Assembly: GCA_038496445.1 (NCBI GenBank)
Contig: JALMLS010000573.1
Span: forward strand, 284,917 to 348,916
Direction of reading: 5' to 3'
Length of the DNA stretch: 64,000 nucleotides
From: Trichosphaerium sp. ATCC 40318
Taxonomy: Eukaryota > Protista > Tubulinea
Made by a program: the position numbers and the translations under genes. Within the stretch, counting starts at the first letter, position 1, and each line of letters begins with the position of its first letter. This document shows positions 1 to 64,000 of this stretch, in pieces. A model generated the notes under the pieces. It was given only the letters and a program-made list of their open reading frames with translations. It made no database searches and had not been told where the DNA came from.

Positions 1-3000
1 CAACTTTGTCATTTGTATCGAAAAGATTCAATGTTCTGTAATCTATTGCTGTTATAACAAGTCCACTTGTTTCATAACACTCAAGTTAAAATATGACAAT
101 ATCAGATTAAACGCACGTGGCATTAGATCTATCCCAAGTCTGAGCATAGTTCAATCGCGGATTTAGATCCCAGATGGTATCACTTTGTAATCCTTTCAAG
201 TATGTTTAGTATTTGAAAATATGGCATGTTACTTGTACCTGCATCAGTGAGATACTCTACTTCTGACTCGGATTTCTCTGTATTGTTACTCCACATGTCA
301 TCAGGTAGATCATACAAGATACCTTGCATTAATTGTCCATCTTCATGCCAGAAGTCCTTGAAAACAGAATGGGTTAGTGTATTTGCGATTCTGGTTAATT
401 TGTTGTTGACTTACTGGAGACTGAACAAGTTTGCGGTCAAAAGTACAAATCAAATACCGAACGCCCTTTTCTATAGCCAGTTTAAAATAAGATCTTTTTG
501 GCTAATGTACGATTAGTGTTAATGGTATGGTATTGAAATAATTAAACAAATCATACCAACTTCTGTATCCATCCTTTAAGATCACGTCTCCAGTGTTCGT
601 TTATGTTGATAACAGAACATGATTTCCATAGATCACAGCAATGTTTTCCATAGGGACAATGCTGTAAAAATGATACAAACAAGCTACTTGAGTGCGTCGT
701 AAATATATAAGAAACCATTTTCATAAATATGAAGGCAAAAAAGTCTTGCCACAGCCTTGAACTGGGTACAATGCCTTTTGTTGCTTTCAAAATAGCAAAA
801 AACAAAGCAGATATTCTTTTATCTAAAGTTAGCTTGAGTATCAAGAAAACCCATGTATACACTAATCACCTGAATCAAGTGAAGTTGTGTTTCTGTCTTC
901 ATCAAGTTCAATATCATCAATATTTGCCTTTGCTTTGAATGCAGTTTCTACACTGTCGATATTACCATAGCTAGCTATAAGGAGTGTTAGATTTATGGTG
1001 GTTTTATTCGGTACCTGCTATAATTAAAAGCGTTCTCCCATATTTATCAACAGCATCAATGTTTGCGTTTGCATTCAGTAATGTAGAAACAACTGTGTTG
1101 TGACTTTTAGCCGCTAATGTACAATGAGTGAGATGCAACTCAAGATAGTTGATACTATAACGTACTTGCGTACAATAAAGCTGTGTATCCAAAAATACTA
1201 TCAACAATTTCAGTATCTGCATTGGCGTTGATCAAAGTGCAAACAACTTGATTATGCCCATTACAAGCTAAGTTTTATGAGGGGTATTTGTTTTAAGTAT
1301 GAAATGTCACCTGCTTCAATTAATGCAGTCTTCCCTTCATATCCAACACCATCAATATTAGCTCCTGATCTAAGAAAGAGTTTGACATATTCGTTGTGGC
1401 CCTCGCTAGCTAGCTGGTGTGAGGTATTGAAAAGATATAGATCACTTTTTACCAGCATGATGTAATGCAATGTCAATATTAGCTTTTGCCTTGATTAAGG
1501 TATTCACTACTTCATTGTGTCCGTTAGATACTAAGAAAGTATGAGTTAGAAAGTGTTGCACTTAATATTTTGCCGTAACCTGCATGGGTTAGAGGTGTGC
1601 ATCTCAGTTTGTCAGAAGCATCAATGTTTGCATTGGCTTGTATCAAGGTCAATACGACTTCATTGTGTCCCTTTCTTGCTATTGTATTGTAAGTTTTCAT
1701 GGTTGCTCTGTTGTGCTTTTATATCACCTGCAACAATTAATGCTGTATTCCCACAGCTATCAGCTTTTTCTATATTCGCATTAAGTTGAGTCAAGGTTGA
1801 TACAGCTTTATTATGTCCACTGTCCGCTGGTGTATTGTCACATGTAACTAAGTGTATATTTTGACATTACCTGCGTGAATTAAAGCTGTGCCTCCATCAT
1901 TATCAACAGCATCAATGTTTGCCTTGGCTGTTATTAAAGTTGAGATTACTTCATTGTGTCCGCCACAGGCTAATATTTTTATAAGTTAGTTATTGTGCTT
2001 GCTTTGTTTTGTTTTGTACCTGCAACAAGTAAAGGTGTGTTTCCAAAATTATCAACCGCCTCAATGTTTGTATTGGCTTTAATTAAGGTTGAAACAACGT
2101 CATTATGTCCACTAGATGCTAGGCTATGTAAGTTATAGGTTGTTATCTAAGATGTTGATATCACCTGCGAGATGTAAAGCAGTGTATCCATTGTTATCCA
2201 CACTGTTGATGCTTGCATTTGCTTGAAGTAGTATTTTGACAACTTCATTTTGTCCGTTACATGCTAGATATTGTGAGCTGTACTAGAAGTTTAGATATAT
2301 TACAATTTACCTGCACCATGCAATGCTGTAATTCCATCGTTATCACCAGCATCAATATTTACGTTAGCTTGAATAAAGGCCGAAACAACATCGTTGTGTC
2401 CTCGTGACGCTTTGGTATTGTGAGTTTTAGGATGAAGTTGTAAGTTAACACATATAGAGATGGTCACTAACGGCCATAGCCGGTTAGCCGTTTAAATTTT
2501 TGTCTATAACCGGCTAAGAAAAATAAGGGAAAACTCAAACATTTTTTGCATTTTTTTTTGCGTGATACTAGGCTTTGGACGTGTATCAAAACATAAAAGA
2601 AGTTCAAAGCCATTGAGAGCCTTTAGAACTTAAAAAAGCATGCGGATTCATGGTACAACACCAACAAATTCTCACATTTTTAAACGGTCTAGCCGATTAC
2701 AGATTTTGTTACTGGATCGAACCGCGACCCCCTCTAACCACATAGTACCTCCAATAAGTAAAGCTTTGTGCGCATTATCTGTTTCGGTATTTGTACTTGC
2801 TCTGAGTAAGGCTGACACAACTGTACTATGTCCCATATATGCTAAAATAGTACGATTATAGTCAAGATATTGCGTCCATAGTGTGATCTCATACCTGCCA
2901 AAAAAAGAGCTGTATATCCATGGTTATCAACTACCTCAGTGTTTGCATTTGCTTTTATCAAGGTCAATATCACTTCATTGTGTCCGGCGTGTGCTAGTGT

Positions 3001-3462
3001 TGTTATTGAGCCACATACTTTTCGTTGTTTTCGATAGGAAGTGAGGATACCTGCATAAATTAAAGCTGTATCACCCGTGTTATTAACAGCATCAATATTA
3101 GCACGCGATTCAATTAGCAATTTGACGATTTCATTATGTCCTTTGTGGGCTAACAGGTCACGTGATTAGAAGCTTTTGTTAAGCTTTGCGCTACCTGCAT
3201 TAATTAGAGGTGTATTCCCTTTACGTTCACCAACAGCTTCGATATTAGCGCTTTCTTTGATTAATAATTCTACAAGCTCCTTGTTTCCTTTCTCCGCTAA
3301 GTAATGTGAGTTGCCTCGTTTTTCTTTGTTATTATTACCAGCATCAAGCAACGCTTCTTTTTTGTCACTAGCGGTCAGTCCTATTACGTAGATTAACAAA
3401 CAGGTACAAACTTCGTTACCAGTACCCTCCACCTGTGTATTTTTGCTCTGTGGTTCTGCCAT
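1..3462 (-). CDS. Ankyrin-repeat / PARP-like ADP-ribosyltransferase family gene 1 (multi-exon; 3' part runs off the left edge)
   Basis: ATG at 3462 (MAEPQSKNT), then about 15 ankyrin-type exons, mostly 99 nt with GT-AG phase-1 introns (e.g. 3051-3149, 2895-2993, 2311-2409, 2165-2263, 2020-2118, 1871-1969, 1728-1826, 1580-1678, 1311-1409, 1015-1113). Consensus is AxxGHNEVVxxLIxAxANIDAVDxxGxTALxxA. A linker domain follows (SRLWQDFF, DFWHEDGQLMQGILYDLP). Bases 1-450 are nearly identical to the pre-PARP part of gene 2. Confidence 0.9.
2455..2736. mobile_element. Non-autonomous hAT-type MITE inserted in an intron of gene 1
   Basis: Imperfect terminal inverted repeats TAGAGATGGTC...GACCCCCTCTA, flanked by a near-identical 8-bp duplication (aacacata 2447-2454 / accacata 2737-2744). 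It expands an otherwise ~50-nt intron. Confidence 0.7.
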
Positions 3463-4065
3463 GACGTGTTGCCACTCCTGAAGTATCAGTACAGCGTTAT
3501 TAAGTTAGGATAAATTGACTTGCGACAACAACACTGTTTCTTTCGCTACAGCTCCGTTTTTAAGAGCAGTACTTAATGCGTTATTATGTTATGATAAACG
3601 CGAAACAGCGTATTGGGAGTCACTCACAGAGGTTAGAAAAATATTGGCTTAAATCGAACATTTACTCAGAACAATTTTTTTCATAAAGATTTCCTTTAGC
3701 GAATTTTCTGATTGAGCAGCGAGTGCCCTAAATTAAAGGTGCAAACTAAAATGCGTTTTTAATGAATTTCACTTTGTCACGTGAATAATTTTGTGCCCAG
3801 ATTGTTTGTCTTCTACCTGGAGCATTAAGTACTGCTCTTAAAAACGGAGCTGTAGCGAAAGAAACAGTGTTGTTGTCACAAGTCAATTTATCCTAACTTA
3901 ATAACGCTGTACTGATACTTCAGGAGTGGCAACACGTCATGGCAGAACCACAGAGCAAAAATACACAGGTGGAGGGTACTGGTAACGAAGTTTGTACCTG
4001 TTTGTTAATCTACGTAATAGGACTGACCGCTAGTGATAGAGAAGGAGCGTTGCTTGATGCTGGTA
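3336..4065. repeat. Inverted repeat: 244-bp arms (3336-3579 / 3822-4065) around a 242-bp spacer
   Basis: The arms are reverse complements with about 5 mismatches. Each carries upstream sequence, ATG, exon 1, intron 1 and exon 2 of one of the divergent ANK-PARP genes. Confidence 0.95.
3580..3821. promoter_or_regulatory. Shared bidirectional promoter spacer between genes 1 and 2, containing GTCACGTGA (3776-3784)
   Basis: This is the only unique DNA between the two divergent 5' arms, and it contains an E-box-like palindrome. Function is inferred from position. Confidence 0.5.
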
Positions 4066-7000
4066 CCAATACAAGATTAAATAGATTACCAGTAGCTCAT
4101 ATAACCAAAGCAACAAGTGGCAACAACGAGATCGTCAGCACATTAATAAAATCGAACGTAAATATTGATGCTGTTGATAAATACGGAAATACTGCTTTAA
4201 TCCTTGCAGGTAACATCATATGATAGCACGTGCGAATAACACATCCTAGCAAAGCACGGAAACAATAAAGTCTTATCGACTTTAATCACAGCGAAAGCTA
4301 ACATTGAGGCTGTTGATAAATACGGAAGAACACCTTTAATTGTTGCAGGTGATATCAGATAGTTCACTTGTAACTTGTAACTCTAACGTGTTATCGCAGC
4401 AAGCAATATAGTAGCCACAGAATACAACAATAATGCTGTGTCCACTTTAATCAAATCCAACGCGAATGTTGATGCTACTAGTATACATGGAAACACAGCT
4501 CTACATCTTGCAGGTAACAGTTAAACATCACATCCAAAAAAACTGTTATTTACACAATACATAGCGGATAGTGGAAGCGGTTTAATCGTCTCCATGCTAC
4601 TAAAAGCTGGTGCAAATGCTGTTGCCATTAACAAGAAAGGATACACTCCCTTACTTTACGCAGGTATAGTTCTAAGATTTAGTTCATTCGCTGTAACTTA
4701 CCTTAACTTAAGCACAAAATGGGAACATGTATGATGTTGAAATGCTAATCAAAGAAATAACCAATACTGAAGAGCGCTCAAAATCTACTTCACGTGATTA
4801 TGGTGCTAATTACTCCAACATACATGTGGAATGTATTACTCAAACTTCTTTAGATCAACTATTAACTTCTTTGTTTGTTAATAGTTTGAAAGCCACAGGC
4901 GGAGTTTTACCAACTTCAAGATTGTGGCAAGACTTTTTTGTCTGTGTATTTGTGAGAGTGATTTCCAACAAACAAGTGTTCATTCCGCTGTTTGAGACTT
5001 TCTTAAAACACTGCCCTACTTATGAAAGCTGTAATCTATGGAATTCTTGTTTGCTCACAATTGCTAACAATAAAAATGTTTCAGTGGCCACTGACGAATG
5101 GCTAAGGTACTTGGTACGATATAAGTTCATTCTTAAAATTTTACTACCATTCCGACTGACGAAATATACCTTAGCCAACGCGTTCTTATTTTAAATTGGT
5201 GATGGAAAAGGGTATTTGCCGTTTAATTTGTACTTTTGACCGCAAACTTGTTCAGTCTCCAGTAAGTCAACAACAAATTATCAGAAATCGCAAATACACT
5301 AACATTTTGTTTTCAAGGACTTCTGGCGTGAAGATGGACAATTAATGCAAGGTATCTTGTATGATCTACCTGATGACATGTGGAGTAACAATACAGAGAA
5401 ATCCGAGTCAGGCGTAGAGTGTTTCACTGATACAGGTACAAGTAACATGCCATATTTTCAAATACTAAACATACTTGAAAGGATTACAAAGTGATACCAT
5501 CTGGGATCTAAATCCACGATTGAACTATGCACAGACTTGGGATAGATCTAATGCCATGTGCGTTTAATCTGATATTGTCATATTTTAACTTGAGTGTTAT
5601 GAAACAAGTGGACTTGTTACAACAGCAACAGATTACAGAACATTGAATCTTTTCGATACAAATGACAAAGTTGCTGTCAGAGAACTACAGATCCTCAAAC
5701 AAAAAATGTCAAAACTACATGGTTACAACGATTTCAGTCTTGTTGAAGCCAAGCTTGTGTGTAATGACACCTTGAATCAAAACTTTGGAAACGCCAATAG
5801 AATACTGAAACACAGACATCAGTATGTTTTTTTTTTTTTAATTCAACTTTACCAAACGTATGTAATTTTGCTAACCTGAACTTAGAGGATTACCGAGACT
5901 GTTTAAAAAACAAGATTGGAGAGAAGATAATATCAACAAGGAATACAATGACGCCGTTTACAAAAAGTATGATAGCCTTGTTAAACATGACGCAAGTTAT
6001 AATGATGCCAACACTTCACAAGATGTAACATTCTTCTGTTTTTTTTTCTTTAGAGTATTGAATCACTAACAAAAGCTGTTTAGGTACCAGTGATATTGAT
6101 GGTTCATGGAACAACTCAAAAAGCAGCTTACAGTATTGTACAAGCTGGATTCGGAACTGTGAGTGCATTGGATGCTGGTTACTATGGCCAAGGCATCTAC
6201 TTTACAGTATGTTTAAAACCATTAAATCACCCCCTTTTCACTTTTTTACCCCACAGACAAGTATACAATACGCTTGTTCATACGATCTATCTGGCACCAC
6301 TGAAAAAACTCTGATTTTGAGTCTTGTCACTCCTGGCAACGTATATCCTGTACGCAAGTGATTTGAGTATGTTGTTCATTTAATAATGTTCTTCAAAGGT
6401 AAAACCAAACGACAAGTTAAGAGGACAACCAATTAAACCAGGCTACCAAAGTCACTACACTTTGGTTGATCGATTGGGTAGACCTCTCAAAGAACGTAAA
6501 CTTGCCAATGCAGTGTATGATGAGCTTGTTGTTGCCCAAGGTATTCCTTTATCCAAACACTTATACTATGTTTTATTCTGACGATATTAGATGTTCAAGC
6601 TGTTGCTCGTTACATCATCAAAGTTGTACAGAAACCCAAACAGCCCAAAACAAACCAAACAAAATCGTCTAAGAAGGAAGATAAACATGCCAAGCATACC
6701 AACAAGCCAAGCGGAAAAGATATTGATGATTCAGATGATGAGCTTTCTGACACTGAAGATGAGAAGTTTATTAGTAAACGGTACAATCATCACAAATTTC
6801 TTGTGTTCTGTTAACTTTATTGTACTAGAAAACTATGGGCATCTACTTCGCCACTTGACGAGGCACAGAAAAACAAAGTAGAACAAGAGCCAGGTAAGAA
6901 TATAAGTTCACCAAAGGGCCAACACGCAGACGCTGAACTCCATTTTGAACAAGAAGTACACAACGAGGTTGATCAACTACAGAGAACAAACGCCATCTTA

Positions 7001-7144
7001 AAAGAAAGCGCTGTTTCCTTAAACCAAGAGAATGCAAACCAACTGCAAAGCATCGCCAGCTTAGAAGAGAGTAATGCTATCCTAGAGGAAAGAAATGCCT
7101 TTCTACTTGCCAAACTTGCTAAGCTTGAGAGCGCACAGAAGTAG
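3939..7144 (+). CDS. Ankyrin-repeat / PARP-like ADP-ribosyltransferase / coiled-coil gene 2 (complete, multi-exon)
   Basis: Four 99-nt ankyrin exons (4111-4209, 4250-4348, 4415-4513, 4565-4663) plus a partial fifth, then the linker domain. ART motifs: LMVHGT, DAGYYGQGIYFT, YACSY, YDELVVAQ. The coiled-coil tail ends LAKLAKLESAQK, TAG at 7142-7144. Confidence 0.9.
5226..5673. repeat. Outer inverted-repeat arm: near-identical reverse complement of bases 1-450, introns included
   Basis: Base 1 pairs with 5673. Exons and introns (gtaagtcaacaacaaatta..., gtacaagtaacatgccatattttc...) match almost base for base. The arm probably continues beyond the window on the gene 1 side. Confidence 0.9.
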
Positions 7145-7370
7145 ACAATAACGTTTCATGCTTTATTTGTTCTATTCCTATCACACAATAACCATGTAAC
7201 AATCATTTACAATAAACATACTCACAACCATTATTAATGGCTCAATAGGACAACGGCTTAGGTTAATAGTATAAACGCCTTTAAGAGCATGTATAGCTTT
7301 ATTGTAACTGAATTAAAGCTTAGATCGATAGTGTACTCCAGCAAGAGCAATAGTCTTTATTTCATAATTT

Positions 7371-9568
7371 TCATAATTTCGGTTGCTGCCTCAGAATTTG
7401 TCTTATACCAAAGTCTAACATAATCTCTTCAGAACCACCGCCAATAACATCTAAATAATAAATTAGTATTTCAACAACTAACAGTAATATATTGCCGTAC
7501 ATGCTCTACACTCCCTCGACAAGCGTTCAGCCACTGCACCCATACCTGTTTTGGTGAATGCTTTCGCTCCAAAGATTTGTCCAGACTCCCTTACACAAAA
7601 CTCGAAGCACGCTGTCGACTGTGTCTTAAGGAGTGCTACCGCGCCTCCAAGCTTAGTACGGGATTCAAATTTATCCATGTGCTCCATTTGATAAGTAATA
7701 TGCTCAAGCCAATTCCAAGAAGATTCTATAAAACGAAGCATTCTCCCAAGTTTATTTCTAAATTTTTGTTTTTTGGTTAAGCATTACGAACCATCTTTTA
7801 TGTGTTTTTTTGTTTATGACATACCGTATTACTGGATGTTCTATGAGTTTCTTTCCGAACGTTTTACGTTTTTGTGCGTATTTTAGAGACTCTAGAAAAG
7901 TCATCAATCACCAAAACAAGTCTTTAACAGAAAGAAAGCCAAATACTTCTCCACTTTTGTACCTTCATAGAGTACCCTAGAAAAACGTAACTACGAGAAG
8001 TGTTAGTCTACACACCTTTATAATATGTAAAGTATAAACGTACAACTTGTATTGCTAGTAACCACCTCTCATTGTTAAAGTTCCACATGATATAAAAGAA
8101 CCCATTATTTTCTTCTCCTATTAGATTACATGCAGGGACTTTAACATCTTCGAATGTAATGAAAGCTGTTCCTGATACATAAACACCAGTACATTCCATT
8201 TGACGTGTAGTTATCCCAGGCATGCCTGGAAGCATCAAAAAGTTAACAACAGTCACGTGATTTGAAAAAACGGTTGTAAAATAACAAACAGTAAAGAAGT
8301 CAAATGAAATAAAATGATATAAAAAGTGCTACGTTGTTTGGCGACTAAACGCATGATTTAAGATATGTACCTCGCTCCAAAAGCAAGAAAGAGAGGCCAT
8401 GAAGGCCTTCACCACCAGTCCTCACTGCTACAGTAAAGTAATCTGCAAATACGCCGTTCTAAAGTTTATGAGAACTGAGCAGCAGTGCAAGTCTAAAACC
8501 GTACTGTTATCCATTTCTTTGAACCATTGACAATGTAATGCTTGCCATCTGGTGTTTTCTTGGCAGTTGTTTCCAATTGTGCAACATCGCTCCCGGCATT
8601 TGGCTCTAAATTCAGTTACAACCTACAGATTGTAAAGAACTTTTACCTGTTATGCATAAACACATTATTTTTTCACCGCTAATACAGTCACCAAGCACCT
8701 TGTCTTTCAGATACCTTTTTGGAAAAAAATAAGAATTGGCAATAAATATTTCTCAAGTTGAAGCAAATACTGACTCCAATAAGCAAAAAGGATAAACAAA
8801 AGCTAATAATTCAAAAAACGAAAGATAATTCGTCATACTTTTAAAAGTATGCCTGATGATAACACGTGTCAAAACGAAAACAAAAGGGTATTTTTTTTCG
8901 GAAGTGAAAAAAAAGCTAAAACAGAGCTCTGCTTACTGAGATCCGAAGTTACGTATAGGTGGTAGTCCTATTGCCAAACCACCAGATATTGCCCAACATA
9001 CACCTCCTGAACCAATACGTGATAGTTCATCTGTTAGTATGAGCTCATGAAACTTATCAAACTCCTCAGGTTTAACATCACCTTTTTCAACAGGTTATTC
9101 CTCAATACAATAACGTCCATGCGTACCAATTATATGGCGAGTATGCTCTGCAGGCCATGGATGACCGGCTACACCACCTAGAATACCAGCTTGAAAAGCT
9201 CGTTTGTAAATAGTTGGATCTATTCTTCCGGATTTTTCCCATTCTTCTACATAAGGTCTACGAAACGTGTTAGTTACGCAAGAAGAAGCTATTATCGATT
9301 TTAACGGCCAAATTGAAAGAAATGTACCAAAAAATTTGTACCTCATTTCTTTATCAATCCAAGCACGCGCTGCTATGCGCATACGCGTATGAGAAGCATT
9401 GTAGTACGGAGACTTCCATCCTTGGCTCCTGTGACATACAATTAAACATGCACGCCTTGTAAAATAAAATAACGCAGGTAAGCCGTAATTTTACGTCGGT
9501 TTGGGATATTGGAGGTAAAATAATAGTTACCAGGTCGGATCGCCAAAAGGAACAATTTTATCGCTCAT
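7371..9568 (-). CDS. Acyl-CoA dehydrogenase (multi-exon)
   Basis: Spliced motifs [84 protein letters not shown]. Confidence 0.93.
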
Positions 9569-9830
9569 ACTTCGTTTAACCGTAAAGAGTAAGTGTCAAA
9601 CTGATTTTATACTATTTCTTTCGAAAAATATTGACTAGCTATGTCATTCACCTTGTGCTCACTCGGTATAGCTGCTTCACAAGGTGTTGCGTCTTTTTCA
9701 CGCAGGTACTGTCTCGTAAACTGCTATTTAAAGAATAAATTGTTCTTTTATTATTTTTCTTTTGGTTTTAGTTTAATATTTAACGTTAGATACAATAATA
9801 AGGCCACGCGCGTACGCCCGTATTATTTCT

Positions 9831-11078
9831 TTAGTTGCGCTTTTTTCTGCTTTTTTTGCTTTTTGATTTAGGAGATACATTGTCAAATGCACCAATCTTA
9901 TCCTCACACTTATGTGAGAATAATAGCTTCTTAAATTTGACACTGTAGAAGATACGAACTGGTCGCATGCTGAGTATTCTATGACCGGCCTTATCGTCAT
10001 CATTATCATCATACAAGAATTTCTAGTGTAAAGGTAAACAATGGCGACATTTGCGTTTTTTCGAAATCGTCATCTACGCGCGTAGGTACGTATCAACAGA
10101 TCTACGCGTAGATGACTGACTTAGCGTGATTTAAAATGGAACAAGATCAAAAGAAATAGAGGTACCCATTTCAATTTAGCTACGCCACCGTGCTCTTGAA
10201 TACACTCATAGATGTATTTTTCGAAAACTCTAAACTTCCCTCTGTTTATTCCTGCATCTTGAGGGAAAATATTGATAGGATCACTTTAAACACCAATGAC
10301 AGTATATTAGCGAACCAAATAACACCCACATGGATAGTATGTACGTACACACCGCTTCCTCCGAGTCTATTAGCCAAGATATGGCCTGCATCATCATCTG
10401 ACTTTCCAACTAGGTTTTATAATTAACAAACACGCTTTTAAGCATAGCTGACGAGACACGTAGGTCAACAGACTGTAGTGCAGCCGCAGCTGCGAGCATC
10501 AGAAATGTTTTGTAACCAAAAAACACAGAAGGCAATTACGTACGCGATCTAGCGTATTTACGCGTTGGCTTATCAGTTTCACTTCCAGTATCGAGCGTTT
10601 TTCTAGATACCTTTGCGTTTACGTATTTCACTCTTGATTTAGAATAGCGGTCATCTGCTGTACCACCACGTATGTACTTATAATAAACAGTTGCTGTTTG
10701 CCTTTCCGATTGTCCTGGTCCAAATTTCTTCCAGGTACCACGAAACCTTCCTGGATCTATATAGGGATGAGTTTAACACGTAATTCACACAAGAAAGGTT
10801 AAATGTTCAGCTTGGCGCTTTTAAACGTTAAACAGGACTGTAATATTGTATTACAGTGCAATGGAGGGTGTTTAAGCTGATTACTGTGAATTTCGATTGC
10901 AATACTTCCTTCATACGCAATATCTTGAAATTCGATTGCCAAAGTACGTACGCGCTGGTCCATACACTCTATCAGTGATTTCATCATCTTCTTCAAACAA
11001 GAAGTCAAATAAAGCTGTACAGGTTGATATTATTAAGCATAGCAATATAAGCGCTAAGACGCTTTGCTTGCTTCTCAT
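9831..11078 (-). CDS. Secreted DNA/RNA non-specific endonuclease (His-Me finger, Endonuclea_NS_2-like)
   Basis: N-terminal signal peptide MRSKQSVLALILLCLIISTCTA. Spliced catalytic motifs DDAGHILANRLGGSG / DPINIFPQDAGINRGKFRVFE. Basic C-terminal tail. Confidence 0.75.
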
Positions 11079-12203
11079 TTTGGAGCTATACTTCTTATTG
11101 CAGGAGAAAAACTTCCAAAAAAGGTAATAAAGACTTAACCGTGCTGTAAGTGGGCTGAGTGCAAGACGTTGAAACAAAGTAAGGAGAGATATAATTGTTG
11201 CAGTTCAACGTCGACTCAACAGTAATTTGTAAACGCTCAATAGTGCTAAATTGGAGGCTTTGGATTTTTGTGTTTTATGCAGTAGAAGGATTGCCTTTGT
11301 TTTTGTGAGTAAAGCCATTAATTGACTGCATACCTTTATTGGGAATCTTGTAGATGATTCAAATGTGTTTCTTCCCAAACAATAAGCCAGAAAGTATAGT
11401 TAAAGCAAAGGATGTTCCTAAGCGAGTATAGACACTTCCCAAAAAACTGTCAAATTTCCTATTGGCACAAAGAGGCACAATTGGAACGAGAGTGAGGCCA
11501 AAGCTTACGTACGTCACAAATGCAGTTGATTGAACTACATCCGAATCATTAATAACTCAGGATATTTTACAAGTCTTCAAAATAGCTTAATGAAGTTCGT
11601 CTCTGCCTTATGGCCACAGAAACACGCTTTGGAATTAGAAGAGCGTTCTTATGGCTATTAAATGCTTTTTTAGCACTCTTGACAACTAAAAGGCGATCTA
11701 AAAGGTATGTACATGCTTAGTAGTATCCATTAATGAAACAAAAGCCGATAAAAAGCGTATTTGATCAAATTACTTCTTTGTGTTTTTTTGTTGGCTTTAA
11801 AACTTTTTTGCATCACGTGACTGTGAAACGTTGGATATAAGCAAACGCTCACTAGCGAAAAGCCCATTGAGCGGAATAATATTAGTTCTGTTGTTTGCTA
11901 TTTCTAACTTTAATGGCCTGTGTGCTTGTTTTGCGCTATTTAACACAATTGTCATGAGGTTACATAGCATCATAATCATACTTCCAAATTACTGAAAAAA
12001 TACTTCTTTGGTAGTTCGTGTCATGTCCCATTTGTTGTTGTAAACCAAAAACACGTGATCGAGTTTAACAAACAAACGAACTAACAGTCATATCATAAAA
12101 TTACCGAAAGGAACCTGTCTTTTTAAACGGCTCGAGACGTCAAGTCTTCGTGCACACAATATGTTTTGTTCGTTTGAAAAAAAAAAAAAAAACACAAAAA
12201 GCA

Positions 12204-15200
12204 ATGGGTGATGCCACTAAAGAGAACTCCTTTAGGTCTAAAACCAATGGATCACGTACTAGTAGTAATGGGGTAAGAGGTAACCATGATAATTCAAGCG
12301 ATTCTGAGAGCAAAGGCCGTCATGTTCTACAAGCTTCTGTTTCTTCAACAGGAAGCGAGGATATTACTATCAATGCGCTCAAACAAACGTGGGGTGGTAT
12401 AAAGGCAGAGAACTTCCTGGGAGATACTCCTATAGCTCGTAACTGTCATGCTACTGATATTAATGGCCATTTGATGATAGTACGACTACGTTTAAGTTTT
12501 TTTTTTGAAAAAATCGAATTCTTCTTCAACCCTTTTAATGAGTTTTCTCTTGTTTATTATCGTTATTAGGTATTTGGTGGTGTACATTTAAATCAAAGGA
12601 GCACTGCTTTAAACGATGTCGTGATTTATAATCTTGGTACGCAATTTTAGACGCTTTTTCAAGAGGTTACCTCTTCAAGCCACGTGCTCAATATTAAAAA
12701 GGAACTGTTACTGACTTGTGTTTTTTTTAACAATTGTTTAGAAGAAAACAGGTGGTACAATAAACAGACTACCGGCACAAAGCCTTCAAAGCGTTATTGC
12801 CATTCGGCCAATGTGTGGCAGAATAAACTCATTGTTTTTGGTACGTTTTCTTTATGCTCAGAGCTGTTTTAAGCTTCAACTTTCTTGAATTACTGATTCA
12901 CATCAAACAATTGTCTTTTGTTTCTAACACATAGTCTACGCTTTAGGTGGTTTTGATCCTGCTACTACGCTAAGACAAAACGACGTTCATTATCTTGACT
13001 TGGGTACGGTTTTTATTATCGGTTTATCGAGAGCTGCGTGACGCTTTTAATTTGTTTTTTTATCACGCAGTATTACCACGATAGGTTTACTTCTCGAATG
13101 TTTTATCTGGTTTTTTTATCAAGAAGCAACCCAAGCCAGATTTTTTTTGAAAAGGCCTTTCACATAGAAAACAAATATTTTTACACATACCTCAGTACAA
13201 GCCAATGAACGCCTTATATCCATTGTTTGGTGAGGTTGGTTCCTTTTTATCAAGTTTATTTTGTCCTTGTTTTTTTTTTTTCATCTTCTTTCTTCTTGCG
13301 CGTCTTTGTGTTACAACGTCACGTTGATATAAAAAGCTCAACCTTGTATTTTTATAGATCACTACAGATGGATACAACCTGCTATACCCGCAGACACAAG
13401 TCCAGAACCGCGAAGCCATCATCGTTCAGTTGTTTATGGGAACAAAGCACGTCATAAAAAAAAAATTTTAAAATGTCGTACCTAACGCCATTGTGACAAA
13501 TTTTACCTTAAAATCACATCATGATTTCTGGTTTTTGTCAGAAATTTTTGTGTTTTTTATTTCTTGATTTTTTGTGAAAAATGTAGGCTTTCTTTTCGTT
13601 TAAATAATTTACTTATGCTTATAATAAAATGTGAGCGTATATAATTATATGTTATTGATCTAATTGATGGATTTTAACGGGAGATTAAAGATGATTTGAA
13701 AAAATTTTTTTTCTTTTTTTCTTTTTTGGATGCTTGTGTTTTTAATGTACTGTAGCTCCTTGTATTTGGCGGTCTTTCTGGTAAGACTATGTTACGTTTA
13801 AATGGTACGTTAATAAAAGAAAATTAAAACCATAAAATCTTTTGTGATTGTTGATCTTTTGTTCTCTCTAACATCTCACTGTTTTTTAGACGTTCAGTTA
13901 CTTGATTTGGGTAGGCGCTTTTCGACTGTTTTGAAAAGGAACTACGTATTCACTTATTGATAGAGTCCTGGCGTTGGTCTACACCACAAACAAAGGGTCA
14001 TGCGCCTTCACAGCGTCTATTCGCATCATTAAATATATGGCGGAATAAGCTGGTGTTGTTTGGCGGTTACACTGGTAAGTAATAATAAAAAAAAACGAAC
14101 TTTGTTTTTTTCTTTTTTTTTTTTTTCATTGGGGTATTGTCGGGAAAACTCCTCTTCGGAACTCTAAGCTGCTTGATTTTTTATTTTAAAATTACTTGTA
14201 GGTAACCAAAGATTAAATGATGTTCACCTTCTTGACCTTGGTACGTGATATTATACTTGAAATTAAACAAGAAAAAAAAAAGTTTTTATCTTCGTTCTGT
14301 CCAATTTCCACATGTATTTGTGTTGTATGGAATAAGGAGAATTTAAATCAAGCATCTATTTATTCATTAAACCAAAAAAATTATAAGAGGTGGTATTTGG
14401 ATATTGTGATTCGTTTTGTTGATTACTGTCAGCATTTTCGTTAAACTTTTTTTTTATCAGCTTTTTTTAACGTTTGTTTTGCTTTTACCACTCACGCTAA
14501 CTCTCCGAAAAGGAACTTGGACGTGGATACAGCCTCTAGTACAAGGAACTAGCCCTACAGCCCGTTATGGCCACAGTACCATGGTGCTAGGTACCTCTTC
14601 AGACGTTATGCTTTGCTGATCTTTTTCTTTCAATTAGGCAATAAACTTCTTGTTTATGGCGGAAATGCTGCATTGAATTATCACGAGTCAGATTTACATC
14701 TATTAGATTTGGGCACGTGATATTTAAAAAAACAAAACCGAATAAGTTTACAAAAAAGACACGTGATACGTGTTAAATTGCTAATCACCTCAAGTTTAGA
14801 AACTATGTGTTGGGTTGGTTTAGATGAGAAAAGAAGTGTTGTAGGTCATGCATATCATACAGCTGTTCTATACCAAAATAAAATATTCTATTGGGGAGGA
14901 AAACACTCTGATGATACAGTCAATAACGATATTACAATCCTAGACTACAGTGACGTGTTTATTATTCTTTGCTGACTTCATTGAAAACTCATTTCTTCTG
15001 TAGCTACAATCAATGCTTTGAAAGAAGTAACGTTTGACGAAGCTGTTGATCGTATACAATCTACATTTAGTCGACTTTCTGTCGTTATAGGATCTGGTAC
15101 TGAGCCTACCATAATAGAATCAACGCACAGGTATGTCATTGATTGCAATATGCTAGCGATCGACATCTAACTAAGAATCAAACATATTTTATTTGAACGC

Positions 15201-16362
15201 CTGTTATTTTCTTACCAGGTTGGTTTAGGGATAGAATGTCTCGGCGTAGTTTAACTCCAGTAACTCCTGAAATGCTGCAAGCATTCGAACAAGGATTATA
15301 CGTACCACCAACTCAAAGTCGTCCGTAAGTTGAATTTTCTGTTAAACCAGTTTTTTGTCATTACTAACTGATCATGTTAGAACATCGATGCATTCTCATA
15401 TATCTGGAGCTACTAGGCCACAATCAGTAAGTTGGGTTTTTTTTTCCGGCATATGGATAATCAGTGAATGCTTACTTTTTTCCCTCGTGTAGCAAGGTTT
15501 CTGGCGTCAGAGTCAACAACTAGGTCTTATGTCTATCAACCATGAAGTAGATGATATGCTTCGTACACTAAGAAAACAGTTTACTCATTTGATGGAGGAG
15601 AGAAAATACTTACAACACGAAGCACATGCGCTAGACAAGAAGGTGCGTTCAATTTGAAAAAAAACCCTCTCCACTTAACCTTTTCGGCTTTTGATTACAA
15701 AAGAATACTTCCGTCATTTACTAACTGATACTGATACGCTGCATTACTGCGAAATACGTATTATTGGAATATTAATAGTTGTATTAGCGATCCAAGTTTG
15801 AGGATGAGAAGAAGAGAATGGCAAAATACTTAAAGCAACATAACGGAAATCAAAAGATTCGTCTTAGTGTTGGTGGAGCAGAGTTTTGTACTACTTTATC
15901 TACCCTCACAAACGATAGAGATTCTATGTTAGCTTCTATGTTTAGTGGTAGATACAACGTTACCAAGGATGAATCCGTAAGTGCATTGTTTTCTGAAAAT
16001 CTTCTGAACGAATGAAAAGTTGCTTTGATTCTCCTTTTGTTGCACTGTATAATTATGTAGTACGATGATCACATAATCTTATTCTTTATATAGGGTTGTG
16101 TCTTTATAGACAGAGATGGGACTCATTTCCGTTATATTCTAAAGTATCCACACCAAGAACTTTTTTCTTTCCTTCTTTTTTCGTATATTAAAAACCTTCA
16201 CTGAAAAAAAGCTATCTTCGAGACGGAGCTATTACTCTACCTAAGGATGAGATACTCTATAATGATCTTCTTCGTGAGGCAAAATTTTACCTTCTTGGAG
16301 GGTTGATTGAGCACTTGGAAGAGAAGTTAAACGCCTTTGAAGAAAAAGATAATGTAAAATAA
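12204..16362 (+). CDS. Kelch-repeat protein with C-terminal KCTD-type BTB/POZ domain
   Basis: Repeated P..R..H.....GG kelch units (PIARNCHA, PSKRYCHSA, PTARYGHS) and a coiled segment. The BTB domain reads IRLSVGG..FCTTLSTL...DSMLASMFSG...FIDRDGTHFRYIL.YLRDG. Confidence 0.9.
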
Positions 16363-17729
16363 CACCAAAAAAAAAGAAAACCAAATCAAAACTGACCAAA
16401 CTTATCCCTCGTACAGTACCTACAATACAGTACCTTTTTTTAAAAAACCCAGATGAAACAGATTTTTGTATTTTTATTATGATTGAAAAGAAAAGACAAA
16501 AAATAAAATAGATATTTCTTGCTTTACAAGCTGAATGTTAACGGTGATACTGATAAAGTTTTTGAAGAAATTTGTTCAACTTTTCACCTACATTGTTTAG
16601 AATTCCTTTCCTCAGTGCGCGGCCTTGTTCATGCAACTTGGGTAATGGTTATTGGTTTAGGCACTCGTATCATTTTACCTACAGGTGGTACCTTGAACGT
16701 TCAGGCTCAGAGCTTGGTTTTTGTTGATACTGGTGAAAAAACATAACAATGTTGAGCAAACTTCCTTACTTAATGCGCTAATTTTGCTAGGTTACTTGAG
16801 AGAGTTACAGTTTCGCTAGGGCTGCACTAAGAATTTTATGAGGTTACAGCACAAGCAATATTGCAAGGCAAAATCCAACGTATTCTAATATCGACAGCAG
16901 ATAGGCTTGTGTTCTGTGTTGTACCTAATTCAAGCGACAGTTTCACTACTAAGTGGTTATGCCATATTTATTGTTTAGAATATTGTTTTCGCAGCTCGAG
17001 TTGGTGGAGCTTACGCCGAAAACACTTCACGGAGTAATGTTAAGTTGAACTTGTTGCCTATTTTGATTACCTTGTGTTCTATAATGGTGTTAAGCGATTA
17101 ACAATACATAGTTACACGTATTAGCTCAAACGGTATTGAGAACACTGAGGAATTGACCCGGATGTCGACAAACTATTAACGATAATGCATATTTCGAGCT
17201 CGGTTTGGTTCATCATTGTGAGTATGTAGTTCACGTTAACGAGCAAACCTGTTTTATTTACGTGCTAGCACCCGTAAAACAAGTCATGAGGGATGAAAAA
17301 TGCGTAGGTTATGAGTAGTGACGACTCAAAAAATGGATTTTTTTTTTTTCGGATCCGTCAATTCCTGAAAAACGCTAAGTTCACTCTAACAGGTTTAAAT
17401 ACGTTCCTCGATACTAACTAGTTTAATATTGTAACGTTTTACGCATCATGATGAAAAAAAAAAACATGACATTTCTTGCAAGGTCCTTTCTTCGCGTTTT
17501 GGTGTAAAAAACAACACCTCATGGCGTAGAAAGTGCGATAAAACCACACGCGAGACTTAATTTTATGCATTGAACAAGTTAAGTCATAAAAACAGTTTGC
17601 AAGTACTGAGAGGAGCATTTCTCGAACTCTTTACCTTATAAGGTGCGCATAGTGTAAAAAGCAGACAACTAGACGTCTTTTAGTGATACAATACGCGTTT
17701 AAATTGTTTAACCACCTTATAGCTATAGC

Positions 17730-19654
17730 TATAACTACAAGACGAAATAGTGTGGTACGGCATTTCGATTGTAGGATTGCAAAATTAACCGCTCTTTTTT
17801 TGTTAAGGCAGAATATTACGAAGAAATAAAAAAATGCTTTCGAAAGGGCTAAAAAGGTACCTGAATTCTACAACTTTTTTATACCTAAGTCTCCTCTCAT
17901 TTTTTTTTTCAAGGCCATTAGCAGATAACCAAACTGAGCAACCGTCGAAGAAGCATAAACCAGAACCTGTAGAGTATGTTTTAAATTGTGTCAAGGGGCA
18001 ACAAATTATTCAACGTAAAAAAGACATGATTGCTGTACGTCAACAATTTGAGTTCTTTTGACATACCTTGACATACCTTGATGTAATGAAATATAGTCTG
18101 GAGAGATACCACCACCGATCGTTCTTTCATTGCACAAAATCACACGTACGTACAAGCATTCTTGTTTTTTTCCATTTTCTGGTTTATCACTCACAGCCAC
18201 ATAGTTTCAGATAAATTCCAAGATTATTGCTACAGCGTGGTTGTAGACTACATAGACAAACCAGAAAGATACACACCATGTACCGACAGTGTTCACCAAG
18301 ACTATTTAGAAGTTGCACTTCCAGCACAACTTGCAAATAGGCGCCTTGCGGTGGTATGCTTCTTTATGTCAAATGGACTCTAATATTGTTAGGACAAGTA
18401 TTTGTCCTACTATAAGTGTTTTAATACTGAGGAAATATACTTCTTATACTATTTCCTAGCTCCATTTTTATTGTACGTTGATGTTTCTAATTCTTGTTTT
18501 ATTCTATTTATTTTTGCGTAATCTTGCGCTCATTTTTCTTTGCAGGGAACATTATAATGAAAAAGGCAAACTTAAAACTAAGTGCAGCACTTTTAAGCGT
18601 GAAAGAAAAGCGTTTGAAACCCAGGTTAATGCAGTTTTTCCACTTGAAACTAAATCTGTTTTTCTTTAGCTACACTTTCAACTTTTGAAGTTGCTTTGGT
18701 ATAAGTTGTCAGTTGATCAACAGAATTCACTTCATTACGATTTTGTACCTATTTGTGCCTACGGATATGGAAACGAAACGAAATACTTGTACAAGCCAAC
18801 TTACTTTATTGATTCTACTAACACAACTCTTTAGTAAGTCTAAAGTGAAAGTTCTTTCAGTGGGATACAATGGAGCAAGAAGTGATCAAATACTGGGATG
18901 CAATGGAGTGACTATGGTTGACTTTATAAACGCACATCCGTTTGAGTTTGTACCGAAAAAAATAACTGACAAGTTTAAACACATAGCGAATACTTATTTC
19001 TCTTCAGTAAGTTATCTATTTATCATTGCTATTAATGTTATTTTTTAGAAAAAACGAAAAGGACACCACTACTTTTCCAGAATATCAATGCTTCTGAACG
19101 GTATCGATGCAGACTATTGTTCTGAAACCATAAAAAACACTTGCTTGCATATTGACTTACTGTCACCTTTTACAACTGCTGAAAACTGGGGAAGTCTTTC
19201 AGGCATGAATTACATTACAAAGCAAAGAAAGAAACTAACCCCTTTTAAAATAGACCCAATAAAACAAATGAATGAAGTGTTTTCACCTTTAGCTCTTCAT
19301 AGAATTACTCATCTAAAACCAGACATTGTTTTTATGAGTTTAACGCTTAAACATGTTCAATATACCTTTACAATTGGTCCTTGTAGAGTTGTTGACGGTT
19401 GTAGCATTGTAAAAACAAAGAGGACATACAATTTGATTTATGCTGTAGCTACATTAATACTACCAGATAACAATCGTCATGACTTCTTAATGTTTCAAAT
19501 CGCACCTCAACAACTACCAGCAGGTGGTCTATCAAATGTTGAAACAATTGGATGGGGCATAGAAATGAAGCAATTTTTGCGTAAGTTTTGTGATAGAAAC
19601 AAAAAGACGTACAAAAATTTAGTGAAAAGGCTAAGAGCGGGATATTCTTTTTGA
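17730..19654 (+). CDS. Uncharacterised multi-exon protein, possibly uracil-DNA-glycosylase-like fold (start uncertain)
   Basis: Consistent splice signals and a long terminal exon (ORF 19088-19654). Motifs KVLSVGYNG, PYFSRI, HIDLLSPFTT and ITHLKPDIVFM loosely recall the UDG superfamily. Confidence 0.5.
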
Positions 19655-20737
19655 AACGCCACAAAATTAATGTTGAAAAATAACAATAAATAAAATACAT
19701 GTTGAGCAATTTGGTTTGGGTTTTTTTAAATCACATGGCACTATGCCTAAGCTAACAACTGATAGACTTCTGGAAAGTTAAATTTAAATGTACACGTTTT
19801 GACTGTGTGGAGGGTTTAAGTTTCGAGGCAACAATTAGTGAGCTATGGGATTTTTATTATGTGTTAGCTTCACTTGGTCTTGTTAGTCCAACTACCAGAT
19901 TGGAGGGGAATGCATCTCCCTCGGCGTCAATATGTGTTTTTCACTCCAACATAACTTCAGTACAACATTGGAGCAACACACCATCAAGTCAGGTCTTGAA
20001 TTCTCAAGTTACTTGCCACCCGCATATCAACTATTAAAGGAGAACAAGTGCTCGGGATTTAAGCGTAATTTGATCAAACAAACAAGACCTGAAACCACAG
20101 TTTACGCCTACCAGCGATAGCTGTTAGTAGTGCGTAACAACTTTTCACAATCAGAGTTCTTTGTCTACAACAATCCAATCGGCATTGCAACATTTTCGAC
20201 TTTTCGGCTCGATTCGAATAGTTTTATCGCTATCCACACTGTGCCACCAATGGCGTACTATTTGGGCTGAATGTAGGATAAGAAAAGGTGTCGTCCCACG
20301 TGTTTCGTTAAGATAGCTGCTATAGACATGACTGCTATTTTGGAATTGTTTGTTAAATTGTCTTTGTAGATTAATGTCGCTTTTGATGGTTGTTAGGTAC
20401 AGTCATTGGGCCGTATAAACTTGGGAACGATACGCAGCGTTTAATCGCTCTGGAATAGGGCACTGTGACATATCTGTTTTCGCACTCAATTCTACAGCGA
20501 ACAATTAAAGAGATGTACAAAAGATTGTAGAAGAGAAAATTAGAAACAGCTTACATGAGGCTTGATCTGTTGGTAGGATAATTGTTTTCACATCTTCAAA
20601 ATTTTTAGTTTGCACTCTGTGCCAGTCATTGTGGATTCAAAAATAAGCAGTAATTGTATTTAAAAGGTTTATTTATTGATTAAAACAATAACACTGTGTT
20701 TTGTGAAAGGTTTTTGCTTGCTATCAACCTCCCTTAT

Positions 20738-23700
20738 TTATAGAACAGTTGATCCAGGCATGTTCATACTGATTCCTCTGATATTGAGATGTTTCGAGCA
20801 AAGTATAGCTCCTCGTTGAGCCATACGTACAGGAGATGGAACCGAAATAGGATCTATGAAGCATTAAGACAAAAAGTTAAAATGCAAATATTGAAATTCA
20901 TGTTGTACTGTTCATGTTAAAGTATAGCAAACAGAGGCCATAAGTTAGCTGTACGATAACGTTTTGATCAAACTGAGCGATAGTAGTATCAAATAAAATC
21001 TCGTAGCGCGTTGGACGAGCCAACTGCTTGGTGCCTTTAACCTACAAAAAAAAATAAATTTGGCTTAGAAGCATCAAAACTCAAATAATAGCCGTACAGT
21101 TTTCCCAACGTGAGATTGTAGAATAAATCCACGTTGTGGCCAATGCGTTATAGGTGCAACTAAGCTACTACTGTCTTCGCTGTCAGCTTCTTGATTTGCC
21201 ATAGCGTGAGGATCACCATCAGTATGTGTTAAATTTTCAGCATAAATACCCTCTTCAACTGCACGAAGAGATGCTTCTGGTGTTGTTTTCTCAACAAACA
21301 ATGCATTTCGTATTTTGACCAAATGCGTGTCTATAAGAGTGCCTGGCTCGAGGTTATCGACATTAGTTCCTAAAGTACATAAATAAGTATTTGTTAACAA
21401 CTGAAACTGAAGAAAAATGAAATGTTGTTTTTCACTCACCTCTTTGTGTAACTGCCATGATACGTGTTTTTATACGTCCAATGACACAAATATACTGCAT
21501 TGTTATTACTTGGTTTCCATTGGAAGTCACATTGTAAGTCTAGGAAATCCACGTGAGTGAAACAAGCTATCTCAATAAAGACAAAAGCTTTTACCTTTAC
21601 TAGTTTGGCAATACTATTGATTTCAGCATCTCTCCCTCTCACGCCTCCTTCACTATTTTTCTGTTAGTGGCAAACCGTGTGTATTATTATAAAAGCATAC
21701 CGGTATATTATGAGGTATTTTGGATACCCTCCAGTATCAGCTTTATGACCTAAGTACAGTTTAACATTTCAAAACAATAGGGTTTTAATTTCATACGTTC
21801 AAAGGCATTCTCAAACCATTCCTAAAGGAAAAAAGGTATTAGCTACTTGTACAGATCAACAATACTTACCAGTGAAACGTTTCCGTCTGCCGCAGATGTA
21901 ACTTGTTTAGAGTAAACAACCTCACTTGGGTATCCACTGTCCGAACTTCCGTACATCGTAAACCTAAAAGATAAGTGAGTTTTTCTGTACATCGAACCAT
22001 AACGCACATGCATAACCACCGTTTACCGCCTGTACTTGAACTAGCGATCCCGCATATTACCATACTAGATAAGAACTTGCTGTTGATACTAGGATGACCC
22101 CAGTTCGTGATCTTCCAAGGTAATCCACCCAACTTTCTTACAACCTAGATAACAATTATCAATGGAGCTTTTGGTTAACGAAAAAGCGCCTCACACGTGC
22201 CTGAATACATAACTTTTGTAGAGCTGAATGTTTTAAGAGTACACTAAAAAGGAACGATACATGAGCAAGAAAACTTTGATGTAACAAAACAATGTGAAAG
22301 AAAATAGTACCTTGCATGAACACATTGAGACACAACATTGTATTGGTCAAGTTTTTCCTTTATGACTCTATAGAGGTGATCGTTATCACCTTTTCTACCA
22401 GAAAAAATAACGAGGACAAATCTGTATTTGGCTCCGCTGTCAAGCTCTTCGTTCAACTTGCGTTCTAATCTAAAAAAAGATGTCTGATAAGTAACTTTTT
22501 TGTCAAACAGTTTTTTTTTTCTCTTACTCATTATTTTTAAACACCACCACTTTAGTTTGGTTGTTAGCTATCATCCCATACTCTTTCATTTTATTAAAAA
22601 AGCTATTCTCACTATTTTGAGCACCACCAGCGACAAAAACAATCCAAGGATCTCTAAAGTCCAACCTCCTAGAAACAGTGTTTTGATCCCAATGTGTCGT
22701 TTTTGGATCTACTTTTTTAGAATTACGTGGCGCCATCTCTAGCCTAGATACAAACATTATTGTTGTTGCTATCAATAGGTACACAATCTGAAGTAAAACG
22801 CACGTGATAGGGTTAATATAAACACCATCAAACTGTAAGGGAGCATCCTCAATAGTAAAGTTCCATTTATCAAGATCTCCTCCCTTTGAAGCTTGCAAAG
22901 TATTTGCATTGTTAATGACGACATCATATCTTTTGCGTGCATCAATCTTAGTCAAACTATCCATTTCTTTGATATCCTTTGGACTAAAAACTCCAATTAG
23001 GTACAAAAGTAACACTATTCCCATTGCCAGTGGCACATACCTTAGGTTACCAATGATACGGCATAATTGCGGAAGGTACCTTGTACTCTTATCGTTCTGT
23101 CTAGCTGGCCTGCAAAAAAAGGTGAGAAAGAGAAGGGAAGTGACCATTACTGTATTTTACGCACACTATCAATGGTTGGTTAACATCAATTGTTATGGTG
23201 TATGTATTGTAGTAGTATTCTTCAAAGGTAAGTGAGTTCTCGTCTTCACTGTCAATTCTGAGTTTGTTCAATGGTATACCCTCATGAAAGTCCAAGGATC
23301 TGCAAATCAAGAAGGTAAGTATGAAATAAGACGAAGGAAAGAAAACACTTACTCAGCAAAAAAAGATACTCTGCGCTTGCCATAGTTCGTAACCATTTGC
23401 TTATGAGAAATGAAGTCCCTCAATTTTCTGTTGCGAGGAAGTTCATGAAACCTACCTATTGTATACAGTTAACTTAAACATGTGGAAGTACAAGTACTAA
23501 CCATATTCTTTGATTGTGTCCCAGACAGTCTCTACAGGTAGAAGTAAGCAACGTCACCTAGAGACAAACAAAAAAAAACTCACGTGTTTTTAGACACTTA
23601 TAGATGTTATCAACAAATATTAAATCTACATCAGCACAAACAAAACCACGCCCACGATAAGGTGCTGTAGCACCTTCATAAACATCCATGTATCTCATTT

Positions 23701-24727
23701 TTTTCACTGGAGTTTTCCTCAATTGGTCACGCCCTAGCCTTAAGGGAAATTGTTTGCCAAGCATCTTAAACAAGAACAGTATTAGCGCCTTATCTGCTTG
23801 TTAACCATGAATAAAACGTACTATTCTTAGTATGGAGTTAATGATGTGGCTCCTAGCCGCGGCGTTTGTGTTAACATCAACTGTAGCTACATACTTGAAC
23901 TGTAGAAAATACTCTCTTTTTCCTGGGACACCTTTGAGTGGCACATCTGTAAAATGAATGACGTTAATGTCAAAATTGAAAGCAAAGTAAAGTGGTACAG
24001 CGTGACCCCTTTAAAAGCAAATGTGGCTGTAAACGTACTTGGTACAGTTGCATCTTCCTTTAGAAGATACAAGTTTCTACCGCCCATTATCCAACTAGAA
24101 GATAACTAAATACACAATATCTAGCGCTAACTAATACGCACGGGGTATTTGGTATATTATTATTGATCCACACTGAAACCAAGATTGAGAGTAGTCTCAT
24201 TGAATATATCATGGGCTAAAAAAACGTGTCATCAAAAATGGATTAAACGAAAACATGTGCATACCTGTATTTCAATAGAATACATCTGTATGGGACATTT
24301 GGGCTCGATATGCACCTTGAATGCATTTGACACAAGCCACACAGTTTTGTTTGGCTCGTGTTTATACAAAAACGACTTTTTTACTTCGTCTTCGTCAACA
24401 TCGTAATCTACATCGTAGTATGTATACTACATACAAGTAAGCAGAGAAAGACACTGTATTCATTCACACCTCTGGCTCACATCTTATTCGGTCGTATTTA
24501 CCTAAAAAAAAACCACGTGACAAAAGTGATGACATGACTTAAAACATACCATCCAAATCAAGAGGCTTCAGTTGGCTTCTTCCAGGCCTTGGTCCTCTAC
24601 CTCGCCAACCGCCACTGCCGCCTCTATCACCCCAGCCGCCTCTATCACCTCTACCGCCTCTATCACCCCAGCCGCCTCTCTGTGGAGCTCTTCCTCGTTG
24701 TGGGTAGGGCTCGAACCTACGTGCCAT
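20738..24727 (-). CDS. Divergent Argonaute/PIWI protein, predicted slicer-inactive
   Basis: N-terminal RGG repeats. PAZ: TFEEYY..PLI..YLPQLC. MID: VVSQCV, KLGGLPW. PIWI: LIIYR, PGTLID, FILQSH, ARPTRY, LTYGLCLLYFN, SVPSPVRMA. Confidence 0.92.
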
Positions 24728-25275
24728 ACTAAAACGTTTTTAGTGAGTGGAAAAAACCGTTGGGAACAAGTTCACAAGTTCGTACATACGACAACCTTTT
24801 TGCTGTAAAACTTATTCCTGAAGTGGCTGTATCGCAAAACAGTGAGTTATATTCTTTTAGCGTTATGTCTCTAACGTACCTTCTTGTAGTGTGGTTAACT
24901 CTAATACTGAGGTTTGGAGACCGCTAGTAACATGTTGTGACACTAAAATAAAATAACGGTTTTTGCGTTAAGTTAAGGAGTACGTAACTAGAGGTCTTAG
25001 AAAAACAGTTATCGACTTAACCGGTTTTGGCAATTCGTAACCGGTTCGGTTACAGTTACGATATATTGAACGTTGTTGGGTTCATTGTCAGCCACCTGAC
25101 GCTTGTTTTTAATCCAAACTACTCTCACAAACTATAAAATACAAAGTTCTACACGTTGAGTGGCTGAAAGCCTAATATTGAGTCGTCTTTTTTAAATTTA
25201 CGGCCAATCACGTGACAATTTTCTAGATCTTTACAACCATACAGGATTCGCCAAACTTTTCAACATCGTTTCAAG

Positions 25276-25862
25276 TTGCAACGGAACATAAAAGTTCAAA
25301 TATGTAAGCTCAAGTTGTATGTTTATCTTAGTAGAATGCATCTTCGTAGAATGCAGTTTTCCACTGAGGATCTGGGTAAACAATCTTATTGGAAGAGTGT
25401 CGTTGGATATGAAGATGTTTCACACACTGTCAACTTCTTTCGCAAGGCATATGAAAATAGTACTGACTTTACTTTGACTGCGAGGTCTGGGAACCACTCT
25501 AAGCTTTAATGTGTAAACTATGGCGGACTTGGAGGAATTCTTGTCGTTTGAGTCGTGTTCTTGTGTACTTCAACCAACTGAGCCTCCTACCAGCGTACCT
25601 ACTCAGCAACCAACTGAGCTGCCATCTCAAAGACCTACAGAGGCACCATCAATAGCGACAAGCATGTATCTTTTTGATATTAAACGAGTTTGTATTAATT
25701 CTATTTCTAGTATTGTTCCAAGAAATCACGTGTCTTCAATACGATGGTACTGATCAAGGCCGCTCATTTGATGGATTACTTGATATCTTCTTATCAAGAT
25801 TCGCTATTGCACTCTTTTTTTTACACGTCACAATAAACTTACACGTCAAACAAGACATCTGA
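25276..25862 (+). other. Possible small gene or remnant with Pro/Thr-rich PTEPPT-type repeats
   Basis: QPTEPPTSVPTQQPTELPSQRPTEAPS stalk-like repeat with plausible splice sites. No clear complete model. Confidence 0.3.
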
Positions 25863-26052
25863 AAAGCCTGAAATTAGCTGCAATTTATACATTTGAACAA
25901 GCTAACTACGTCCTTGTAGTGATTATGACACGGTATTTATAAAATATCTTTACTACTGTATGTTCATTGTCAACAAAAAGCCAGATTTGCATTTGTAACC
26001 AGTCATTACTTTATGGTTTGTTTTGAACATCAACATCTGGTAGTCCAAGTGC

Positions 26053-26966
26053 CTATGGCTCAGCATGGACGAAAGGTACACCATTCGTGTAAATGTAGTG
26101 AAATGATAATGAATAAGAACGGAATCTCTTATCCCATTTTTTGTATTCTCCCTCCTTCTTACCGTTTGAATAGTTGCATAGTACTGAAGGAAGTCCACTT
26201 GGGAAATACTTCTGACACCTTCCTTCTTTTTTATTGTTTTTGAAATAACAACGCCTCCTCACTTGTCCGTTTGGATACCAAATCGTATATTGTCCTTGTA
26301 AATATCCATAATTGTAAGAACACGTCTCCATTACCTGTCCTGTAGGATACCACCTATAACACTTACCGTAAGCCAAAACAACTGATAAACAAACAGAATA
26401 TCAGACTTTTACAACCCTTTTGCTATTTAAACAGTGTAGATGAATACCTCTTGAATACGCCATGCTTAAGACCATATTTGTAGTGACATTGCATCTGAAG
26501 AGTTGGTTTGTCAAGCTTAATTTCAAGCGTTTTATAAGGATAAGGATCACCTACACAAAGCCTTTAATAATGCTAATGATAGCGTCAGTCAAAGTGAGGT
26601 TGTCATTACCTGTCTTAACCCTATAGGCCACAGCATCGTAGGTATACCATCTAGTATATTCTCCATGCTTGAAGCCATGATCATACCAACATTGGCTTAC
26701 AATGTGCCCTTGTTTTATTTCCATCCATTTACCATGCTTATTTAATGATCCATCGTATCTTGTGCTTATTGCTGTGTCACGTGATAAACAAGGCCAAATT
26801 TTATAAACTGTCAGGCTTAGATCTAATATGTAGTAGTGGAGCTCAAGAGGGAGGTGTAACAGCAAATTACAGCTGTTTTCTCGCGAAATGCAGCTGCTCT
26901 ACTGGTTGATAAATACTTAGGCAACGAATCGTCATGCGTTATCTGTAGGTGTACCTTATTCTCCAT
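26053..26966 (-). CDS. F-box-like + MORN-variant repeat protein
   Basis: Spliced start MENK|SSCIS.., then an F-box-like LLHLPLELHYYIL. Repeats of the form Y..G.K.G.Y..WYPNGQ follow. Confidence 0.75.
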
Positions 26967-28159
26967 TGTCGTTGAGGAGATTCTATTCTTGGGTTTAGGT
27001 TTGTTTTTTTCGGTTATGTAATCAAGTCAAACCTAACCACATGTCTCTGATATCCACAAAGAAGACAGAAGGTTTTCCGAAGTAATGTCACTTAAATACA
27101 CTGACTAAGGTGATCTCACAAAGCTGTCTCCTACTGAGTGAAGTCAATATTATAATAGACAATGGAGTGCCCAGCTGGATTTACTAGTTTAGGTACAGGA
27201 AGAAATGTCTTAGAGGAGACCTTGTACGCATATTTTATTCCTTAATTACGCGTCAAAACACGCAATAGATATCATTTAAATAGTTTATTACCGAAAACAA
27301 CGATATTTTGGTTTTATGCCCTAAATCTTCCTTAGAGAGAACCCAGACACAGCCATTGAGCTACAGAAGCTATACGATGGTTGTATTGCAGGTATTGAAG
27401 ACCAGCTCGAAATTAAAAACAAAACAAAGCACGTTACAAGGTGGCCAGAGAAGCAAGTTCTAGAAAGTACATGCCTGTACCGATACAGGCACGCCTAAGA
27501 AAATTACAAAATAACCTGCTTCTCGCAAACCGACTAATACGCTATTCAGAGACTGGTTTTTATATACCACACGCTTAAGGAACCACATATGTGGTCATTC
27601 AGCGGACCATTGTGAAGCTTTCGAAAAACAGTTTCAATCTGAGAATAGAACGAACCTCGGCATGCTATTGAATACGTATAGGATAGCCAATGATGATGAG
27701 ATTAAAGCACTTGGAGCTCACATTGGACGTGTCATTGACAAAGGAGCAATAATTGTCAAAGATAAGCTGTAAAAACAATAAAAGATAATCAAAAAAAAAA
27801 AAGTTGTGGTACGACTTGATGACATCCAGTCAAGTGTCTGACATTGCGATTGAAGCGCCACGAGAGTATTGATACAACCAAACATAATTCTAGGTAAAAT
27901 AGGACCGAACACTGGCCTAGAGCGTTGTAGGTAAGCAAATGTCAAACATCTAAAAAAAGCCAAGAAATCATTTTGCGACGAACTCACTGTACAGACCTCT
28001 CAAAGGACAAACTCTTAGTTAACCTGCTATACGATAAATTAAACAATATAATTATCCACAACACTAACACTTTTGTGACAACCTAATAATGAAATGACAG
28101 AGAATGTGTCCAAAAAAAAAAAAACTCGCCAACACTTTTTTTTTGTTTCTTCTCTCTTT

Positions 28160-30007
28160 TTACTTTACAAGTTTTTGTGTTTCTAGCAATTGGTTGGTTG
28201 CTTCTTCCCATGAAAATTTTTCGGCATGTGCTCTGCATGCCTTGCAGTTACCATTAGCGCCAAATAACTTTAAAGTCTCTTCGGCTGCGATTGTTAAATT
28301 AGTTGGATGTAAAAAGCCCGTCTTTCCGGATAAAACAACGTCTTTTGGACCAATTACTTCATAACCAGCGACTAAAAAACAAATACAGTTAATAACACTA
28401 TACCACAATACTGAGGTAAAATAACCATAAACACGGCGCAGTGGGTGACCAGTGTTTGTGATTAAAACAAAACGAGGTTGGTTTGAACCCTCAACAAGAA
28501 AGTTTTTCGAATTTTTTTGACACGTCAGTCAAACTTGAAGACTTTTTGACAAAAAAATTGTTCTATGATCTTACCTGGAAGTCCAGAAGCCATTGCTTCA
28601 ACCATTACTTGTCCAAAAGTATCCCACTTTGATGGGAACACAAAGATATCGGCAGAACGGTAGATAGCAGCGAGTTCTTCGCCGTATTTCCAACCCAAGT
28701 ACTTTACATCAGGAAAGTTCGTTTTAAGGTAACCAAGGTATGGACCACGTCCAACAACAACCTTAGTGCCCTTTACTGGTAGCTCTACGAATGTTTTGAT
28801 ATTTTTCTGCAAAAAAAAAAATAGTTAGCGCTTGAATACGTCTAAAAACACGTTAAAACGCGCGAATGCTACCGAACGCGTTCAATAAAAAAGAAAACTG
28901 GCAACTCTACAAAAAAACTCGGGAACAAGGTTTGTACCTCAATAGAAACGCGACCAACATATAGATACACTGGACCTTCTTCTTTAGACCATCTAGTAAC
29001 ATCCTCATTCTTATCTCCTTCAGGGTGGAACAAAGTAGTATTACATCCGTTACCAATCACCATAATAGACTTGAAACCAGGGTTATTCTTTTCTAGATGG
29101 TTCCTTGTTGATTCAGAAGGTACAATTACTGCTTCGCTTTCAGAATGAAACCACTAAATCAACGATACACGTCAGCAAAGAAATAAAAAAGATAAATTTG
29201 AGAAAACCAAAAAAATTTACACAATGTCTGTTGTATTTTTTTTGGTGTTACTGCACGTTTTTAAGAAACTACATGTATATACGAGGCGGTGTTAATGAAT
29301 TAAAAATGACTTGAAAGAATTTCTGATAAATAAAAACGATCATAAGATTTGTACTAATTAATAGTATAGAACGCTGAAACGGATTTGTAGGCGTGTCAGA
29401 GTCTTTAAGCAAAAATGATTTTTTGTACCTTTAAATACGCCCACATGAGGTCATCACCAACCCATCCGAGTACTCCTCCAACGTTTGCGCGTAAGTATTC
29501 ATGCAAACGCGTCGAAAACATGGATACGTATTTGTAATTGTTCCACCAACATGCTACAGCGACAAACAAGCCAACTGGTCCTGGCGTGGCGATGACCACT
29601 AGATCTGGGTCATAAGCGCGAACTCTGCTTGATATCTGGCTGAAACTCGGTAGGGTGACTGGGAAGTGGTGTACTTGTCTATAAAGGAACTGTGCTGGGT
29701 GTATAATGCCAATACTAATGTTTCGCTCCTGTAGTATGCCTTCAAAAGTTAAACATTTTCGGGCTACTCCAGAGACGTGTGGCGGATAAGAATCAGTCCC
29801 TATCAATACGCGAGTTCTATTTTGAAGTTTTGCTATGGCACCTTTTTGTGAAGTTAGTACAACTTTGTTTTAGCGTTGTATGGTACCTATTTCATCAGGT
29901 ATACTGCCTAAAAGAAGCGAAAAATCAAGGAAGACAAGAAACGCCACAAAGATTGTCAAAGACGTCAGAACGTCTTTACATTGAAAGTTTTTACAGCAAC
30001 ATGCCAT
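28160..30007 (-). CDS. Family 4 (GT-B) glycosyltransferase with N-terminal membrane anchor
   Basis: TDSYPPHVSGVA, DLVVIATPGPVG, YLYVGRVSIE|KN, VVGRGP, DIFVFPSKWDTFGQVMVEAMASGLP, FSWE. Resembles glycolipid mannosyl/sulfoquinovosyl transferases. Confidence 0.9.
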
Positions 30008-30092
30008 CAGGGTTTCGTTACGAAGTGGAGTACTTCAGTTTGATTAAGTTTGGATTTTGTATCTTAACGCAAAGACCGCCAATTTTATCATC

Positions 30093-32637
30093 ATGGAAGA
30101 CTCCCACATGGATAAAATAGAACAGTGGATACACAATGAAGACAAAATAGTGCGTAAATCGCAATAATGCTGTTACAAAATAATTTGATCGTTACTCTTT
30201 ACAAAAAAAAGTTCGCTTACTTTGGCTAGATAACGTACAAATGGCTTGCTATGAACCTTTCGGTGCCTTTCGATATCGCCAAACAGTACGTAACGTGTTC
30301 TATGTGTAGAAGCCTAAAACATTATTAGAATGTTATGGCACTACCTAGAAAACGCCAAACGTGAAGTAAAAGCGCTATATTTCTTGTCAGGGCTAAAAAC
30401 CGGAAGTCCTCTTCATTCGGTAGCGCTAGTAAAGGGAAGCGATCTAGAGAGTGCGTTTAATAAATAAATGACCAAACTCAAGCTTTGTAGACGCCAAGAA
30501 ATCATTCGATATGATTTTCTCCTTACACGTTTATAGTCTACAAAAGGTACGTTCGTGCGTTTGTAGCGCATCACTACGCTTTCTGTATGATTCCAATATT
30601 TTAACCGTTTTGTAGAAAATACCAACAGACAGTGCAACTGTTGCTGAAGTAGATCTAAGCATGAGGAAAGCAAAGTTTTCAGAATTCAGCGAGAACCCAA
30701 AGTATAATCCGTATTTAACGAATCGGTACGAACTACAATGCTTCATTCGCTAACGTTTATAGCTGGAGTACTGTAGCCACCGCAAGCAGTGAAATTAGCG
30801 CTACACCACTTGGATACGTTCCAGAGTACGAGCGGACTTTTTTTTTGTAACATTTCTTTCTGACTTCCTTGTAGACGTGAGGTTATACAAAAAGCGCCAG
30901 TGGCACCAACAAAGCGCGTATGTACAAGTTCTTGTTGTTTTTCTTTTTTTTCGTTGAAACACCGAAAAAACCTGAACGTTGCGCTTACGCGTCTTAGAAA
31001 TCAGTAAAACCGCCTGTGAAAAAGGACGAACCGAAAGTCGCCAAAAAAGTATTTAAACCAAAGAGAATGATTGCTAAGCCTGGAGGCATTGCCGCCATGT
31101 TCCAATCAGCTAGCCGTAAAAAGTACGTACCTTCTATTTGTTTTTAGGGACAGACGAAGTGCCGTATGATTATAGCGTATTCATAGTTATTGTTTAGGGC
31201 AAAAAAAGAAGAGCAAGAAGTACAATGTTCTCCAGGAGGACCGTCCCCAACGCCTGAATCCTCTGATGAACCTGCCAATACACCTGATGAACCCTTTCTA
31301 GACTCCTCTTCGCCTGCTGAAGTACAGATGAGCGATTTGGAAGATGACGATGAAGAAGTACAAGATGAGTTGTACGTAACCAAGAACGATTCTTTGCGAA
31401 CACGAGTTTGTAGAGATGCTAGCTTTCACGTTCTTTTCGTTCTTTGCCTTACTTTCTTACTAGCGATATCCCACAAGAAGAAGAGATCGCACAGGAGGAT
31501 AAACCAATCAAAGATGAGGTGATAAGGACATACAGCAGAATAAAGAAAACGCGTAGAGTATTAGAAGACAGTGACGACGAGTTAGACGCAGCTCTAGATG
31601 ATATATGCGGAAACGATGATGAAGGTAAGAAAACGCGTAGCCGAACGATACTTGTTTTTTTTTGAGAATTCCCAACTTGGTTGTTAATCATGCTGTGTAT
31701 CTTTCCTTTACGCGTGTGGTATCGTACTAACGTACTTTTTGTTTTTGTAGACGACGATGATGAAAGTATGGAGGACGTAGATGATACGCCTATCAAGAGC
31801 GAGACTTATCTTGATACACAAATAAAACAAGAGCCTCTAGAGTCACAAGAGTCTCAGGAATCAACGGGAACAGCTGTAATAAGTCCTAGAAAGAAGAAAT
31901 TACTCAAGAAATCTCGTAAAAAGCGTATTTCTGCCTCACAAGATGAAGATGATGCTACAGGAACACTTGAAGATTCACCAAAACCGAAGAGTGGAAAGAA
32001 AGGCAAAAAAAAGAAAAACGAGGTTGATCCTTCACAACGTACTCTGTCTTTTGCAAATCACGGAAAGAAACCTTCTAAAACAAAGAAACGTAAAAGAGTG
32101 GTACGTGAATAAGTCAAGTTTTGTTTTTCTCGCTGAATAGTCTTCTTATTTTTTTCTTACTTTAATTTCAGGAAGAACCAGCTCCGGTGATTAAACAAGA
32201 AGAGTTTGCAGATAAAGAAAATGCTCCACCAGTATTTAGCTCATCATCCTCTTTACCAGAGGCCAAGGTTGGTAAATACGCTCACTTGCTTGACAACAAC
32301 ACTGTATCAAGACGAGGTAAAATTAAAGTCAGCAAAATGGTGACAAAGAATGGATACACAAGTACGTAACTTCAACACATAGTCTTTGATTCCGCTGAAA
32401 GAAAAAAAACGTGAAAATTTGATTAGTCAAGCAGCTTGTTTTGTTCTTTTTTTTTTCTTTTCGTGTATTTTTTCTTACTGTTCTTTCCTTGTAGTGATGA
32501 TGGACGTATGGGTTGATGATCCAAATCCAAAGCCAGCACCAAAGTCTCTTGGTCCTCCTAAGAAGCGACAAAAAGTGGCAACATCAACAGCGACTACACA
32601 AGGGAACATATTATCATACTTTGGTGCTAAAAAATAA
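30093..32637 (+). CDS. POLD3: DNA polymerase delta subunit 3 (Cdc27/Pol32 family)
   Basis: Spliced N-terminus MEDSHMDKIEQWIHNEDKI|ITYKWLAMNLSVPFDIAKQ, a disordered acidic/basic middle, then KVSKMVTKNGY and a C-terminal PCNA-binding PIP box QGNILSYFGAKK*. Confidence 0.88.
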
Positions 32638-32990
32638 GAGAAACATTTTCTGTTGTAAAAATGTTGCTTCATTGTAAAATATACTGTTATTTCCTTTACT
32701 ACAAATTACTCACTGTATATTAATATTGTGTTATTTACAAGTCTCTTTAAATAGTAGTACGTGAGTGAACAGGCGCTATGTTGTGCTTAAAACAACGTTT
32801 GTAACAGACTTAAAAATAGCAAAATATTAGACAAATGACTTCATGCGCATTGCTACTCGGTAGAACTACACTGAGCACTTGTGAGGAAAACGGGAAGAGA
32901 TTTATGTGTAACAAAGAGTGCACAGTAAGTTAGGGTAAAATGCTTGTTTATTTGTGAAGGAATACTGGTTGCTTGTTGCTTGCATTGGAG

Positions 32991-33822
32991 CTACTTGTTT
33001 GTAGTTTCAAGTTGGGCTATTTTCTCAAGCAGAATGGCTTTTCTTAGACTATTACCGGTCTCAGTTAAGTTGTCAATGTGTTGCTTTGTCGAATTATCTT
33101 GTTTCAGGTTGGCATTGCTTTTTGTTATTTTGACAATGTCTTTCTTTAGGCCGTTGACACTTTCCGTCAAATTGTTGATGAGTTGCTGCTTATCTTGCTT
33201 TAAGTATATTGTCGTTGCCTTGTGTTGGTTTGCTGTAAATTTTCATGATTTTCCTCCATATTCTCATTGCTCTTCTTTAGTTTGTTCATCTCGTAGTTTG
33301 CTTTCTGTAATTCTATGTCGAGATTGCATAGTTGCTAGTTGATTGCTGGTCATCAGTTGAGTACACATGGGCAGCCCATAGTTTTCTGTGCAACAATATG
33401 AGGTTAAATAAAAGGATGTGATATCTTACCGGTTAGAAATACAATTATTGTCATCGTCAGAGATCATCTATCTTTAATTTTGTTTTTTTGTTTTTTTAGT
33501 TTGGGTATAATTTATAGTACCTCGAGCAACAACAAGCTCATCGTACACAGCATGAGATACTCTATTTTATTTGAGAGGTCTAACTAAGCGATCTTATAAT
33601 TATTGGCCATAGTATCCAGCATCCAAAGAGCTCACTGTTTCCATCTTTATCAACATTGGCATTGACTAAAATTGATACGATGTTATTGAATCCCATTAGT
33701 GCTAAATAGTAACGTGAATAGCATGTATTTTACCTTGTTGTGTGATATTACCTGTCCAAATCAAAGTTGTCTGTCCACATACATTCACAGTTTCAATGTT
33801 GGCATTGGCATGGATTAACATA
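32991..33822 (-). pseudogene. Deleted and frameshifted ANK-PARP family pseudogene
   Basis: Collinear remnants of gene 3: coiled-coil end, KLWAAHV, YDELVVA (~33525) and TVSSLDAGYYGQ (~33605-33640), abutting two broken ankyrin exons. Confidence 0.85.
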
Positions 33823-34391
33823 CCAAAGTAGGATTCTCAGAGAAAGTTGCTAACCTAGAGATGACGGTAGATAATTGGTTAAAAAATTTGTTTTTTGCAG
33901 ATGATCTTCTTCTTCTAGCCAGCTCTACAGACGATATAGAAGAAAAGAACTACTGGCTAGACAGATATAGCAAAGCGACGGGATTACAAATCAATAAGAA
34001 GAAATGTTTTCAAGCAAATATTTCTGGTCTAAATGGCTACAATAGTAAAGTTTTTGATACAGGTACAAGTATTAGGTATCTAGGCTTTAGTCTGAGTGAC
34101 GATGGACTGAATTTTGATTGGAACAGTACTAGAGAGAAAATAACAGTACAACTAGTAAAGTGGAAACCTCTGTGTAAAACAATTCGTCAAAAAATTAATA
34201 TTTTCAAATCGTATGCCCAATCCCAACTAATCTATTTCACCAGACCTCTCTCAATCCCTCCTAGTGCAACTGCTAAACTCATTAATATGTGTAATTGGTT
34301 CCTGTGGGATGTTTCTCGTGTCTTTGACAAGAAAAAGAAATATTCTTGTGTGTCATGGTCACAACTTTCTCATCCATTCTCTCGGATTTAA
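33823..34391 (+). mobile_element. Non-LTR retrotransposon reverse transcriptase fragment (L1/Tx1-like)
   Basis: FADDLLLL, ATGLQINKKK and IRYLG motifs. Same family as the fragment at 57.7-58.6 kb. Confidence 0.85.
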
Positions 34392-34889
34392 CATCATTCC
34401 TGAAAATAAATTTAGAAAACAATACCATATGTAATAAAGTAGGCGCTAGCGCGCTGCCTCTTATTCTAAAAAAAATCCGAGTACCTTTCTATAGAAACAT
34501 TTCATAGCTTGCAAATACAGTCAAGATGTATATCAAAAACGAAATAGTCTTTGATTTAACTTGTGTTTGTAGTTCATATTGAGTACAGTGATTATAAAAG
34601 ACTTTTACGCTAATACTATAGTACTATTCTTTGAAGGGAATGCTGTTAAGGTACTTGTTCGTGGACTTGTTCCTTTCTTGTGGAAGGTAGTTTTTCTTTT
34701 TCAAAGCTTTTGTTTTTCCTAAACAGCCTTTCATCTAGGAATGTATAAAAAACTAGTTATACCTTATTGAAGGAACCGCAACTTTACAATATCCCGCTGC
34801 TGTACAAAATGATTGCTTTGCCCAATAGCAGAATGCCCAAGACTGGTGAGACAACATAGCGTTAGAAAAACAACTTTTAAGTGAAATAA

Positions 34890-35360
34890 GAATTCTTGTC
34901 TGTGCCAACTGATGATAACTTGTCAAAGGAAAACAAAATACTTGCTGCTAAACTTGAGAAACACACCATCAAAACAAAGGTACTACCGCATTATAATATC
35001 CAATACAAGACTATTCAAGCTATTGCTTTCGAATATGTAGTCTGTCTGTTTCAATAGGCCATTCAAATGACATCGAGTAAAGAACTGATTGCTTGGTTGA
35101 ACAAGTTTGTTGGTTATTGCACACCTAATAAGATACGTATCATCACAAATAGCTATCATAGAGAGGACGGCAAGGGGAATGCTGCCGATGGATTATTAAG
35201 ATCATTGAGATCAAATGAAACACGGAAGAAACTTCACACTTTTCTGTAAAATTAACTGTTTTACTCAGTAAACAAAAAAGCAGCTTGCTATCTCACACGT
35301 AAATACAACTGTGCAACAGTGACAGATGACGCTCAGGATATAGTTAACATACCTAATTTT
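34890..35360 (+). pseudogene. Fragment encoding a receiver-like alpha/beta module
   Basis: TSSKELIAWLNKF...KIRIITNSYHREDGKGNAADGLLRSLR, with surrounding frame disruptions. Confidence 0.3.
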
Positions 35361-35587
35361 ATTGAAAGCAAAAGATCCTTTTTCTGGCTATACTGCTCTA
35401 CTGGGTATCAGTTTGACCAATGAACTCGCTATAGACTTCATCAACACATGGCCGAGTTTATCAAAACCTTCCTCAGCGTAAATTATTGTGCTGTAAAAGT
35501 GGTGGAACGACTGTTCCTTTTAGATAGTGTCTCATAACGAGTATTTATGCCTCTTAAACAACAAAGTACTTTTACCAACTTTATTTC

Positions 35588-37944
35588 TTACCAAATTGCA
35601 GAAGTTTGAATGAACAGCCGCTTTTCTCTTGTTTTTATCCATGTAACTATATTTTTACAACCATGAACTACATCTCGCTTATCCATCAATGGTGAGAATA
35701 TGGCATATAATTCAAATCCATTTCTTTTCAATCCAACGCAAATTTCAGATGTGGTCATTGAGTAATAACTCTTACAATGCACTCTTTCTTTGTAGTTGCC
35801 TATAAAAGTAGATGATACATAATTGTTAACCACCCTCAAGCAAAATATGGGTGATGGACGTTTTTGGTCGCAACACCTGATTCAAAACAAATCTGATAAA
35901 AAAACATTTGATTACCTGAGGAGTTAAGACGTGAGTGGAGGCGTTTGTACAAATATTGTGCACTAAATAAATAAGTAAATTACAACAATTTAATATGAAG
36001 TGAGTATTACCGTAGTAAAGCTTCTTTTGTATGGTATGGTGGAGTAAAGAGTGGACTTGTCATTTGTTTGGTTTTTGATTTGTACAAAAAATGAAATAGC
36101 CCAGGTACACCAATATCACTAGGAACATAATCACAGTATGGAAGGGCGTTTGCAATGCTATTATAGAGTTAATTACTCTTGCGTTGTAACATAATACTTC
36201 ATAGTAAACACAAGTCAAGTTACCGAAAAGTACGTGCTGCTATCTAGAACTACAAAAACTAAAACAGTTTCATTACCTCTCGAAGACACCTTGAGCTACA
36301 AGACCAGACATAATCTGTTATTTAGCACTTCTCATTTGATAAAAACCATCATGCTTTGTTGAGAGTAGCAACAAGCATATGTCACCTGTAAGAAATGTCA
36401 TCTATAACAAAGTAAATTAGTGTTGACTTCTTTCACTGTGTAGTACGTGACAGTCAGTACACAGAATAATATAATCGTACATAAGTAAAGAATTTTGGCA
36501 AGCAAATAAATAGGTGACCAATATTCTACGCCCTTGTATCTAAGAAGTAATAATTACAGTGATGTGGCTGTTGTGGCTTTTGTACTTTTTGGACAGTTTA
36601 ATAAAATTGAGGAGCAAGTGGATATCAACAATTTCCAATGCATATCTTTTCTTTATACGAACATGTACAAGTCTATTACCATGAACTAACATTCCATAGC
36701 TAAGCATTTATAAGGACCAAAGAAAGAAAACAAAAGAGAAAAACAACTGTGTACAAGACATCTTTGTTTGTTTGTTTTTGTAAGATACTACCTATCATCT
36801 CCCTCACGTCTATGTAAATTTAGCAAGATTGATAAGTATCTTGCATACTTACTGATTGGGAGCTGTAAAGGGCGAACAGCAGAGAGCAGGTACGAAAGTA
36901 TCAGATTGAGTATCTTTATTATCCCATCAAAAAATAGATTTATACCTTAATCTTGTCACCTCCACTCACAACAATAACATTACCTCCTATTAAGCCTACA
37001 ATATCAAAGCAAGGGCTTCTGCTGTATTATCTCCACTCTACAAAATCTGTAAGGTTCAAAAAGGAACAGATACAGCTTCATAGTTATCATCAACAAAACT
37101 TCATACAAGTTAATGTTAAGTAGCTTAAAAGCACAGTGTACCCCCTTGTTAAAACACTGTATAACTGAGAGTTATAGTATTGTAATAGTACATCTCTAAG
37201 TTGATCTATGGCATCACCACATGTAGAAACAACAATATAGATCAAGTGTTGGCCAACAATCAAAAAAACAATCTTACATTCTCCAGCAGTAACAGCTCTA
37301 CATGCCATAAGCTCTCTCACAAAAAACCACTGACTAGTTCTTACCTTATTTGATCATTGTCATCATCTACAATCGACACAAGAGCCGAAATAACAGCACA
37401 AATACCTGTAACTAAAATAAGTTAACCTACAATTAAAAAGAAACAATACAGGCACTTTTATAAACGGGAATATGACTTGAATAAACAGAACTTCCTGATA
37501 CATTTACAATAAACACAAGAGGTTCTCGTTTGTTCCAATTGCCGATACTGGGACCTGAAATAGTATTAACCATTAACACGTGTTGGAAAACAAATCAAAC
37601 CATGAAATCGGAACCCTTCATAGTTTGAGGTTGCATTGAAGTTACACCCTAAAGGTACATTCTAGTCGTTTAACTTACCATGGTAGTGGTCGGTTTGTGT
37701 ATCTACTACTTCTACGAGTGGTTAGAAGAGCGCAAAAGTGGTCTCAAGGGTTTTATTAGTACCCTCTTGGCAATTTTTATCGAATCTGTCTGTTGCTGTG
37801 TTGTGGCCATCATTAGAAGCTATGCTACTTCTATTGTCCAAAGCATTATTGGTAACATGAAGTGAGTCTGTTGTAGCTGTTTCAGGCTCATTAGTGAGAT
37901 TAATGGAATTGTCGTCAGAGTTTTTTGATGTTGTTAATTCCATA
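35588..37944 (-). CDS. MON1: Vacuolar fusion protein Mon1 (Rab7 GEF subunit)
   Basis: W....VFIVNVSGSSVYS, AGECKIVFL....LIYIVVS..GD...QLR..L.....QLYSVLT, and the C-terminal FELYAIFSPL.....WIKTREKRLFI. Confidence 0.8.
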
Positions 37945-38029
37945 ATGTAAACTGAGCTCCCGTTTTTGACAAAGTTACATGTTAAAAAAAAATCGAAAGT
38001 CAACTGTGGTCAGGATACAATTTCAATTT

Positions 38030-38575
38030 GGTTGTCACTTTCTAATACTAAAAAAAATAGTAGTGAGCTAGCTCAGGTTGTATTTAATTTATGATACTAC
38101 CATTAAGCAAAACTGTGTTTCCTTGTGCATCAATAATATCAACATTGGCTCTAGCTTCTATTAACATTGATACAATTGCCTTGCCCTTCTAGTACTAAAA
38201 TAATAGTGTAAGCACGTTGTTGTAGCTCATTTTGTGATGGTACCAGCCCACATCAAAGCTGTGTTTCCATCTGCATCAAAAGCATCAACATTTGCTTTGG
38301 CATTGAATGCTGATACAACTTGTCAAATCTGAAAAATGCTAGGGTGTTGTCATGATCCAATGTATGATCTAGTGATTTTACTTGTATTATCCAAAGCTGT
38401 GTTTCCACTTTGATCAACAGTATCAATATCGGTGTTGGCCTTAATTAACATTGATAAACTTCATTGTGTACTTTTGGTGCTAAATAGTAGAGTGATATGT
38501 AGATGTTTATCTCATCTATCATGTTACCTGCACAAATTAAAGCTGTATTTCCATATTTATCAATAGCCTCAATTG
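38030..38575 (-). pseudogene. Degenerate ankyrin exon/intron units related to gene 3
   Basis: Four to five broken units. The intron ctaaatagtagagtgatatgtagatg...catgttacctg closely resembles the gene 3 array intron. Frame-disrupting deletions are present. Confidence 0.75.
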
Positions 38576-38825
38576 CCGCTATCTGACATTGGTTGGCTAG
38601 CCAAAACTGAAATTAGTAAGTGAATAACGAGATAGTGTACAAGGAATAGACAGGTTTTTGTTAATTCACGCCATCTACTTATTTGTATTATCTGGTAAAG
38701 TACTTTTTTTCTGTTTTAATCCAGTCGTTCATAATTCTTTGAGCCAATTACAAGTGGCGAGGAACTAACATGTGCTAGTAAGTCGGAAATTGTATAGTGT
38801 AGATTTTTTGATTTCAAAAAACCCA

Positions 38826-39270
38826 TTATGAAAACCAGAGTGGAGCAATTATTTTTATCGTCGGATTCTATGCACTGATACATGTTGCATTAGTGTGCAA
38901 AGAATCAGAGTCAAAATCGGTCTGGTAAGCCAGAAATTTTGACTTTTTTGTCGATTTTTTGCTTCAAAAACGAAGACTTTTTTACCTTCAAAAAAAATTC
39001 CAGAAAAAAATAAGAAAGGTAACATTTATGGCAACCACGGACAAGTTCAGCTCTGACTTTTTACACAGTACACCAACATGTCAATACGCGTATTTTCAAT
39101 TTTTTTGAAGGTGAAAAAGTCTTCGTTTTTGAAGCAAAAAATCGACAAAAAAGTCAAAATTTCTGGCTTACCAGACCGATTTTGACTCTGATTCTTTGCA
39201 CACTAATGCAACATGTATCAGTGCATAGAATCCGACGATAAAAATAATTGCTCCACTCTGGTTTTCATAA
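38826..39270. repeat. Near-perfect palindrome (~173-bp arms, ~98-bp spacer); foldback-like element
   Basis: 38826-38999 is the reverse complement of 39098-39270. Diverged relatives of the arm occur at ~60975-61285. Confidence 0.9.
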
Positions 39271-41928
39271 ACGCACGTGCGTTTTTTGAGCACTAAAAAA
39301 CTACTTTAGCTTGTGGAGTAAGTTAGAGTCGCCTTGGTACATGTAGGATCTAAAACTAAAACCGTGAGCGGGCTTTACAAGTAGAACCTTGTACATTTTG
39401 TTATGTGGTACTTCTTAGGTGTGAGGATTGTTATGACTTGTACTGACATTCATACATGATTGTCCCATACAAATACAAAAGACAGGAATGGATTTTACAG
39501 CTAAGTAGAAACAAAGTTAATAAGAGGAGAAAACAACTTTGACTTAACAGATTAATTGATGGGAGTTTGTGTCATTGCACAAGTTAATCTCAGAACATGC
39601 TTTGTACAGTCAAAACAATCATTGATTTGTGAACATATCCTTTCAAGTATCGTGTATTGGTACTTACTATTGGCATCCACAGGAGGTAAGGCATTTCACT
39701 TGGTATCTTGCATAGATTCATCGCTCTACACTCTTGAAAGATGGCCATCTACGCTAGTGTTCATGGTATTAGCAAACTAGCTAGGAATCTGGTGCATGTT
39801 TACTTTGTCTACATTGCTACGGCTCATTCTGAGATGGACATACATGGGTGCCTGCCAAGGGCTTACATCAGAGTTGCCCTGACTGTTTTCAAAATGGGAA
39901 AGATGTAGGGAAGCCATTTACTACATGATATAAGACACAATACCCTGTGCACATAAGATGAATACTGTTTACACCATTGCTTTATTACGTTTTCAACATC
40001 AAACAGTTGATTCAAGTGTATTTCCGTTGTAGCGCTTTGCTCAAATAGTGCTGAAAAACCTCAGTTACACTACAAGACTTGAATTCTAAGTGTTTAGGTG
40101 CCTAGGTAGTCCATTATTTGGCGTGCTTCACGCGTTGTAATTTTGAAAAGAGACTTGTTCGAACGCTTTTCATGCACGAGCAGATTGTTTTATCACTTTT
40201 TAAAACCTGTTTGGTGAGAAAAAACACTAAAGAACATTCAAGTGCTTTAAATACTTCAATTCATTATGTTGCGAGCCCTTGCTGCAGTTAATGCGTTGGT
40301 CTTGTCGCAAACTTGTAGCCACCTCACTGCGAGTTGCTCAATGTACGATAGCGTGTACGAGACATCTAAAAATCGCAGATGAAACCAACGTAGATAGAAA
40401 AACTAAAAAAAAGAGAATAAAATCTCCACCGCTGATGAAAAGATACACAGCTACAGTTACGTTCTTGTATTTTGGCGTCCGGTTCTCGTTATGATAATGA
40501 CAATTCCGTCTGGTTACAATAACATTATGATAATACCTTTGTGTTTGCCGGGCGGGGTAAAAAATAGCCCGCAAAAGAGATTATTCGCCACTTTCGAGTG
40601 ACAAAGTTGAGAGAGGGTATTCGCTACTATTTGGTGAAATATTTGAAAGACCTTTTCGAACGATACTTTTTTTCCGCCCGTAAGACACTGTTATTTGTCG
40701 CGTAAGGCTACCACTTCACTCCGTTAGTGACTGTTATTTATGTCTTTGCCGTTTTTTATGCAATAAATGATCGAATCTTTACAGTGCTTGTGGTTGGTAA
40801 ATGTCGTAAAAAAAGCGGCCGAGATAGGCTCTGTGGCTGTACAAGTCAGATATGCGTACAGTGCAAAGCGGCCGAACTCAGTGTTGCTTCTTCTATGGAA
40901 CTGCAAGCAAGTGTGCAAGTGTTTATTGAAACGGAGGCTACAAGCAAGGAGAACCGTTTCTATACAGCATCTTTCGTATGGAATCAACAATTCATTCCGA
41001 GTTTGGAAGCCAACATAACTGAAGGAAATGAATTTACAGCGGACGGACAGTGTCTGTCTAACACTAGACGCGATGTCAAATCGCTATGTTAACAAATCCC
41101 TTATTACGTTCTATATAACTTGTACTTCTCCAACATCCTTTATGTGCTTTTATCTCAATGCATTTTGCTGTGCATTTCACGTTGATACCTGGTTCTTTTA
41201 TCTTTCAGGATTTTACTTTACGCTGCGGTACTACAACTCATAGGATGACTCAAAGACTCGTAATCAACAGTACTGTCACCTGTAAGTAATATCAGTTAAT
41301 TTAATAGATAACTGGTATCGTATCTACTACTTGTACATCAAAGGAATAGCGTGATTCTGTAATGTACACATCTTAAAACAAGTCCTCCAGATTGACCATC
41401 TTAATATTATACCTCTAAATACAAGAACCAATCAATATTTCTTAGTTGCACGGGTTTTCTATCACATGATAGAATATAGACGTGCGCAATTGGCCTTGTT
41501 TCATATGTAAGGAGCTTAGACGTTGGACAAAGGTGGATATTTCAATGTATGCTGATGTACTCAAATTACTAATCTTCACTTGTGTCTAACGCATCAAGTT
41601 CAATTATCTCAACTAAACACAGTAACGCATATCATAAAACTATCAGAAACAGTCTAGCATCTATCGATATGGCTGGAGCAATAGCACTTTGTGAAGGTAC
41701 TTACTTAGCGTATAAGACTTCAATCCAAACAAACAGCATAGTTCAGTGCTTGTTGTATTTCCATCAATAGTGGCGCTGAAGTACTTGTGAGGAAATCCAT
41801 ACAGATTGACAATGGAATATTGTATTGAAACCAAGTCTATGTTGTGATGCGTTACGAAGAGAACAATGAGTAAGTAAAATGCTTTATTTGTGTGAATGAA
41901 TATTGGCAGCGTGTGCTGATAGTGGAGC

Positions 41929-44900
41929 CTACTTGTTTGTTCTTTCAAGTTGGGCTAGTTTCGCAAGTAGAGTGGCGTTTCTCTCTTGTACGTCAGTTAG
42001 GCTTTTCCTTAAGGTGATGTTATCTTGCTTCAGGATGGCATTGGTTTTGGATAAGTTGACGTTGTCTTTCTTTAGGTTGTTGACACTTTCTTTAATGATG
42101 GCATTACTTTCTGTTAATTTGACGTTGTCTTCCTTCAGGTCATTGACACTTTCTATCAACTTGACATTGTCTTGCTGTAGGTTGTTGACACTTTCTGTTA
42201 GGTTGATGATGTGTTGTTGCTTGGTTGAGTTGTCTTGTTGTAGGTTATTGACACTTTCTGTTAGGCTGATATTGTCTCGCTTCAGGTCGGCATTGTTTTC
42301 TGCTATTTTGGCAATGTCTTGCTTTAGATTATTGACGGTTTCTGTCAATTTGATGATGCGTCGTTGCTTGATCGAGTTGTCTTGCTCTAACTTCGCATTA
42401 TACTGTTGTTGGTTTGTATTGTTCTGTTGTAATTTCTCAAGAAGTTCCTTCATATTCGCATTACTCTTCTTTAGTTTGTTCATCTCGTAGTTTGCTTTCT
42501 GTAATTCTATGTCGAGATATACATCATTGCTAGTTGATTGCTGGTCATCAGTTGAATCCACATGGGCAGCCCATAGTTTTCTAGTACAACAGCGTAAGTT
42601 TAAATTCAAGCAAAACATGTGACTTCTTACCGGTTACTAGTAAAATTATCATCATCAGAGTCAGAGATATCATCATCTGAACCTTCATTTTCTTCTTTGT
42701 TTTGTTTCTTTGTCTTTTTACCACCTTTCTTGGGTTTTTTTGTTTTCATTCGTTTTTTGATTTGATTATCTTTCACTGCAACTTTGATGATGTAACGAGC
42801 AACAGCTTGAGAATCTGATTGCAAAATCAAGTTAATACAATTTTTTGGTAGTAGTTGCTCCTGTACCTTGTGCAACAACAAGCTCATCGTATACCGCGTT
42901 GGCAAGTTTATTTTCTTTGAGAACTCTACCTAAGCTATCTACCAATGCAAAATGACTTTGGTAGCCTGGTTTTATTGGCTGTCCTCTTAACTTGTCTTTT
43001 GGGTGTACCTTTTTGCAAATTAGATACGACAATAAAATTGATTACATACAGGATATACATTGCCAGGAGTGACAAGACTCAAAATAAGTGTTTTCTCTTT
43101 CTTTCCTCCCTTATCATAAGAACACGCATATTTTATACTCCGCTGTTGTGAAAGAAATGAATATAGTGTTACATTATTATCGCGTACTGTGAAGTATATC
43201 CCTTGGCCATAGTAACCAGCATCTAAAGCACTCACAGTTCCAAAACCAGCTTTTACAATACTGTAAGCTGCTTCTTCACTTGTACCATGAGCCATCAATA
43301 TCACTGGTGACTAAACGTAGGTTAGTACAAATAGCTTTTTTTTAACAAACATTACCTCTTCTTTTGAAGCGTCCTCGTTATTGGTACTTGAATCTTTTTG
43401 CATTGGTGTGGAATTGTGTTGTTTGTAAACACTCTCTTTGTACTTTTTATGTATGCCATTTTTCCAATTTTGTTTTTTAAACAACTTGGCAAGTCCTCTA
43501 CAAGTACATACTTAGACACATTAAAACAGGGTATAATAATAGAGTACTGATGTCTATGTTGTAGTATGTTGTTGAATTGTCCAAAGTTGTCATTCAAGAT
43601 ATCATTGTAAACAAGAGTCGCTTCAACAATATCGTATTGGTCATAGCCGTGCATTTTGGACATCTGTTGTTTGAGGACGTTGAATTCTCTTACAGCCACT
43701 TTGTCAGTTGTATCAAGCAGATTCAGTGTCCTGTAGTCAGTCGCCTTTAAATCAATGCCCCTTTTTAAAATAAACTGAAAAAACCCCAAATGGTAATAAG
43801 TTTGAACGCACGTGCTGTTAGATCTGTCCCAATTATTTGCAAAATGCAACCTCAGATTTAACTCCCGCGTGTTTTCAGCCTTAATTCCTTTGTGGTACTT
43901 TAGTGTTTGTAGCAAAACAGTGACCTTGATACCTGTAGTAATATCTTCAAAGTATTCAATTTGATCGGTGTTGCTCCAGGCATCATTGGGCATATCAAAC
44001 AAGATGCCTTGCATTAATTCTCCATCTTGTTTCCAGAAGTTCTAGTAAAAAGCAAACAGTATAAAGTTTACATGTGGTTTGTGGATTCGTACTGCAGACA
44101 AAGCAACTTTGGGATTGCACACAGAACAAATTAAATAACAAATGCCCTTTTCCATTGCCAGTTTAAAATAAGAACGGGTTGGCTGAAGGTTGTAACAATT
44201 AAAACAAGTAAAGCATTTCAAAGGTAGCATACCAAGTACCGAAGCCATTTTCTAGGATGTTTAAGATCTTGTTTCCACTGCTCGAAGTATGCTTTGTTGT
44301 ATTGAGTCATTTGCATTTCCAATCTGTTCCTGTTTGTGGAGGACATAAAGGATGAACAAGATTTCCACAATGCATGGCATTGTTTGCCACTTGGACAGTA
44401 TTTTAAAAAAGTTACAAACGCTTCAACAGCTGCTGGAGCATTTGATATCACTTGTTTAAATAACGATAAAAGAAAATCTTGCCACTTTTTCTTATCTGGT
44501 GATATAACTAAAACCCAACTGTTAACTATTGTTTGTTTCAAACAAATAGAGTTACAAGTGTGAAATTGCAACAGTACCTAAATCAACATTGTTTCTATTT
44601 TCATCACCAGCGTTCTTATTTAAATGTGCTTTAAGTAATATTGGTATAATTTCATTATTTCCTCTTTGTGCTAAATAGTAACATAAGCTAAACTTGTAGT
44701 ATTTCTTTTGATGTAACCTGAAAAATGTAAAGCTGTATTTCCATCTTTATCAACAGCATGAATATTGGCATTGACATTGAGTAATGTTGATACAACTTCA
44801 TTGTGTCCTTCTTGTGCTAAATAGTAGAGTAAGGTATGTACATGTTATATCTCATTATATCATGTTACCTGCATAAATTAAAGCTGTTTTTCCATCTTTA

Positions 44901-46609
44901 TCAACAGCATCAATATTGGCATTGGCGTTGAGTAATGTTGATACAACTTCATTGTGTCCTTTTAATGCTAAATAGTAGAGTGAGGTATGTACATGTTATA
45001 TCTCATCATATCACATTACCTGCACAAATTAAAGCTGTCTTTCCATCTTTATCAACAGCATGAATATTGGCATTGGCGTTGAGTAATGTTGATACAACTT
45101 CATTGTGTCCTTCTGATGCTAAATAGTAGAGTGAGGTATGTACATGTTATATCTCATCATATCATGTTACCTGCATAAATTAAAGCTGTCTTTCCATCTT
45201 CATCAACAGCATGAATATTGGCATTGGCGTTGAGTAATGTTGATACAACTTCATTGTGTCCTTTTTGTGCTAAATAGTAGAGTGAGGCATGTACATGTTA
45301 TATCTCATCATATCATGTTACCTGCATAAATTAAAGCTGTTTTTCCATCTTTATTAACAGCATGAATATTGGCATTGGCGTTGAGTAATGTTGATACAAC
45401 TTCATTATGTCCACACGATGCTAAATAGTAGAGTGAGGTATGTACATGTTATATCTCATCATATCATGTTACCTGCATAAATTAAAGCTGTTTTTCCATC
45501 TTTATCAACAGCATGAATATTGGCATTGGCGTTGAGTAATGTTGATACAACTTCATTATATCCACACAATGCTAAATAGTAGAGTAAGGTATGTACATGT
45601 TATATCTCATCATATCATGTTACCTGCATAAATTAAAGCTGTTTTTCCATCTTTATTAACAGCATGAATATTGGCATTGGCGTTGAGTAATGTTGATACA
45701 ACTTCATTATATCCATACAATGCTAAATAGTAGAGTAAGGTATGTACATGTTATATCTCATTATATCATGTTACCTGCATAAATTAAAGCTGTTTTTCCA
45801 TCTTCATCAACAGCATGAATATTGGCATTGGCGTTGAGTAATGTTGATACAACTTCATTGTGTCCTTCTTGTGCTAAATAGTAGAGTAAGGTATGTACAT
45901 GTTATATCTCATCATATCATGTTACCTGCACAAATTAAAGCTGTTTTTCCATATTCATTAACAGCATGAATATTGGCATTGGCGTTGAGTAATGTTGATA
46001 CAACTTCATTGTACCCGCTTTGTGCTAAATAGTAGAGTAAGGTATGTACATGTTATATCTCATCATATCATGTTACCTGCATAAATTAAAGCTGTATTTC
46101 CATATTTATCAACAGCATGAATATTGGCATTGGCGTTGAGTAATGTTGATACAACTTCATTGTACCCGCTTTGTGCTAAATAGTAGAGTAAGGTATGTAC
46201 ATGTTATATCTCATCATATCATGTTACCTGCACAAATTAAAGCTGTTTTTCCATATTTGTCAACAGCATGAATATTGGCATTGGCGTTGAGTAATGTTGA
46301 TACAACTTCATTGTGTGCTAAATAGTAATTTGAGATATGCACCATGTTGTATCTCATATAAAGCATTACCTGATCTAATAAAGGCTGTGTTTATATCTTC
46401 GTCAACAGCACAATTGTTTACTATCACTTTAAGTAACATTGAAACAATTTGAGTGTAGCCATTTGTTGCTGTACTTGGTCAACTATTTGCTTATCAATGC
46501 ATTACAAACCTGCAAAAGAAAACACAATTTCAATTATGGGGAGATGGATGTTGTTGGTTGGTTCTTCCTGTTCTAAATGTTGGTTTTCGTCACTTTGTGA
46601 TTCTGTCAT
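41929..46609 (-). CDS. Ankyrin-repeat / PARP-like ADP-ribosyltransferase / coiled-coil gene 3 (complete)
   Basis: ATG at 46609 is preceded by the same GAGTG(A/G)CAACACGTC as genes 1 and 2. About 13 ankyrin exons and the linker domain follow. ART motifs: LMAHGT, DAGYYGQGIYFT, YACSY, YDELVVAQ. A long coiled coil ends at the stop at 41929. Confidence 0.92.
42040..42380 (-). repeat. Coding tandem repeat (21/42-nt heptad units; SVNNLQQDNVKLTE) in the gene 3 coiled coil
   Basis: Repeated ttgacactttc...ttgtcttg blocks, translating to reiterated 14-21 aa units. Confidence 0.8.
44718..46327 (-). repeat. Tandem array of 11 ankyrin exon+intron units, period 151 bp (99-nt exon + 52-nt intron)
   Basis: Exon lower ends at 44718, 44869, 45020, 45171, 45322, 45473, 45624, 45775, 45926, 46077 and 46228 (the last has an in-frame 9-nt deletion). 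Confidence 0.97.
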
Positions 46610-47875
46610 GACGTGTTGTCACTCTTGAGGTTATCACAAATCAGTATTAAGTCGGTGTTACTTGACACATGAGATTTTTCAGTGAAACGTTATTGTAAAT
46701 TTGTGTTGCGGTTCTGGTTTTGTGTTTTTTTTAAATTAACTGAATCGTTTCAAGAAGGCGATTGCCTGTACAATAGTTGAAATAATTGTTGAAATAAAAA
46801 TTGCAAAGGAAAAGTTAAGTTTACGGAACTGACTCAGATTATCAATAGTTTTTGCTATTGATAATTTTTTTTTCATATAACGCTGAAGGCATTTTTCCAG
46901 TCTTTTTGCCGTCTCTATTCTGAGAGCCGGCTTGGTATTGTATATAATTTCGGCTATTTTGCCGGCAGTAAATAAAGAACGTAGGTAACAAAAACTGTCG
47001 TTTATTGCCTCATTGTATTGCTGGAAGTCACTATCTGCACTGTGATCACTGCCAACGTACTGATCTATGTCCTCAAGTTCTGTTTTGTCTATCATTGGGA
47101 TTGAGAGTACCACCTTGAGCAGCATGGGAAATCAGCGCTCTGTGATTCATAATTTGGGTAGTAAGTTGATGTTGGTGGGTCTGCTCTATCCCAGTGCTCT
47201 GTTGGTTTCTTTAGTCTCAAGGGCGACCCATTATATATATTTGCAATGAATGAATCCCTTCTGTTGCCTTCATTGTATTTTGCTGGGTGCCGCCCTGTTC
47301 TTTTCTTCGGGCCTGCTGTAGTTTTTTTTCTTCTTCAATCTCTGTATCTCTTGTCTTTACCGTACCAGTAAGTTTATTGTACACTTTTCAAGGTGTTATT
47401 GCAGCACCAAGTGCATACATGCGTTGTTGCAGTTCTAGTTCAGATGGCGGCAGTCTTTTTGGGTTTGCAAGTGGCCTCTTATAAAAGTTAAGTCGGCCTG
47501 ATGCGCAGCAAACATAGCAATCCTCTGCCAATTAGCTACACAATTCTTAGACAAAAAAAAAACTACTTACGCGTTTTTACAGTGTTACGCTGAGTCTTCT
47601 CAATCTATGCATATGGATAAAAGAGATTGTACTGTGATTACCTGAACTCAACATCAATAAGTATGTCAGTGATACGCCCTGCCATTATGTCAAGTTCTGT
47701 ATCTGAAAACCCTATAGTCCTTGTTAGTGCGTTGTGATGTGACTTGTCAGTAGGAGAGAGAAGAAAAACTTAGACAAGTTTTGGCCTTGAAAGGTCGAGC
47801 CTCCAAGGCTCCCAATCCGCGTTGTACGAAGTACAAGAAACCCCAAACCGAAGGACGGCGGCTTGGGTAGCCTCG

Positions 47876-48904
47876 TTAGGGCTCCATCTCCAAAGCTGCG
47901 CGTGTTTTACTGGCCATGGAGCGTTTGATGCGTCTGCGCTGATCGGCATCTATGACGATGTAAAGTAAAACTGCGTTGGAGCGCCAATCTCCGAGGTCAC
48001 GGACGATTGGCAAGGAGGCCCCCATCTTGAAGGCCCACGTGGCACCGCCACGGCGAAAGGAGTGGCCAGCGTATAGAGCAGGGTCATAACCTAGCAGGTT
48101 CATTATCTGTTTCGTGCGAGCAACGAAACGTGAGTATGTGAGCGTCCAGCGAGAGCCATTTATAATGGCGGCGAAGATAGGTCCAGAGCGAGGAGCCACT
48201 TTGTCGAGGAGCGTTGAGAGGTATGGAACTGGAGAGATCTCCAGTCCAGAGTTGACAATTTCGATGGATAAGATTCGTGATCGGTCCCGAATCGTCTTGG
48301 TCTTGGTGAAATTGAGAGTGAATCCGTCAGCGTGTCGAGTGATGATACTACGGCAAAGGTGGTATCCAGGAGCAAAGCTGCTGACGGATTTGGGTACTAG
48401 TTGACCGGAACGAAGGAACGTGTCAAAGGCTGTAAGGGCAGCTGTGTAGTAGATGAAGTCTTTCGTGTTGTTGAGGTCAAGAACTTCTTTCATGCGTACC
48501 AGTATCCGTGGTGATATTGGGTGTTTCCGTCGAATGCCATGAGGGTTGCATTTGGAAATACCGCTCATGAGGAGTTGGAAACGAAACATTAGGTCGGTAC
48601 GTAGAGGAGGGAAGCTGTACCATTGCGCATAGAAGCGCACAGAAGTGATGTATTTGTGAATGGTCGAGGGTGAGAGTTTGAATCCTCTGAACATGATCGT
48701 GACAACGTCGCACAGGTTAGATTCAGTGATAGGGAGAGGTGAAGTGTTGAGAAGGATTGTTGCTTTCAGGTAAAATCTCCAGCCAGATCTATAAGATGCC
48801 CAAGTGCCTTTAGCTAAAGCCGCTTGGAGGAGGATATTCTTCTTCTTCTCTAACCTGTTCCAGTCCATGGTTGAGGGTCTAGTTTGAAGTTTTGCGAGGC
48901 GCAA
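47876..48904 (-). CDS. Tyrosine recombinase of the DIRS-like element
   Basis: FLRSG (catalytic R), KTKT, GHSFRRGGAT (HxxR), GDWRS and the terminal Tyr in LLY. Confidence 0.93.
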   Translation of the reverse strand: MRLAKLQTRPSTMDWNRLEKKKNILLQAALAKGTWASYRSGWRFYLKATILLNTSPLPITESNLCDVVTIMFRGFKLSPSTIHKYITSVRFYAQWYSFPPLRTDLMFRFQLLMSGISKCNPHGIRRKHPISPRILVRMKEVLDLNNTKDFIYYTAALTAFDTFLRSGQLVPKSVSSFAPGYHLCRSIITRHADGFTLNFTKTKTIRDRSRILSIEIVNSGLEISPVPYLSTLLDKVAPRSGPIFAAIINGSRWTLTYSRFVARTKQIMNLLGYDPALYAGHSFRRGGATWAFKMGASLPIVRDLGDWRSNAVLLYIVIDADQRRRIKRSMASKTRAALEMEP

Positions 48905-50430
48905 AAGATGTGACAGGCGTGGAGGTCGTTACGAGAAAGCAAATCTGTGATGGTGTTGTCTTCAGACGAGATGTGTTGAGTCGTCAGACGGAAGTGAAAA
49001 CGCGCTTGAAGGTTGTGAATGGAGCGGATGAGAGGCATAGCTCCTTTGACCTTTGTTGTGAGGCGATTGATGGCAGCCTCGGTGTTGGTGTTGTCAGTGT
49101 ACACTTGGCAGATGGTGTGACCTGAGAAAAGATGTGAGAACACAACGATACCCTTATAAAGCGCGTATATTTCTCGCCAAGCGATTGAGAGACGACGTTG
49201 TTCGTCATTGAAGGCTCCCATGAGCCAATGTCCGTTGTAATATACCCCATAGCCCCAATCTGAGGTGTCAGCAGTGAAGAATTTATGATTTTCAGGTAAA
49301 GGATCCACAAGTATCGCTTTACTGTTGAAATGAGACATGAAGTTAATCCACCAGGCGATGTCGTCTTGGAAGGCGCTGTTGAGAGATACCCAGTGGTAAG
49401 GACGCGAGGCGGCATTCATGCAAGTGAGGATGCATTTAAGGTATGTACGTCCGCCATATATGACTTGAGAAGCCCAGTTGAGTTTGCCCGCAAGAGATTG
49501 GAGATCTTTCTTGCGAGCTTTCTTGCGATTTCTGAAAAAGAGCAAGAGGTCCAATGTTTCTTGGAGTTTAGAAGCCGAAAGGCGAGCTTCACGCTTGACG
49601 GAGTCAAGTTCAACACCCAAGAATGTGATGGTGGTGGAAGGTACCGAGATTTTGGAAGGTTTGACAGTGAAACCAAGAGAACGAAGAAGGGTGACGAGGG
49701 CGTCACGTACTTTGACACAAGTGTCGAAGTCTTTAGCAGCGATGAAGAAATTGTCAACATAAACGGTGACGTATATCCAACAATCTTTAGCGAATGATTC
49801 GCATACTGCTTGTGTGAGAATGCAGAAAATGTATGCTGCAATGTTGAGTCCAAAGGGCATGCGAGTGTCGAGGTAGTATCTACCATTCCAGAAGAATACG
49901 AGGATTCTCCAGGAGTCACGAGCCATAGGTACAGCTCGATAAGCTTCACTGATGTCGATCTTAGCCATGAAGCAAGCGAGGCCTAAGATGAACATGAAGC
50001 GAATGGCTTCAGCGATACCTGCCATTTTGAAATGTGGAGGCACATTCATGTCGTTGACAGATCGGCCTCGAGGTGCGCTGAGATCAACCACGCGGCGTGC
50101 TTTGCCGTTGGATTTAACTACGACACCTAGGGCATTGGAGCGGAAGGGTTTGGAAGAGCAAGGAGCTATTCTTCCGAGAGAGAGTTCGTGAGAAACGTCA
50201 TCACTGAGTAATTTCTCGTGTTCGAAGCAAGAGGAATAATTGTTAACAAATGTAGGCTCAGAGGGAGCATTTTGGTTAACCACGCTAACGCCATAAGTAA
50301 GCCAGGCGACAATAACGGAACGCAGAGGGTGATCAGAAAGCATTTTATTCCAGAGGTGAACACGAATAGTAAGGGGTGAAAGGACTACCCCTTTTGGCAA
50401 CATATCAGTCGCGAGAATGACGTCTCCCAC
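48850..50430 (-). CDS. Reverse transcriptase / RNase H of the DIRS-like element (catalytic motif mutated to YVDN)
   Basis: RRVVDLS, KIDISEAYR, MPFGL, YVDNF, FLGVELDS, LAGKLNWAS, IAWREIYA, YTDN, DLLSR. Confidence 0.93.
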   Translation of the reverse strand: MGDVILATDMLPKGVVLSPLTIRVHLWNKMLSDHPLRSVIVAWLTYGVSVVNQNAPSEPTFVNNYSSCFEHEKLLSDDVSHELSLGRIAPCSSKPFRSNALGVVVKSNGKARRVVDLSAPRGRSVNDMNVPPHFKMAGIAEAIRFMFILGLACFMAKIDISEAYRAVPMARDSWRILVFFWNGRYYLDTRMPFGLNIAAYIFCILTQAVCESFAKDCWIYVTVYVDNFFIAAKDFDTCVKVRDALVTLLRSLGFTVKPSKISVPSTTITFLGVELDSVKREARLSASKLQETLDLLLFFRNRKKARKKDLQSLAGKLNWASQVIYGGRTYLKCILTCMNAASRPYHWVSLNSAFQDDIAWWINFMSHFNSKAILVDPLPENHKFFTADTSDWGYGVYYNGHWLMGAFNDEQRRLSIAWREIYALYKGIVVFSHLFSGHTICQVYTDNTNTEAAINRLTTKVKGAMPLIRSIHNLQARFHFRLTTQHISSEDNTITDLLSRNDLHACHIFCASQNFKLDPQPWTGTG

Positions 50431-50436
50431 GAGATT

Positions 50437-51744
50437 TCATGGATCGATGGTCTTCGTGGCGTCTTGAGCAGTCTTTTTGGGCGTCTTGGGCGTTTTGGAT
50501 CTTTTCGATGGCGCGTTCGAGCTGTCGGATGCTGTTTCCTTTGTTCTCCTCGAGCACTTGGAGTCGTTTCCTGATAGATCGGAGCGCATCTGCAAGTCCA
50601 GCTGTCGAATACTCCTCGGACCGGTCCACCTTAGATCTTTGGAAATAAATGAGAAAATGTGCTCCAAATAATTGACATAGTCAATTAAAGCACCAAAAGT
50701 AAGAGAATTCTCTTTCACCATGGAGATGAATTTGAGAATAGCGCGCATGTTAAGCATGGCAAACTCGACTGGGCTGTAACTCGTATCGCTGAGGAGCTCT
50801 GTGCGAGACGCTCCGGAAAGCAAAAGGGAGTTACAGCTGCGTAGAGTAGAAAGAAAAATCACGGGTGCACGTGCAGAAGGTACTAACCGTTTCTTGCGAG
50901 AATCGTCAGGGTGATCCTCAGGTGAACGAGAACGCTTCGAGCGTTTTGAAGGAGCAGCAGGGTCCAGGTACTCACGTTCCAAATTCTCCTCTAAAACATC
51001 AATTTTGTCAGCAGGGACAAAATAATCACCATCGGAGTCAGACTCCTCATCAAGCATACCAGCAGCGATCGGTGGAGAGGAGCGGCGACCAGAAGACTTA
51101 GAGCCATTAGTCTGCTTAGTGGAGTCAGCAGAGGAGCCAGTGCGTCTTGCTTCTTTTGCAGTTCTCGAAGGAGCTGCGGAGGAAGGAGAGGACGAAGCTG
51201 GTGACTGAAACGACTTCATGGATTGCGCCAATACGGTCATCTGTTCGAGGATCTTGCCGAGTACCAAAGCTTGAGAAGGAGCTGGAGCCAATGTGGTTGG
51301 GGATTGGTTTGGAACTATGAGAGAGGGGTTAGAGCTGTTCGAAGTATGTGAAAGCAAGAAATCGGAAATTTCTTGTGAAATAGGGGCCAGGCGGCCTTTG
51401 TCGGTGAAGAAAATGTTTGGGCATCGCAAATGGTCGCGGCAAACACGAACGAAAAAGTTTAGGAAATTTTTCCGAATTGACAAATCTGTTTTAATCCAAG
51501 AAGAAGGAAAATCTTTGCTGACGCCGCTTTGGAAGCAAGACGAGAGCGCGTCAGATTCAGAGCTACGGCCTTTTTCGCCAGAAGTAACCAAAAGGTTTTG
51601 AAGGGTTTCAAAAGAGGAGTCGTAGTCTGTAATGCCTGTGACATCGGAAGTTGAAGGAACATTTGAAGTAGAAGTCATCTCAGAGGTTGACGATAGTTTA
51701 TTTTTGAGGGAAAACAGGAAGATATATTGCGATGTGGAACGCAA
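50437..51744 (-). CDS. Gag-like ORF1 of the DIRS-like element
   Basis: Long Ser/Pro-rich ORF immediately upstream of the RT, with the same composition. Assigned by position. Confidence 0.7.
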   Translation of the reverse strand: MRSTSQYIFLFSLKNKLSSTSEMTSTSNVPSTSDVTGITDYDSSFETLQNLLVTSGEKGRSSESDALSSCFQSGVSKDFPSSWIKTDLSIRKNFLNFFVRVCRDHLRCPNIFFTDKGRLAPISQEISDFLLSHTSNSSNPSLIVPNQSPTTLAPAPSQALVLGKILEQMTVLAQSMKSFQSPASSSPSSAAPSRTAKEARRTGSSADSTKQTNGSKSSGRRSSPPIAAGMLDEESDSDGDYFVPADKIDVLEENLEREYLDPAAPSKRSKRSRSPEDHPDDSRKKRLVPSARAPVIFLSTLRSCNSLLLSGASRTELLSDTSYSPVEFAMLNMRAILKFISMVKENSLTFGALIDYVNYLEHIFSFISKDLRWTGPRSIRQLDLQMRSDLSGNDSKCSRRTKETASDSSNAPSKRSKTPKTPKKTAQDATKTIDP

Positions 51745-52867
51745 TAGAGGGAATATGCACTAGTCACAACTAGTCTTTTCGCATGAATAAAACATCGTTC
51801 ACATCACGCAATTCTTGCGTTCACATGACACGTTTACTTCATCATAAAAAAATTCATCAATAAGTTTATAAATTTTTCAATTAGTTGCCTGCAATGGTTG
51901 ACAGGCATGTACACTACCAATTAAATAAGTTTTATTTGTAAAAAAACTATACGGGCTTCAGTATTGCCAGCTGGAAATCAGGCAAGCTCCTTTTGGTGTA
52001 TGGTAGTAGCATAAATTTATACATTTATACTTTGGTAACTTGTTACATTTCACGGCTTAACATGTTATTTTTCCTTGAGATTTCCTAACGTTCTCAAACT
52101 CTGAATATTTGAATTTGAATATTTGAATACACCAAAAATAGCAAATTTGAATCTTTCTGTTTTATATTTGAATATTTTTAGAACACCAAAATGCAACTTC
52201 AGGCAAGCAACATCACACACCAAAAAAGGCACTACAAACAAAGATCCAACGTTCACAAGTACTACACAGACAATAGATGTGTTTTGTCAGACTCTTGTTC
52301 CTCCTCAACATGGCACCACTTCCAACCAGCTCAAGCATTTGCGCAAAGATCATGGATACAAAAGTAAAGAAGACGAATTTCCATGGCATGGAAAAACTAA
52401 ACAAGCTCAAGTAATGGAAGACTTTTTGGTAACAAAAGTGTTATACCTGTATCAAAAAGAAACAAAAGGTGCACACGCTCATTTACTCCTTTCTTTTCTC
52501 TATATTTACTTTCTTTTTTTAGCACATTGACTAACTTGTGACAAAGCTGATTGTGGTTGGTAACTTACCACTAAACTTGGTGCAAAACCCTCAATTTGTT
52601 GACTTGATGCGGGAACTGATTGCAGGCTACACATTACCCTGTCCAAATACCATGAGAGGCATAATTGACGAAAAGTACAAGAGCACAATGCGTGACTTAA
52701 AAAAAGAAACACAAAGAGCCAAATACCCTACATTTGCTGCTGATCTTTGGAAATGTAGTCACAAAGGATTATTATTGTGCAGTAACATTGCATTGGCTAA
52801 CAGATGATTTTAAACCAAGATGAGCTCTCATTGGGTTACCATAAATGAAGGTAACCATAAACTCCTA

Positions 52868-53837
52868 CACCCTAACAAACAAAATCTTCACCCTAATTAA
52901 GTTTGGATGTCAACTGTGGTGCTAAAATATTTTCAAATAACCTAATATTTTTTGTCACCATGGATATAATGTCTGTCTTGCTGTAGTACCCATGGCAAAC
53001 ATGACGGTGTGTATGATGGCCTTTTAATTACCTGACAGTAAAAGTACCAACTTTTCGTTTTCGCATTTTTTTTGGACTCAAGAAGTGTACCTACATAATA
53101 ATTAAACAGTTTTCTCAAATGCCAAAATAGTATAAAAGCTCAAAAGTGCTTCAATTAAAAAGAATTAGTTAAACACACCTACAAAAGTGCTGTTGTAAAA
53201 ATGAACTCTAGCAATAAAAAAAACCCCACTTAACATGTACCTTGATAAATAATGGGGTTTATACTTTTATCACAATCTTGCAATATGGTTTGTATTACTT
53301 TCACAAATGGTAAAAGCATGGTATTGGTGAAGAAAACCAGCATTACTTACTTGAACACTTTTTTGGTTGCCCATATTACATGTCATATTTTGTGCAATGC
53401 AAGTTAATGACATTTCAGTCTTTAAGTGTACTAACACTTAAATAAATATGTCAAGCATGTAGAGTTTTAGGGTGGTAAGACTTTTTGAAAGTCAGTATAG
53501 TGTATGACAACACAAAAAAACCAACAAAAAAGTTGTTTTCAGATATTCATGATTAAGCTGTTCAATTCAGTGATAATTACCCACAACATCATTTTTTTAC
53601 TCAACAGATATGGTTTCTGTAGCTATAGTTGAAGATAACAAAGTACAAGCAAAACAAAGACTTGTATTCACTAAGTAATATGATATGAATTTTTTTATTT
53701 TTGAAAGATACAAGCTGCATTTGTCATCACTATTTTATTACTTACAACAATGACTACACAGCGTTTCTGTATGTTTAAAGCTACGAAATAGCTTTTAGTG
53801 AAAAAGTGTTAGGGTGAAGATTTTTTTTGTTAGCGTT
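52868..53837. mobile_element. Non-autonomous TIR element (~970 bp) inserted in the hAT
   Basis: ctaacaaacaaaatcttcaccctaa (52872-52896) vs ttagggtgaagattttttttgttag (53809-53833), a 24/25 inverted match. Confidence 0.65.
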
Positions 53838-54329
53838 TATTTAATTTATGTTTATTACAGCCACAACAATTGGTAGATTGGTCACAAGTGTCATTACAGG
53901 CGAAGCTGATGGCTCAGGTGAATCGTGGTTGGGTGATGAAGTCATGTCTGTTGCAGGTGTCACAGATGGTGGTGAGGTAGCTTCTATCAAGTATATGCAT
54001 AGAGAATTTTTCTCTAAGCAGTTGATGAAAAAATAAAAAATGTGGCAGTCAGCTACTCACCTGAAACTGCCGTATGCGATAGGTTAAGGTTTGTATTTCA
54101 AGGGAAGATCTTAACAGAGATGCACAATAAGTACATTATATGCAATTATTATAGGAAATATGTGCCTTGCTCTTTTCAGCAAAAAAGCAACTTTGAATTC
54201 CTTATTTAAGAGCAACAACACCTTTTTTGGTCAAATGAATAGACCAGATCTGCTTAAACAGTAATGTACTACTTATCCCTGATATGAGGCCGCAAACAAT
54301 GCCGTTTAGAAAACAATTTTGTTCACTAT

Positions 54330-54428
54330 CTTATGCAACATCCCAAACAGCCAAAAATGATGCATACATACTACACGCACATGTTGAATACAATACATCA
54401 TTTTTGGCTGTTTGGGATGTTGCATAAG
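54330..54428. repeat. Perfect 33-bp inverted repeat with 33-nt loop (hairpin)
   Basis: cttatgcaacatcccaaacagccaaaaatgatg / catcatttttggctgtttgggatgttgcataag. Confidence 0.9.
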
Positions 54429-54824
54429 TTAGAAAGAGGAAAAAAACTGTAAACATTTTTGGAAAAAGGGCACTACAACACATGAAAAGCGGTTAACTCG
54501 GTTTTATATTGCTAATCAAGAGCAATAACTTGACGTTTTTTGTGGAGCCATGACTAACATTTTAGTGTGCACACTCAGGTTCGATGCACTACTACTCTTT
54601 ATACACTTTCAAGGTATAAATGAGTTGAACAAAAAGAACCTAGCTAGAAGATTTTCACATTTTACAATAACGCCATACCATAAAAACAGTAAAACATATT
54701 TATTTTTTCTCATGGCTACAGGTTTATATTAAGCTCTCATACTTACTGTGTCTATTCAAAGCATGCAGTGCTTACGCCACAGCATATTCAACTGCTTAGC
54801 GAAAAATTCTCTATGTACTTCCGT

Positions 54825-56406
54825 TTAGTTTTGCACCCAAAATTGTCACACCTAAAATTCAACAAAATTAACGGCTTTTAGGAAATGTGGGCGTAGATTA
54901 GAGAATAACCAATATATTATATGATAGGTTATTCGACTACTTCTACACTACAATACAGAAAATACTGAGGTCTATTTGTGTTTCTGTTGTTGAGCTTCAA
55001 ATAATTCTTTTGCTGACTTTTGATTTAAGCAATCAGGACACATGCCATAATTATTGCAATGAGCACACCATGACCACTTTTTACTACTTCTCCATACTCT
55101 TTCAAGGCATCTTTTACAAGTTTGTGCTGCTATTCTATGAGAGGTTAGCATGAAAACTAAATAAAAAAAAAATTTTAGTAAACTTGCTGTGATTTTTTCT
55201 CCCTGTCTAGCCATTGTTTTTTTAATTTTCTTTTTTGTGCAGCCTCACTACGCTTGCGTTTCTTACTGGCCATTTCTTCTTTTGACTTCATTTCCGCTTG
55301 TTTGTTTTTTCAATTTCACAGAACTGATCTGTGATGATTGGTACATCCTCTTTAACTGTGCCCTTCACTCGTTTCGGTGGCTTTTAGCGCTGAGTATCCT
55401 CTATTAGCTCCTGCATGCCAGTCAGCAACATTTGAGATGCCTTTCATCCACAGGTTTTTCAGAAACACCAGCATTTTTTTTTGCTCTTTCAATTATTTTG
55501 TTTCAATTGTATGGATAGATACCCACTTTTTCCCAGGCAGCTTTTATTACTGTAGGTGTTAAAGCTAGTCTTGTGGCTTCCGGTACAAAGAGTGAATTTA
55601 AGGGTAGCACCTCATTGGTAACACGGCTGATCTGCAACTCTTTTTGCCTTAACTTTTGAAATTCTTGGGTGACATGAGCAAATGGGCAATTATCCAGTGG
55701 CTGAAAGAAGTGAGATGAATGTGAGGACAAGCCAATAGTGATTACATTAGCCTCACAGCATTTATGTAAAACTGTCATATCAAGATGGGAACTGAGGCAA
55801 TCCAAAATTAAAAATGCTTTTCTGTCCCCTTGATACATTGAAAGGTGGTATAAAAATCTGTTGATAATTAAAGACCAGATATCTTTTGTTACATACGCTT
55901 TCCTATGATATATGTGATATTTTGGAAATCCAGATCGAGTCTTCACAGGTCGTCTGACAACTTTTTTGTTTTGCAGTTTTACCTGGAAAAAGATAAAACA
56001 CCACAAGGACTCTGCCAGCAGCTGTGACGAATGAAATCAATGTGATGCGTTTACCACCAATTATGTCTTGAGTGCCAACAGTTTTTTTTCTTTGATTCTC
56101 CCATGTGGTGAGAAGTAGCCTGTTGAACTTGAAAACAAAAAAAATTTTCATCAACATTTATTACTAATTCTGGATTCAATGGTGTTACACCATTGGATAC
56201 TGTGTTCTAGAGTTGTTTCTGATGTTCTCTCAGCAGTGATTGCCTTTGCCTTTGTAGCAATGAGTATTGGTGCCCATCTTTTCTTAGCGCTTCTTTTAGT
56301 GCTTTGTCCATAACATGTGATGTGGGTTTGTATAGTGGTAGTTTCAACGCTTTTCAAAGGTGCAACACTTTTGGGTGCACTGCGACAATTTTGGGTGCAA
56401 AACTAA
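54825..56406 (-). mobile_element. pogo/Tigger-like DDE transposon (decayed) with 26-bp inverted repeats
   Basis: ITLISFVTAAG, LILDCLSSH, SHFFQPLD..PF, AWEKVGIYPYN and a Cys-rich tail. TIRs: ttagttttgcacccaaaattgtcaca (54825-54850) / tgcgacaattttgggtgcaaaactaa (56381-56406). Confidence 0.88.
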
Positions 56407-57684
56407 TTAACACAAAAAATAACATTCAAAGCAATTTTTACTTGGTCTAATATAGCATCCTGGAAAACCCTATTTTCGTGCCCATTCAACAATTCATTAC
56501 TGGATTAAATACATCCAACAACATGTATCTAGCATGGATTAAAGTATGTGGTGGCAAAGCTAAAAAAGTAAAATGTGATGTTGTCACTCGATGGAGCTCC
56601 AAAATTAGTATGCTCTTCTCCTTTAAAGCAGTACAATAAGAGTTAAAACTAATAACAAAAGAAGTGGAGAAAAAGGTACTTTTTTTTTATTGTAAACACT
56701 CAGAGCACTGATACGCATTTAGTTTTTAAAGAACATCCCTGACTTTACTACATACCACTGGACAATCATTGGTGATATCATTGAGACCTTTTCTTCTACT
56801 GTAAAGGTTATACAGGCGCTAGAAGCTGAAAAACAACCAATCAAGCACTTATCTTAGCAATGCTTGAAATGCTTGAAAGTACAATTGAGGACAAGCTCAA
56901 ACCATGTACGTGTTACCAACACTCCAGTAATGCAATTTAATACTATTTAAGCTTCTGAGAAGTCAGCTGTATGCAGTAAACAACGAAGAAATGCAAAACT
57001 AAAATTAACAACCATTTATCAAGAATTTTTGGATGAAATTTGTGTCATGTGGTAATTTGCCAGTGGTCACATCATTGGCTACCATTCTACATCCTGTGTT
57101 TAGAGATGCTGAACACTTGGAACCAGGTGATACAGTTGAAGCATGGAAAGTTCTCAAAGAACTTTATGACAAAGAGGTCAAAAGAACAGAGCAAGTGCGT
57201 TATTTTAACTTATTTTATTGAGTGGTGTATTTTTTTTTTAGGTGACAGTGTATCCACCAGAAAACATATTGCATGTTGATGAACCTGAAATGACACAGCC
57301 AAAAAAGCGAAAACGTGAAACTAATGCTTTTGAGGATCTTAGAAAGTACATATTTTGCTTTCCTCTTGTGCAAGTATTAACGTTGTTTACAGCCATAGAC
57401 ATAATAGACATAAGGTTGTGGTGGTGGATGAATTTAAGAGTACAAAAAACTTGAAGCTCTTGATTCTGATGACTTCACAGCACTTTCATGGTGGAAACAA
57501 CACAAAGTAATGTATCTTACCATGGCAAAGCTAGCTCAACAGTATTTGGCAATACCAGCTTCTCAACCAATGACGCACCAAACAGAAATAGGTTATCACG
57601 CAAACTTGTAAATAACTTATCACTATTACGTTAACAGATAATTATAGACATAGAACCCATGTAACACGTGATATCATGTGACTT

Positions 57685-58586
57685 TTATTTGAATAGAATT
57701 GAAATCTTTTTTGTATTCAAAGAGTTTGCTTGAAAGCATTTCTTTTCATTAATCTGAAGACCAGTTGCTTTTCCATATCTTGTTAACCAATAATTCATTT
57801 CATCAATATCATCTATGGAGCTAGCTAATAATAACAGATCGTCAGCAAAGAACAGGTTTTTAAGCCAATTCTTTAGGCACATCTCAGCACCCTTGATATA
57901 AGCTTCATGATTTATGATCCAGTTGAGCAGTTCCACCATTAGTGTGAAGAAATAAGGGCTTAGTATAGGATTTTCTTGACCTGTACCTCTCTTTGTACAG
58001 AAGGTTTCTTTGCTAACGACATTGTTGATTCTTACTTGAACATCTAATTTGAGAGCTTGAACTAACATTTTAGCACTCTTGTCAGAGAATCCTATTTTTG
58101 TTAGGAATAATTTTAGCGCAATATGGCTACAGGAATTGGAAGCTTTTTTGAAGTCATATGCAATCATTTGAAAATAGGAATAATCGTACCCTTACATAGA
58201 AACTGATCTACACAACCTTGTTTGATAAATGTATTAAATAGACTTGTTAGTGACGGAACAAAAGTTTCCCTCATAGATATGTATACGCACGCTGATAAGC
58301 CATCTGGGCCTGGAGCTTTATTAGAAGGCATGTTGTTTATTACTTCCTCTATTTCTTCTTCTTCAATAGGAACATTTAGTTGTTCTTCCAATTCTACAAA
58401 GGCCTTAGGTTTCCATAAACTACTTACTTGGTTAAGGACTTGTTCATCTATTTTAAGGTTGTCATATAGATTTTTGTAAAATCTGACACTTGTTGAAAGT
58501 ATTTCTTTTATATCTTTTGAAGACGTGTTGTTCCATGTGCACTTTAATTCTTCAACTAGAGCTAGATTACGTAAGCATCCACACAT
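57685..58586 (-). mobile_element. Non-LTR retrotransposon RT fragment (frameshifted, internally deleted)
   Basis: NKAPGPDGL, IIPIFK, DFKKA, RGTGQ..ILSP..F, FADD. Confidence 0.88.
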
Positions 58587-60974
58587 GCTTATCGGCTTTA
58601 AAAGATGCTGTTAAACAAGGTAGTGGAGTGTGAGAGCATAAAATTACGTTGTAAGCACGGAAAAAAGTACTTACTTAAAAGCAAAAACTTTTTGCCTTAA
58701 AAGGAAAGTAGCAACATAAACTCCTTGAACATGGTTTCATGATGCCTGCACATTACACAGCCTTTTTATTGTTCCAAATATGTAGGAACTGAAGTTATAA
58801 GTGTTTTACAGCGTTTAGTGGCTAAAAAAGTTAATTGCTCTTTAAAATCAAAGAACAATACTGTACAAGCGTTATCCGTGTGTAGAATATGCGTTTCCAA
58901 GCATAAAACGCTGTTTAAAACAAAAAGGCAAGAAAAAAGTATAATGCCAGGCAATGCCATCGATATTCTCTAAACTATATAAACAGATCATATACTTTTG
59001 TTTCTACATAGTCACGGTTTGGACCGTTTTGGCCCTAGCCTTTAATATTGGTTTTACGAAAAATTCCAGCTGTAGAAAACTGGGCCATTTTTAAAAACAC
59101 ATAAACGTGCCAGCTAAAATACATCACTTGCAACGCATGTGAGTATATCGGTGGCAATAACTGAGATGTAAAATTGATTGTGTGATAACTTTGGGAAAAA
59201 AAAAATGTAAGTGAGTACTGTTGGTGCAAACGCTATTGGCATGTGTATTTTTACAATTGATCATAGTGGCACCACTATGCCATATACTCATTTTCTAATG
59301 AAGAAAAGTGTAGAACATAACATATAACATCAGTGTAGAATAGTAAACCTTTTGTTTCAACAAATATCATTCAACAAACTCCCACATTTGACGCACTTTA
59401 TTGTGCGTTTAGTTTTCAATAACATGTTTTGAGGCTATTAAATACGACCATTGACACCTACTCAAAGTGATGAAAACATAATTGATAATGTGTGCAATAA
59501 GTATAACTTAGCTAAACAATGCTTAAAAAGTCACAAAATTAAACTATTTTTTAGAGTCATTGTAGGCTACATCACTGTTGTTGAATGTTTCATACTCTGT
59601 ATATATTATTCACAATATGTATGGCTACTATTTACTCAAGCGTCAATCATAAAAAACTATTTTCAACATCAAAATAATTTTGTTTTAAAAGTGGAGTGCT
59701 TACATAATCTGGCTCTATTCTAGCAGAATTTCTGCCTTTTAGTATTCTTGTTAGCTGAGCAGATGGTATTTCATTGTTTGTCTTTATTGATAGATGCCGC
59801 CACACAGGTAAATTCTTTCTTTTCTTTGGTGAGTTTATTGTATTCTAATAGGTCTTTCATAGTAGCTGTGTGTTTATTTGATAGAGTCGCTGCTAGCACA
59901 TTGATTCGTACGTTCTTTTTGAATAATAGATTGTGTTGATTTTTACTAATCTAGTTATTAGTTCATCTTATCATATACATAATCGCTTGGAGAAGGACCA
60001 AATGTTAAATCGCATGTTTTAGTGGCTTTGTGTACTTCCTTGAAAAGAACTGAATTAATGTGAAAAGGACAAGGGAGTCAAGGACCAAATTCAAGAGAAG
60101 CAAGTAAAATCGAGTGATCAAGTTCAAAAATTGGCATGTCAAAAACTTTGAATGATTTTAGATTAGGAGATAACGTTTTAGAAATTAATAATAGATCTAA
60201 TCTACCTACTTTTTCATGTGTAGGCAGTACTTTGTGGAACTTTGCCGCTGCATCAATAAATCCTAATTGTAATAATAATGCGTTTTAAGTGCCTTTTTAT
60301 TCTCTAGGCAAAGATTAAAATCACCTGTGATAATATCGCAATCAGCCACCGCTTGAAAGACTTTAAGCCAAAAATCATTTGAGCTGTTAGATTTAGCATA
60401 TATGGTTGCTATTTTTAGTTTAACTCCATTGCATTCTATCTCTGCTACCAGAATTCGACCATCTACAGAATTAAGTTATATCAGTTGTTTACCTCTAACT
60501 GCAGTCAATGCTACTCCAGTGCCTCTCCCTTCATCTGTATGTACCGTTTTAAGCCTATGATCTTGAAAGACATTTGTTTCTTTAGCACAAAAAATATTGC
60601 ACTTGAGATTGTATGCCAGTTCTCATACCATGTCAGAATTACTGAATCCCCTTATATTAGCTGTAGTGCGTTTGATACACTTGTTTTTACTCATAATTTA
60701 CACAGATCCCAGCCAACACGAAAACAACACCATACCTGCTAAAGAAGAGACAATCCAAGTAGGCATGCAAACTATAAACCTGTTTAACCTGCAGAAAATG
60801 ACATTAGACAAAGAGAAAAATTATGGTATGAACTGGCAATAGGATATAGAAACATTCATGTAAGATGTACACGTGTAATTACAAGCTGTGGAAAAGTCTA
60901 AAATTTTGGAGATTTCCCTGGATGCGAAATGCGTTATGATAATAAAACACAAATTCATGCGTCCAGAAACATAT

Positions 60975-61285
60975 GTGTTATGTGGAAAAATTATTTTTAT
61001 TATAGGGTTTTATGCACTCATACACGTAGCATTGGTGTGCAAAGAATCAATGTCGAAAGTTGATGTGGTAAGCCAGAAATTATGACTTTTTTGTCTGCCC
61101 TCATTCACTGAATGCACCTTAAAAAAATAGTTTTATGTGCCCTCATACAAGTTACATCAATGTGTAAAGAATCAGTATTGAAATCGATTTGGTAAGCTAG
61201 AAATTTTGATTTTTTGCATCAAAAACGAAGAACTTTTACCTTGATATGAAACAATTTTCAGAAAAAAATAAGAAAGGTCCATTTT
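60975..61285. repeat. Diverged, partly duplicated copy of the 38.8-kb palindrome arm
   Basis: Shares aattattttta..., gtgtgcaaagaatca, ggtaagccagaaat, caaaaacgaaga and cagaaaaaaataagaaaggt. Confidence 0.7.
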
Positions 61286-61748
61286 ATTTTTTTTTCAACC
61301 AAACTGTGCAGTAAATGGATGGTTTTACCTTCTTATAGATCAATCAAGGGTTTTAACTGGAAACAAATCAACCACCTACCTCTCCTACAACAAATGCTCC
61401 AATTACTGATGTGCCAACTACAAACACTTTTACAACTGTTCGACTCACAACTGCTTCAACCATTGTGACAGCTCCTCCAACAACGCCCTACAGCTTCTCC
61501 GACTCTATATCTACAATTGAAGTGCTTTCACTTGATGCACCTACACTTGATGTACCTACACCTGAAGTATCTTCACTTGATGTGCCTTCACTCCATACAC
61601 CTACACCTAAAGCGCCTTCACTTGATACACCTACACCTGTCAATAGTTACAACATGTTTGCCGTTTGCATTGCAGTGGCCATGAAATATGACCATTACAA
61701 TGTAAATTAGTTGAATGGTAATTTTGTAGCAATTCTAAATAAACTAAA

Positions 61749-63535
61749 ATGTCTCACAACCCCTCCCAAACACAAAAAATAATGAAGGTAGCCACTGCCA
61801 GTGTAGTTTTACAACTGGCAAGGTTAAAAACTCCTCAACATGGGGTAATCCTCAAAATATGTCATGAAGTAGCTCAGAAATATGATGTAAATGCCCATTC
61901 ACTAAGGCAGAGTGTTAGAAGACGAAAACAAAAGGTGTATTCTCCAAATTACAAATCTCACAGAAACCAGTTATTTTCAGATAATCAAGAAAATGTCTTA
62001 GTTGGCTATTGTTTGAGCTTTAGCTCTTTGCACAAGCCTCTGCCATGTTCTTCTGTGATATCTATGGCATCAGCTCTTTATTTGAAAAAGAAGAAGTCTA
62101 GTTTGGAAGCTTGGTATGACGGATTTGTGAAAAGGCACTCGGATATTCTCAAAGAGTCAATTTCAAAACCAATTCGGGCATGTAGGGTATCCAACAACCT
62201 GTTAGAAGATGTCACAGGGTGGTGTGATATGTATGAGAAGTTTCAAGATCACAATGTGATGAATCCTGATCTGATGTTCAATGTTGATGAAAAATTATTT
62301 ACTGAATGAAGTGATGGCCTTAAATATGTTACCCTAGAAGATAGAATGAAAAAAATTGGAGGAACAGTCACCACCAAAACAGGCAAGCCATTGACGTTGA
62401 TACCGTTTATTTCAGCATCAGGGAAGGTTTTGGTGACGATTTACATTATGGCAGCTAAAAATAAAGGTGACACTCAAAACATCACCAATTTGGTTATACC
62501 AAAACCTTCCAAGACTCGATCTTCATGGCCCAGATACTATGTATGTCATGAGAATGGATATATGACCAATGAAATTTGGCCAAAAATTCTTGATGTATTT
62601 TTACATCACCTAAAAGAAATCCAAGGTGACTGAACTGCCTTTTTATTTTTGGATCGTTTGGCAAGCCACATCAACACTGAATCTCTTCAAAAGTGTCTTA
62701 AACAGAATGTACAAACTGTTACCTGGGTGCTTCATACCTCACATTTTGCACAACCATTGGATGACAAGCCATTTGCAAACTTGGCTAGAGCTTATACAAA
62801 ATTTCGAAAACAAAAGGCTCAAAGAGGAATGGAGACCAGACAAAAGGCTTTTTCTTATGATTTTATATCACTAGAGGCAGCAAAGAGCAAAGCCTTCACC
62901 AAAAAAATCCTAACTTCCTCATGGAAAGCCGTTGGTGTGCTACCATATGACAGGAATTTGATTCTAAAAAATGTTTTTGAAAATATTGGGCAACCTTCAG
63001 ATGAAACACTTTCTGACCTTCCTGATGATGTTTTGAAAGCAAAAATCACTATGGATGCTTTAATGACAGAGAAGGTGCCTAAAAAATAAATGAAACTTGG
63101 ATCAGTGAGGATGATAAAGAATCACATGTACATTGGACAAAAACTTGTTCAATTTGCTGAAAGCCAGAAAAAAAAAGAAGAACAGGAGCAAAAATCAAAA
63201 GACAGAGGAGAGGCACATTAAATTAGATGAGAGAGAGAAAAAAAATCAAGAAAAAGAAGCAAAAAGAGCTGAGAGAGAAGAGCAAAAAAAAATCTGAGAG
63301 AATCAAAAAAAAATTGAAGCTTCTCAAAAGAGGTTTGTCCGTGAAAAAACAACCTGCTGTGTATGTCACACCAAAGTATGCAGAGAAGGGCGTAATTGGA
63401 TGTGGTGTGAGCAGTGTAATCAATTTGGTAGTTGCCCTGTGTGTTCAAAAAAAATTTGGCAAAGAATTAATTGAAAATCACAGGTTAGATTGTCCAGGTG
63501 GAGAACCTTATGAGATCTGGATCACAAAGCAGTAG
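61749..63535 (+). mobile_element. pogo/Tigger-like DDE transposase pseudogene
   Basis: CENP-B-like HTH (FSDNQENVLV...WYDGFVKRH), FNVDEK, LTLIPFISASG, NGYMT, LDRLASH, SHFAQPLD, WKAVGVLPY and a Cys-rich tail. In-frame TGA stops at 62307 and 62631. Confidence 0.9.
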
Positions 63536-64000
63536 TAAAGCACTTGTTAAAATATCAAGTAATAAAAAGTCTTTTGTTAGGAGTAAAAGTCATTTTATTG
63601 TACAAAAACAAGTATATACTACTTATAATTTTAGACCTGATTGCAGTTATCACTGCTGAAACAACTAGCACTTACTTCAATGGGATTCAAAGCAAACCTA
63701 CGCTATTGCATGAAAATCAAGTGTGCTTAGACAATTTTGAACTGAAATGGGTTCTACAAAGATCAAAACCATGGCAAGTAACAGATAACTACTACTACAC
63801 TATTTTTGAGTTTCATAATTGATTTTATTTGAAGAAAGCCAGATTTTTGTACAAATATCTACAATGAAATACTTATTTTGGTTTTTTTAGGAGAAGATTT
63901 GTGTTGTTCTCACAGACTTTGCCATTATTCCTGGCTGCTTCATTTCACAAAACACTGCCAATATGGTAAAAGCTAATGATTTATTGTCCAATTGGTGTGA

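Follow-up and report, generated by a model that had tools for sequence, protein, structure and literature searches.

Repeat-protein genes in which each exon corresponds to one repeat or a multiple of it have been attributed to local duplication of intron/exon modules (Street, Rose & Barrick 2006, as excerpted in PMC4585158). The repeat-equals-exon gene class is already described, in ANK1 and by Street et al. (2006). In human ANK1, exon 4 encodes 33 amino acids, and its loss preserves the reading frame (PMC5762591). Ankyrin arrays of fungal NLR genes are homogenized, polymorphic in repeat number and variable at residues of the concave face (Dyrka et al. 2014, PMC4986451). Moreover, exon-intron repeat pairs undergo concerted evolution in spider MaSp2 silk genes (PMC9779670) and, in the words with which that article cites Hughes (1999), in tenascin-X. 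Literature searches found no direct report of 99-bp ankyrin exons or of a single repeat per exon.

The window, a 64,000-nt stretch of DNA, contains three genes (A, B and C) that combine an ankyrin array, a linker domain, a predicted PARP-like ADP-ribosyltransferase (ART) domain and a coiled coil (Table 1). These genes are interpreted as a paralogous family built by module duplication, with ongoing recombination at the DNA level and constitutive splicing, and a probability of about 0.65 is assigned to this reading.

The spliced models of the three genes contain 32 ankyrin exons, each of which is flanked by GT-AG introns and has phase 1-1, in agreement with the proposal of the initial annotation that one repeat equals one symmetric phase-1 exon. 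Twenty-five of the exons are exactly 99 nt long, and the other lengths range from 78 to 105 nt, are all multiples of 3 and comprise the proposed 78, 90, 93, 102 and 105 nt. The lengths are 102, 99, 99, 93, six times 99, 78, 99, 102, 99 and 105 nt in gene A and 99, 90, ten times 99 and 93 nt in gene C. The expected counts of 15 and 13 were thereby recovered for genes A and C, but gene B has four stand-alone 99-nt exons instead of five, and its partial fifth repeat opens the 401-nt exon at 4713-5113. At this fusion point of repeat and linker, genes A and C retain an intron. AG and GT border all exon edges, and the coding sequence is open in each gene, with predicted proteins of 763 residues for gene B and 1126 residues for gene C and a frame open to the left edge of the window for gene A. 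The N-cap exon (42 nt in genes A and B) is likewise in phase 1, and phases 0, 1 and 2 are mixed among the non-ankyrin exons.

The intron splits the codon of the second alanine in ...TALxxA|AxxGH in every ankyrin exon, at the last turn of helix 1 (position 9|10 of the Pfam Ank profile), as had been anticipated. Each exon carries the DxxGxT hairpin contact codons towards its 3' end, and the following exon carries the helix-1 'xx' codons near its 5' end; as claimed, the junction separates the two groups. The introns of the ankyrin region are 39-70 nt long with the exception of one 339-nt intron in gene A, in which ARAGORN called no tRNA. Most introns would introduce a stop codon or a frameshift if retained. 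Pfam detects an Ank_4/Ank match in gene B at 4113-4208.

This layout corresponds to class 2 of Street et al.: exon length equals the repeat or a multiple, intron position and phase (after ...TALxxA, phase 1) are the same in each repeat, and the unit introns are homologous, as observed in the gene C array, in the alignable 5' parts of the gene B introns and in a relic array at 38 kb. Duplication of a 99-nt coding period with one intron per unit must yield exons of one phase. Since exon symmetry follows automatically from unit duplication, it is no evidence of design. It looks like a by-product of the duplication of 33-codon units with one intron each, a trace that such duplication is expected to leave and that classical ankyrins already display, and alone adds little. 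The claim that any ankyrin exon can be skipped, duplicated or swapped in frame holds as arithmetic.

Table 1. Features of the three ankyrin/ADP-ribosyltransferase genes in the window
Feature	Position	Strand	Basis
Gene A, whole	3462 to left edge	-	spliced model
Gene A exon 1 (43 nt; start codon 3462-3460; phase-1 end)	3420-3462	-	model; X2 cDNA contig; 100% identical to gene B exon 1
Gene A exon 2 (42 nt; phase 1-1), capping helix of the N terminus	3339-3380	-	model; joint 3296->3339 in X1 and X2
Gene A ankyrin array, 15 exons	870-3296	-	model, AG/GT, phase 1-1; exact match to X2 contig joints and bin depths
Gene A ankyrin exons 1-8	3296-3195, 3149-3051, 2993-2895, 2841-2749, 2409-2311, 2263-2165, 2118-2020, 1969-1871	-	
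Gene A ankyrin exons 9-15	1826-1728, 1678-1580, 1530-1453, 1409-1311, 1267-1166, 1113-1015, 974-870	-	
Gene A long intron (339 nt), inserted repeat with tRNA-like end	2410-2748	-	sequence; X2 depth falls as expected if spliced
Gene A linker exon and first predicted ART-side exons	1-822 (822-557; 356-239, 192-117, 65-1)	-	model; runs off left edge
Unique 242-nt spacer, centre of head-to-head A/B palindrome	3580-3821	.	I2 arms
Gene B, whole	3939-7144	+	spliced model
Gene B exon 1 and exon 2 (N-cap)	3939-3981; 4021-4062	+	model; A/B alignment
Gene B ankyrin exons (99 nt each; phase 1-1)	4111-4209, 4250-4348, 4415-4513, 4565-4663	+	model
Gene B 401-nt exon, family-specific linker domain preceded by a partial fifth (C-cap) ankyrin repeat	4713-5113	+	model
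Gene B predicted ART-side exons 1-5	5318-5435, 5482-5557, 5609-5821, 5886-6024, 6084-6206	+	model
Gene B predicted ART-side exons 6-9	6257-6349, 6399-6540, 6591-6780, 6829-7144	+	model; stop 7142-7144
Gene C, whole	46609-41929	-	spliced model
Gene C exon 1 (100 nt; ATG at 46609; phase-1 end)	46510-46609	-	model
Gene C ankyrin array, 13 exons	44578-46468	-	model and TRF
Gene C ankyrin exons C1, C2 (90 nt), C13 (93 nt)	46468-46370; 46317-46228; 44670-44578	-	
Gene C ten 99-nt exons (C3-C12; 151-nt period)	46175-46077 to 44816-44718	-	
Gene C linker exon (44507-44233), predicted PARP-like ART exons, long C-terminal coiled coil	41929-44507	-	model

The gene C array is highly homogeneous. The gene C model is based on perfect periodicity and on homology rather than on transcripts, and its linker/ART/coiled-coil part shares 52% amino-acid identity with that of gene B. 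TRF resolves the array into 10.6 copies of a 151-nt period with 94% matches. Exons C3-C12 are 92-98% alike in nucleotides, and the 52-nt introns between them are nearly identical. Nucleotide diversity (π) is 0.029 in the introns versus 0.087 in the exons, which makes the exons approximately threefold more diverse. Only codons 2, 3, 5, 23, 24, 25, 27 and 32 vary recurrently. The 5' parts of the gene A and B introns can still be aligned to the gene C unit past the exon end (GTAACATnATATGAT).

Variation in gene C coincides with the surface used in designed ankyrin proteins. When gene C units are aligned with DARPin repeats, full-sequence E-values go down to 1e-31, and the alignment to DARPin chains places the variable codons at x13, x14 and D-x2-x3-G-x5. 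Five of the six positions that are reportedly randomized in DARPin libraries carry recurrent differences (hypergeometric P about 0.001, calculated by hand), and the six equivalent codons have a nonsynonymous diversity of 0.25, compared with 0.04 elsewhere. Gene C thus resembles these libraries in its constant framework and its variation at x2, x3, x5, x13 and x14, but it is a natural array in which position 33 does not vary and D1, H16 and position 10 also do. A test for dN/dS above 1 was negative (Nei-Gojobori pN/pS 0.82), and the case for selection is built on the location of the changes and not on their rate. Contact-site variation in the midst of homogenization is hard to explain without selection.

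Genes A and B form a mosaic. The arms of inverted repeat I2 (3330-3579 and 3822-4071) are 97% identical, and the two genes are 97-100% identical in the promoter, the first two exons and the ART region, including gene A positions 1-480 and gene B positions 5200-5673. Identity is high up to the exon-2 donor, collapses there and recovers within the intron that follows the linker exon; both breakpoints lie at or in introns. The ankyrin cassettes of the two genes are at most 77% alike, and no exon of gene A or B is more than 77% like any other exon. The exons of gene A are mutually 60-77% alike at the nucleotide level. A derivation of gene B from gene A by deletion was rejected, as no gene B exon exceeds 77% likeness to any gene A exon. 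Because nearly identical flanks surround dissimilar cassettes, exon similarities disagree with ART kinship; their congruence had been named in the initial annotation as counter-evidence. Gene conversion of the flanks alone could also generate the mosaic without cassette exchange. Nevertheless, the intron breakpoints of genes A and B and the low intron diversity of the gene C array fit the intron-mediated recombination that had been proposed.

In an alternative reading, the symmetric ankyrin exons would act as cassettes, and splicing would leave out different sets of them, so that one gene gives many surfaces. Phase 1-1 in every ankyrin exon would keep any skip in frame, and the near-identical donors and acceptors of gene C could in principle allow any donor to pair with any downstream acceptor. 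However, the 2,697-nt contig from the public run X2, in which the SMART cDNA adapter is present, includes all 15 ankyrin exons of gene A, reproduces the gene A model and shows CT..AC joints at its predicted introns. The X2 depth per 197-nt bin equals 15.4 × (model exon bases/197) throughout, and this fit extends to the 93-nt exon at 2841-2749 and to the 339-nt intron. In gene B, an X1 contig covers 4564-4661 and then 4713-4745, with 4663 joined to 4713. All of the joints listed (15 of 31) connect neighboring exons, and no skipped-exon transcript was seen among the X1 and X2 contigs, which lose rare variants and leave room for minor isoforms. Introns as short as 39-70 nt usually have their splice sites paired across the intron in other eukaryotes, where skipping is rare. 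Exon skipping as a source of diversity is thus improbable. Among the contigs, the sole long transcript includes every gene A ankyrin exon. The earlier inference of diversification is well supported in its DNA-level recombination part but finds no support in its alternative-splicing part.

Two further explanations concern the history of the DNA itself. A purely neutral history of old duplications and paralog birth and death, with no diversifying role for recombination or splicing, agrees with a layout that follows automatically from module duplication, with the old, 60-77% alike exons of genes A and B, with a pN/pS not above 1 in gene C and with the decayed array at 38.05-38.6 kb. It is at odds with the threefold excess of exon over intron diversity in gene C and with the concentration of recurrent differences on DARPin library positions, and it is considered unlikely. 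The decayed array, located 6-8 kb from gene C, retains the C-type intron at 80-86% identity, which together with the intron breakpoints of the A/B cassettes would also suit a programmed or somatic exchange, in which exons would pass from silent arrays to expressed genes by way of the conserved intron, comparable to lamprey VLR assembly or antigenic variation. However, this array has truncated exons and a stop codon and changes frame, and it looks like a pseudogene from its sequence. Moreover, the runs examined contain no DNA joint or variant form of such an exchange, and no recombinase is linked to the genes except an ordinary tyrosine-recombinase retroelement. Programmed exchange is accordingly given very little credence.

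In the preferred reading of module duplication with ongoing recombination, the ankyrin domain would have grown by tandem duplication of a module consisting of one 33-codon repeat and one short intron, which splits the second alanine codon of helix 1 and whose phase 1 would have been inherited by all copies. Near-identical exon-intron units would undergo unequal crossing-over and gene conversion, which would change the repeat number in frame and homogenize the array; for the repeat number, this proposal comes from the comparison of paralogs. Gene C would represent the young, active state, and the arrays of genes A and B would be older and diverged. Codons that probably contact the target would stay different despite homogenization, and recombination ending in introns would swap or isolate ankyrin cassettes while the promoter/N-cap and ART parts stay constant, as suggested by genes A and B. 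With constitutive splicing, each gene would produce one main protein, whose ankyrin surface may aim the ART domain at a target.

The membrane-binding domain of vertebrate ANK1-3 similarly uses one symmetric exon per 33-residue unit, with the intron fixed within its own units. By contrast, the introns here are approximately 50 nt long, the gene C array is near-homogeneous including its introns, and the partner domain is a predicted PARP-like ART instead of ZU5/UPA/death domains. Fungal NLR arrays share near-identical repeats, concerted evolution through inter-repeat recombination, a variable concave binding face and differing repeat numbers, which are polymorphic within species in fungi and differ between paralogs here. 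A repeat identity of at least 85% with variable binding-face residues is found in gene C (C3-C12) and not in genes A or B. Fungal NLRs differ in their NACHT or NB-ARC domains, which are missing here, and the genes here carry an intron within the unit. MaSp2 and tenascin-X resemble gene C in tandem exon-intron units that are homogenized together, introns included, but they encode structural repeats of fibre or matrix, whereas gene C encodes a binding scaffold with localized hypervariability. Tankyrase (PARP5a/b) shares the order of an ankyrin domain and a PARP-type catalytic domain, which is predicted here from a weak match (E 2e-7 in the related protein P0003), but contains a SAM domain that is absent from the window pieces and P0003; the genes here have another linker without a Pfam match and a C-terminal coiled coil.

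If the recombination reading is true, the genome holds a natural library of ankyrin binders joined to an enzyme and provides a new setting for shuffling of the fungal NLR type with localized hypervariability, in which introns are the recombination substrate. A more speculative extension, which is possible but doubtful, is that the family forms an evolvable protist receptor-effector repertoire, in which short introns serve as homology tracts for exon or cassette exchange among paralogs, decayed arrays included, and renew the surfaces that aim the ART domain for immunity or self/non-self recognition. Functionally, such a repertoire would parallel the repeat shuffling of fungal NLRs, with exons as the units exchanged.

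The family is nearly absent from public protein sets, in which two transcript-derived relatives with the linker domain are found. A search with the 133-residue linker exon against 1.84 billion representative proteins returned one true relative, P0003; two further matches were repeat proteins and were judged spurious. In a homologue search from P0003, P0004 is the sole close relative and the rest are distant PARP proteins; genes A, B and C themselves are absent from the collection searched. A metagenome scan returned distant PARP-domain relatives only, none with ankyrin exons, and a protein atlas search returned generic PARP clusters. Rfam and ARAGORN gave no matches over the whole window. Pfam detects no ZU5-UPA, death, SAM, NACHT or NB-ARC domain in the post-ankyrin pieces or P0003, where its only matches are to PARP and coiled-coil regions. 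The PF00644 matches are weak (E 2e-5 to 2e-7), lie at 6084-6206 in gene B and 43023-43310 in gene C, and exceed the Pfam cut-off in P0003 only. The ART side of gene B (5318-7144) is predicted to form a PARP-like H-Y-E domain followed by a coiled coil, with mixed intron phases. The HGT, GIYFT and YDELVV motifs in the gene models provide a candidate His-Tyr-Glu triad.

Motif and splice-site scans, followed by explicit spliced models, yielded three paralogous genes (A, B and C) in eukaryotic DNA with a GC content of ∼36% and short GT-AG introns, mostly of 39–70 nt. The layout is common to all three genes: a short N-terminal exon and an N-cap exon precede the ankyrin array, which is followed by a family-specific linker domain, a PARP-like domain and a C-terminal coiled coil. 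In Pfam, PF00644 was matched by a piece of gene C (E 2e-5) and by P0003, a transcript-derived relative from public collections (E 2e-7), and the search returned no match for the linker domain of A, B or C. Among 1.84 billion representative proteins, the linker domain was found only in P0003. The P0003 sequence comes from a 2.6-kb JGI contig. This contig has the appearance of a spliced transcript because its 590-aa ORF is uninterrupted, and it carries at least seven ankyrin repeats of 33 aa farther upstream. P0004 is the sole further close relative retrieved by homologue search. The ART halves of B, C, P0003 and P0004 are mutually ∼47–56% identical, and the family is therefore old.

Coordinates of the ankyrin-ART genes and neighbouring features in the window
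Feature	Position	Strand	Remark
Gene A	start codon 3462, extends past left edge	minus	spliced model
Gene B	3939-7144	plus	spliced model, 763 aa
Gene C	46609-41929	minus	spliced model, 1126 aa
C-cap/linker exons, A	974-870/822-557	minus	two exons
C-cap/linker exon, B	4713-5113	plus	one exon
C-cap/linker exons, C	44670-44578/44507-44233	minus	two exons
Long intron, A	2410-2748	minus	339 nt
MORN-like ORFs	26056-26898	minus	YxNGxxxGxxxxY...
Degenerate array	33654-33818	minus	
Degenerate array	38055-38573	minus	
GC-rich block	47879-51759	minus	
Reverse-transcriptase-like ORF	33819-34388	plus	by eye
Reverse-transcriptase-like ORF	57688-58610	minus	by eye
DDE-transposase-like ORF	55506-56036	minus	by eye
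DDE-transposase-like ORF	62634-63086	plus	by eye

The correspondence of one ankyrin repeat to one symmetric phase-1 exon, proposed in the initial annotation, is real. All 32 ankyrin exons of the three models are phase 1-1, with transcript verification for gene A, whereas phases 0, 1 and 2 all occur among the non-ankyrin exons. The proposed repeat counts were confirmed for gene A (15 exons; 102, 99, 99, 93, six of 99, 78, 99, 102, 99 and 105 nt) and gene C (13 exons; 99, 90, ten of 99 and 93 nt), but the five repeats assigned to gene B resolve into four stand-alone exons of 99 nt each and a partial C-cap repeat fused into the 401-nt linker exon. The intron between the C-cap repeat and linker was either lost in B or gained in A and C. 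In every case the exon boundary interrupts the codon that follows ...TALxxA, most often an Ala codon, between positions 9 and 10 of the Pfam Ank profile in the last turn of helix 1. As originally suggested, the junction divides the contact patch of a structural repeat: half of the patch is specified by the 3′-terminal codons of one exon and the other half by the 5′-terminal codons of the following exon.

The exon symmetry itself is not special. Duplication of a 33-codon unit with one intron places the same intron phase in every copy, and genes with one repeat unit per exon that arose when intron/exon modules were duplicated locally have already been described as a class (Street et al. 2006, summarised in PMC4585158). 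Exon 4 of human ANK1 codes for exactly 33 aa and can be lost without disturbing the frame (PMC5762591). Exon-intron pairs are jointly homogenised in spider silk genes (PMC9779670), and in fungal NLR-like proteins the ankyrin arrays are homogenised, polymorphic in repeat number and variable at residues of the concave face, which has been interpreted as a means of diversification (PMC4986451). The A, B and C genes combine these features and join them to a PARP-like enzyme. What makes the family interesting is mainly that it may be a natural library of binders aimed at an enzyme, rather than the symmetry of its exons.

The gene C array is built from a 151-nt tandem unit of a 99-nt exon and a 52-nt intron (10.6 copies, 94%). 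Its exons C3–C12 show pairwise identities of 92–98%; the ankyrin exons of A and B are only 60–77% similar to any other exon. Diversity in gene C is lower among the introns than among the exons (π of 0.029 versus 0.087), and recurrent differences are observed at codons 2, 3, 5, 23, 24, 25, 27 and 32. In an alignment to PDB DARPin chains, codons 2 and 3 correspond to x13/x14 and codons 23–27 to D-x2-x3-G-x5. Binz and colleagues (in 2003) reportedly randomised a set of six positions in DARPin libraries; five of the six are also variable in gene C. Nonsynonymous diversity in the array is 0.25 at the six DARPin-equivalent codons versus 0.04 elsewhere. The case that diversifying selection may act on these contact codons rests on the localisation of the changes, not on a rate test, because the overall pN/pS is only 0.82.

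Genes A and B are arranged head to head and form a palindrome. Their 97–100% identity extends from ∼120 nt before the start codon to the end of exon 2 and breaks down at the exon-2 donor (A ∼3340, B ∼4062). Identity is ∼52–78% in the linker exon (60–78% over most of it) and returns to 97–100% within the following intron (A ∼480, B ∼5200). Each of the two breakpoints lies within an intron or at its edge. The flanks are near-identical but the ankyrin cassettes of A (15 exons) and B (4 exons) lack positional orthology, so the relationships among exons conflict with those of the ART region in this pair, in line with the recombination initially proposed. Gene conversion that homogenises the palindrome arms and halts at the heterologous cassette fits this pattern, as does ectopic recombination that replaced one cassette; either history is recombination with intronic endpoints. 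Recombination at the DNA level, one of the two routes initially proposed, is thus supported for the ankyrin arrays by the gene C array and the A/B mosaic. Alternative splicing, the other proposed route, was unsupported in contigs from sequencing run X1 and the public run X2. The X2 run is judged cDNA-like because the SMART adapter is present as a loose end. The joints of a 2,697-nt X2 contig coincide exactly with predicted gene A introns, and the 339-nt intron is removed in the X2 transcript. In each 197-nt bin, the contig depth is 15.4 × (model exon bases/197), and the contig therefore includes all 15 ankyrin exons. In an X1 contig, the last ankyrin exon of B is spliced to the linker exon. 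Only full inclusion was seen in these assembled contigs, which covered the 15 ankyrin exons of A and one joint of B and which rare isoforms may escape, so minor skipped forms may exist. Very short introns favour splice-site pairing across the intron, together with intron retention over exon skipping. In most of the introns, retention would shift the frame or introduce a stop; this applies to 11 of the 12 introns of 52 nt in the gene C array. For these reasons, diversity from alternative splicing is unlikely.

The ankyrin-ART genes appear to be embedded in repeat-rich DNA. Two degenerate ankyrin exon arrays are 69–86% similar to the gene C exon-intron unit and retain the C-type intron; they are disrupted by a stop codon, by a change of frame and by exons truncated to 60–75 nt, have no ART domain nearby and are probably decaying copies. 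Gene A has a single long intron, which carries an inserted element that ends in a tRNA-like GGATCGAACC motif and is possibly a tRNA-derived SINE; ARAGORN called no tRNA in this intron. Located ∼1.3 kb upstream of gene C, a GC-rich block (46–48%) contains long ORFs (350, 528 and 440 aa), including a weak phage-integrase (tyrosine recombinase) match (E 0.012), and resembles a DIRS- or Crypton-like retroelement. Other ORFs resemble reverse-transcriptase fragments or DDE-transposase genes, and a further group bears MORN-like repeats.

Follow-up and report, generated by a model that had tools for sequence, protein, structure and literature searches.

A head-to-head pair of predicted ankyrin-PARP genes in Trichosphaerium with near-identical inverted arms and diverged central blocks

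Gene pair, transcripts and predicted products

Our analysis of 64,000 nucleotides from Trichosphaerium sp. ATCC 40318 (contig JALMLS010000573.1, positions 284,917 to 348,916; this whole stretch is referred to as the window) revealed a head-to-head pair of paralogous protist genes that are divergently transcribed. Gene 1 lies on the minus strand with its ATG at 3462, and gene 2 lies on the plus strand with its ATG at 3939. The exon models of both genes were set by hand from the splice joints of cDNA contigs and from P0002, a homologue identified in a metatranscriptome. Specifically, the locus consists of the following features:

1-450, minus strand: left outer arm, formed by 3′ sequence of gene 1, about 97% identical to 5226-5673; splice joints as in a cDNA contig
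451-3329, minus strand: variable central block of gene 1, with 15 ankyrin-type exons, and a Cys-rich linker domain that is interrupted by intron 823-869
3330-3579, minus strand: left inner arm (from repeat search, self-BLAST, column comparison and cDNA junctions), with a core promoter of about 106 bp, the transcript start (about 3473), ATG 3462, exon 1 (to 3426), intron 1 (3381-3425), exon 2 (3339-3380) and the beginning of intron 2
3580-3821, no strand: unique 242-bp spacer, no dyad symmetry, RNA depth 0
3822-4071, plus strand: right inner arm, with promoter, ATG 3939, exon 1 (3939-3975), intron 1 (3976-4020) and exon 2 (4021-4062)
4072-5225, plus strand: variable central block of gene 2, with four ankyrin exons and a single 401-nt exon (4713-5113) for the linker domain
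5226-5673, plus strand: right outer arm, comparable part, with the last part of exon 8, exons 9-10, the first part of exon 11 and three introns
5674-7144, plus strand: remainder of gene 2, with predicted PARP-type catalytic domain, charged low-complexity stretch, coiled coil and TAG stop

The left outer arm comprises the end of an exon (415-501), exons 239-356, 117-192 and 1-65, and introns, and is truncated by the window edge. The outer arm probably continues into 5674-7144, with the gene 1 counterpart outside the window.

Four public runs matched the stretch, all of them cDNA-like and available as assembled contigs (Logan) with template-switch-oligo sequence at contig ends. Both genes are transcribed. 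The splicing of gene 1 agrees with its model, and the length of its central block between two anchored exons (1062 nt) agrees with a 2697-nt cDNA contig of run X1. Gene-2-specific cDNA contigs cover 4564-4661 and 4976-5113, and a run X1 contig matches 5609-6000 with two mismatches. A template-switch-oligo junction places the transcript start of gene 1 at about 3473, within the inner arm; core promoter, exon 1, intron 1 and exon 2 thus all fall within each of the two inner arms. By symmetry, the transcript start of gene 2 is expected at about 3928; a TATA-like TTAATAA lies about 25-30 nt upstream of this mirrored start, also within the arm.

The product of each gene is predicted to combine an array of ankyrin repeats and a Cys-rich linker specific to the family with a PARP-type ADP-ribosyltransferase domain and a coiled coil. 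Ank_4 was found above the Pfam cut-off in the central block of gene 1. The gene 2 model contains a putative catalytic H in HGT, Y in GIYF and E in YDELVV. A single exon of gene 2 scored 17.3 bits against PF00644; the curated cut-off of 26.7 bits is exceeded by two homologues, P0002 with 30.9 bits and P0004 with 36.5 bits. The PARP fold is matched by the AlphaFold model of P0002, which has a mean pLDDT of 56, is poor except for the PARP domain and the coiled coil, and yielded no fold assignment for the linker or for the region encoded by the 3′ arm. P0002 gave no sequence match to solved structures. Pfam scans of the exons and of P0002 and P0004 yielded no SAM domain, the Cys-rich linker being found in that place, and Rfam gave no match anywhere in the window. 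A HMMER scan with the linker exon against protein collections that hold none of this organism's proteins returned one true homologue, P0002. A search with P0002 in turn returned seven proteins, all distant, and a search with arm exon 11 returned no match. Metagenome locus scans with the P0002 and P0004 alignments gave no confirmed relative.

Inverted arms and the blocks between them

A first-pass annotation, made from the sequence alone, had described inner inverted arms at 3336-3579 and 3822-4065 with about 98% identity. The arms are real, and their limits and identity need slight correction: repeat search and self-BLAST place them at 3330-3579 and 3822-4071, with 250 nt each, 97.2% identity and an interval of 242 nt. 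Folding of the inner palindrome gave a z of -63 against shuffles, which is far beyond chance. Compared column by column, the arm core (3822-4036) has one mismatch (3878) in 215 nt, corresponding to 99.5% identity. Differences then bunch at 4037-4045 and 4066-4072 and identity drops to 50-70%; the limits of the tract lie at 3822 and at 4037-4072. The arm includes 117 bp upstream of the ATG, with one mismatch, and an intron. Arm differences occur at fixed sites, and the exon 2 variant of gene 1 is matched by a cDNA contig with 0 mismatches. Residual symmetry within the spacer was considered and rejected, its self reverse-complement score being at the level of shuffles.

In the outer arms, the repeat search found 1-371 and 5303-5673 to be 97% complementary, and 373-509 and 5167-5303 to be 85% complementary. 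Over the full comparable length (1-450 and 5226-5673) the two copies differ by 13 substitutions and three indel events. The first-pass annotation had reported near-identical 3′ arms, introns included, with a limit at 5226, and a maximum chi-square scan returned exactly this coordinate as the breakpoint, which lies inside exon 8 (37.5% differing columns to the left versus 3.8% to the right; observed value reached in 0 of 300 permutations). Introns 5436-5481 and 5558-5608 are 100% identical between the arms, and the third arm intron carries two substitutions and indels. In the 17 codons before the breakpoint pS is 0.57 and pN 0.22, while in the 98 codons after it pS is 0.042 and pN 0.036. Within the outer arm, pN/pS is 0.87 and thus near the neutral value.

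The blocks between the arms are of a different kind. The roughly threefold difference in repeat number noted earlier is borne out by the counts of 15 and four ankyrin-type exons in genes 1 and 2, respectively. The linker domains of the two genes share 42% protein identity. This is no higher than the 48-50% between either of them and gene 3 in the same window, or the 39-46% between either of them and P0002. Furthermore, intron 823-869 is present in gene 1 only. The ankyrin arrays and linker between the arms are as highly divergent as the first-pass annotation had described. Judged from these comparisons, the central blocks are anciently diverged, and are as far apart as distant members of the family.

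Origin of the mosaic and the question of inversion

We consider it probable, at roughly 0.6, that the pair is a mosaic in which non-allelic gene conversion or recombination recently homogenised two segments of the inverted copies and left the middle diverged. One of these segments is the promoter with exons 1-2; the other begins midway through exon 8 and extends in the 3′ direction. Arm-to-arm conversion would have taken place by non-allelic homologous recombination, and the ankyrin-plus-linker block, which is anciently diverged, would have escaped homogenisation. The resulting two genes have the same core promoter and N-terminus, nearly the same catalytic half, and different ankyrin arrays and linkers, which presumably recognise targets.

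One duplication cannot account for this pattern, as the first-pass annotation had already argued, in view of the sharp breakpoint within an exon, the identical introns, the more than tenfold drop in pS and the old centre. The same breakpoint, intron, pS and central-block evidence, from one genome, also supports its proposal of gene conversion or recombination as the source of the arm similarity. Whereas the arms, the breakpoints, the exon structure and the transcription of both genes were observed directly, conversion as the process, its direction and recurrence, and the sensor and effector roles are inferred. The 5′ core (1/215) and the 3′ arm (13/445) show a weak difference in divergence (Fisher p = 0.044), and none at near-neutral sites alone. 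A single recent event and recurrent conversion are not separable on these counts. That exchange is still ongoing is only hinted at, by one cDNA contig in which the centre of gene 1 is followed by a mostly gene-2-like 3′ arm. In this 2697-nt contig of run X1, gene-1-specific exons are joined to an exon 9 that matches the gene 2 copy with one mismatch; the contig carries the gene 2 base at position 158, and its 3′ arm variants are mostly gene-2-like. A chimera of k-mer assembly could also account for it, as Logan contigs can switch between paralogs over the 46 nt of mRNA that are identical at the exon 8/9 junction.

Several other explanations for the arms were weighed against conversion. A serious competitor, which we nevertheless regard as unlikely, is a recent inverted duplication of the whole gene, after which ectopic conversion or recombination replaced one ankyrin-plus-linker block from a distant third member of the family in a swap of sensor cassettes. 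The arms would then be the remnant of the duplication and not a product of homogenisation. Such a replacement would likewise leave a two-state mosaic, with sharp inner breakpoints at about 4037-4072 and at 5226, and it would fit central blocks that are no closer to each other than unrelated members of the family and have different introns. Many ankyrin-PARP genes occur in the genome, loose cDNA contig ends at 342 and 5522 suggest more paralogs with a similar 3′ region, and the arms may be equally old at near-neutral sites. However, no donor came to light: the DNA of gene 3 in the window is just about 68% identical, and protein and locus searches of public collections yielded no close relative of either central block. 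With all sites counted, moreover, the 5′ arm looks younger than the 3′ arm (by the p = 0.044 given above). Purifying selection alone, keeping the arms similar beside a fast-evolving sensor, might be suggested by the functional parts in the arms, which include a promoter, the N-terminal cap and sequence that leads up to the PARP domain. Protein constraint cannot explain the arm identity, however, since the arm introns are 100% identical and pS falls from 0.57 to 0.04 within one exon, and the pN/pS of the arm is the opposite of what strong constraint would leave. On these intron and synonymous-site data we rejected purifying selection as the cause of arm identity and give it next to no credence. 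False palindromes are a known failure of long-read assemblies, and they might arise here from a fold-back chimeric read or from two haplotypes joined head to head; the junction at 3474-3927 indeed has no independent read support in the cDNA contigs. But fold-back arms would be uniformly identical and would meet at a point, whereas this pair has a centre diverged by about 40%, unequal exon numbers, different intron content and a unique, asymmetric spacer. Gene-1-specific and gene-2-specific transcripts are found in the same sample, and a protein identity of 42% in one domain would be extraordinary between alleles. An assembly artefact thus appears very improbable.

Crossover between inverted repeats inverts the intervening DNA, and the nested repeats might accordingly serve a recurrent or programmed inversion in which a flip of the spacer switches regulation and a flip of the central part re-pairs arrays with catalytic halves. 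The geometry permits this, and the isomer resulting from an outer-arm crossover would yield a transcript like the mosaic contig of run X1. That contig is, however, patchy and not cleanly recombinant, and switching between paralogs over the 46 identical nucleotides could have produced it. There is no recombinase gene at the locus: no recombinase ORF was found in 1-9000, and the sole tyrosine recombinase ORF in the window (47876-48904) belongs to a DIRS-like retroelement at a distance of 44 kb. The spacer, from which no RNA was detected, also holds no promoter to flip. It had been proposed as a flippable promoter, and this part of the first-pass annotation does not stand, as a spacer flip would move no promoter because the start of gene 1 (about 3473) and the TATA-like box lie inside the arms. 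The segment between the outer arms does carry alternative sensor blocks, but the 3′ halves between which these would be exchanged are about 97% identical where visible, and little would change. We therefore hold a programmed inversion to be improbable and the invertible reading to be a geometric possibility only. It is possible that inversion by arm crossover occurs occasionally, as a by-product and not as a function of the layout. A related reading, to which we also assign a low probability, is that the nested repeats are used: outer-arm crossovers would give arrays new catalytic partners, and conversion among the many members of an ankyrin-PARP receptor family with the same constant ends would shuffle their sensor cassettes, with orientation isomers coexisting in populations. 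If this were true, the mosaic cDNA contig of run X1 would be the first trace of recombination-based receptor diversification.

Relation to known systems and significance

The arms of sex-chromosome palindromes, such as P1-P8 of the human Y, measure kilobases to megabases and are uniformly identical. The Trichosphaerium pair resembles such palindromes as inverted duplicates kept highly identical, probably by intrachromosomal conversion, around a unique spacer and in principle invertible by crossover, but its arms measure hundreds of bp, are broken by a diverged block and lie within one gene pair. Tankyrase combines ankyrin repeats, a SAM domain and a PARP domain. As in tankyrase, the predicted products have their ankyrin repeats on the N-terminal side of a PARP catalytic domain that bears H, Y and E, and the best structural matches of the P0002 model include the tankyrase 1 catalytic domain, with a TM by target of up to 0.71 for this predicted structure. 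Unlike tankyrase, they have a Cys-rich linker and a long C-terminal coiled coil without SAM, and are encoded with one ankyrin repeat per exon in a number that varies among paralogs. Hin/Gin/Fim, shufflons and 2-micron FLP share with the locus inverted repeats that flank a segment flippable in principle, but here no dedicated recombinase is present, the arms are long gene segments and not short sites, and the inner segment lacks a promoter.

In Caenorhabditis, paralogs in divergent or convergent orientation persist as inverted repeats, among them the hsp-70 genes F44E5.4/F44E5.5 and the hsp-16 locus, and gene conversion was proposed as the cause (Zhao et al. 2007, PMC1803023). The divergent hsp-70 genes have 160-bp arms and a 126-bp spacer, and in one C. 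briggsae pair the first 297 nt are identical at 59.6% overall identity. The similarity to the present locus lies in head-to-head paralogs with near-identical promoter and 5′ coding arms and a short unique spacer. The Trichosphaerium pair, which belongs to another gene family and lineage and is described from one genome, differs by a second, outer arm pair in the 3′ halves, which gives a constant-variable-constant mosaic, and by a repeat array of very different length between the arms. In Giardia, inverted vsp pairs are identical across the whole ORF and lie 2-4 kb apart, and identical copies occur solely in head-to-head or tail-to-tail arrangement (Adam et al. 2010, PMC2996952). These also represent a protist multigene family of variable proteins with members in inverted pairs; here, by contrast, only the ends are alike, and the genes would encode intracellular-type ankyrin-PARP enzymes and not surface antigens.

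The pair illustrates a known process and reveals no new mechanism. It is a small, clean case of a putative sensor-enzyme family in which a common promoter and catalytic half are combined with very different repeat arrays, and its breakpoints are located to the base and lie within an exon. If strains differ in their arm variants, as one cDNA contig hints, conversion or inversion would be directly measurable at this locus in a protist that has been little studied.

Gene models and proteins of the divergent pair

Our analysis resolved the leftmost 7.2 kb of the window into two genes with numerous short GT-AG introns (~40-60 bp) and with transcription pointing apart:

ATG 3462, continuing past the window's left edge, minus strand: gene 1, 22 exons within the window, open-ended
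ATG 3939 to TAG stop 7142-7144, plus strand: gene 2, 17 exons, 795 aa

The gene 2 model was based on reading frames, splice sites and the metatranscriptomic homologue P0002, and gene 1 was modelled by the same rules together with splice joints from public cDNA contigs; its exon 2746-2841 was shortened to 2749-2841 to give a GT donor. Between two anchored exons the gene 1 model then measures 1062 nt, in exact agreement with the length in a 2697-nt contig of the public run X1. All public runs containing this stretch are cDNA-like, with the SMART template-switch oligo on contig ends, and one such oligo junction places the 5′ end of the gene 1 mRNA at ~3473, 11 nt 5′ of the ATG.

Some transcripts showed further splicing patterns. 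A second run, X2, splices the intron at 2994-3054 via a GC donor situated 4 nt 5′ of the canonical GT, resulting in a 95-nt exon with a broken frame, and this joint is absent from X1. The gene 1 transcript in X1 skips ~340 bp (2410-2748), which is unusually long for one of its introns. A contig of X2 that is continuous across 2629-2841 would meet a stop codon and thus derives from intron retention or from RNA not yet spliced. In both genes, intron 1 (3381-3425 and 3976-4020; 45 nt, in frame, stop-free) would, if retained, add 15 mostly hydrophobic residues (TGNEVCTCLLIYVIG) following residue 12.

The two proteins are built alike. Their short N-terminus (MAEPQSKNTQVEG...) is followed by ankyrin repeats, each of which occupies one phase-1 exon and for which Pfam Ank_4 exceeds its cut-off, then by a Cys-rich, family-specific linker and a stretch without named domain. 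A PARP-type catalytic domain, in which H, Y and E are present, comes next, and a charged tract with coiled coil ends the protein. The PARP assignment is based on a weak match from one gene 2 exon, on P0002 and a further homologue, P0004, which both exceed the curated cut-off, and on a structure model of P0002 resembling the catalytic domains of PARP1 and tankyrase (TM by target at most 0.71). No SAM domain was found in genes 1 and 2, which are therefore not tankyrases. We consider the ankyrin-PARP family putative sensor-enzymes.

Further family copies and mobile elements

Additional family-related sequences and abundant mobile elements were observed in the window:

32994-33600, minus: isolated piece like the family's C-terminal coiled coil and last PARP exon, a truncated copy or pseudogene
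33861-34391: LINE-like reverse-transcriptase fragment adjoining this piece
38087-38612, minus: degenerate ankyrin exons adjoining the following palindrome
38826-38996 / 39100-39270: second short palindrome (171-nt arms, 99%, 103-bp spacer), AT-rich and non-coding
41932-46620, minus: gene 3
47876-51744, minus: DIRS-like retroelement
55503-56006 (minus), 61749-63089 (plus) and 57685-58586 (minus): DDE-transposase (pogo/Tc1-type)-like ORF pieces, identified by eye, and a second LINE-like reverse-transcriptase fragment

The third family member, gene 3, departs from genes 1 and 2 in its N-terminus and in its coiled coil, which is much longer. Its ankyrin region repeats a near-identical exon-plus-intron unit 12-13 times at a 151-bp period, and its 3′ half has only ~68% DNA identity to gene 2. 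The palindrome at 38826-39270 has the appearance of a fold-back or MITE-type element. Three ORFs were recognised in the DIRS-like element: gag-like (435 aa), tyrosine-recombinase-like (342 aa) and reverse transcriptase/RNase H (526 aa), the last matched by Atlas to RVT_1 with a score of 0.98. The two LINE-like fragments have a near-identical peptide in common.

Nested arms around a diverged centre

3330-3579 / 3822-4071: inner inverted arms, 250 nt, 97.2% identity, 242 bp apart
1-450 / 5226-5673: outer arms

The arm coordinates and identities of the first-pass annotation proved right. Since the gene 1 5′ end lies at ~3473, each inner arm comprises a ~106 bp core promoter, a short 5′ UTR, exon 1 (37 nt coding), the 45-nt intron 1, the 42-nt exon 2 and the initial bases of intron 2; in gene 2, TTAATAA precedes the mirrored start by ~25-30 nt. 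The spacer showed zero RNA coverage in the public cDNA contigs, and no dyad symmetry was found in it. Column-by-column alignment revealed one mismatch in 3822-4036, followed by four differences packed into 9 nt (4037-4045) that change DREG to DKKE. Beyond 4072 the identity of the two genes falls to 50-70%, which is general ankyrin-repeat likeness only.

The central blocks contain 15 ankyrin-type exons in gene 1 and four in gene 2, consistent with the threefold difference annotated before. Their linker domains share 42% protein identity, compared with 48-50% to gene 3 and 39-46% to P0002, and an intron (823-869) interrupts the gene 1 linker and is absent in gene 2. With the two linkers no closer to each other than either is to gene 3 or P0002, the central block is old.

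Within the alignment 4837-5673, a maximum chi-square scan placed the change point at 5226, exactly where the first-pass annotation had it, with 37.5% differing columns before and 3.8% after (0 of 300 permutations reached the observed value). The left outer arm runs into the window edge, so that 450 nt is a minimum length. The outer arms start mid-exon 8, take in exons 9 and 10 together with three introns, and reach into exon 11, the one leading to the PARP domain. The breakpoint lies within an exon, with pS 0.57 and pN 0.22 in the 17 codons on its 5′ side and 0.042 and 0.036 in the 98 codons on its 3′ side. Of the three introns, those of 46 and 51 nt show no difference between the genes, and the remaining one differs by two substitutions and three small indels. 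The pN/pS of 0.87 within the arm (~9 replacement versus 2 silent changes) has the look of young, nearly neutral divergence, contrary to what strong purifying selection would leave. Five of 13 outer-arm substitutions fall inside 21 nt (5412-5432; p = 0.013 by simulation), which could be a short patch escaping conversion or an import from another paralog.

Origin of the mosaic and possible continuing exchange

The in-exon breakpoint with its drop in pS, the identical introns, the near-neutral pN/pS, the old central block and the gene-1-only intron support the view, first proposed from sequence alone, that conversion or recombination made the arms alike, and speak against constraint as the cause. 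One duplication with uniform divergence, likewise doubted by the first-pass annotation, is rejected, since it cannot produce young arms around an old centre. The pair might be an old inverted one whose ends were made alike by arm-to-arm conversion, once or repeatedly, or a recent inverted duplication in which the sensor block of one copy was later swapped from a third family member. No donor for such a swap is visible, but one elsewhere in the genome is quite possible. The 5′ core has 1 difference in 215 sites and the 3′ arm 13 in 445 (p = 0.044, a weak test whose signal vanishes with near-neutral sites only); an apparently younger 5′ core suggests more than one event and, together with the missing donor, leads us to favour homogenised ends over a replaced centre.

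Crossover between inverted repeats inverts the intervening DNA. The inverted-repeat geometry, which is as annotated before, permits this, and the inner palindrome is predicted to fold strongly if single-stranded. Occasional inversion polymorphism may arise as a by-product. As a function of the locus inversion is unlikely, and we regard an exploited or programmed inversion here as very improbable, with nothing beyond the geometry speaking for a switch: the public runs are all cDNA-like; no recombinase gene belonging to the locus was found, the sole tyrosine recombinase of the window being part of the DIRS-like retroelement at 47.9-51.7 kb; the gene 1 transcript starts inside the arm and that of gene 2 is expected there by symmetry, so a spacer flip would move no promoter; and the 3′ halves to be exchanged are ~97% identical in their visible part. 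No independent read was found across the head-to-head junction itself. A fold-back chimera or haplotype mis-join is nevertheless very improbable, as such an artefact would yield arms that are identical along their whole length and abut at a point, whereas here the spacer is unique, the central blocks are deeply diverged and differ in exon/intron content, and gene-1-specific and gene-2-specific transcripts occur in one sample.

The X1 contig gives a hint that exchange between the arms of the two genes continues:

117-501 and 5318-6000: gene-1-specific exons joined to mostly gene-2-variant arm exons

It is gene-1-specific as far as nt 51 of exon 8 (15 gene-specific differences), has one mismatch to the gene 2 copy in exon 9, an exon with six differing sites between the copies, carries the gene-2 base at 158 in exon 10, although placed on the gene 1 copy, and has one mismatch to gene 2 over 210 nt of exon 11. 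This could reflect a strain whose gene 1 arm has gene-2 variants, by conversion or as an inversion isomer, but could also be a k-mer assembly switch over 46 identical mRNA nt at the exon 8/9 junction. Loose ends of other cDNA contigs at 342 and 5522 suggest more paralogs with a similar 3′ region.

Arm-to-arm homogenisation of ends has been described for the inverted hsp-70 and hsp-16 pairs of Caenorhabditis, with identity confined to the first 297 nt in one C. briggsae pair (PMC1803023), and the favoured version of homogenised ends would resemble these. The locus represents a known structure type, set apart by two nested arm pairs around a variable ankyrin-plus-linker block.

What the first reader, a model, noticed from the sequence alone, without database searches (positions are those of the whole stretch)
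44718..46327. Natural 'DARPin library': homogenised ankyrin exon array hypervariable at binding-surface residues, fused to an ADP-ribosyltransferase
Seen: 11 units of 151 bp with almost identical introns and framework (NEVVSTLLNANANIHAV). Changes concentrate at the two residues before the conserved Gly (gene order, units 2-11: QS, QS, QE, LY, LC, SC, QK, SE, LK, QE), at the next residue (H/Y), at the beta-hairpin (DKYGK, DKYGN, NEYGK, DEDGK, NKDGK, DKDGK, NKDGK, DEDGK, DKDGK, DKDGK, DKDGN) and at helix-1 I(C/Y)A. Known: ankyrin positions 2, 3, 5, 13 and 14 form the concave binding face and are among those randomised in designed ankyrin proteins. Concerted evolution plus diversification of contact residues is the pattern of fungal HET-E/NLR repeats and brown-algal exon-shuffled LRR/TPR receptors. 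Inference: a rapidly re-specifiable sensor coupled to an NAD+-consuming effector, i.e. a candidate protist immune or non-self receptor system.
Basis: partly seen in the sequence, partly recalled or inferred. Interest (0 to 1): 0.93.

Follow-up and report, generated by a model that had tools for sequence, protein, structure and literature searches.

The report
Homogenised ankyrin exon array in PARP gene
A eukaryotic gene for an ankyrin-repeat ADP-ribosyltransferase contains ten to eleven almost identical exon-plus-intron copies that differ almost only at the residues ankyrin repeats use to grip their targets, a pattern previously described in fungal and brown-algal candidate immune receptors but here joined to a PARP enzyme.

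Summary
On the minus strand, a 151-bp unit (a 99-nt phase-1 ankyrin exon plus a 52-nt GT-AG intron) is repeated 10.6 times at 94% identity.

The array sits in an intact 25-exon, 1162-aa gene. The gene encodes about 13 ankyrin repeats, a lineage-restricted linker, a PARP catalytic domain with an H-Y-E triad, a Lys-rich/acidic stretch and a coiled coil. A transcript-derived homologue (53% identity over 646 aa) supports the model.

Variation is sharply localised:
- 13 of 27 nt vary in the two patches (ANK positions 13-16 and 1-5).
- 2 of 72 nt vary in the rest of the exon.
- 5 of 52 nt vary in the introns.

Outer-helix positions that vary freely in diverged paralogues are invariant here. Among the six closest unit pairs, 19 changes are nonsynonymous and 2 synonymous.

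Two results go against simple positive selection. Overall dN/dS is 0.79, and synonymous sites inside the patches are also diverged. The best reading is concerted evolution that keeps and reassorts binding-face diversity, with recent nonsynonymous additions.

An immune role is unproven. There is no NOD module, no expression data and no population data, because no sequencing run was listed.

The closest precedents are fungal NLR ankyrin repeats with high internal conservation and Ectocarpus exon-per-repeat receptors. I rate it a new variant of a known kind. First-stage notes of this scan report similar arrays on other pieces of this genome; those notes are unverified.

The parts
41929..46609 (-). 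Whole gene model: 25 exons, 1162 aa, all introns GT-AG and 41-52 nt. ATG at 46609-46607, stop TAG at 41931-41929.
   Evidence: The spliced model has a single terminal stop. It aligns to transcript-derived P0001 at 53% identity over 646 aa, E = 0.
46370..46609 (-). Exon 1 (46510-46609) and exon 2 (46370-46468): acidic N-terminus and a degenerate capping ankyrin repeat. Intron 2 (46318-46369) is a diverged copy of the array intron.
   Evidence: The paralogues start with a similar M-x-E-x-Q-S N-terminus.
44718..46317 (-). Homogenised array. Unit 1 exon is 46228-46317 (90 nt). The ten 99-nt exons are 46077-46175, 45926-46024, 45775-45873, 45624-45722, 45473-45571, 45322-45420, 45171-45269, 45020-45118, 44869-44967 and 44718-44816. 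Ten 52-nt phase-1 introns separate them.
   Evidence: TRF period 151, 10.6 copies, 94%. Exon and intron lists. Pfam Ank/Ank_4 hits above the curated cut-off on a single exon. Mean amino-acid identity among units 85-87%.
46162..46173 (-). Example of variable patch A: the first four full codons of each exon, ANK positions 13-16 (Q/L/S, S/E/Y/C/K, G, H/Y). The same offset applies in every unit.
   Evidence: Codon table. 9 of 12 nt are variable across units.
46096..46110 (-). Example of variable patch B: ANK positions 1-5 of the next structural repeat (D/N, K/E, Y/D, G, K/N). Position 10 (Y/C/F) lies 12-14 nt further on. The same offset applies in every unit.
   Evidence: Codon table. Variable sites 65, 68, 71, 79 and 93.
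44578..44670 (-). Diverged C-terminal capping ankyrin exon (93 nt), preceded by a diverged 47-nt intron.
43356..44525 (-). Linker/middle domain, six exons: 44233-44525, 44093-44182, 43933-44041, 43812-43887, 43548-43760 and 43356-43497. It has a conserved C-P-x4-C-x2-L-W-x2-C motif and no Pfam family.
   Evidence: Exon boundaries were fixed by alignment to P0001 and P0002. Only 3 hits among 1.84 billion representatives. Pfam negative. Motif alignment.
42867..43310 (-). PARP catalytic domain core, three exons: 43188-43310 (HGT and YGQGIYFT), 43050-43142, and 42867-43008 (PGYQSH and YDELVV). The domain ends in exon 24.
   Evidence: Pfam PARP hit on exon 21 alone (E = 7.7e-4). Homologues pass the Pfam gathering score. 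Profile hit to PARP12, E = 7e-9, with E aligned to the third triad position. Foldseek TM about 0.70 to PARP12 and tankyrase for the homologue model.
42631..42814 (-). Exon 24: end of the catalytic domain (ARYIIKV), then a Lys-rich stretch followed by an acidic Ser/Asp stretch.
   Evidence: The same layout is present in P0001 and P0002.
41929..42580 (-). Last exon: a 216-aa coiled coil with internal 21-aa (63-nt) repeats.
   Evidence: TRF rows at 42034-42209. Coiled-coil Pfam families. Colinear with the C-terminus of P0001.
38100..38573 (-). Decayed partial copy of the same exon-intron array (about 3 units, frame-disrupted), 3.4 kb downstream of the gene.
   Evidence: blastn 78-90% identity including the intron. 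Sequence read.
1..6900 (.). Two paralogous ANK-linker-PARP genes placed head to head (minus strand from 3462 downwards; plus strand from 3939 to about 6900). They have the same 99-nt phase-1 ankyrin exons, but the repeats are diverged.
   Evidence: tblastn, ORFs, exon scan.

Best explanation
The region is the central part of an intact minus-strand gene (41929-46609). The gene belongs to a lineage-restricted family of ankyrin-linker-PARP-coiled-coil proteins.

One ankyrin repeat per symmetric phase-1 exon is the ancestral layout of the family. In this gene, ten to eleven exon+intron units have been amplified and kept nearly identical by recombination in the 151-bp register (unequal crossing-over or gene conversion).

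The DNA alternates constant and variable blocks. The constant blocks are the 52-nt intron with its flanks and the roughly 50-nt core that encodes the outer helix and loop. The variable blocks are two short patches that encode the beta-hairpin (positions 1-5, plus 10) and the end of the inner helix (13-16).

Each intron lies between the two patches of one structural repeat. Recombination in the constant blocks therefore reassorts binding-surface pieces in frame.

Diversity at the target-binding face is retained, reshuffled and recently added to by nonsynonymous changes, while everything else is homogenised.

By analogy with tankyrase, the ankyrin solenoid would recruit targets for ADP-ribosylation by the H-Y-E PARP domain, and the coiled coil would provide oligomerisation. 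Diversification would change target specificity.

Shown: gene structure, domains, the localisation of variation and its excess over intron divergence.

Inferred: selection as the cause, the recombination mechanism, enzymatic activity, and any role in immunity or non-self recognition.
For: - Array and splice structure.
- A transcript-derived homologue with the same ANK-linker-PARP-coiled-coil order.
- PARP domain and triad.
- Nucleotide diversity is 0.087 in exons, 0.029 in introns and 0.013 in the framework.
- Variable sites: 13/27 in patches, 5/52 in introns, 2/72 in the rest of the exon.
- Nucleotide identity (94%) exceeds amino-acid identity (85-87%).
- Among the six closest unit pairs there are 19 nonsynonymous and 2 synonymous changes. 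pN/pS is 2.75. Patch pN is 0.119 against 0.019 for introns.
- The variable positions are the hairpin/inner-helix ones. Equally unconstrained outer-helix positions stay invariant.
- 5 of 6 DARPin-randomised positions vary.
- Patch-A and patch-B variants occur in different combinations, and D/N and K/E, 3 nt apart, show all four combinations.
- Paralogues in the window share the exon layout but are not homogenised.
- The same evolutionary regime is documented for fungal NLR ankyrin repeats (PMC4986451) and for exon-per-repeat receptors in Ectocarpus (PMC3341825).
Against: - Overall dN/dS is 0.79.
- Inside the patches pS (0.46-0.60) exceeds pN (0.22-0.25). A simple test for positive selection therefore fails, and much of the patch diversity may be old.
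- This is only one array of ten short units. The closest-pair comparisons overlap and give borderline significance (P = 0.049 for nonsynonymous versus synonymous plus intron).
- ANK surface positions are the least constrained in any ankyrin protein.
- No reads could be laid. Transcription of this array, its copy number and its polymorphism are therefore untested.
- No structure of this protein's own ankyrin domain could be made. Single-sequence AF2 of the homologue gave a wrong all-beta model.
- ADP-ribosyltransferase activity is inferred from motifs only.
Confidence: 0.6

Rival explanations
1. A neutral by-product. A recent tandem amplification started from three or more already different founder units. 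Gene conversion then homogenised the long identical stretches and stopped at the mismatched patches. Surface residues are simply unconstrained. No selection for diversity acts, and the array has no special sensing role.
For: - dN/dS over all pairs is 0.79, and synonymous differences cluster in the patches (GGG/GGA, TAC/TAT, CAC/CAT, TTG/TTA, TCG/TCA, AAA/AAG).
- Patch-A haplotypes fall into three contiguous groups: units 2-3, units 5-7, and the rest.
- The array-variable positions are also the most variable in diverged family repeats (Spearman 0.62).
Against: - The introns should be at least as diverged as the patches between old founder units. Yet they are homogenised, so a heterology barrier cannot explain why only the patches escaped.
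- Outer-helix positions with equally high entropy in diverged repeats (18, 19, 22, 25, 27) are invariant here.
- The closest unit pairs differ by 19 nonsynonymous and 2 synonymous changes, with patch pN six times intron divergence.
Confidence: 0.25
2. An assembly artefact: a collapsed, expanded or chimeric reconstruction of a shorter or different repeat.
For: The array is 1.6 kb of 94%-identical 151-bp units, which is hard to assemble. No reads could be examined.
Against: - All units compared are distinct (3-14 differences).
- Every exon keeps its frame and every intron is exactly 52 nt with intact GT..AG.
- Similarity decays with distance along the array (P = 0.013).
- A diverged relic copy lies nearby.
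Confidence: 0.05
3. A splicing cassette array. Because all exons are symmetric (phase 1-1, 99 nt) with identical splice sites, individual transcripts would include different subsets of units. This would give somatic isoform diversity rather than one 13-repeat protein.
For: The splice sites and introns are identical, and any subset of exons stays in frame. Alternative splicing of exon-per-repeat receptor genes is reported in brown algae (title and abstract of PMC11378527).
Against: The related transcript L001 carries at least seven consecutive repeats. Ankyrin domains need several stacked repeats to fold. There are no RNA data for this locus.
Confidence: 0.07

Closest known systems
Fungal NLR ankyrin/TPR/WD repeats with high internal conservation (Podospora HET-E/NWD family; Dyrka et al. 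2014, PMC4986451)
   Same: - Repeats are about 85% or more identical to each other over more than 100 aa.
- They evolve in concert.
- Variation is restricted to a handful of positions that map to the concave face (inner helices and beta-hairpin) of the ankyrin solenoid.
- The proposed role is rapid re-specification of a recognition domain attached to an effector.
   Different: - Here there is no NACHT/NB-ARC module.
- The effector is a PARP domain plus a coiled coil.
- Each repeat is a separate exon, and the introns are homogenised as well.
- Repeat-number polymorphism and site-wise positive selection, shown in Podospora, are untested here.
- Global dN/dS is below 1.
Ectocarpus ROCO-LRR and NB-ARC-TPR genes with one repeat per exon and exon shuffling (Zambounis et al. 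2012, PMC3341825)
   Same: One repeat sits in one symmetric exon of fixed length. Gene families are lineage-specific and diversify in the repeat domain. Exon-level recombination is proposed as the source of recognition diversity.
   Different: - The repeats here are ankyrin, not LRR or TPR.
- The introns here are only 52 nt and hold no inactivated or inverted exon copies.
- The units are far more homogeneous here.
- The effector is PARP, not a Roc-COR or NB-ARC module.
Tankyrase (PARP5a/b)
   Same: An ankyrin-repeat target-recruitment domain, an oligomerisation element and an H-Y-E PARP catalytic domain lie in one polypeptide. The model of the homologue superposes on tankyrase catalytic domains (TM about 0.66-0.71).
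   Different: - There is no SAM domain; a C-terminal coiled coil takes its place.
- A lineage-specific linker domain is present.
- By sequence profile the catalytic domain is closest to PARP12, not tankyrase.
- The ankyrin part is a homogenised array, not five conserved ARCs.
PRDM9 zinc-finger minisatellite arrays
   Same: A tandem coding array is homogenised at the DNA level, synonymous sites included. Differences concentrate at the few ligand-contacting residues of each unit.
   Different: The PRDM9 array lies within a single exon and binds DNA. Here the units include introns and form a protein-binding solenoid. This comparison rests on my own knowledge and was not tested here.
Designed ankyrin repeat proteins (DARPins)
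   Same: A constant 33-aa framework carries diversity at positions 2, 3, 5, 13 and 14 on the concave face. The statement that the randomised positions form the concave paratope is from PMC8229355.
   Different: - This is a natural gene.
- DARPin position 33 is invariant here, while positions 1, 10 and 16 vary.
- Each site uses only 2-5 residues.
- The DARPin position numbers come from my own knowledge of Binz et al. 2003. They were not found verbatim in a held paper.

Membership tests
Ankyrin repeat (Pfam PF00023 / PF12796 clan) | 33-residue repeat matching the Ank profile with the G-x-T-A/P-L and helix-turn-helix consensus | tested here: met
   A single 32-aa exon scores above the curated cut-off for Ank_4 (25.3 vs 22.7 bits) and Ank (23.0 vs 21.1), and fixes the register. 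The homologue's repeats give E = 1e-34 to 1e-38 and strong PDB ankyrin/DARPin hits.
PARP catalytic domain (PF00644), H-Y-E class | Match to the PARP catalytic profile and fold | tested here: met
   Close homologues pass the gathering score (30.9 and 36.5 vs 26.7 bits). The window protein is 53% identical to P0001 across the domain. Its exon 21 alone gives E = 7.7e-4. Profile hit to PARP12, E = 7e-9. Foldseek TM about 0.70.
PARP catalytic domain (PF00644), H-Y-E class | His, Tyr and Glu of the NAD+-binding/catalytic triad present | tested here: met
   HGT, GIYFT and DELVV are all present. The Glu aligns with the third triad position of PARP12, which is Ile there. Family members vary at the His (H/Q/S). 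Activity itself was not tested.
Tankyrase (PARP5) | SAM domain between the ankyrin clusters and the PARP domain | tested here: not met
   No SAM hit appeared in Pfam scans of the exons scanned between the ankyrin and PARP parts (exons 15 and 17-20; exon 16 not scanned) or of homologues P0001 and P0002. The family has a linker of its own and a C-terminal coiled coil.
Tankyrase (PARP5) | Catalytic domain orthologous to tankyrase | tested here: not met
   The profile search lists PARP12, PARP4, ZAP, PARP10, PARP15, PARP1 and PARP16. No tankyrase appears at E <= 0.01.
NLR / STAND receptors with highly conserved repeats (fungal type) | Central NACHT or NB-ARC nucleotide-binding domain | tested here: not met
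   None appeared in Pfam scans of the seven pieces of the 1162-aa model that were scanned, or of the homologues.
NLR / STAND receptors with highly conserved repeats (fungal type) | Repeats at least 85% identical over at least 100 aa | tested here: met
   Mean pairwise amino-acid identity is 0.85 for units 2-11 and 0.87 for units 2-10, over about 330 aa.
NLR / STAND receptors with highly conserved repeats (fungal type) | Positive diversifying selection at concave-face positions | tested here: inconclusive
   The location criterion is met. Patch pN is 6-8 times intron divergence, and the closest pairs show 19 nonsynonymous to 2 synonymous changes. However, overall dN/dS is 0.79 and patch pS is high.
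NLR / STAND receptors with highly conserved repeats (fungal type) | Repeat-number polymorphism among isolates | not testable with these tools
   No sequencing run was listed. An exact search of metagenome contigs found nothing.
Exon-per-repeat shuffling receptors (Ectocarpus type) | Each repeat encoded by one symmetric exon of constant length | tested here: met
   There are ten 99-nt phase-1 exons. The two paralogues have the same layout.
Exon-per-repeat shuffling receptors (Ectocarpus type) | Inactivated or inverted repeat exons inside the introns of the repeat domain | tested here: not met
   All array introns are 52 nt and hold no such copies. Only a decayed partial array lies 3.4 kb downstream.

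The most novel reading that the evidence does not exclude
The array is one working member of a germline cassette system. Homogenised introns and exon cores would act as recombination joints placed between the two hypervariable patches of each ankyrin repeat. Unequal exchange within and between ANK-PARP paralogues would then keep generating new binding surfaces. This would give the organism a re-specifiable, NOD-less non-self or pathogen sensor whose output is ADP-ribosylation. Differential exon inclusion might add further diversity.
Probability: 0.2. Interest if true: 0.85.

Novelty: new variant of a known kind. Interest (0 to 1): 0.6.

Why it matters
Highly homogenised repeat arrays that vary only at ligand-contact residues are rare outside fungal NLRs. 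Dyrka et al. (PMC4986451) report that about 1% or less of ANK/TPR/WD repeats in plants, animals and fungi overall are of this kind. Such arrays are taken as a hallmark of fast-evolving recognition.

Finding that regime in a different lineage has three consequences if it holds:
- It would widen the set of candidate innate-recognition architectures. Here the regime appears in an exon-per-repeat gene whose effector is a PARP-type ADP-ribosyltransferase, with no nucleotide-binding switch.
- It would link them to the ADP-ribosylation arm of host-pathogen conflict.
- It would offer a natural counterpart of DARPin libraries.

The constant-variable-constant DNA layout around each intron also gives a concrete, testable mechanism for in-frame reassortment of binding-surface pieces.

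Tried and rejected
- **Reads.** The look-up of sequencing runs listed no run for 41900-46650. Read laying could therefore not be used, so there is no evidence on transcription, copy number or polymorphism.
- **Exact metagenome search.** A 26-nt invariant framework word gave 0 matches in metagenome contigs.
- **Relatives in metagenomes.** The search for related loci with P0001 returned only remote PARP relatives at 35-42% identity, with no arrays. Viral contigs gave one weak hit, so there is no sign of a giant-virus link.
- **Structure of the ankyrin domain.** The spliced protein has no reference and was not typed in. Single-sequence AF2 of the homologous repeats (L001) gave an all-beta solenoid, which is plainly wrong for ankyrin. 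I discarded it.
- **Structure of the linker plus PARP.** AF2 of P0001 residues 1-460 was poor overall (pLDDT 57.8). Only the PARP part was usable, and the linker fold stays unknown.
- **Linker domain.** Pfam gave only sub-threshold hits (Nab2-type CCCH finger E = 0.006, RGS E = 0.008). I do not rely on them.
- **First gene model.** A first model read three in-frame introns through and missed a 90-nt exon. I corrected it against P0001 and P0002.
- **Patch donors.** I searched the window for donors of the patch-A cassettes outside the array and found none.
- **Organism.** I could not determine it. Rfam gave no hits, and the homologues come from unnamed JGI and MMETSP transcript assemblies.
- **DARPin positions.** The exact randomised position numbers were not found verbatim in a held paper.

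Full report
**1. What is in the sequence**

Tandem Repeats Finder reports one strong array at 44711-46316. It has period 151, 10.6 copies, 94% matches and no indels.

Read on the minus strand, each unit is a 99-nt exon followed by a 52-nt intron with GT..AG ends. The intron falls after the first base of an Ala codon (G|CA), so all exons are symmetric phase 1-1.

There are ten near-identical introns, ten 99-nt exons, and an upstream 90-nt exon of the same kind that lacks three codons.

**2. The gene**

I built a model by hand. I then corrected it against two transcript-derived homologues found with a full HMMER scan of 1.84 billion representatives.

The final model has 25 exons at 46609-41929 on the minus strand. 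All introns are GT-AG and 41-52 nt long. The protein is 1162 aa with a single terminal stop. Its order is:
- an acidic N-terminus;
- a degenerate capping repeat;
- eleven homogenised ankyrin units;
- one diverged capping repeat;
- a linker of about 310 aa with no Pfam family;
- a PARP catalytic domain;
- a Lys-rich stretch followed by an acidic stretch;
- a 216-aa coiled coil with internal 21-aa repeats.

The linker is very restricted in distribution. It had only three hits among 1.84 billion representatives, at 62%, 56% and 34% identity.

P0001 comes from a 2.6-kb cDNA-like JGI contig, L001. That contig carries at least seven ankyrin repeats, a retained short intron, and then the same linker, PARP domain, basic/acidic stretch and coiled coil. 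The window protein aligns to P0001 at 53% identity over 646 aa. The architecture is therefore expressed in a related organism, and my exon boundaries are supported.

The organism of the window could not be determined. It is a eukaryote with about 36% GC and introns of about 50 nt.

**3. The enzyme**

The homologues pass the Pfam PARP gathering score.

A profile of eight family members hits the human PARP12 catalytic domain best (E = 7e-9). The Glu of DELVV aligns at the third triad position, which is Ile in PARP12.

An AF2 model of the homologue is poor in the linker. It is usable in the PARP part and superposes on PARP12 and tankyrase catalytic domains with TM about 0.7.

The window protein has H (HGT), Y (GIYFT) and E (DELVV).

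There is no SAM domain, and tankyrase is not among the sequence-profile hits. The protein works like tankyrase in outline: ankyrin recruitment, oligomerisation, H-Y-E PARP. It is not a tankyrase.

**4. Where the units differ**

The register comes from the Pfam Ank alignment. The first full codon of each exon is ANK position 13 in DARPin numbering, where D is position 1. I used this register throughout.

Variable positions found in at least two units are 1, 2, 3, 5, 10, 13, 14 and 16. Positions 17-33 are invariant in units 2-9, including every synonymous site.

At the nucleotide level, for units 2-10:

| Region | Variable sites | Fisher test against patches |
|---|---|---|
| Patches | 13 of 27 | - |
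| Rest of exon | 2 of 72 | P = 2.4e-7 |
| Introns | 5 of 52 | P = 3.7e-4 |

Pairwise diversity is 0.087 in exons, 0.029 in introns and 0.013 in the framework. Nucleotide identity (94%) is higher than amino-acid identity (85-87%).

Five of the six positions randomised in DARPins vary (hypergeometric P = 0.0015). The randomised positions form the concave paratope (PMC8229355). The position numbers themselves are from my own knowledge of Binz et al. 2003.

**5. Is this more than relaxed constraint?**

Surface positions vary in any ankyrin protein, so enrichment alone proves little. Three further observations carry the argument.

(a) I compared the array with 14 diverged repeats of the same family, from the two paralogues in the window and from L001. 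Outer-helix positions 18, 19, 22, 25 and 27 are as variable in those repeats as the hairpin and inner-helix positions. In the array they are invariant. The split is 7/7 against 1/6 (Fisher P = 0.005).

(b) Patch nonsynonymous divergence is 0.22-0.25. That is about eight times the intron diversity.

(c) Among the six most similar unit pairs there are 19 nonsynonymous and 2 synonymous differences. pN/pS is 2.75. Patch pN is 0.119 against 0.019 for the introns. These pairs overlap, so the P values (3e-5 and 0.049) are optimistic.

**6. What speaks against simple positive selection**

Nei-Gojobori dN/dS over all pairs is 0.79. Inside the patches, pS (0.46-0.60) exceeds pN.

Pure synonymous alternatives sit in the patches: GGG/GGA, TAC/TAT, CAC/CAT, TTG/TTA, TCG/TCA and AAA/AAG. 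They mark three contiguous groups of units: 2-3, 5-7, and the rest.

Part of the patch diversity is therefore older than the homogenised flanks, or was imported as short blocks.

A pure heterology-barrier model cannot explain this. In that model, conversion would stop at mismatched patches. But the introns, which should have been at least as diverged between old units, are homogenised.

The picture that fits everything has two parts. Concerted evolution homogenises introns and cores, while diversity at the binding-face patches is shielded, reassorted and recently extended by nonsynonymous changes.

Reassortment is visible. The same hairpin variant occurs with different patch-A variants. D/N and K/E, 3 nt apart, show all four combinations.

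**7. A mechanistic point from the layout**

This section is inference.

The exon boundary lies inside the inner helix, between positions 11 and 12. The two patches of one structural repeat therefore flank an intron: positions 1-5 and 10 sit at the 3' end of one exon, and 13-16 at the 5' end of the next. The invariant core lies between the two patches within an exon.

The DNA thus alternates constant and variable blocks. Any exchange within a constant block yields an in-frame new combination of binding-surface pieces.

**8. Is the array real?**

All nine full units compared (units 2-10) differ by 3-14 nt. All frames and splice sites are intact, and every intron is exactly 52 nt. Neighbouring units are more alike than distant ones (permutation P = 0.013).

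A decayed partial copy of the array, introns included, lies at 38100-38573.

These features favour a real array. No sequencing run was listed, so there is no read-level confirmation and no evidence on transcription or polymorphism.

**9. Context**

The window holds two more family members, placed head to head at 1-6900. They have the same 99-nt phase-1 ankyrin exons but diverged repeats. The exon-per-repeat layout is therefore ancestral, and the homogenisation is specific to this array.

First-stage notes of this scan report similar arrays and several other PARP fusions on other pieces of the same genome. These are unverified leads, and I could not inspect those pieces.

**10. Comparison with what is known**

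The closest regime is that of fungal NLR repeats with high internal conservation. There, ANK, TPR and WD repeats are at least 85% identical, show repeat-number polymorphism, and carry positively selected sites on the concave face. Such repeats make up only about 0.4-1.2% of repeats in plants, animals and dikarya overall (PMC4986451).

The exon-per-repeat layout with lineage-specific diversification matches Ectocarpus ROCO-LRR and NB-ARC-TPR genes (PMC3341825).

The present case differs in four ways:
- it lacks a NOD module;
- it uses a PARP domain plus a coiled coil as output;
- its introns are homogenised as well;
- its linker domain is lineage-specific.

I therefore rate it a new variant of a known kind.

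**11. Verdict**

The best explanation has confidence about 0.6. It is an intact ankyrin-PARP gene whose recognition surface is kept diverse within a concertedly evolving exon-intron array.

The immune-receptor reading is a reasonable hypothesis with probability about 0.2. It needs isolate, expression and biochemical data.

Noticed in passing
window 3166-3462 (-) and 3939-4223 (+): The two head-to-head ANK-linker-PARP paralogues begin with first exons whose products share the first 33 residues exactly and stay similar for about ten more (both start MAEPQSKNTQVEG). This indicates an inverted duplication around a shared 5' region of about 480 bp.
   Followed up: partly
window 38100-38573 (-): A decayed fragment of the same ankyrin exon-intron array lies here. 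It is about three units long, 78-90% identical at the nucleotide level including the intron, and has frame disruptions. It is probably a pseudogenised partial duplicate.
   Followed up: partly
window 47876-51744 (-): A GC-rich (46-48% against about 36%) retroelement lies immediately upstream of the gene. It has a 526-aa reverse-transcriptase ORF (Pfam RVT_1, E = 2e-17), a 342-aa ORF with an H-x-x-R motif that suggests a tyrosine recombinase (no Pfam hit), and a 435-aa Ser-rich ORF. It looks DIRS-like.
   Followed up: partly
window 55503-56006 (-), 61749-63089 (+), 33861-34391 (+), 57685-58586 (-): Further transposon remnants: two pogo/Tc1-type DDE_1 transposase fragments, confirmed by Pfam for 55503-56006 and 62649-63089, and reverse-transcriptase fragments (33861-34391 has a weak RVT_1 hit below the curated cut-off; I take them to be of non-LTR type by sequence inspection only; 57685-58586 was not scanned).
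   Followed up: partly
window 42034-42209 (-): The coiled-coil exon of the gene has its own internal tandem repeat of 63 nt (21 aa, motif ESVNNLxxDN). There are about 2-4 copies at 79-82% identity.
   Followed up: no
window 44233-44525 (-), 554-790 (-), 4925-5140 (+): The linker domain of all three paralogues and of P0001 has a conserved C-P-x4-C-x2-L-W-x2-C motif. It may be a small metal-binding knuckle. Pfam gives only a sub-threshold Nab2-type CCCH finger hit.
   Followed up: partly
window 28525-29806 (-): Exons of a family-4 glycosyltransferase gene (Pfam Glyco_trans_1_4, E = 9e-13). The gene is unrelated to the finding.
   Followed up: no
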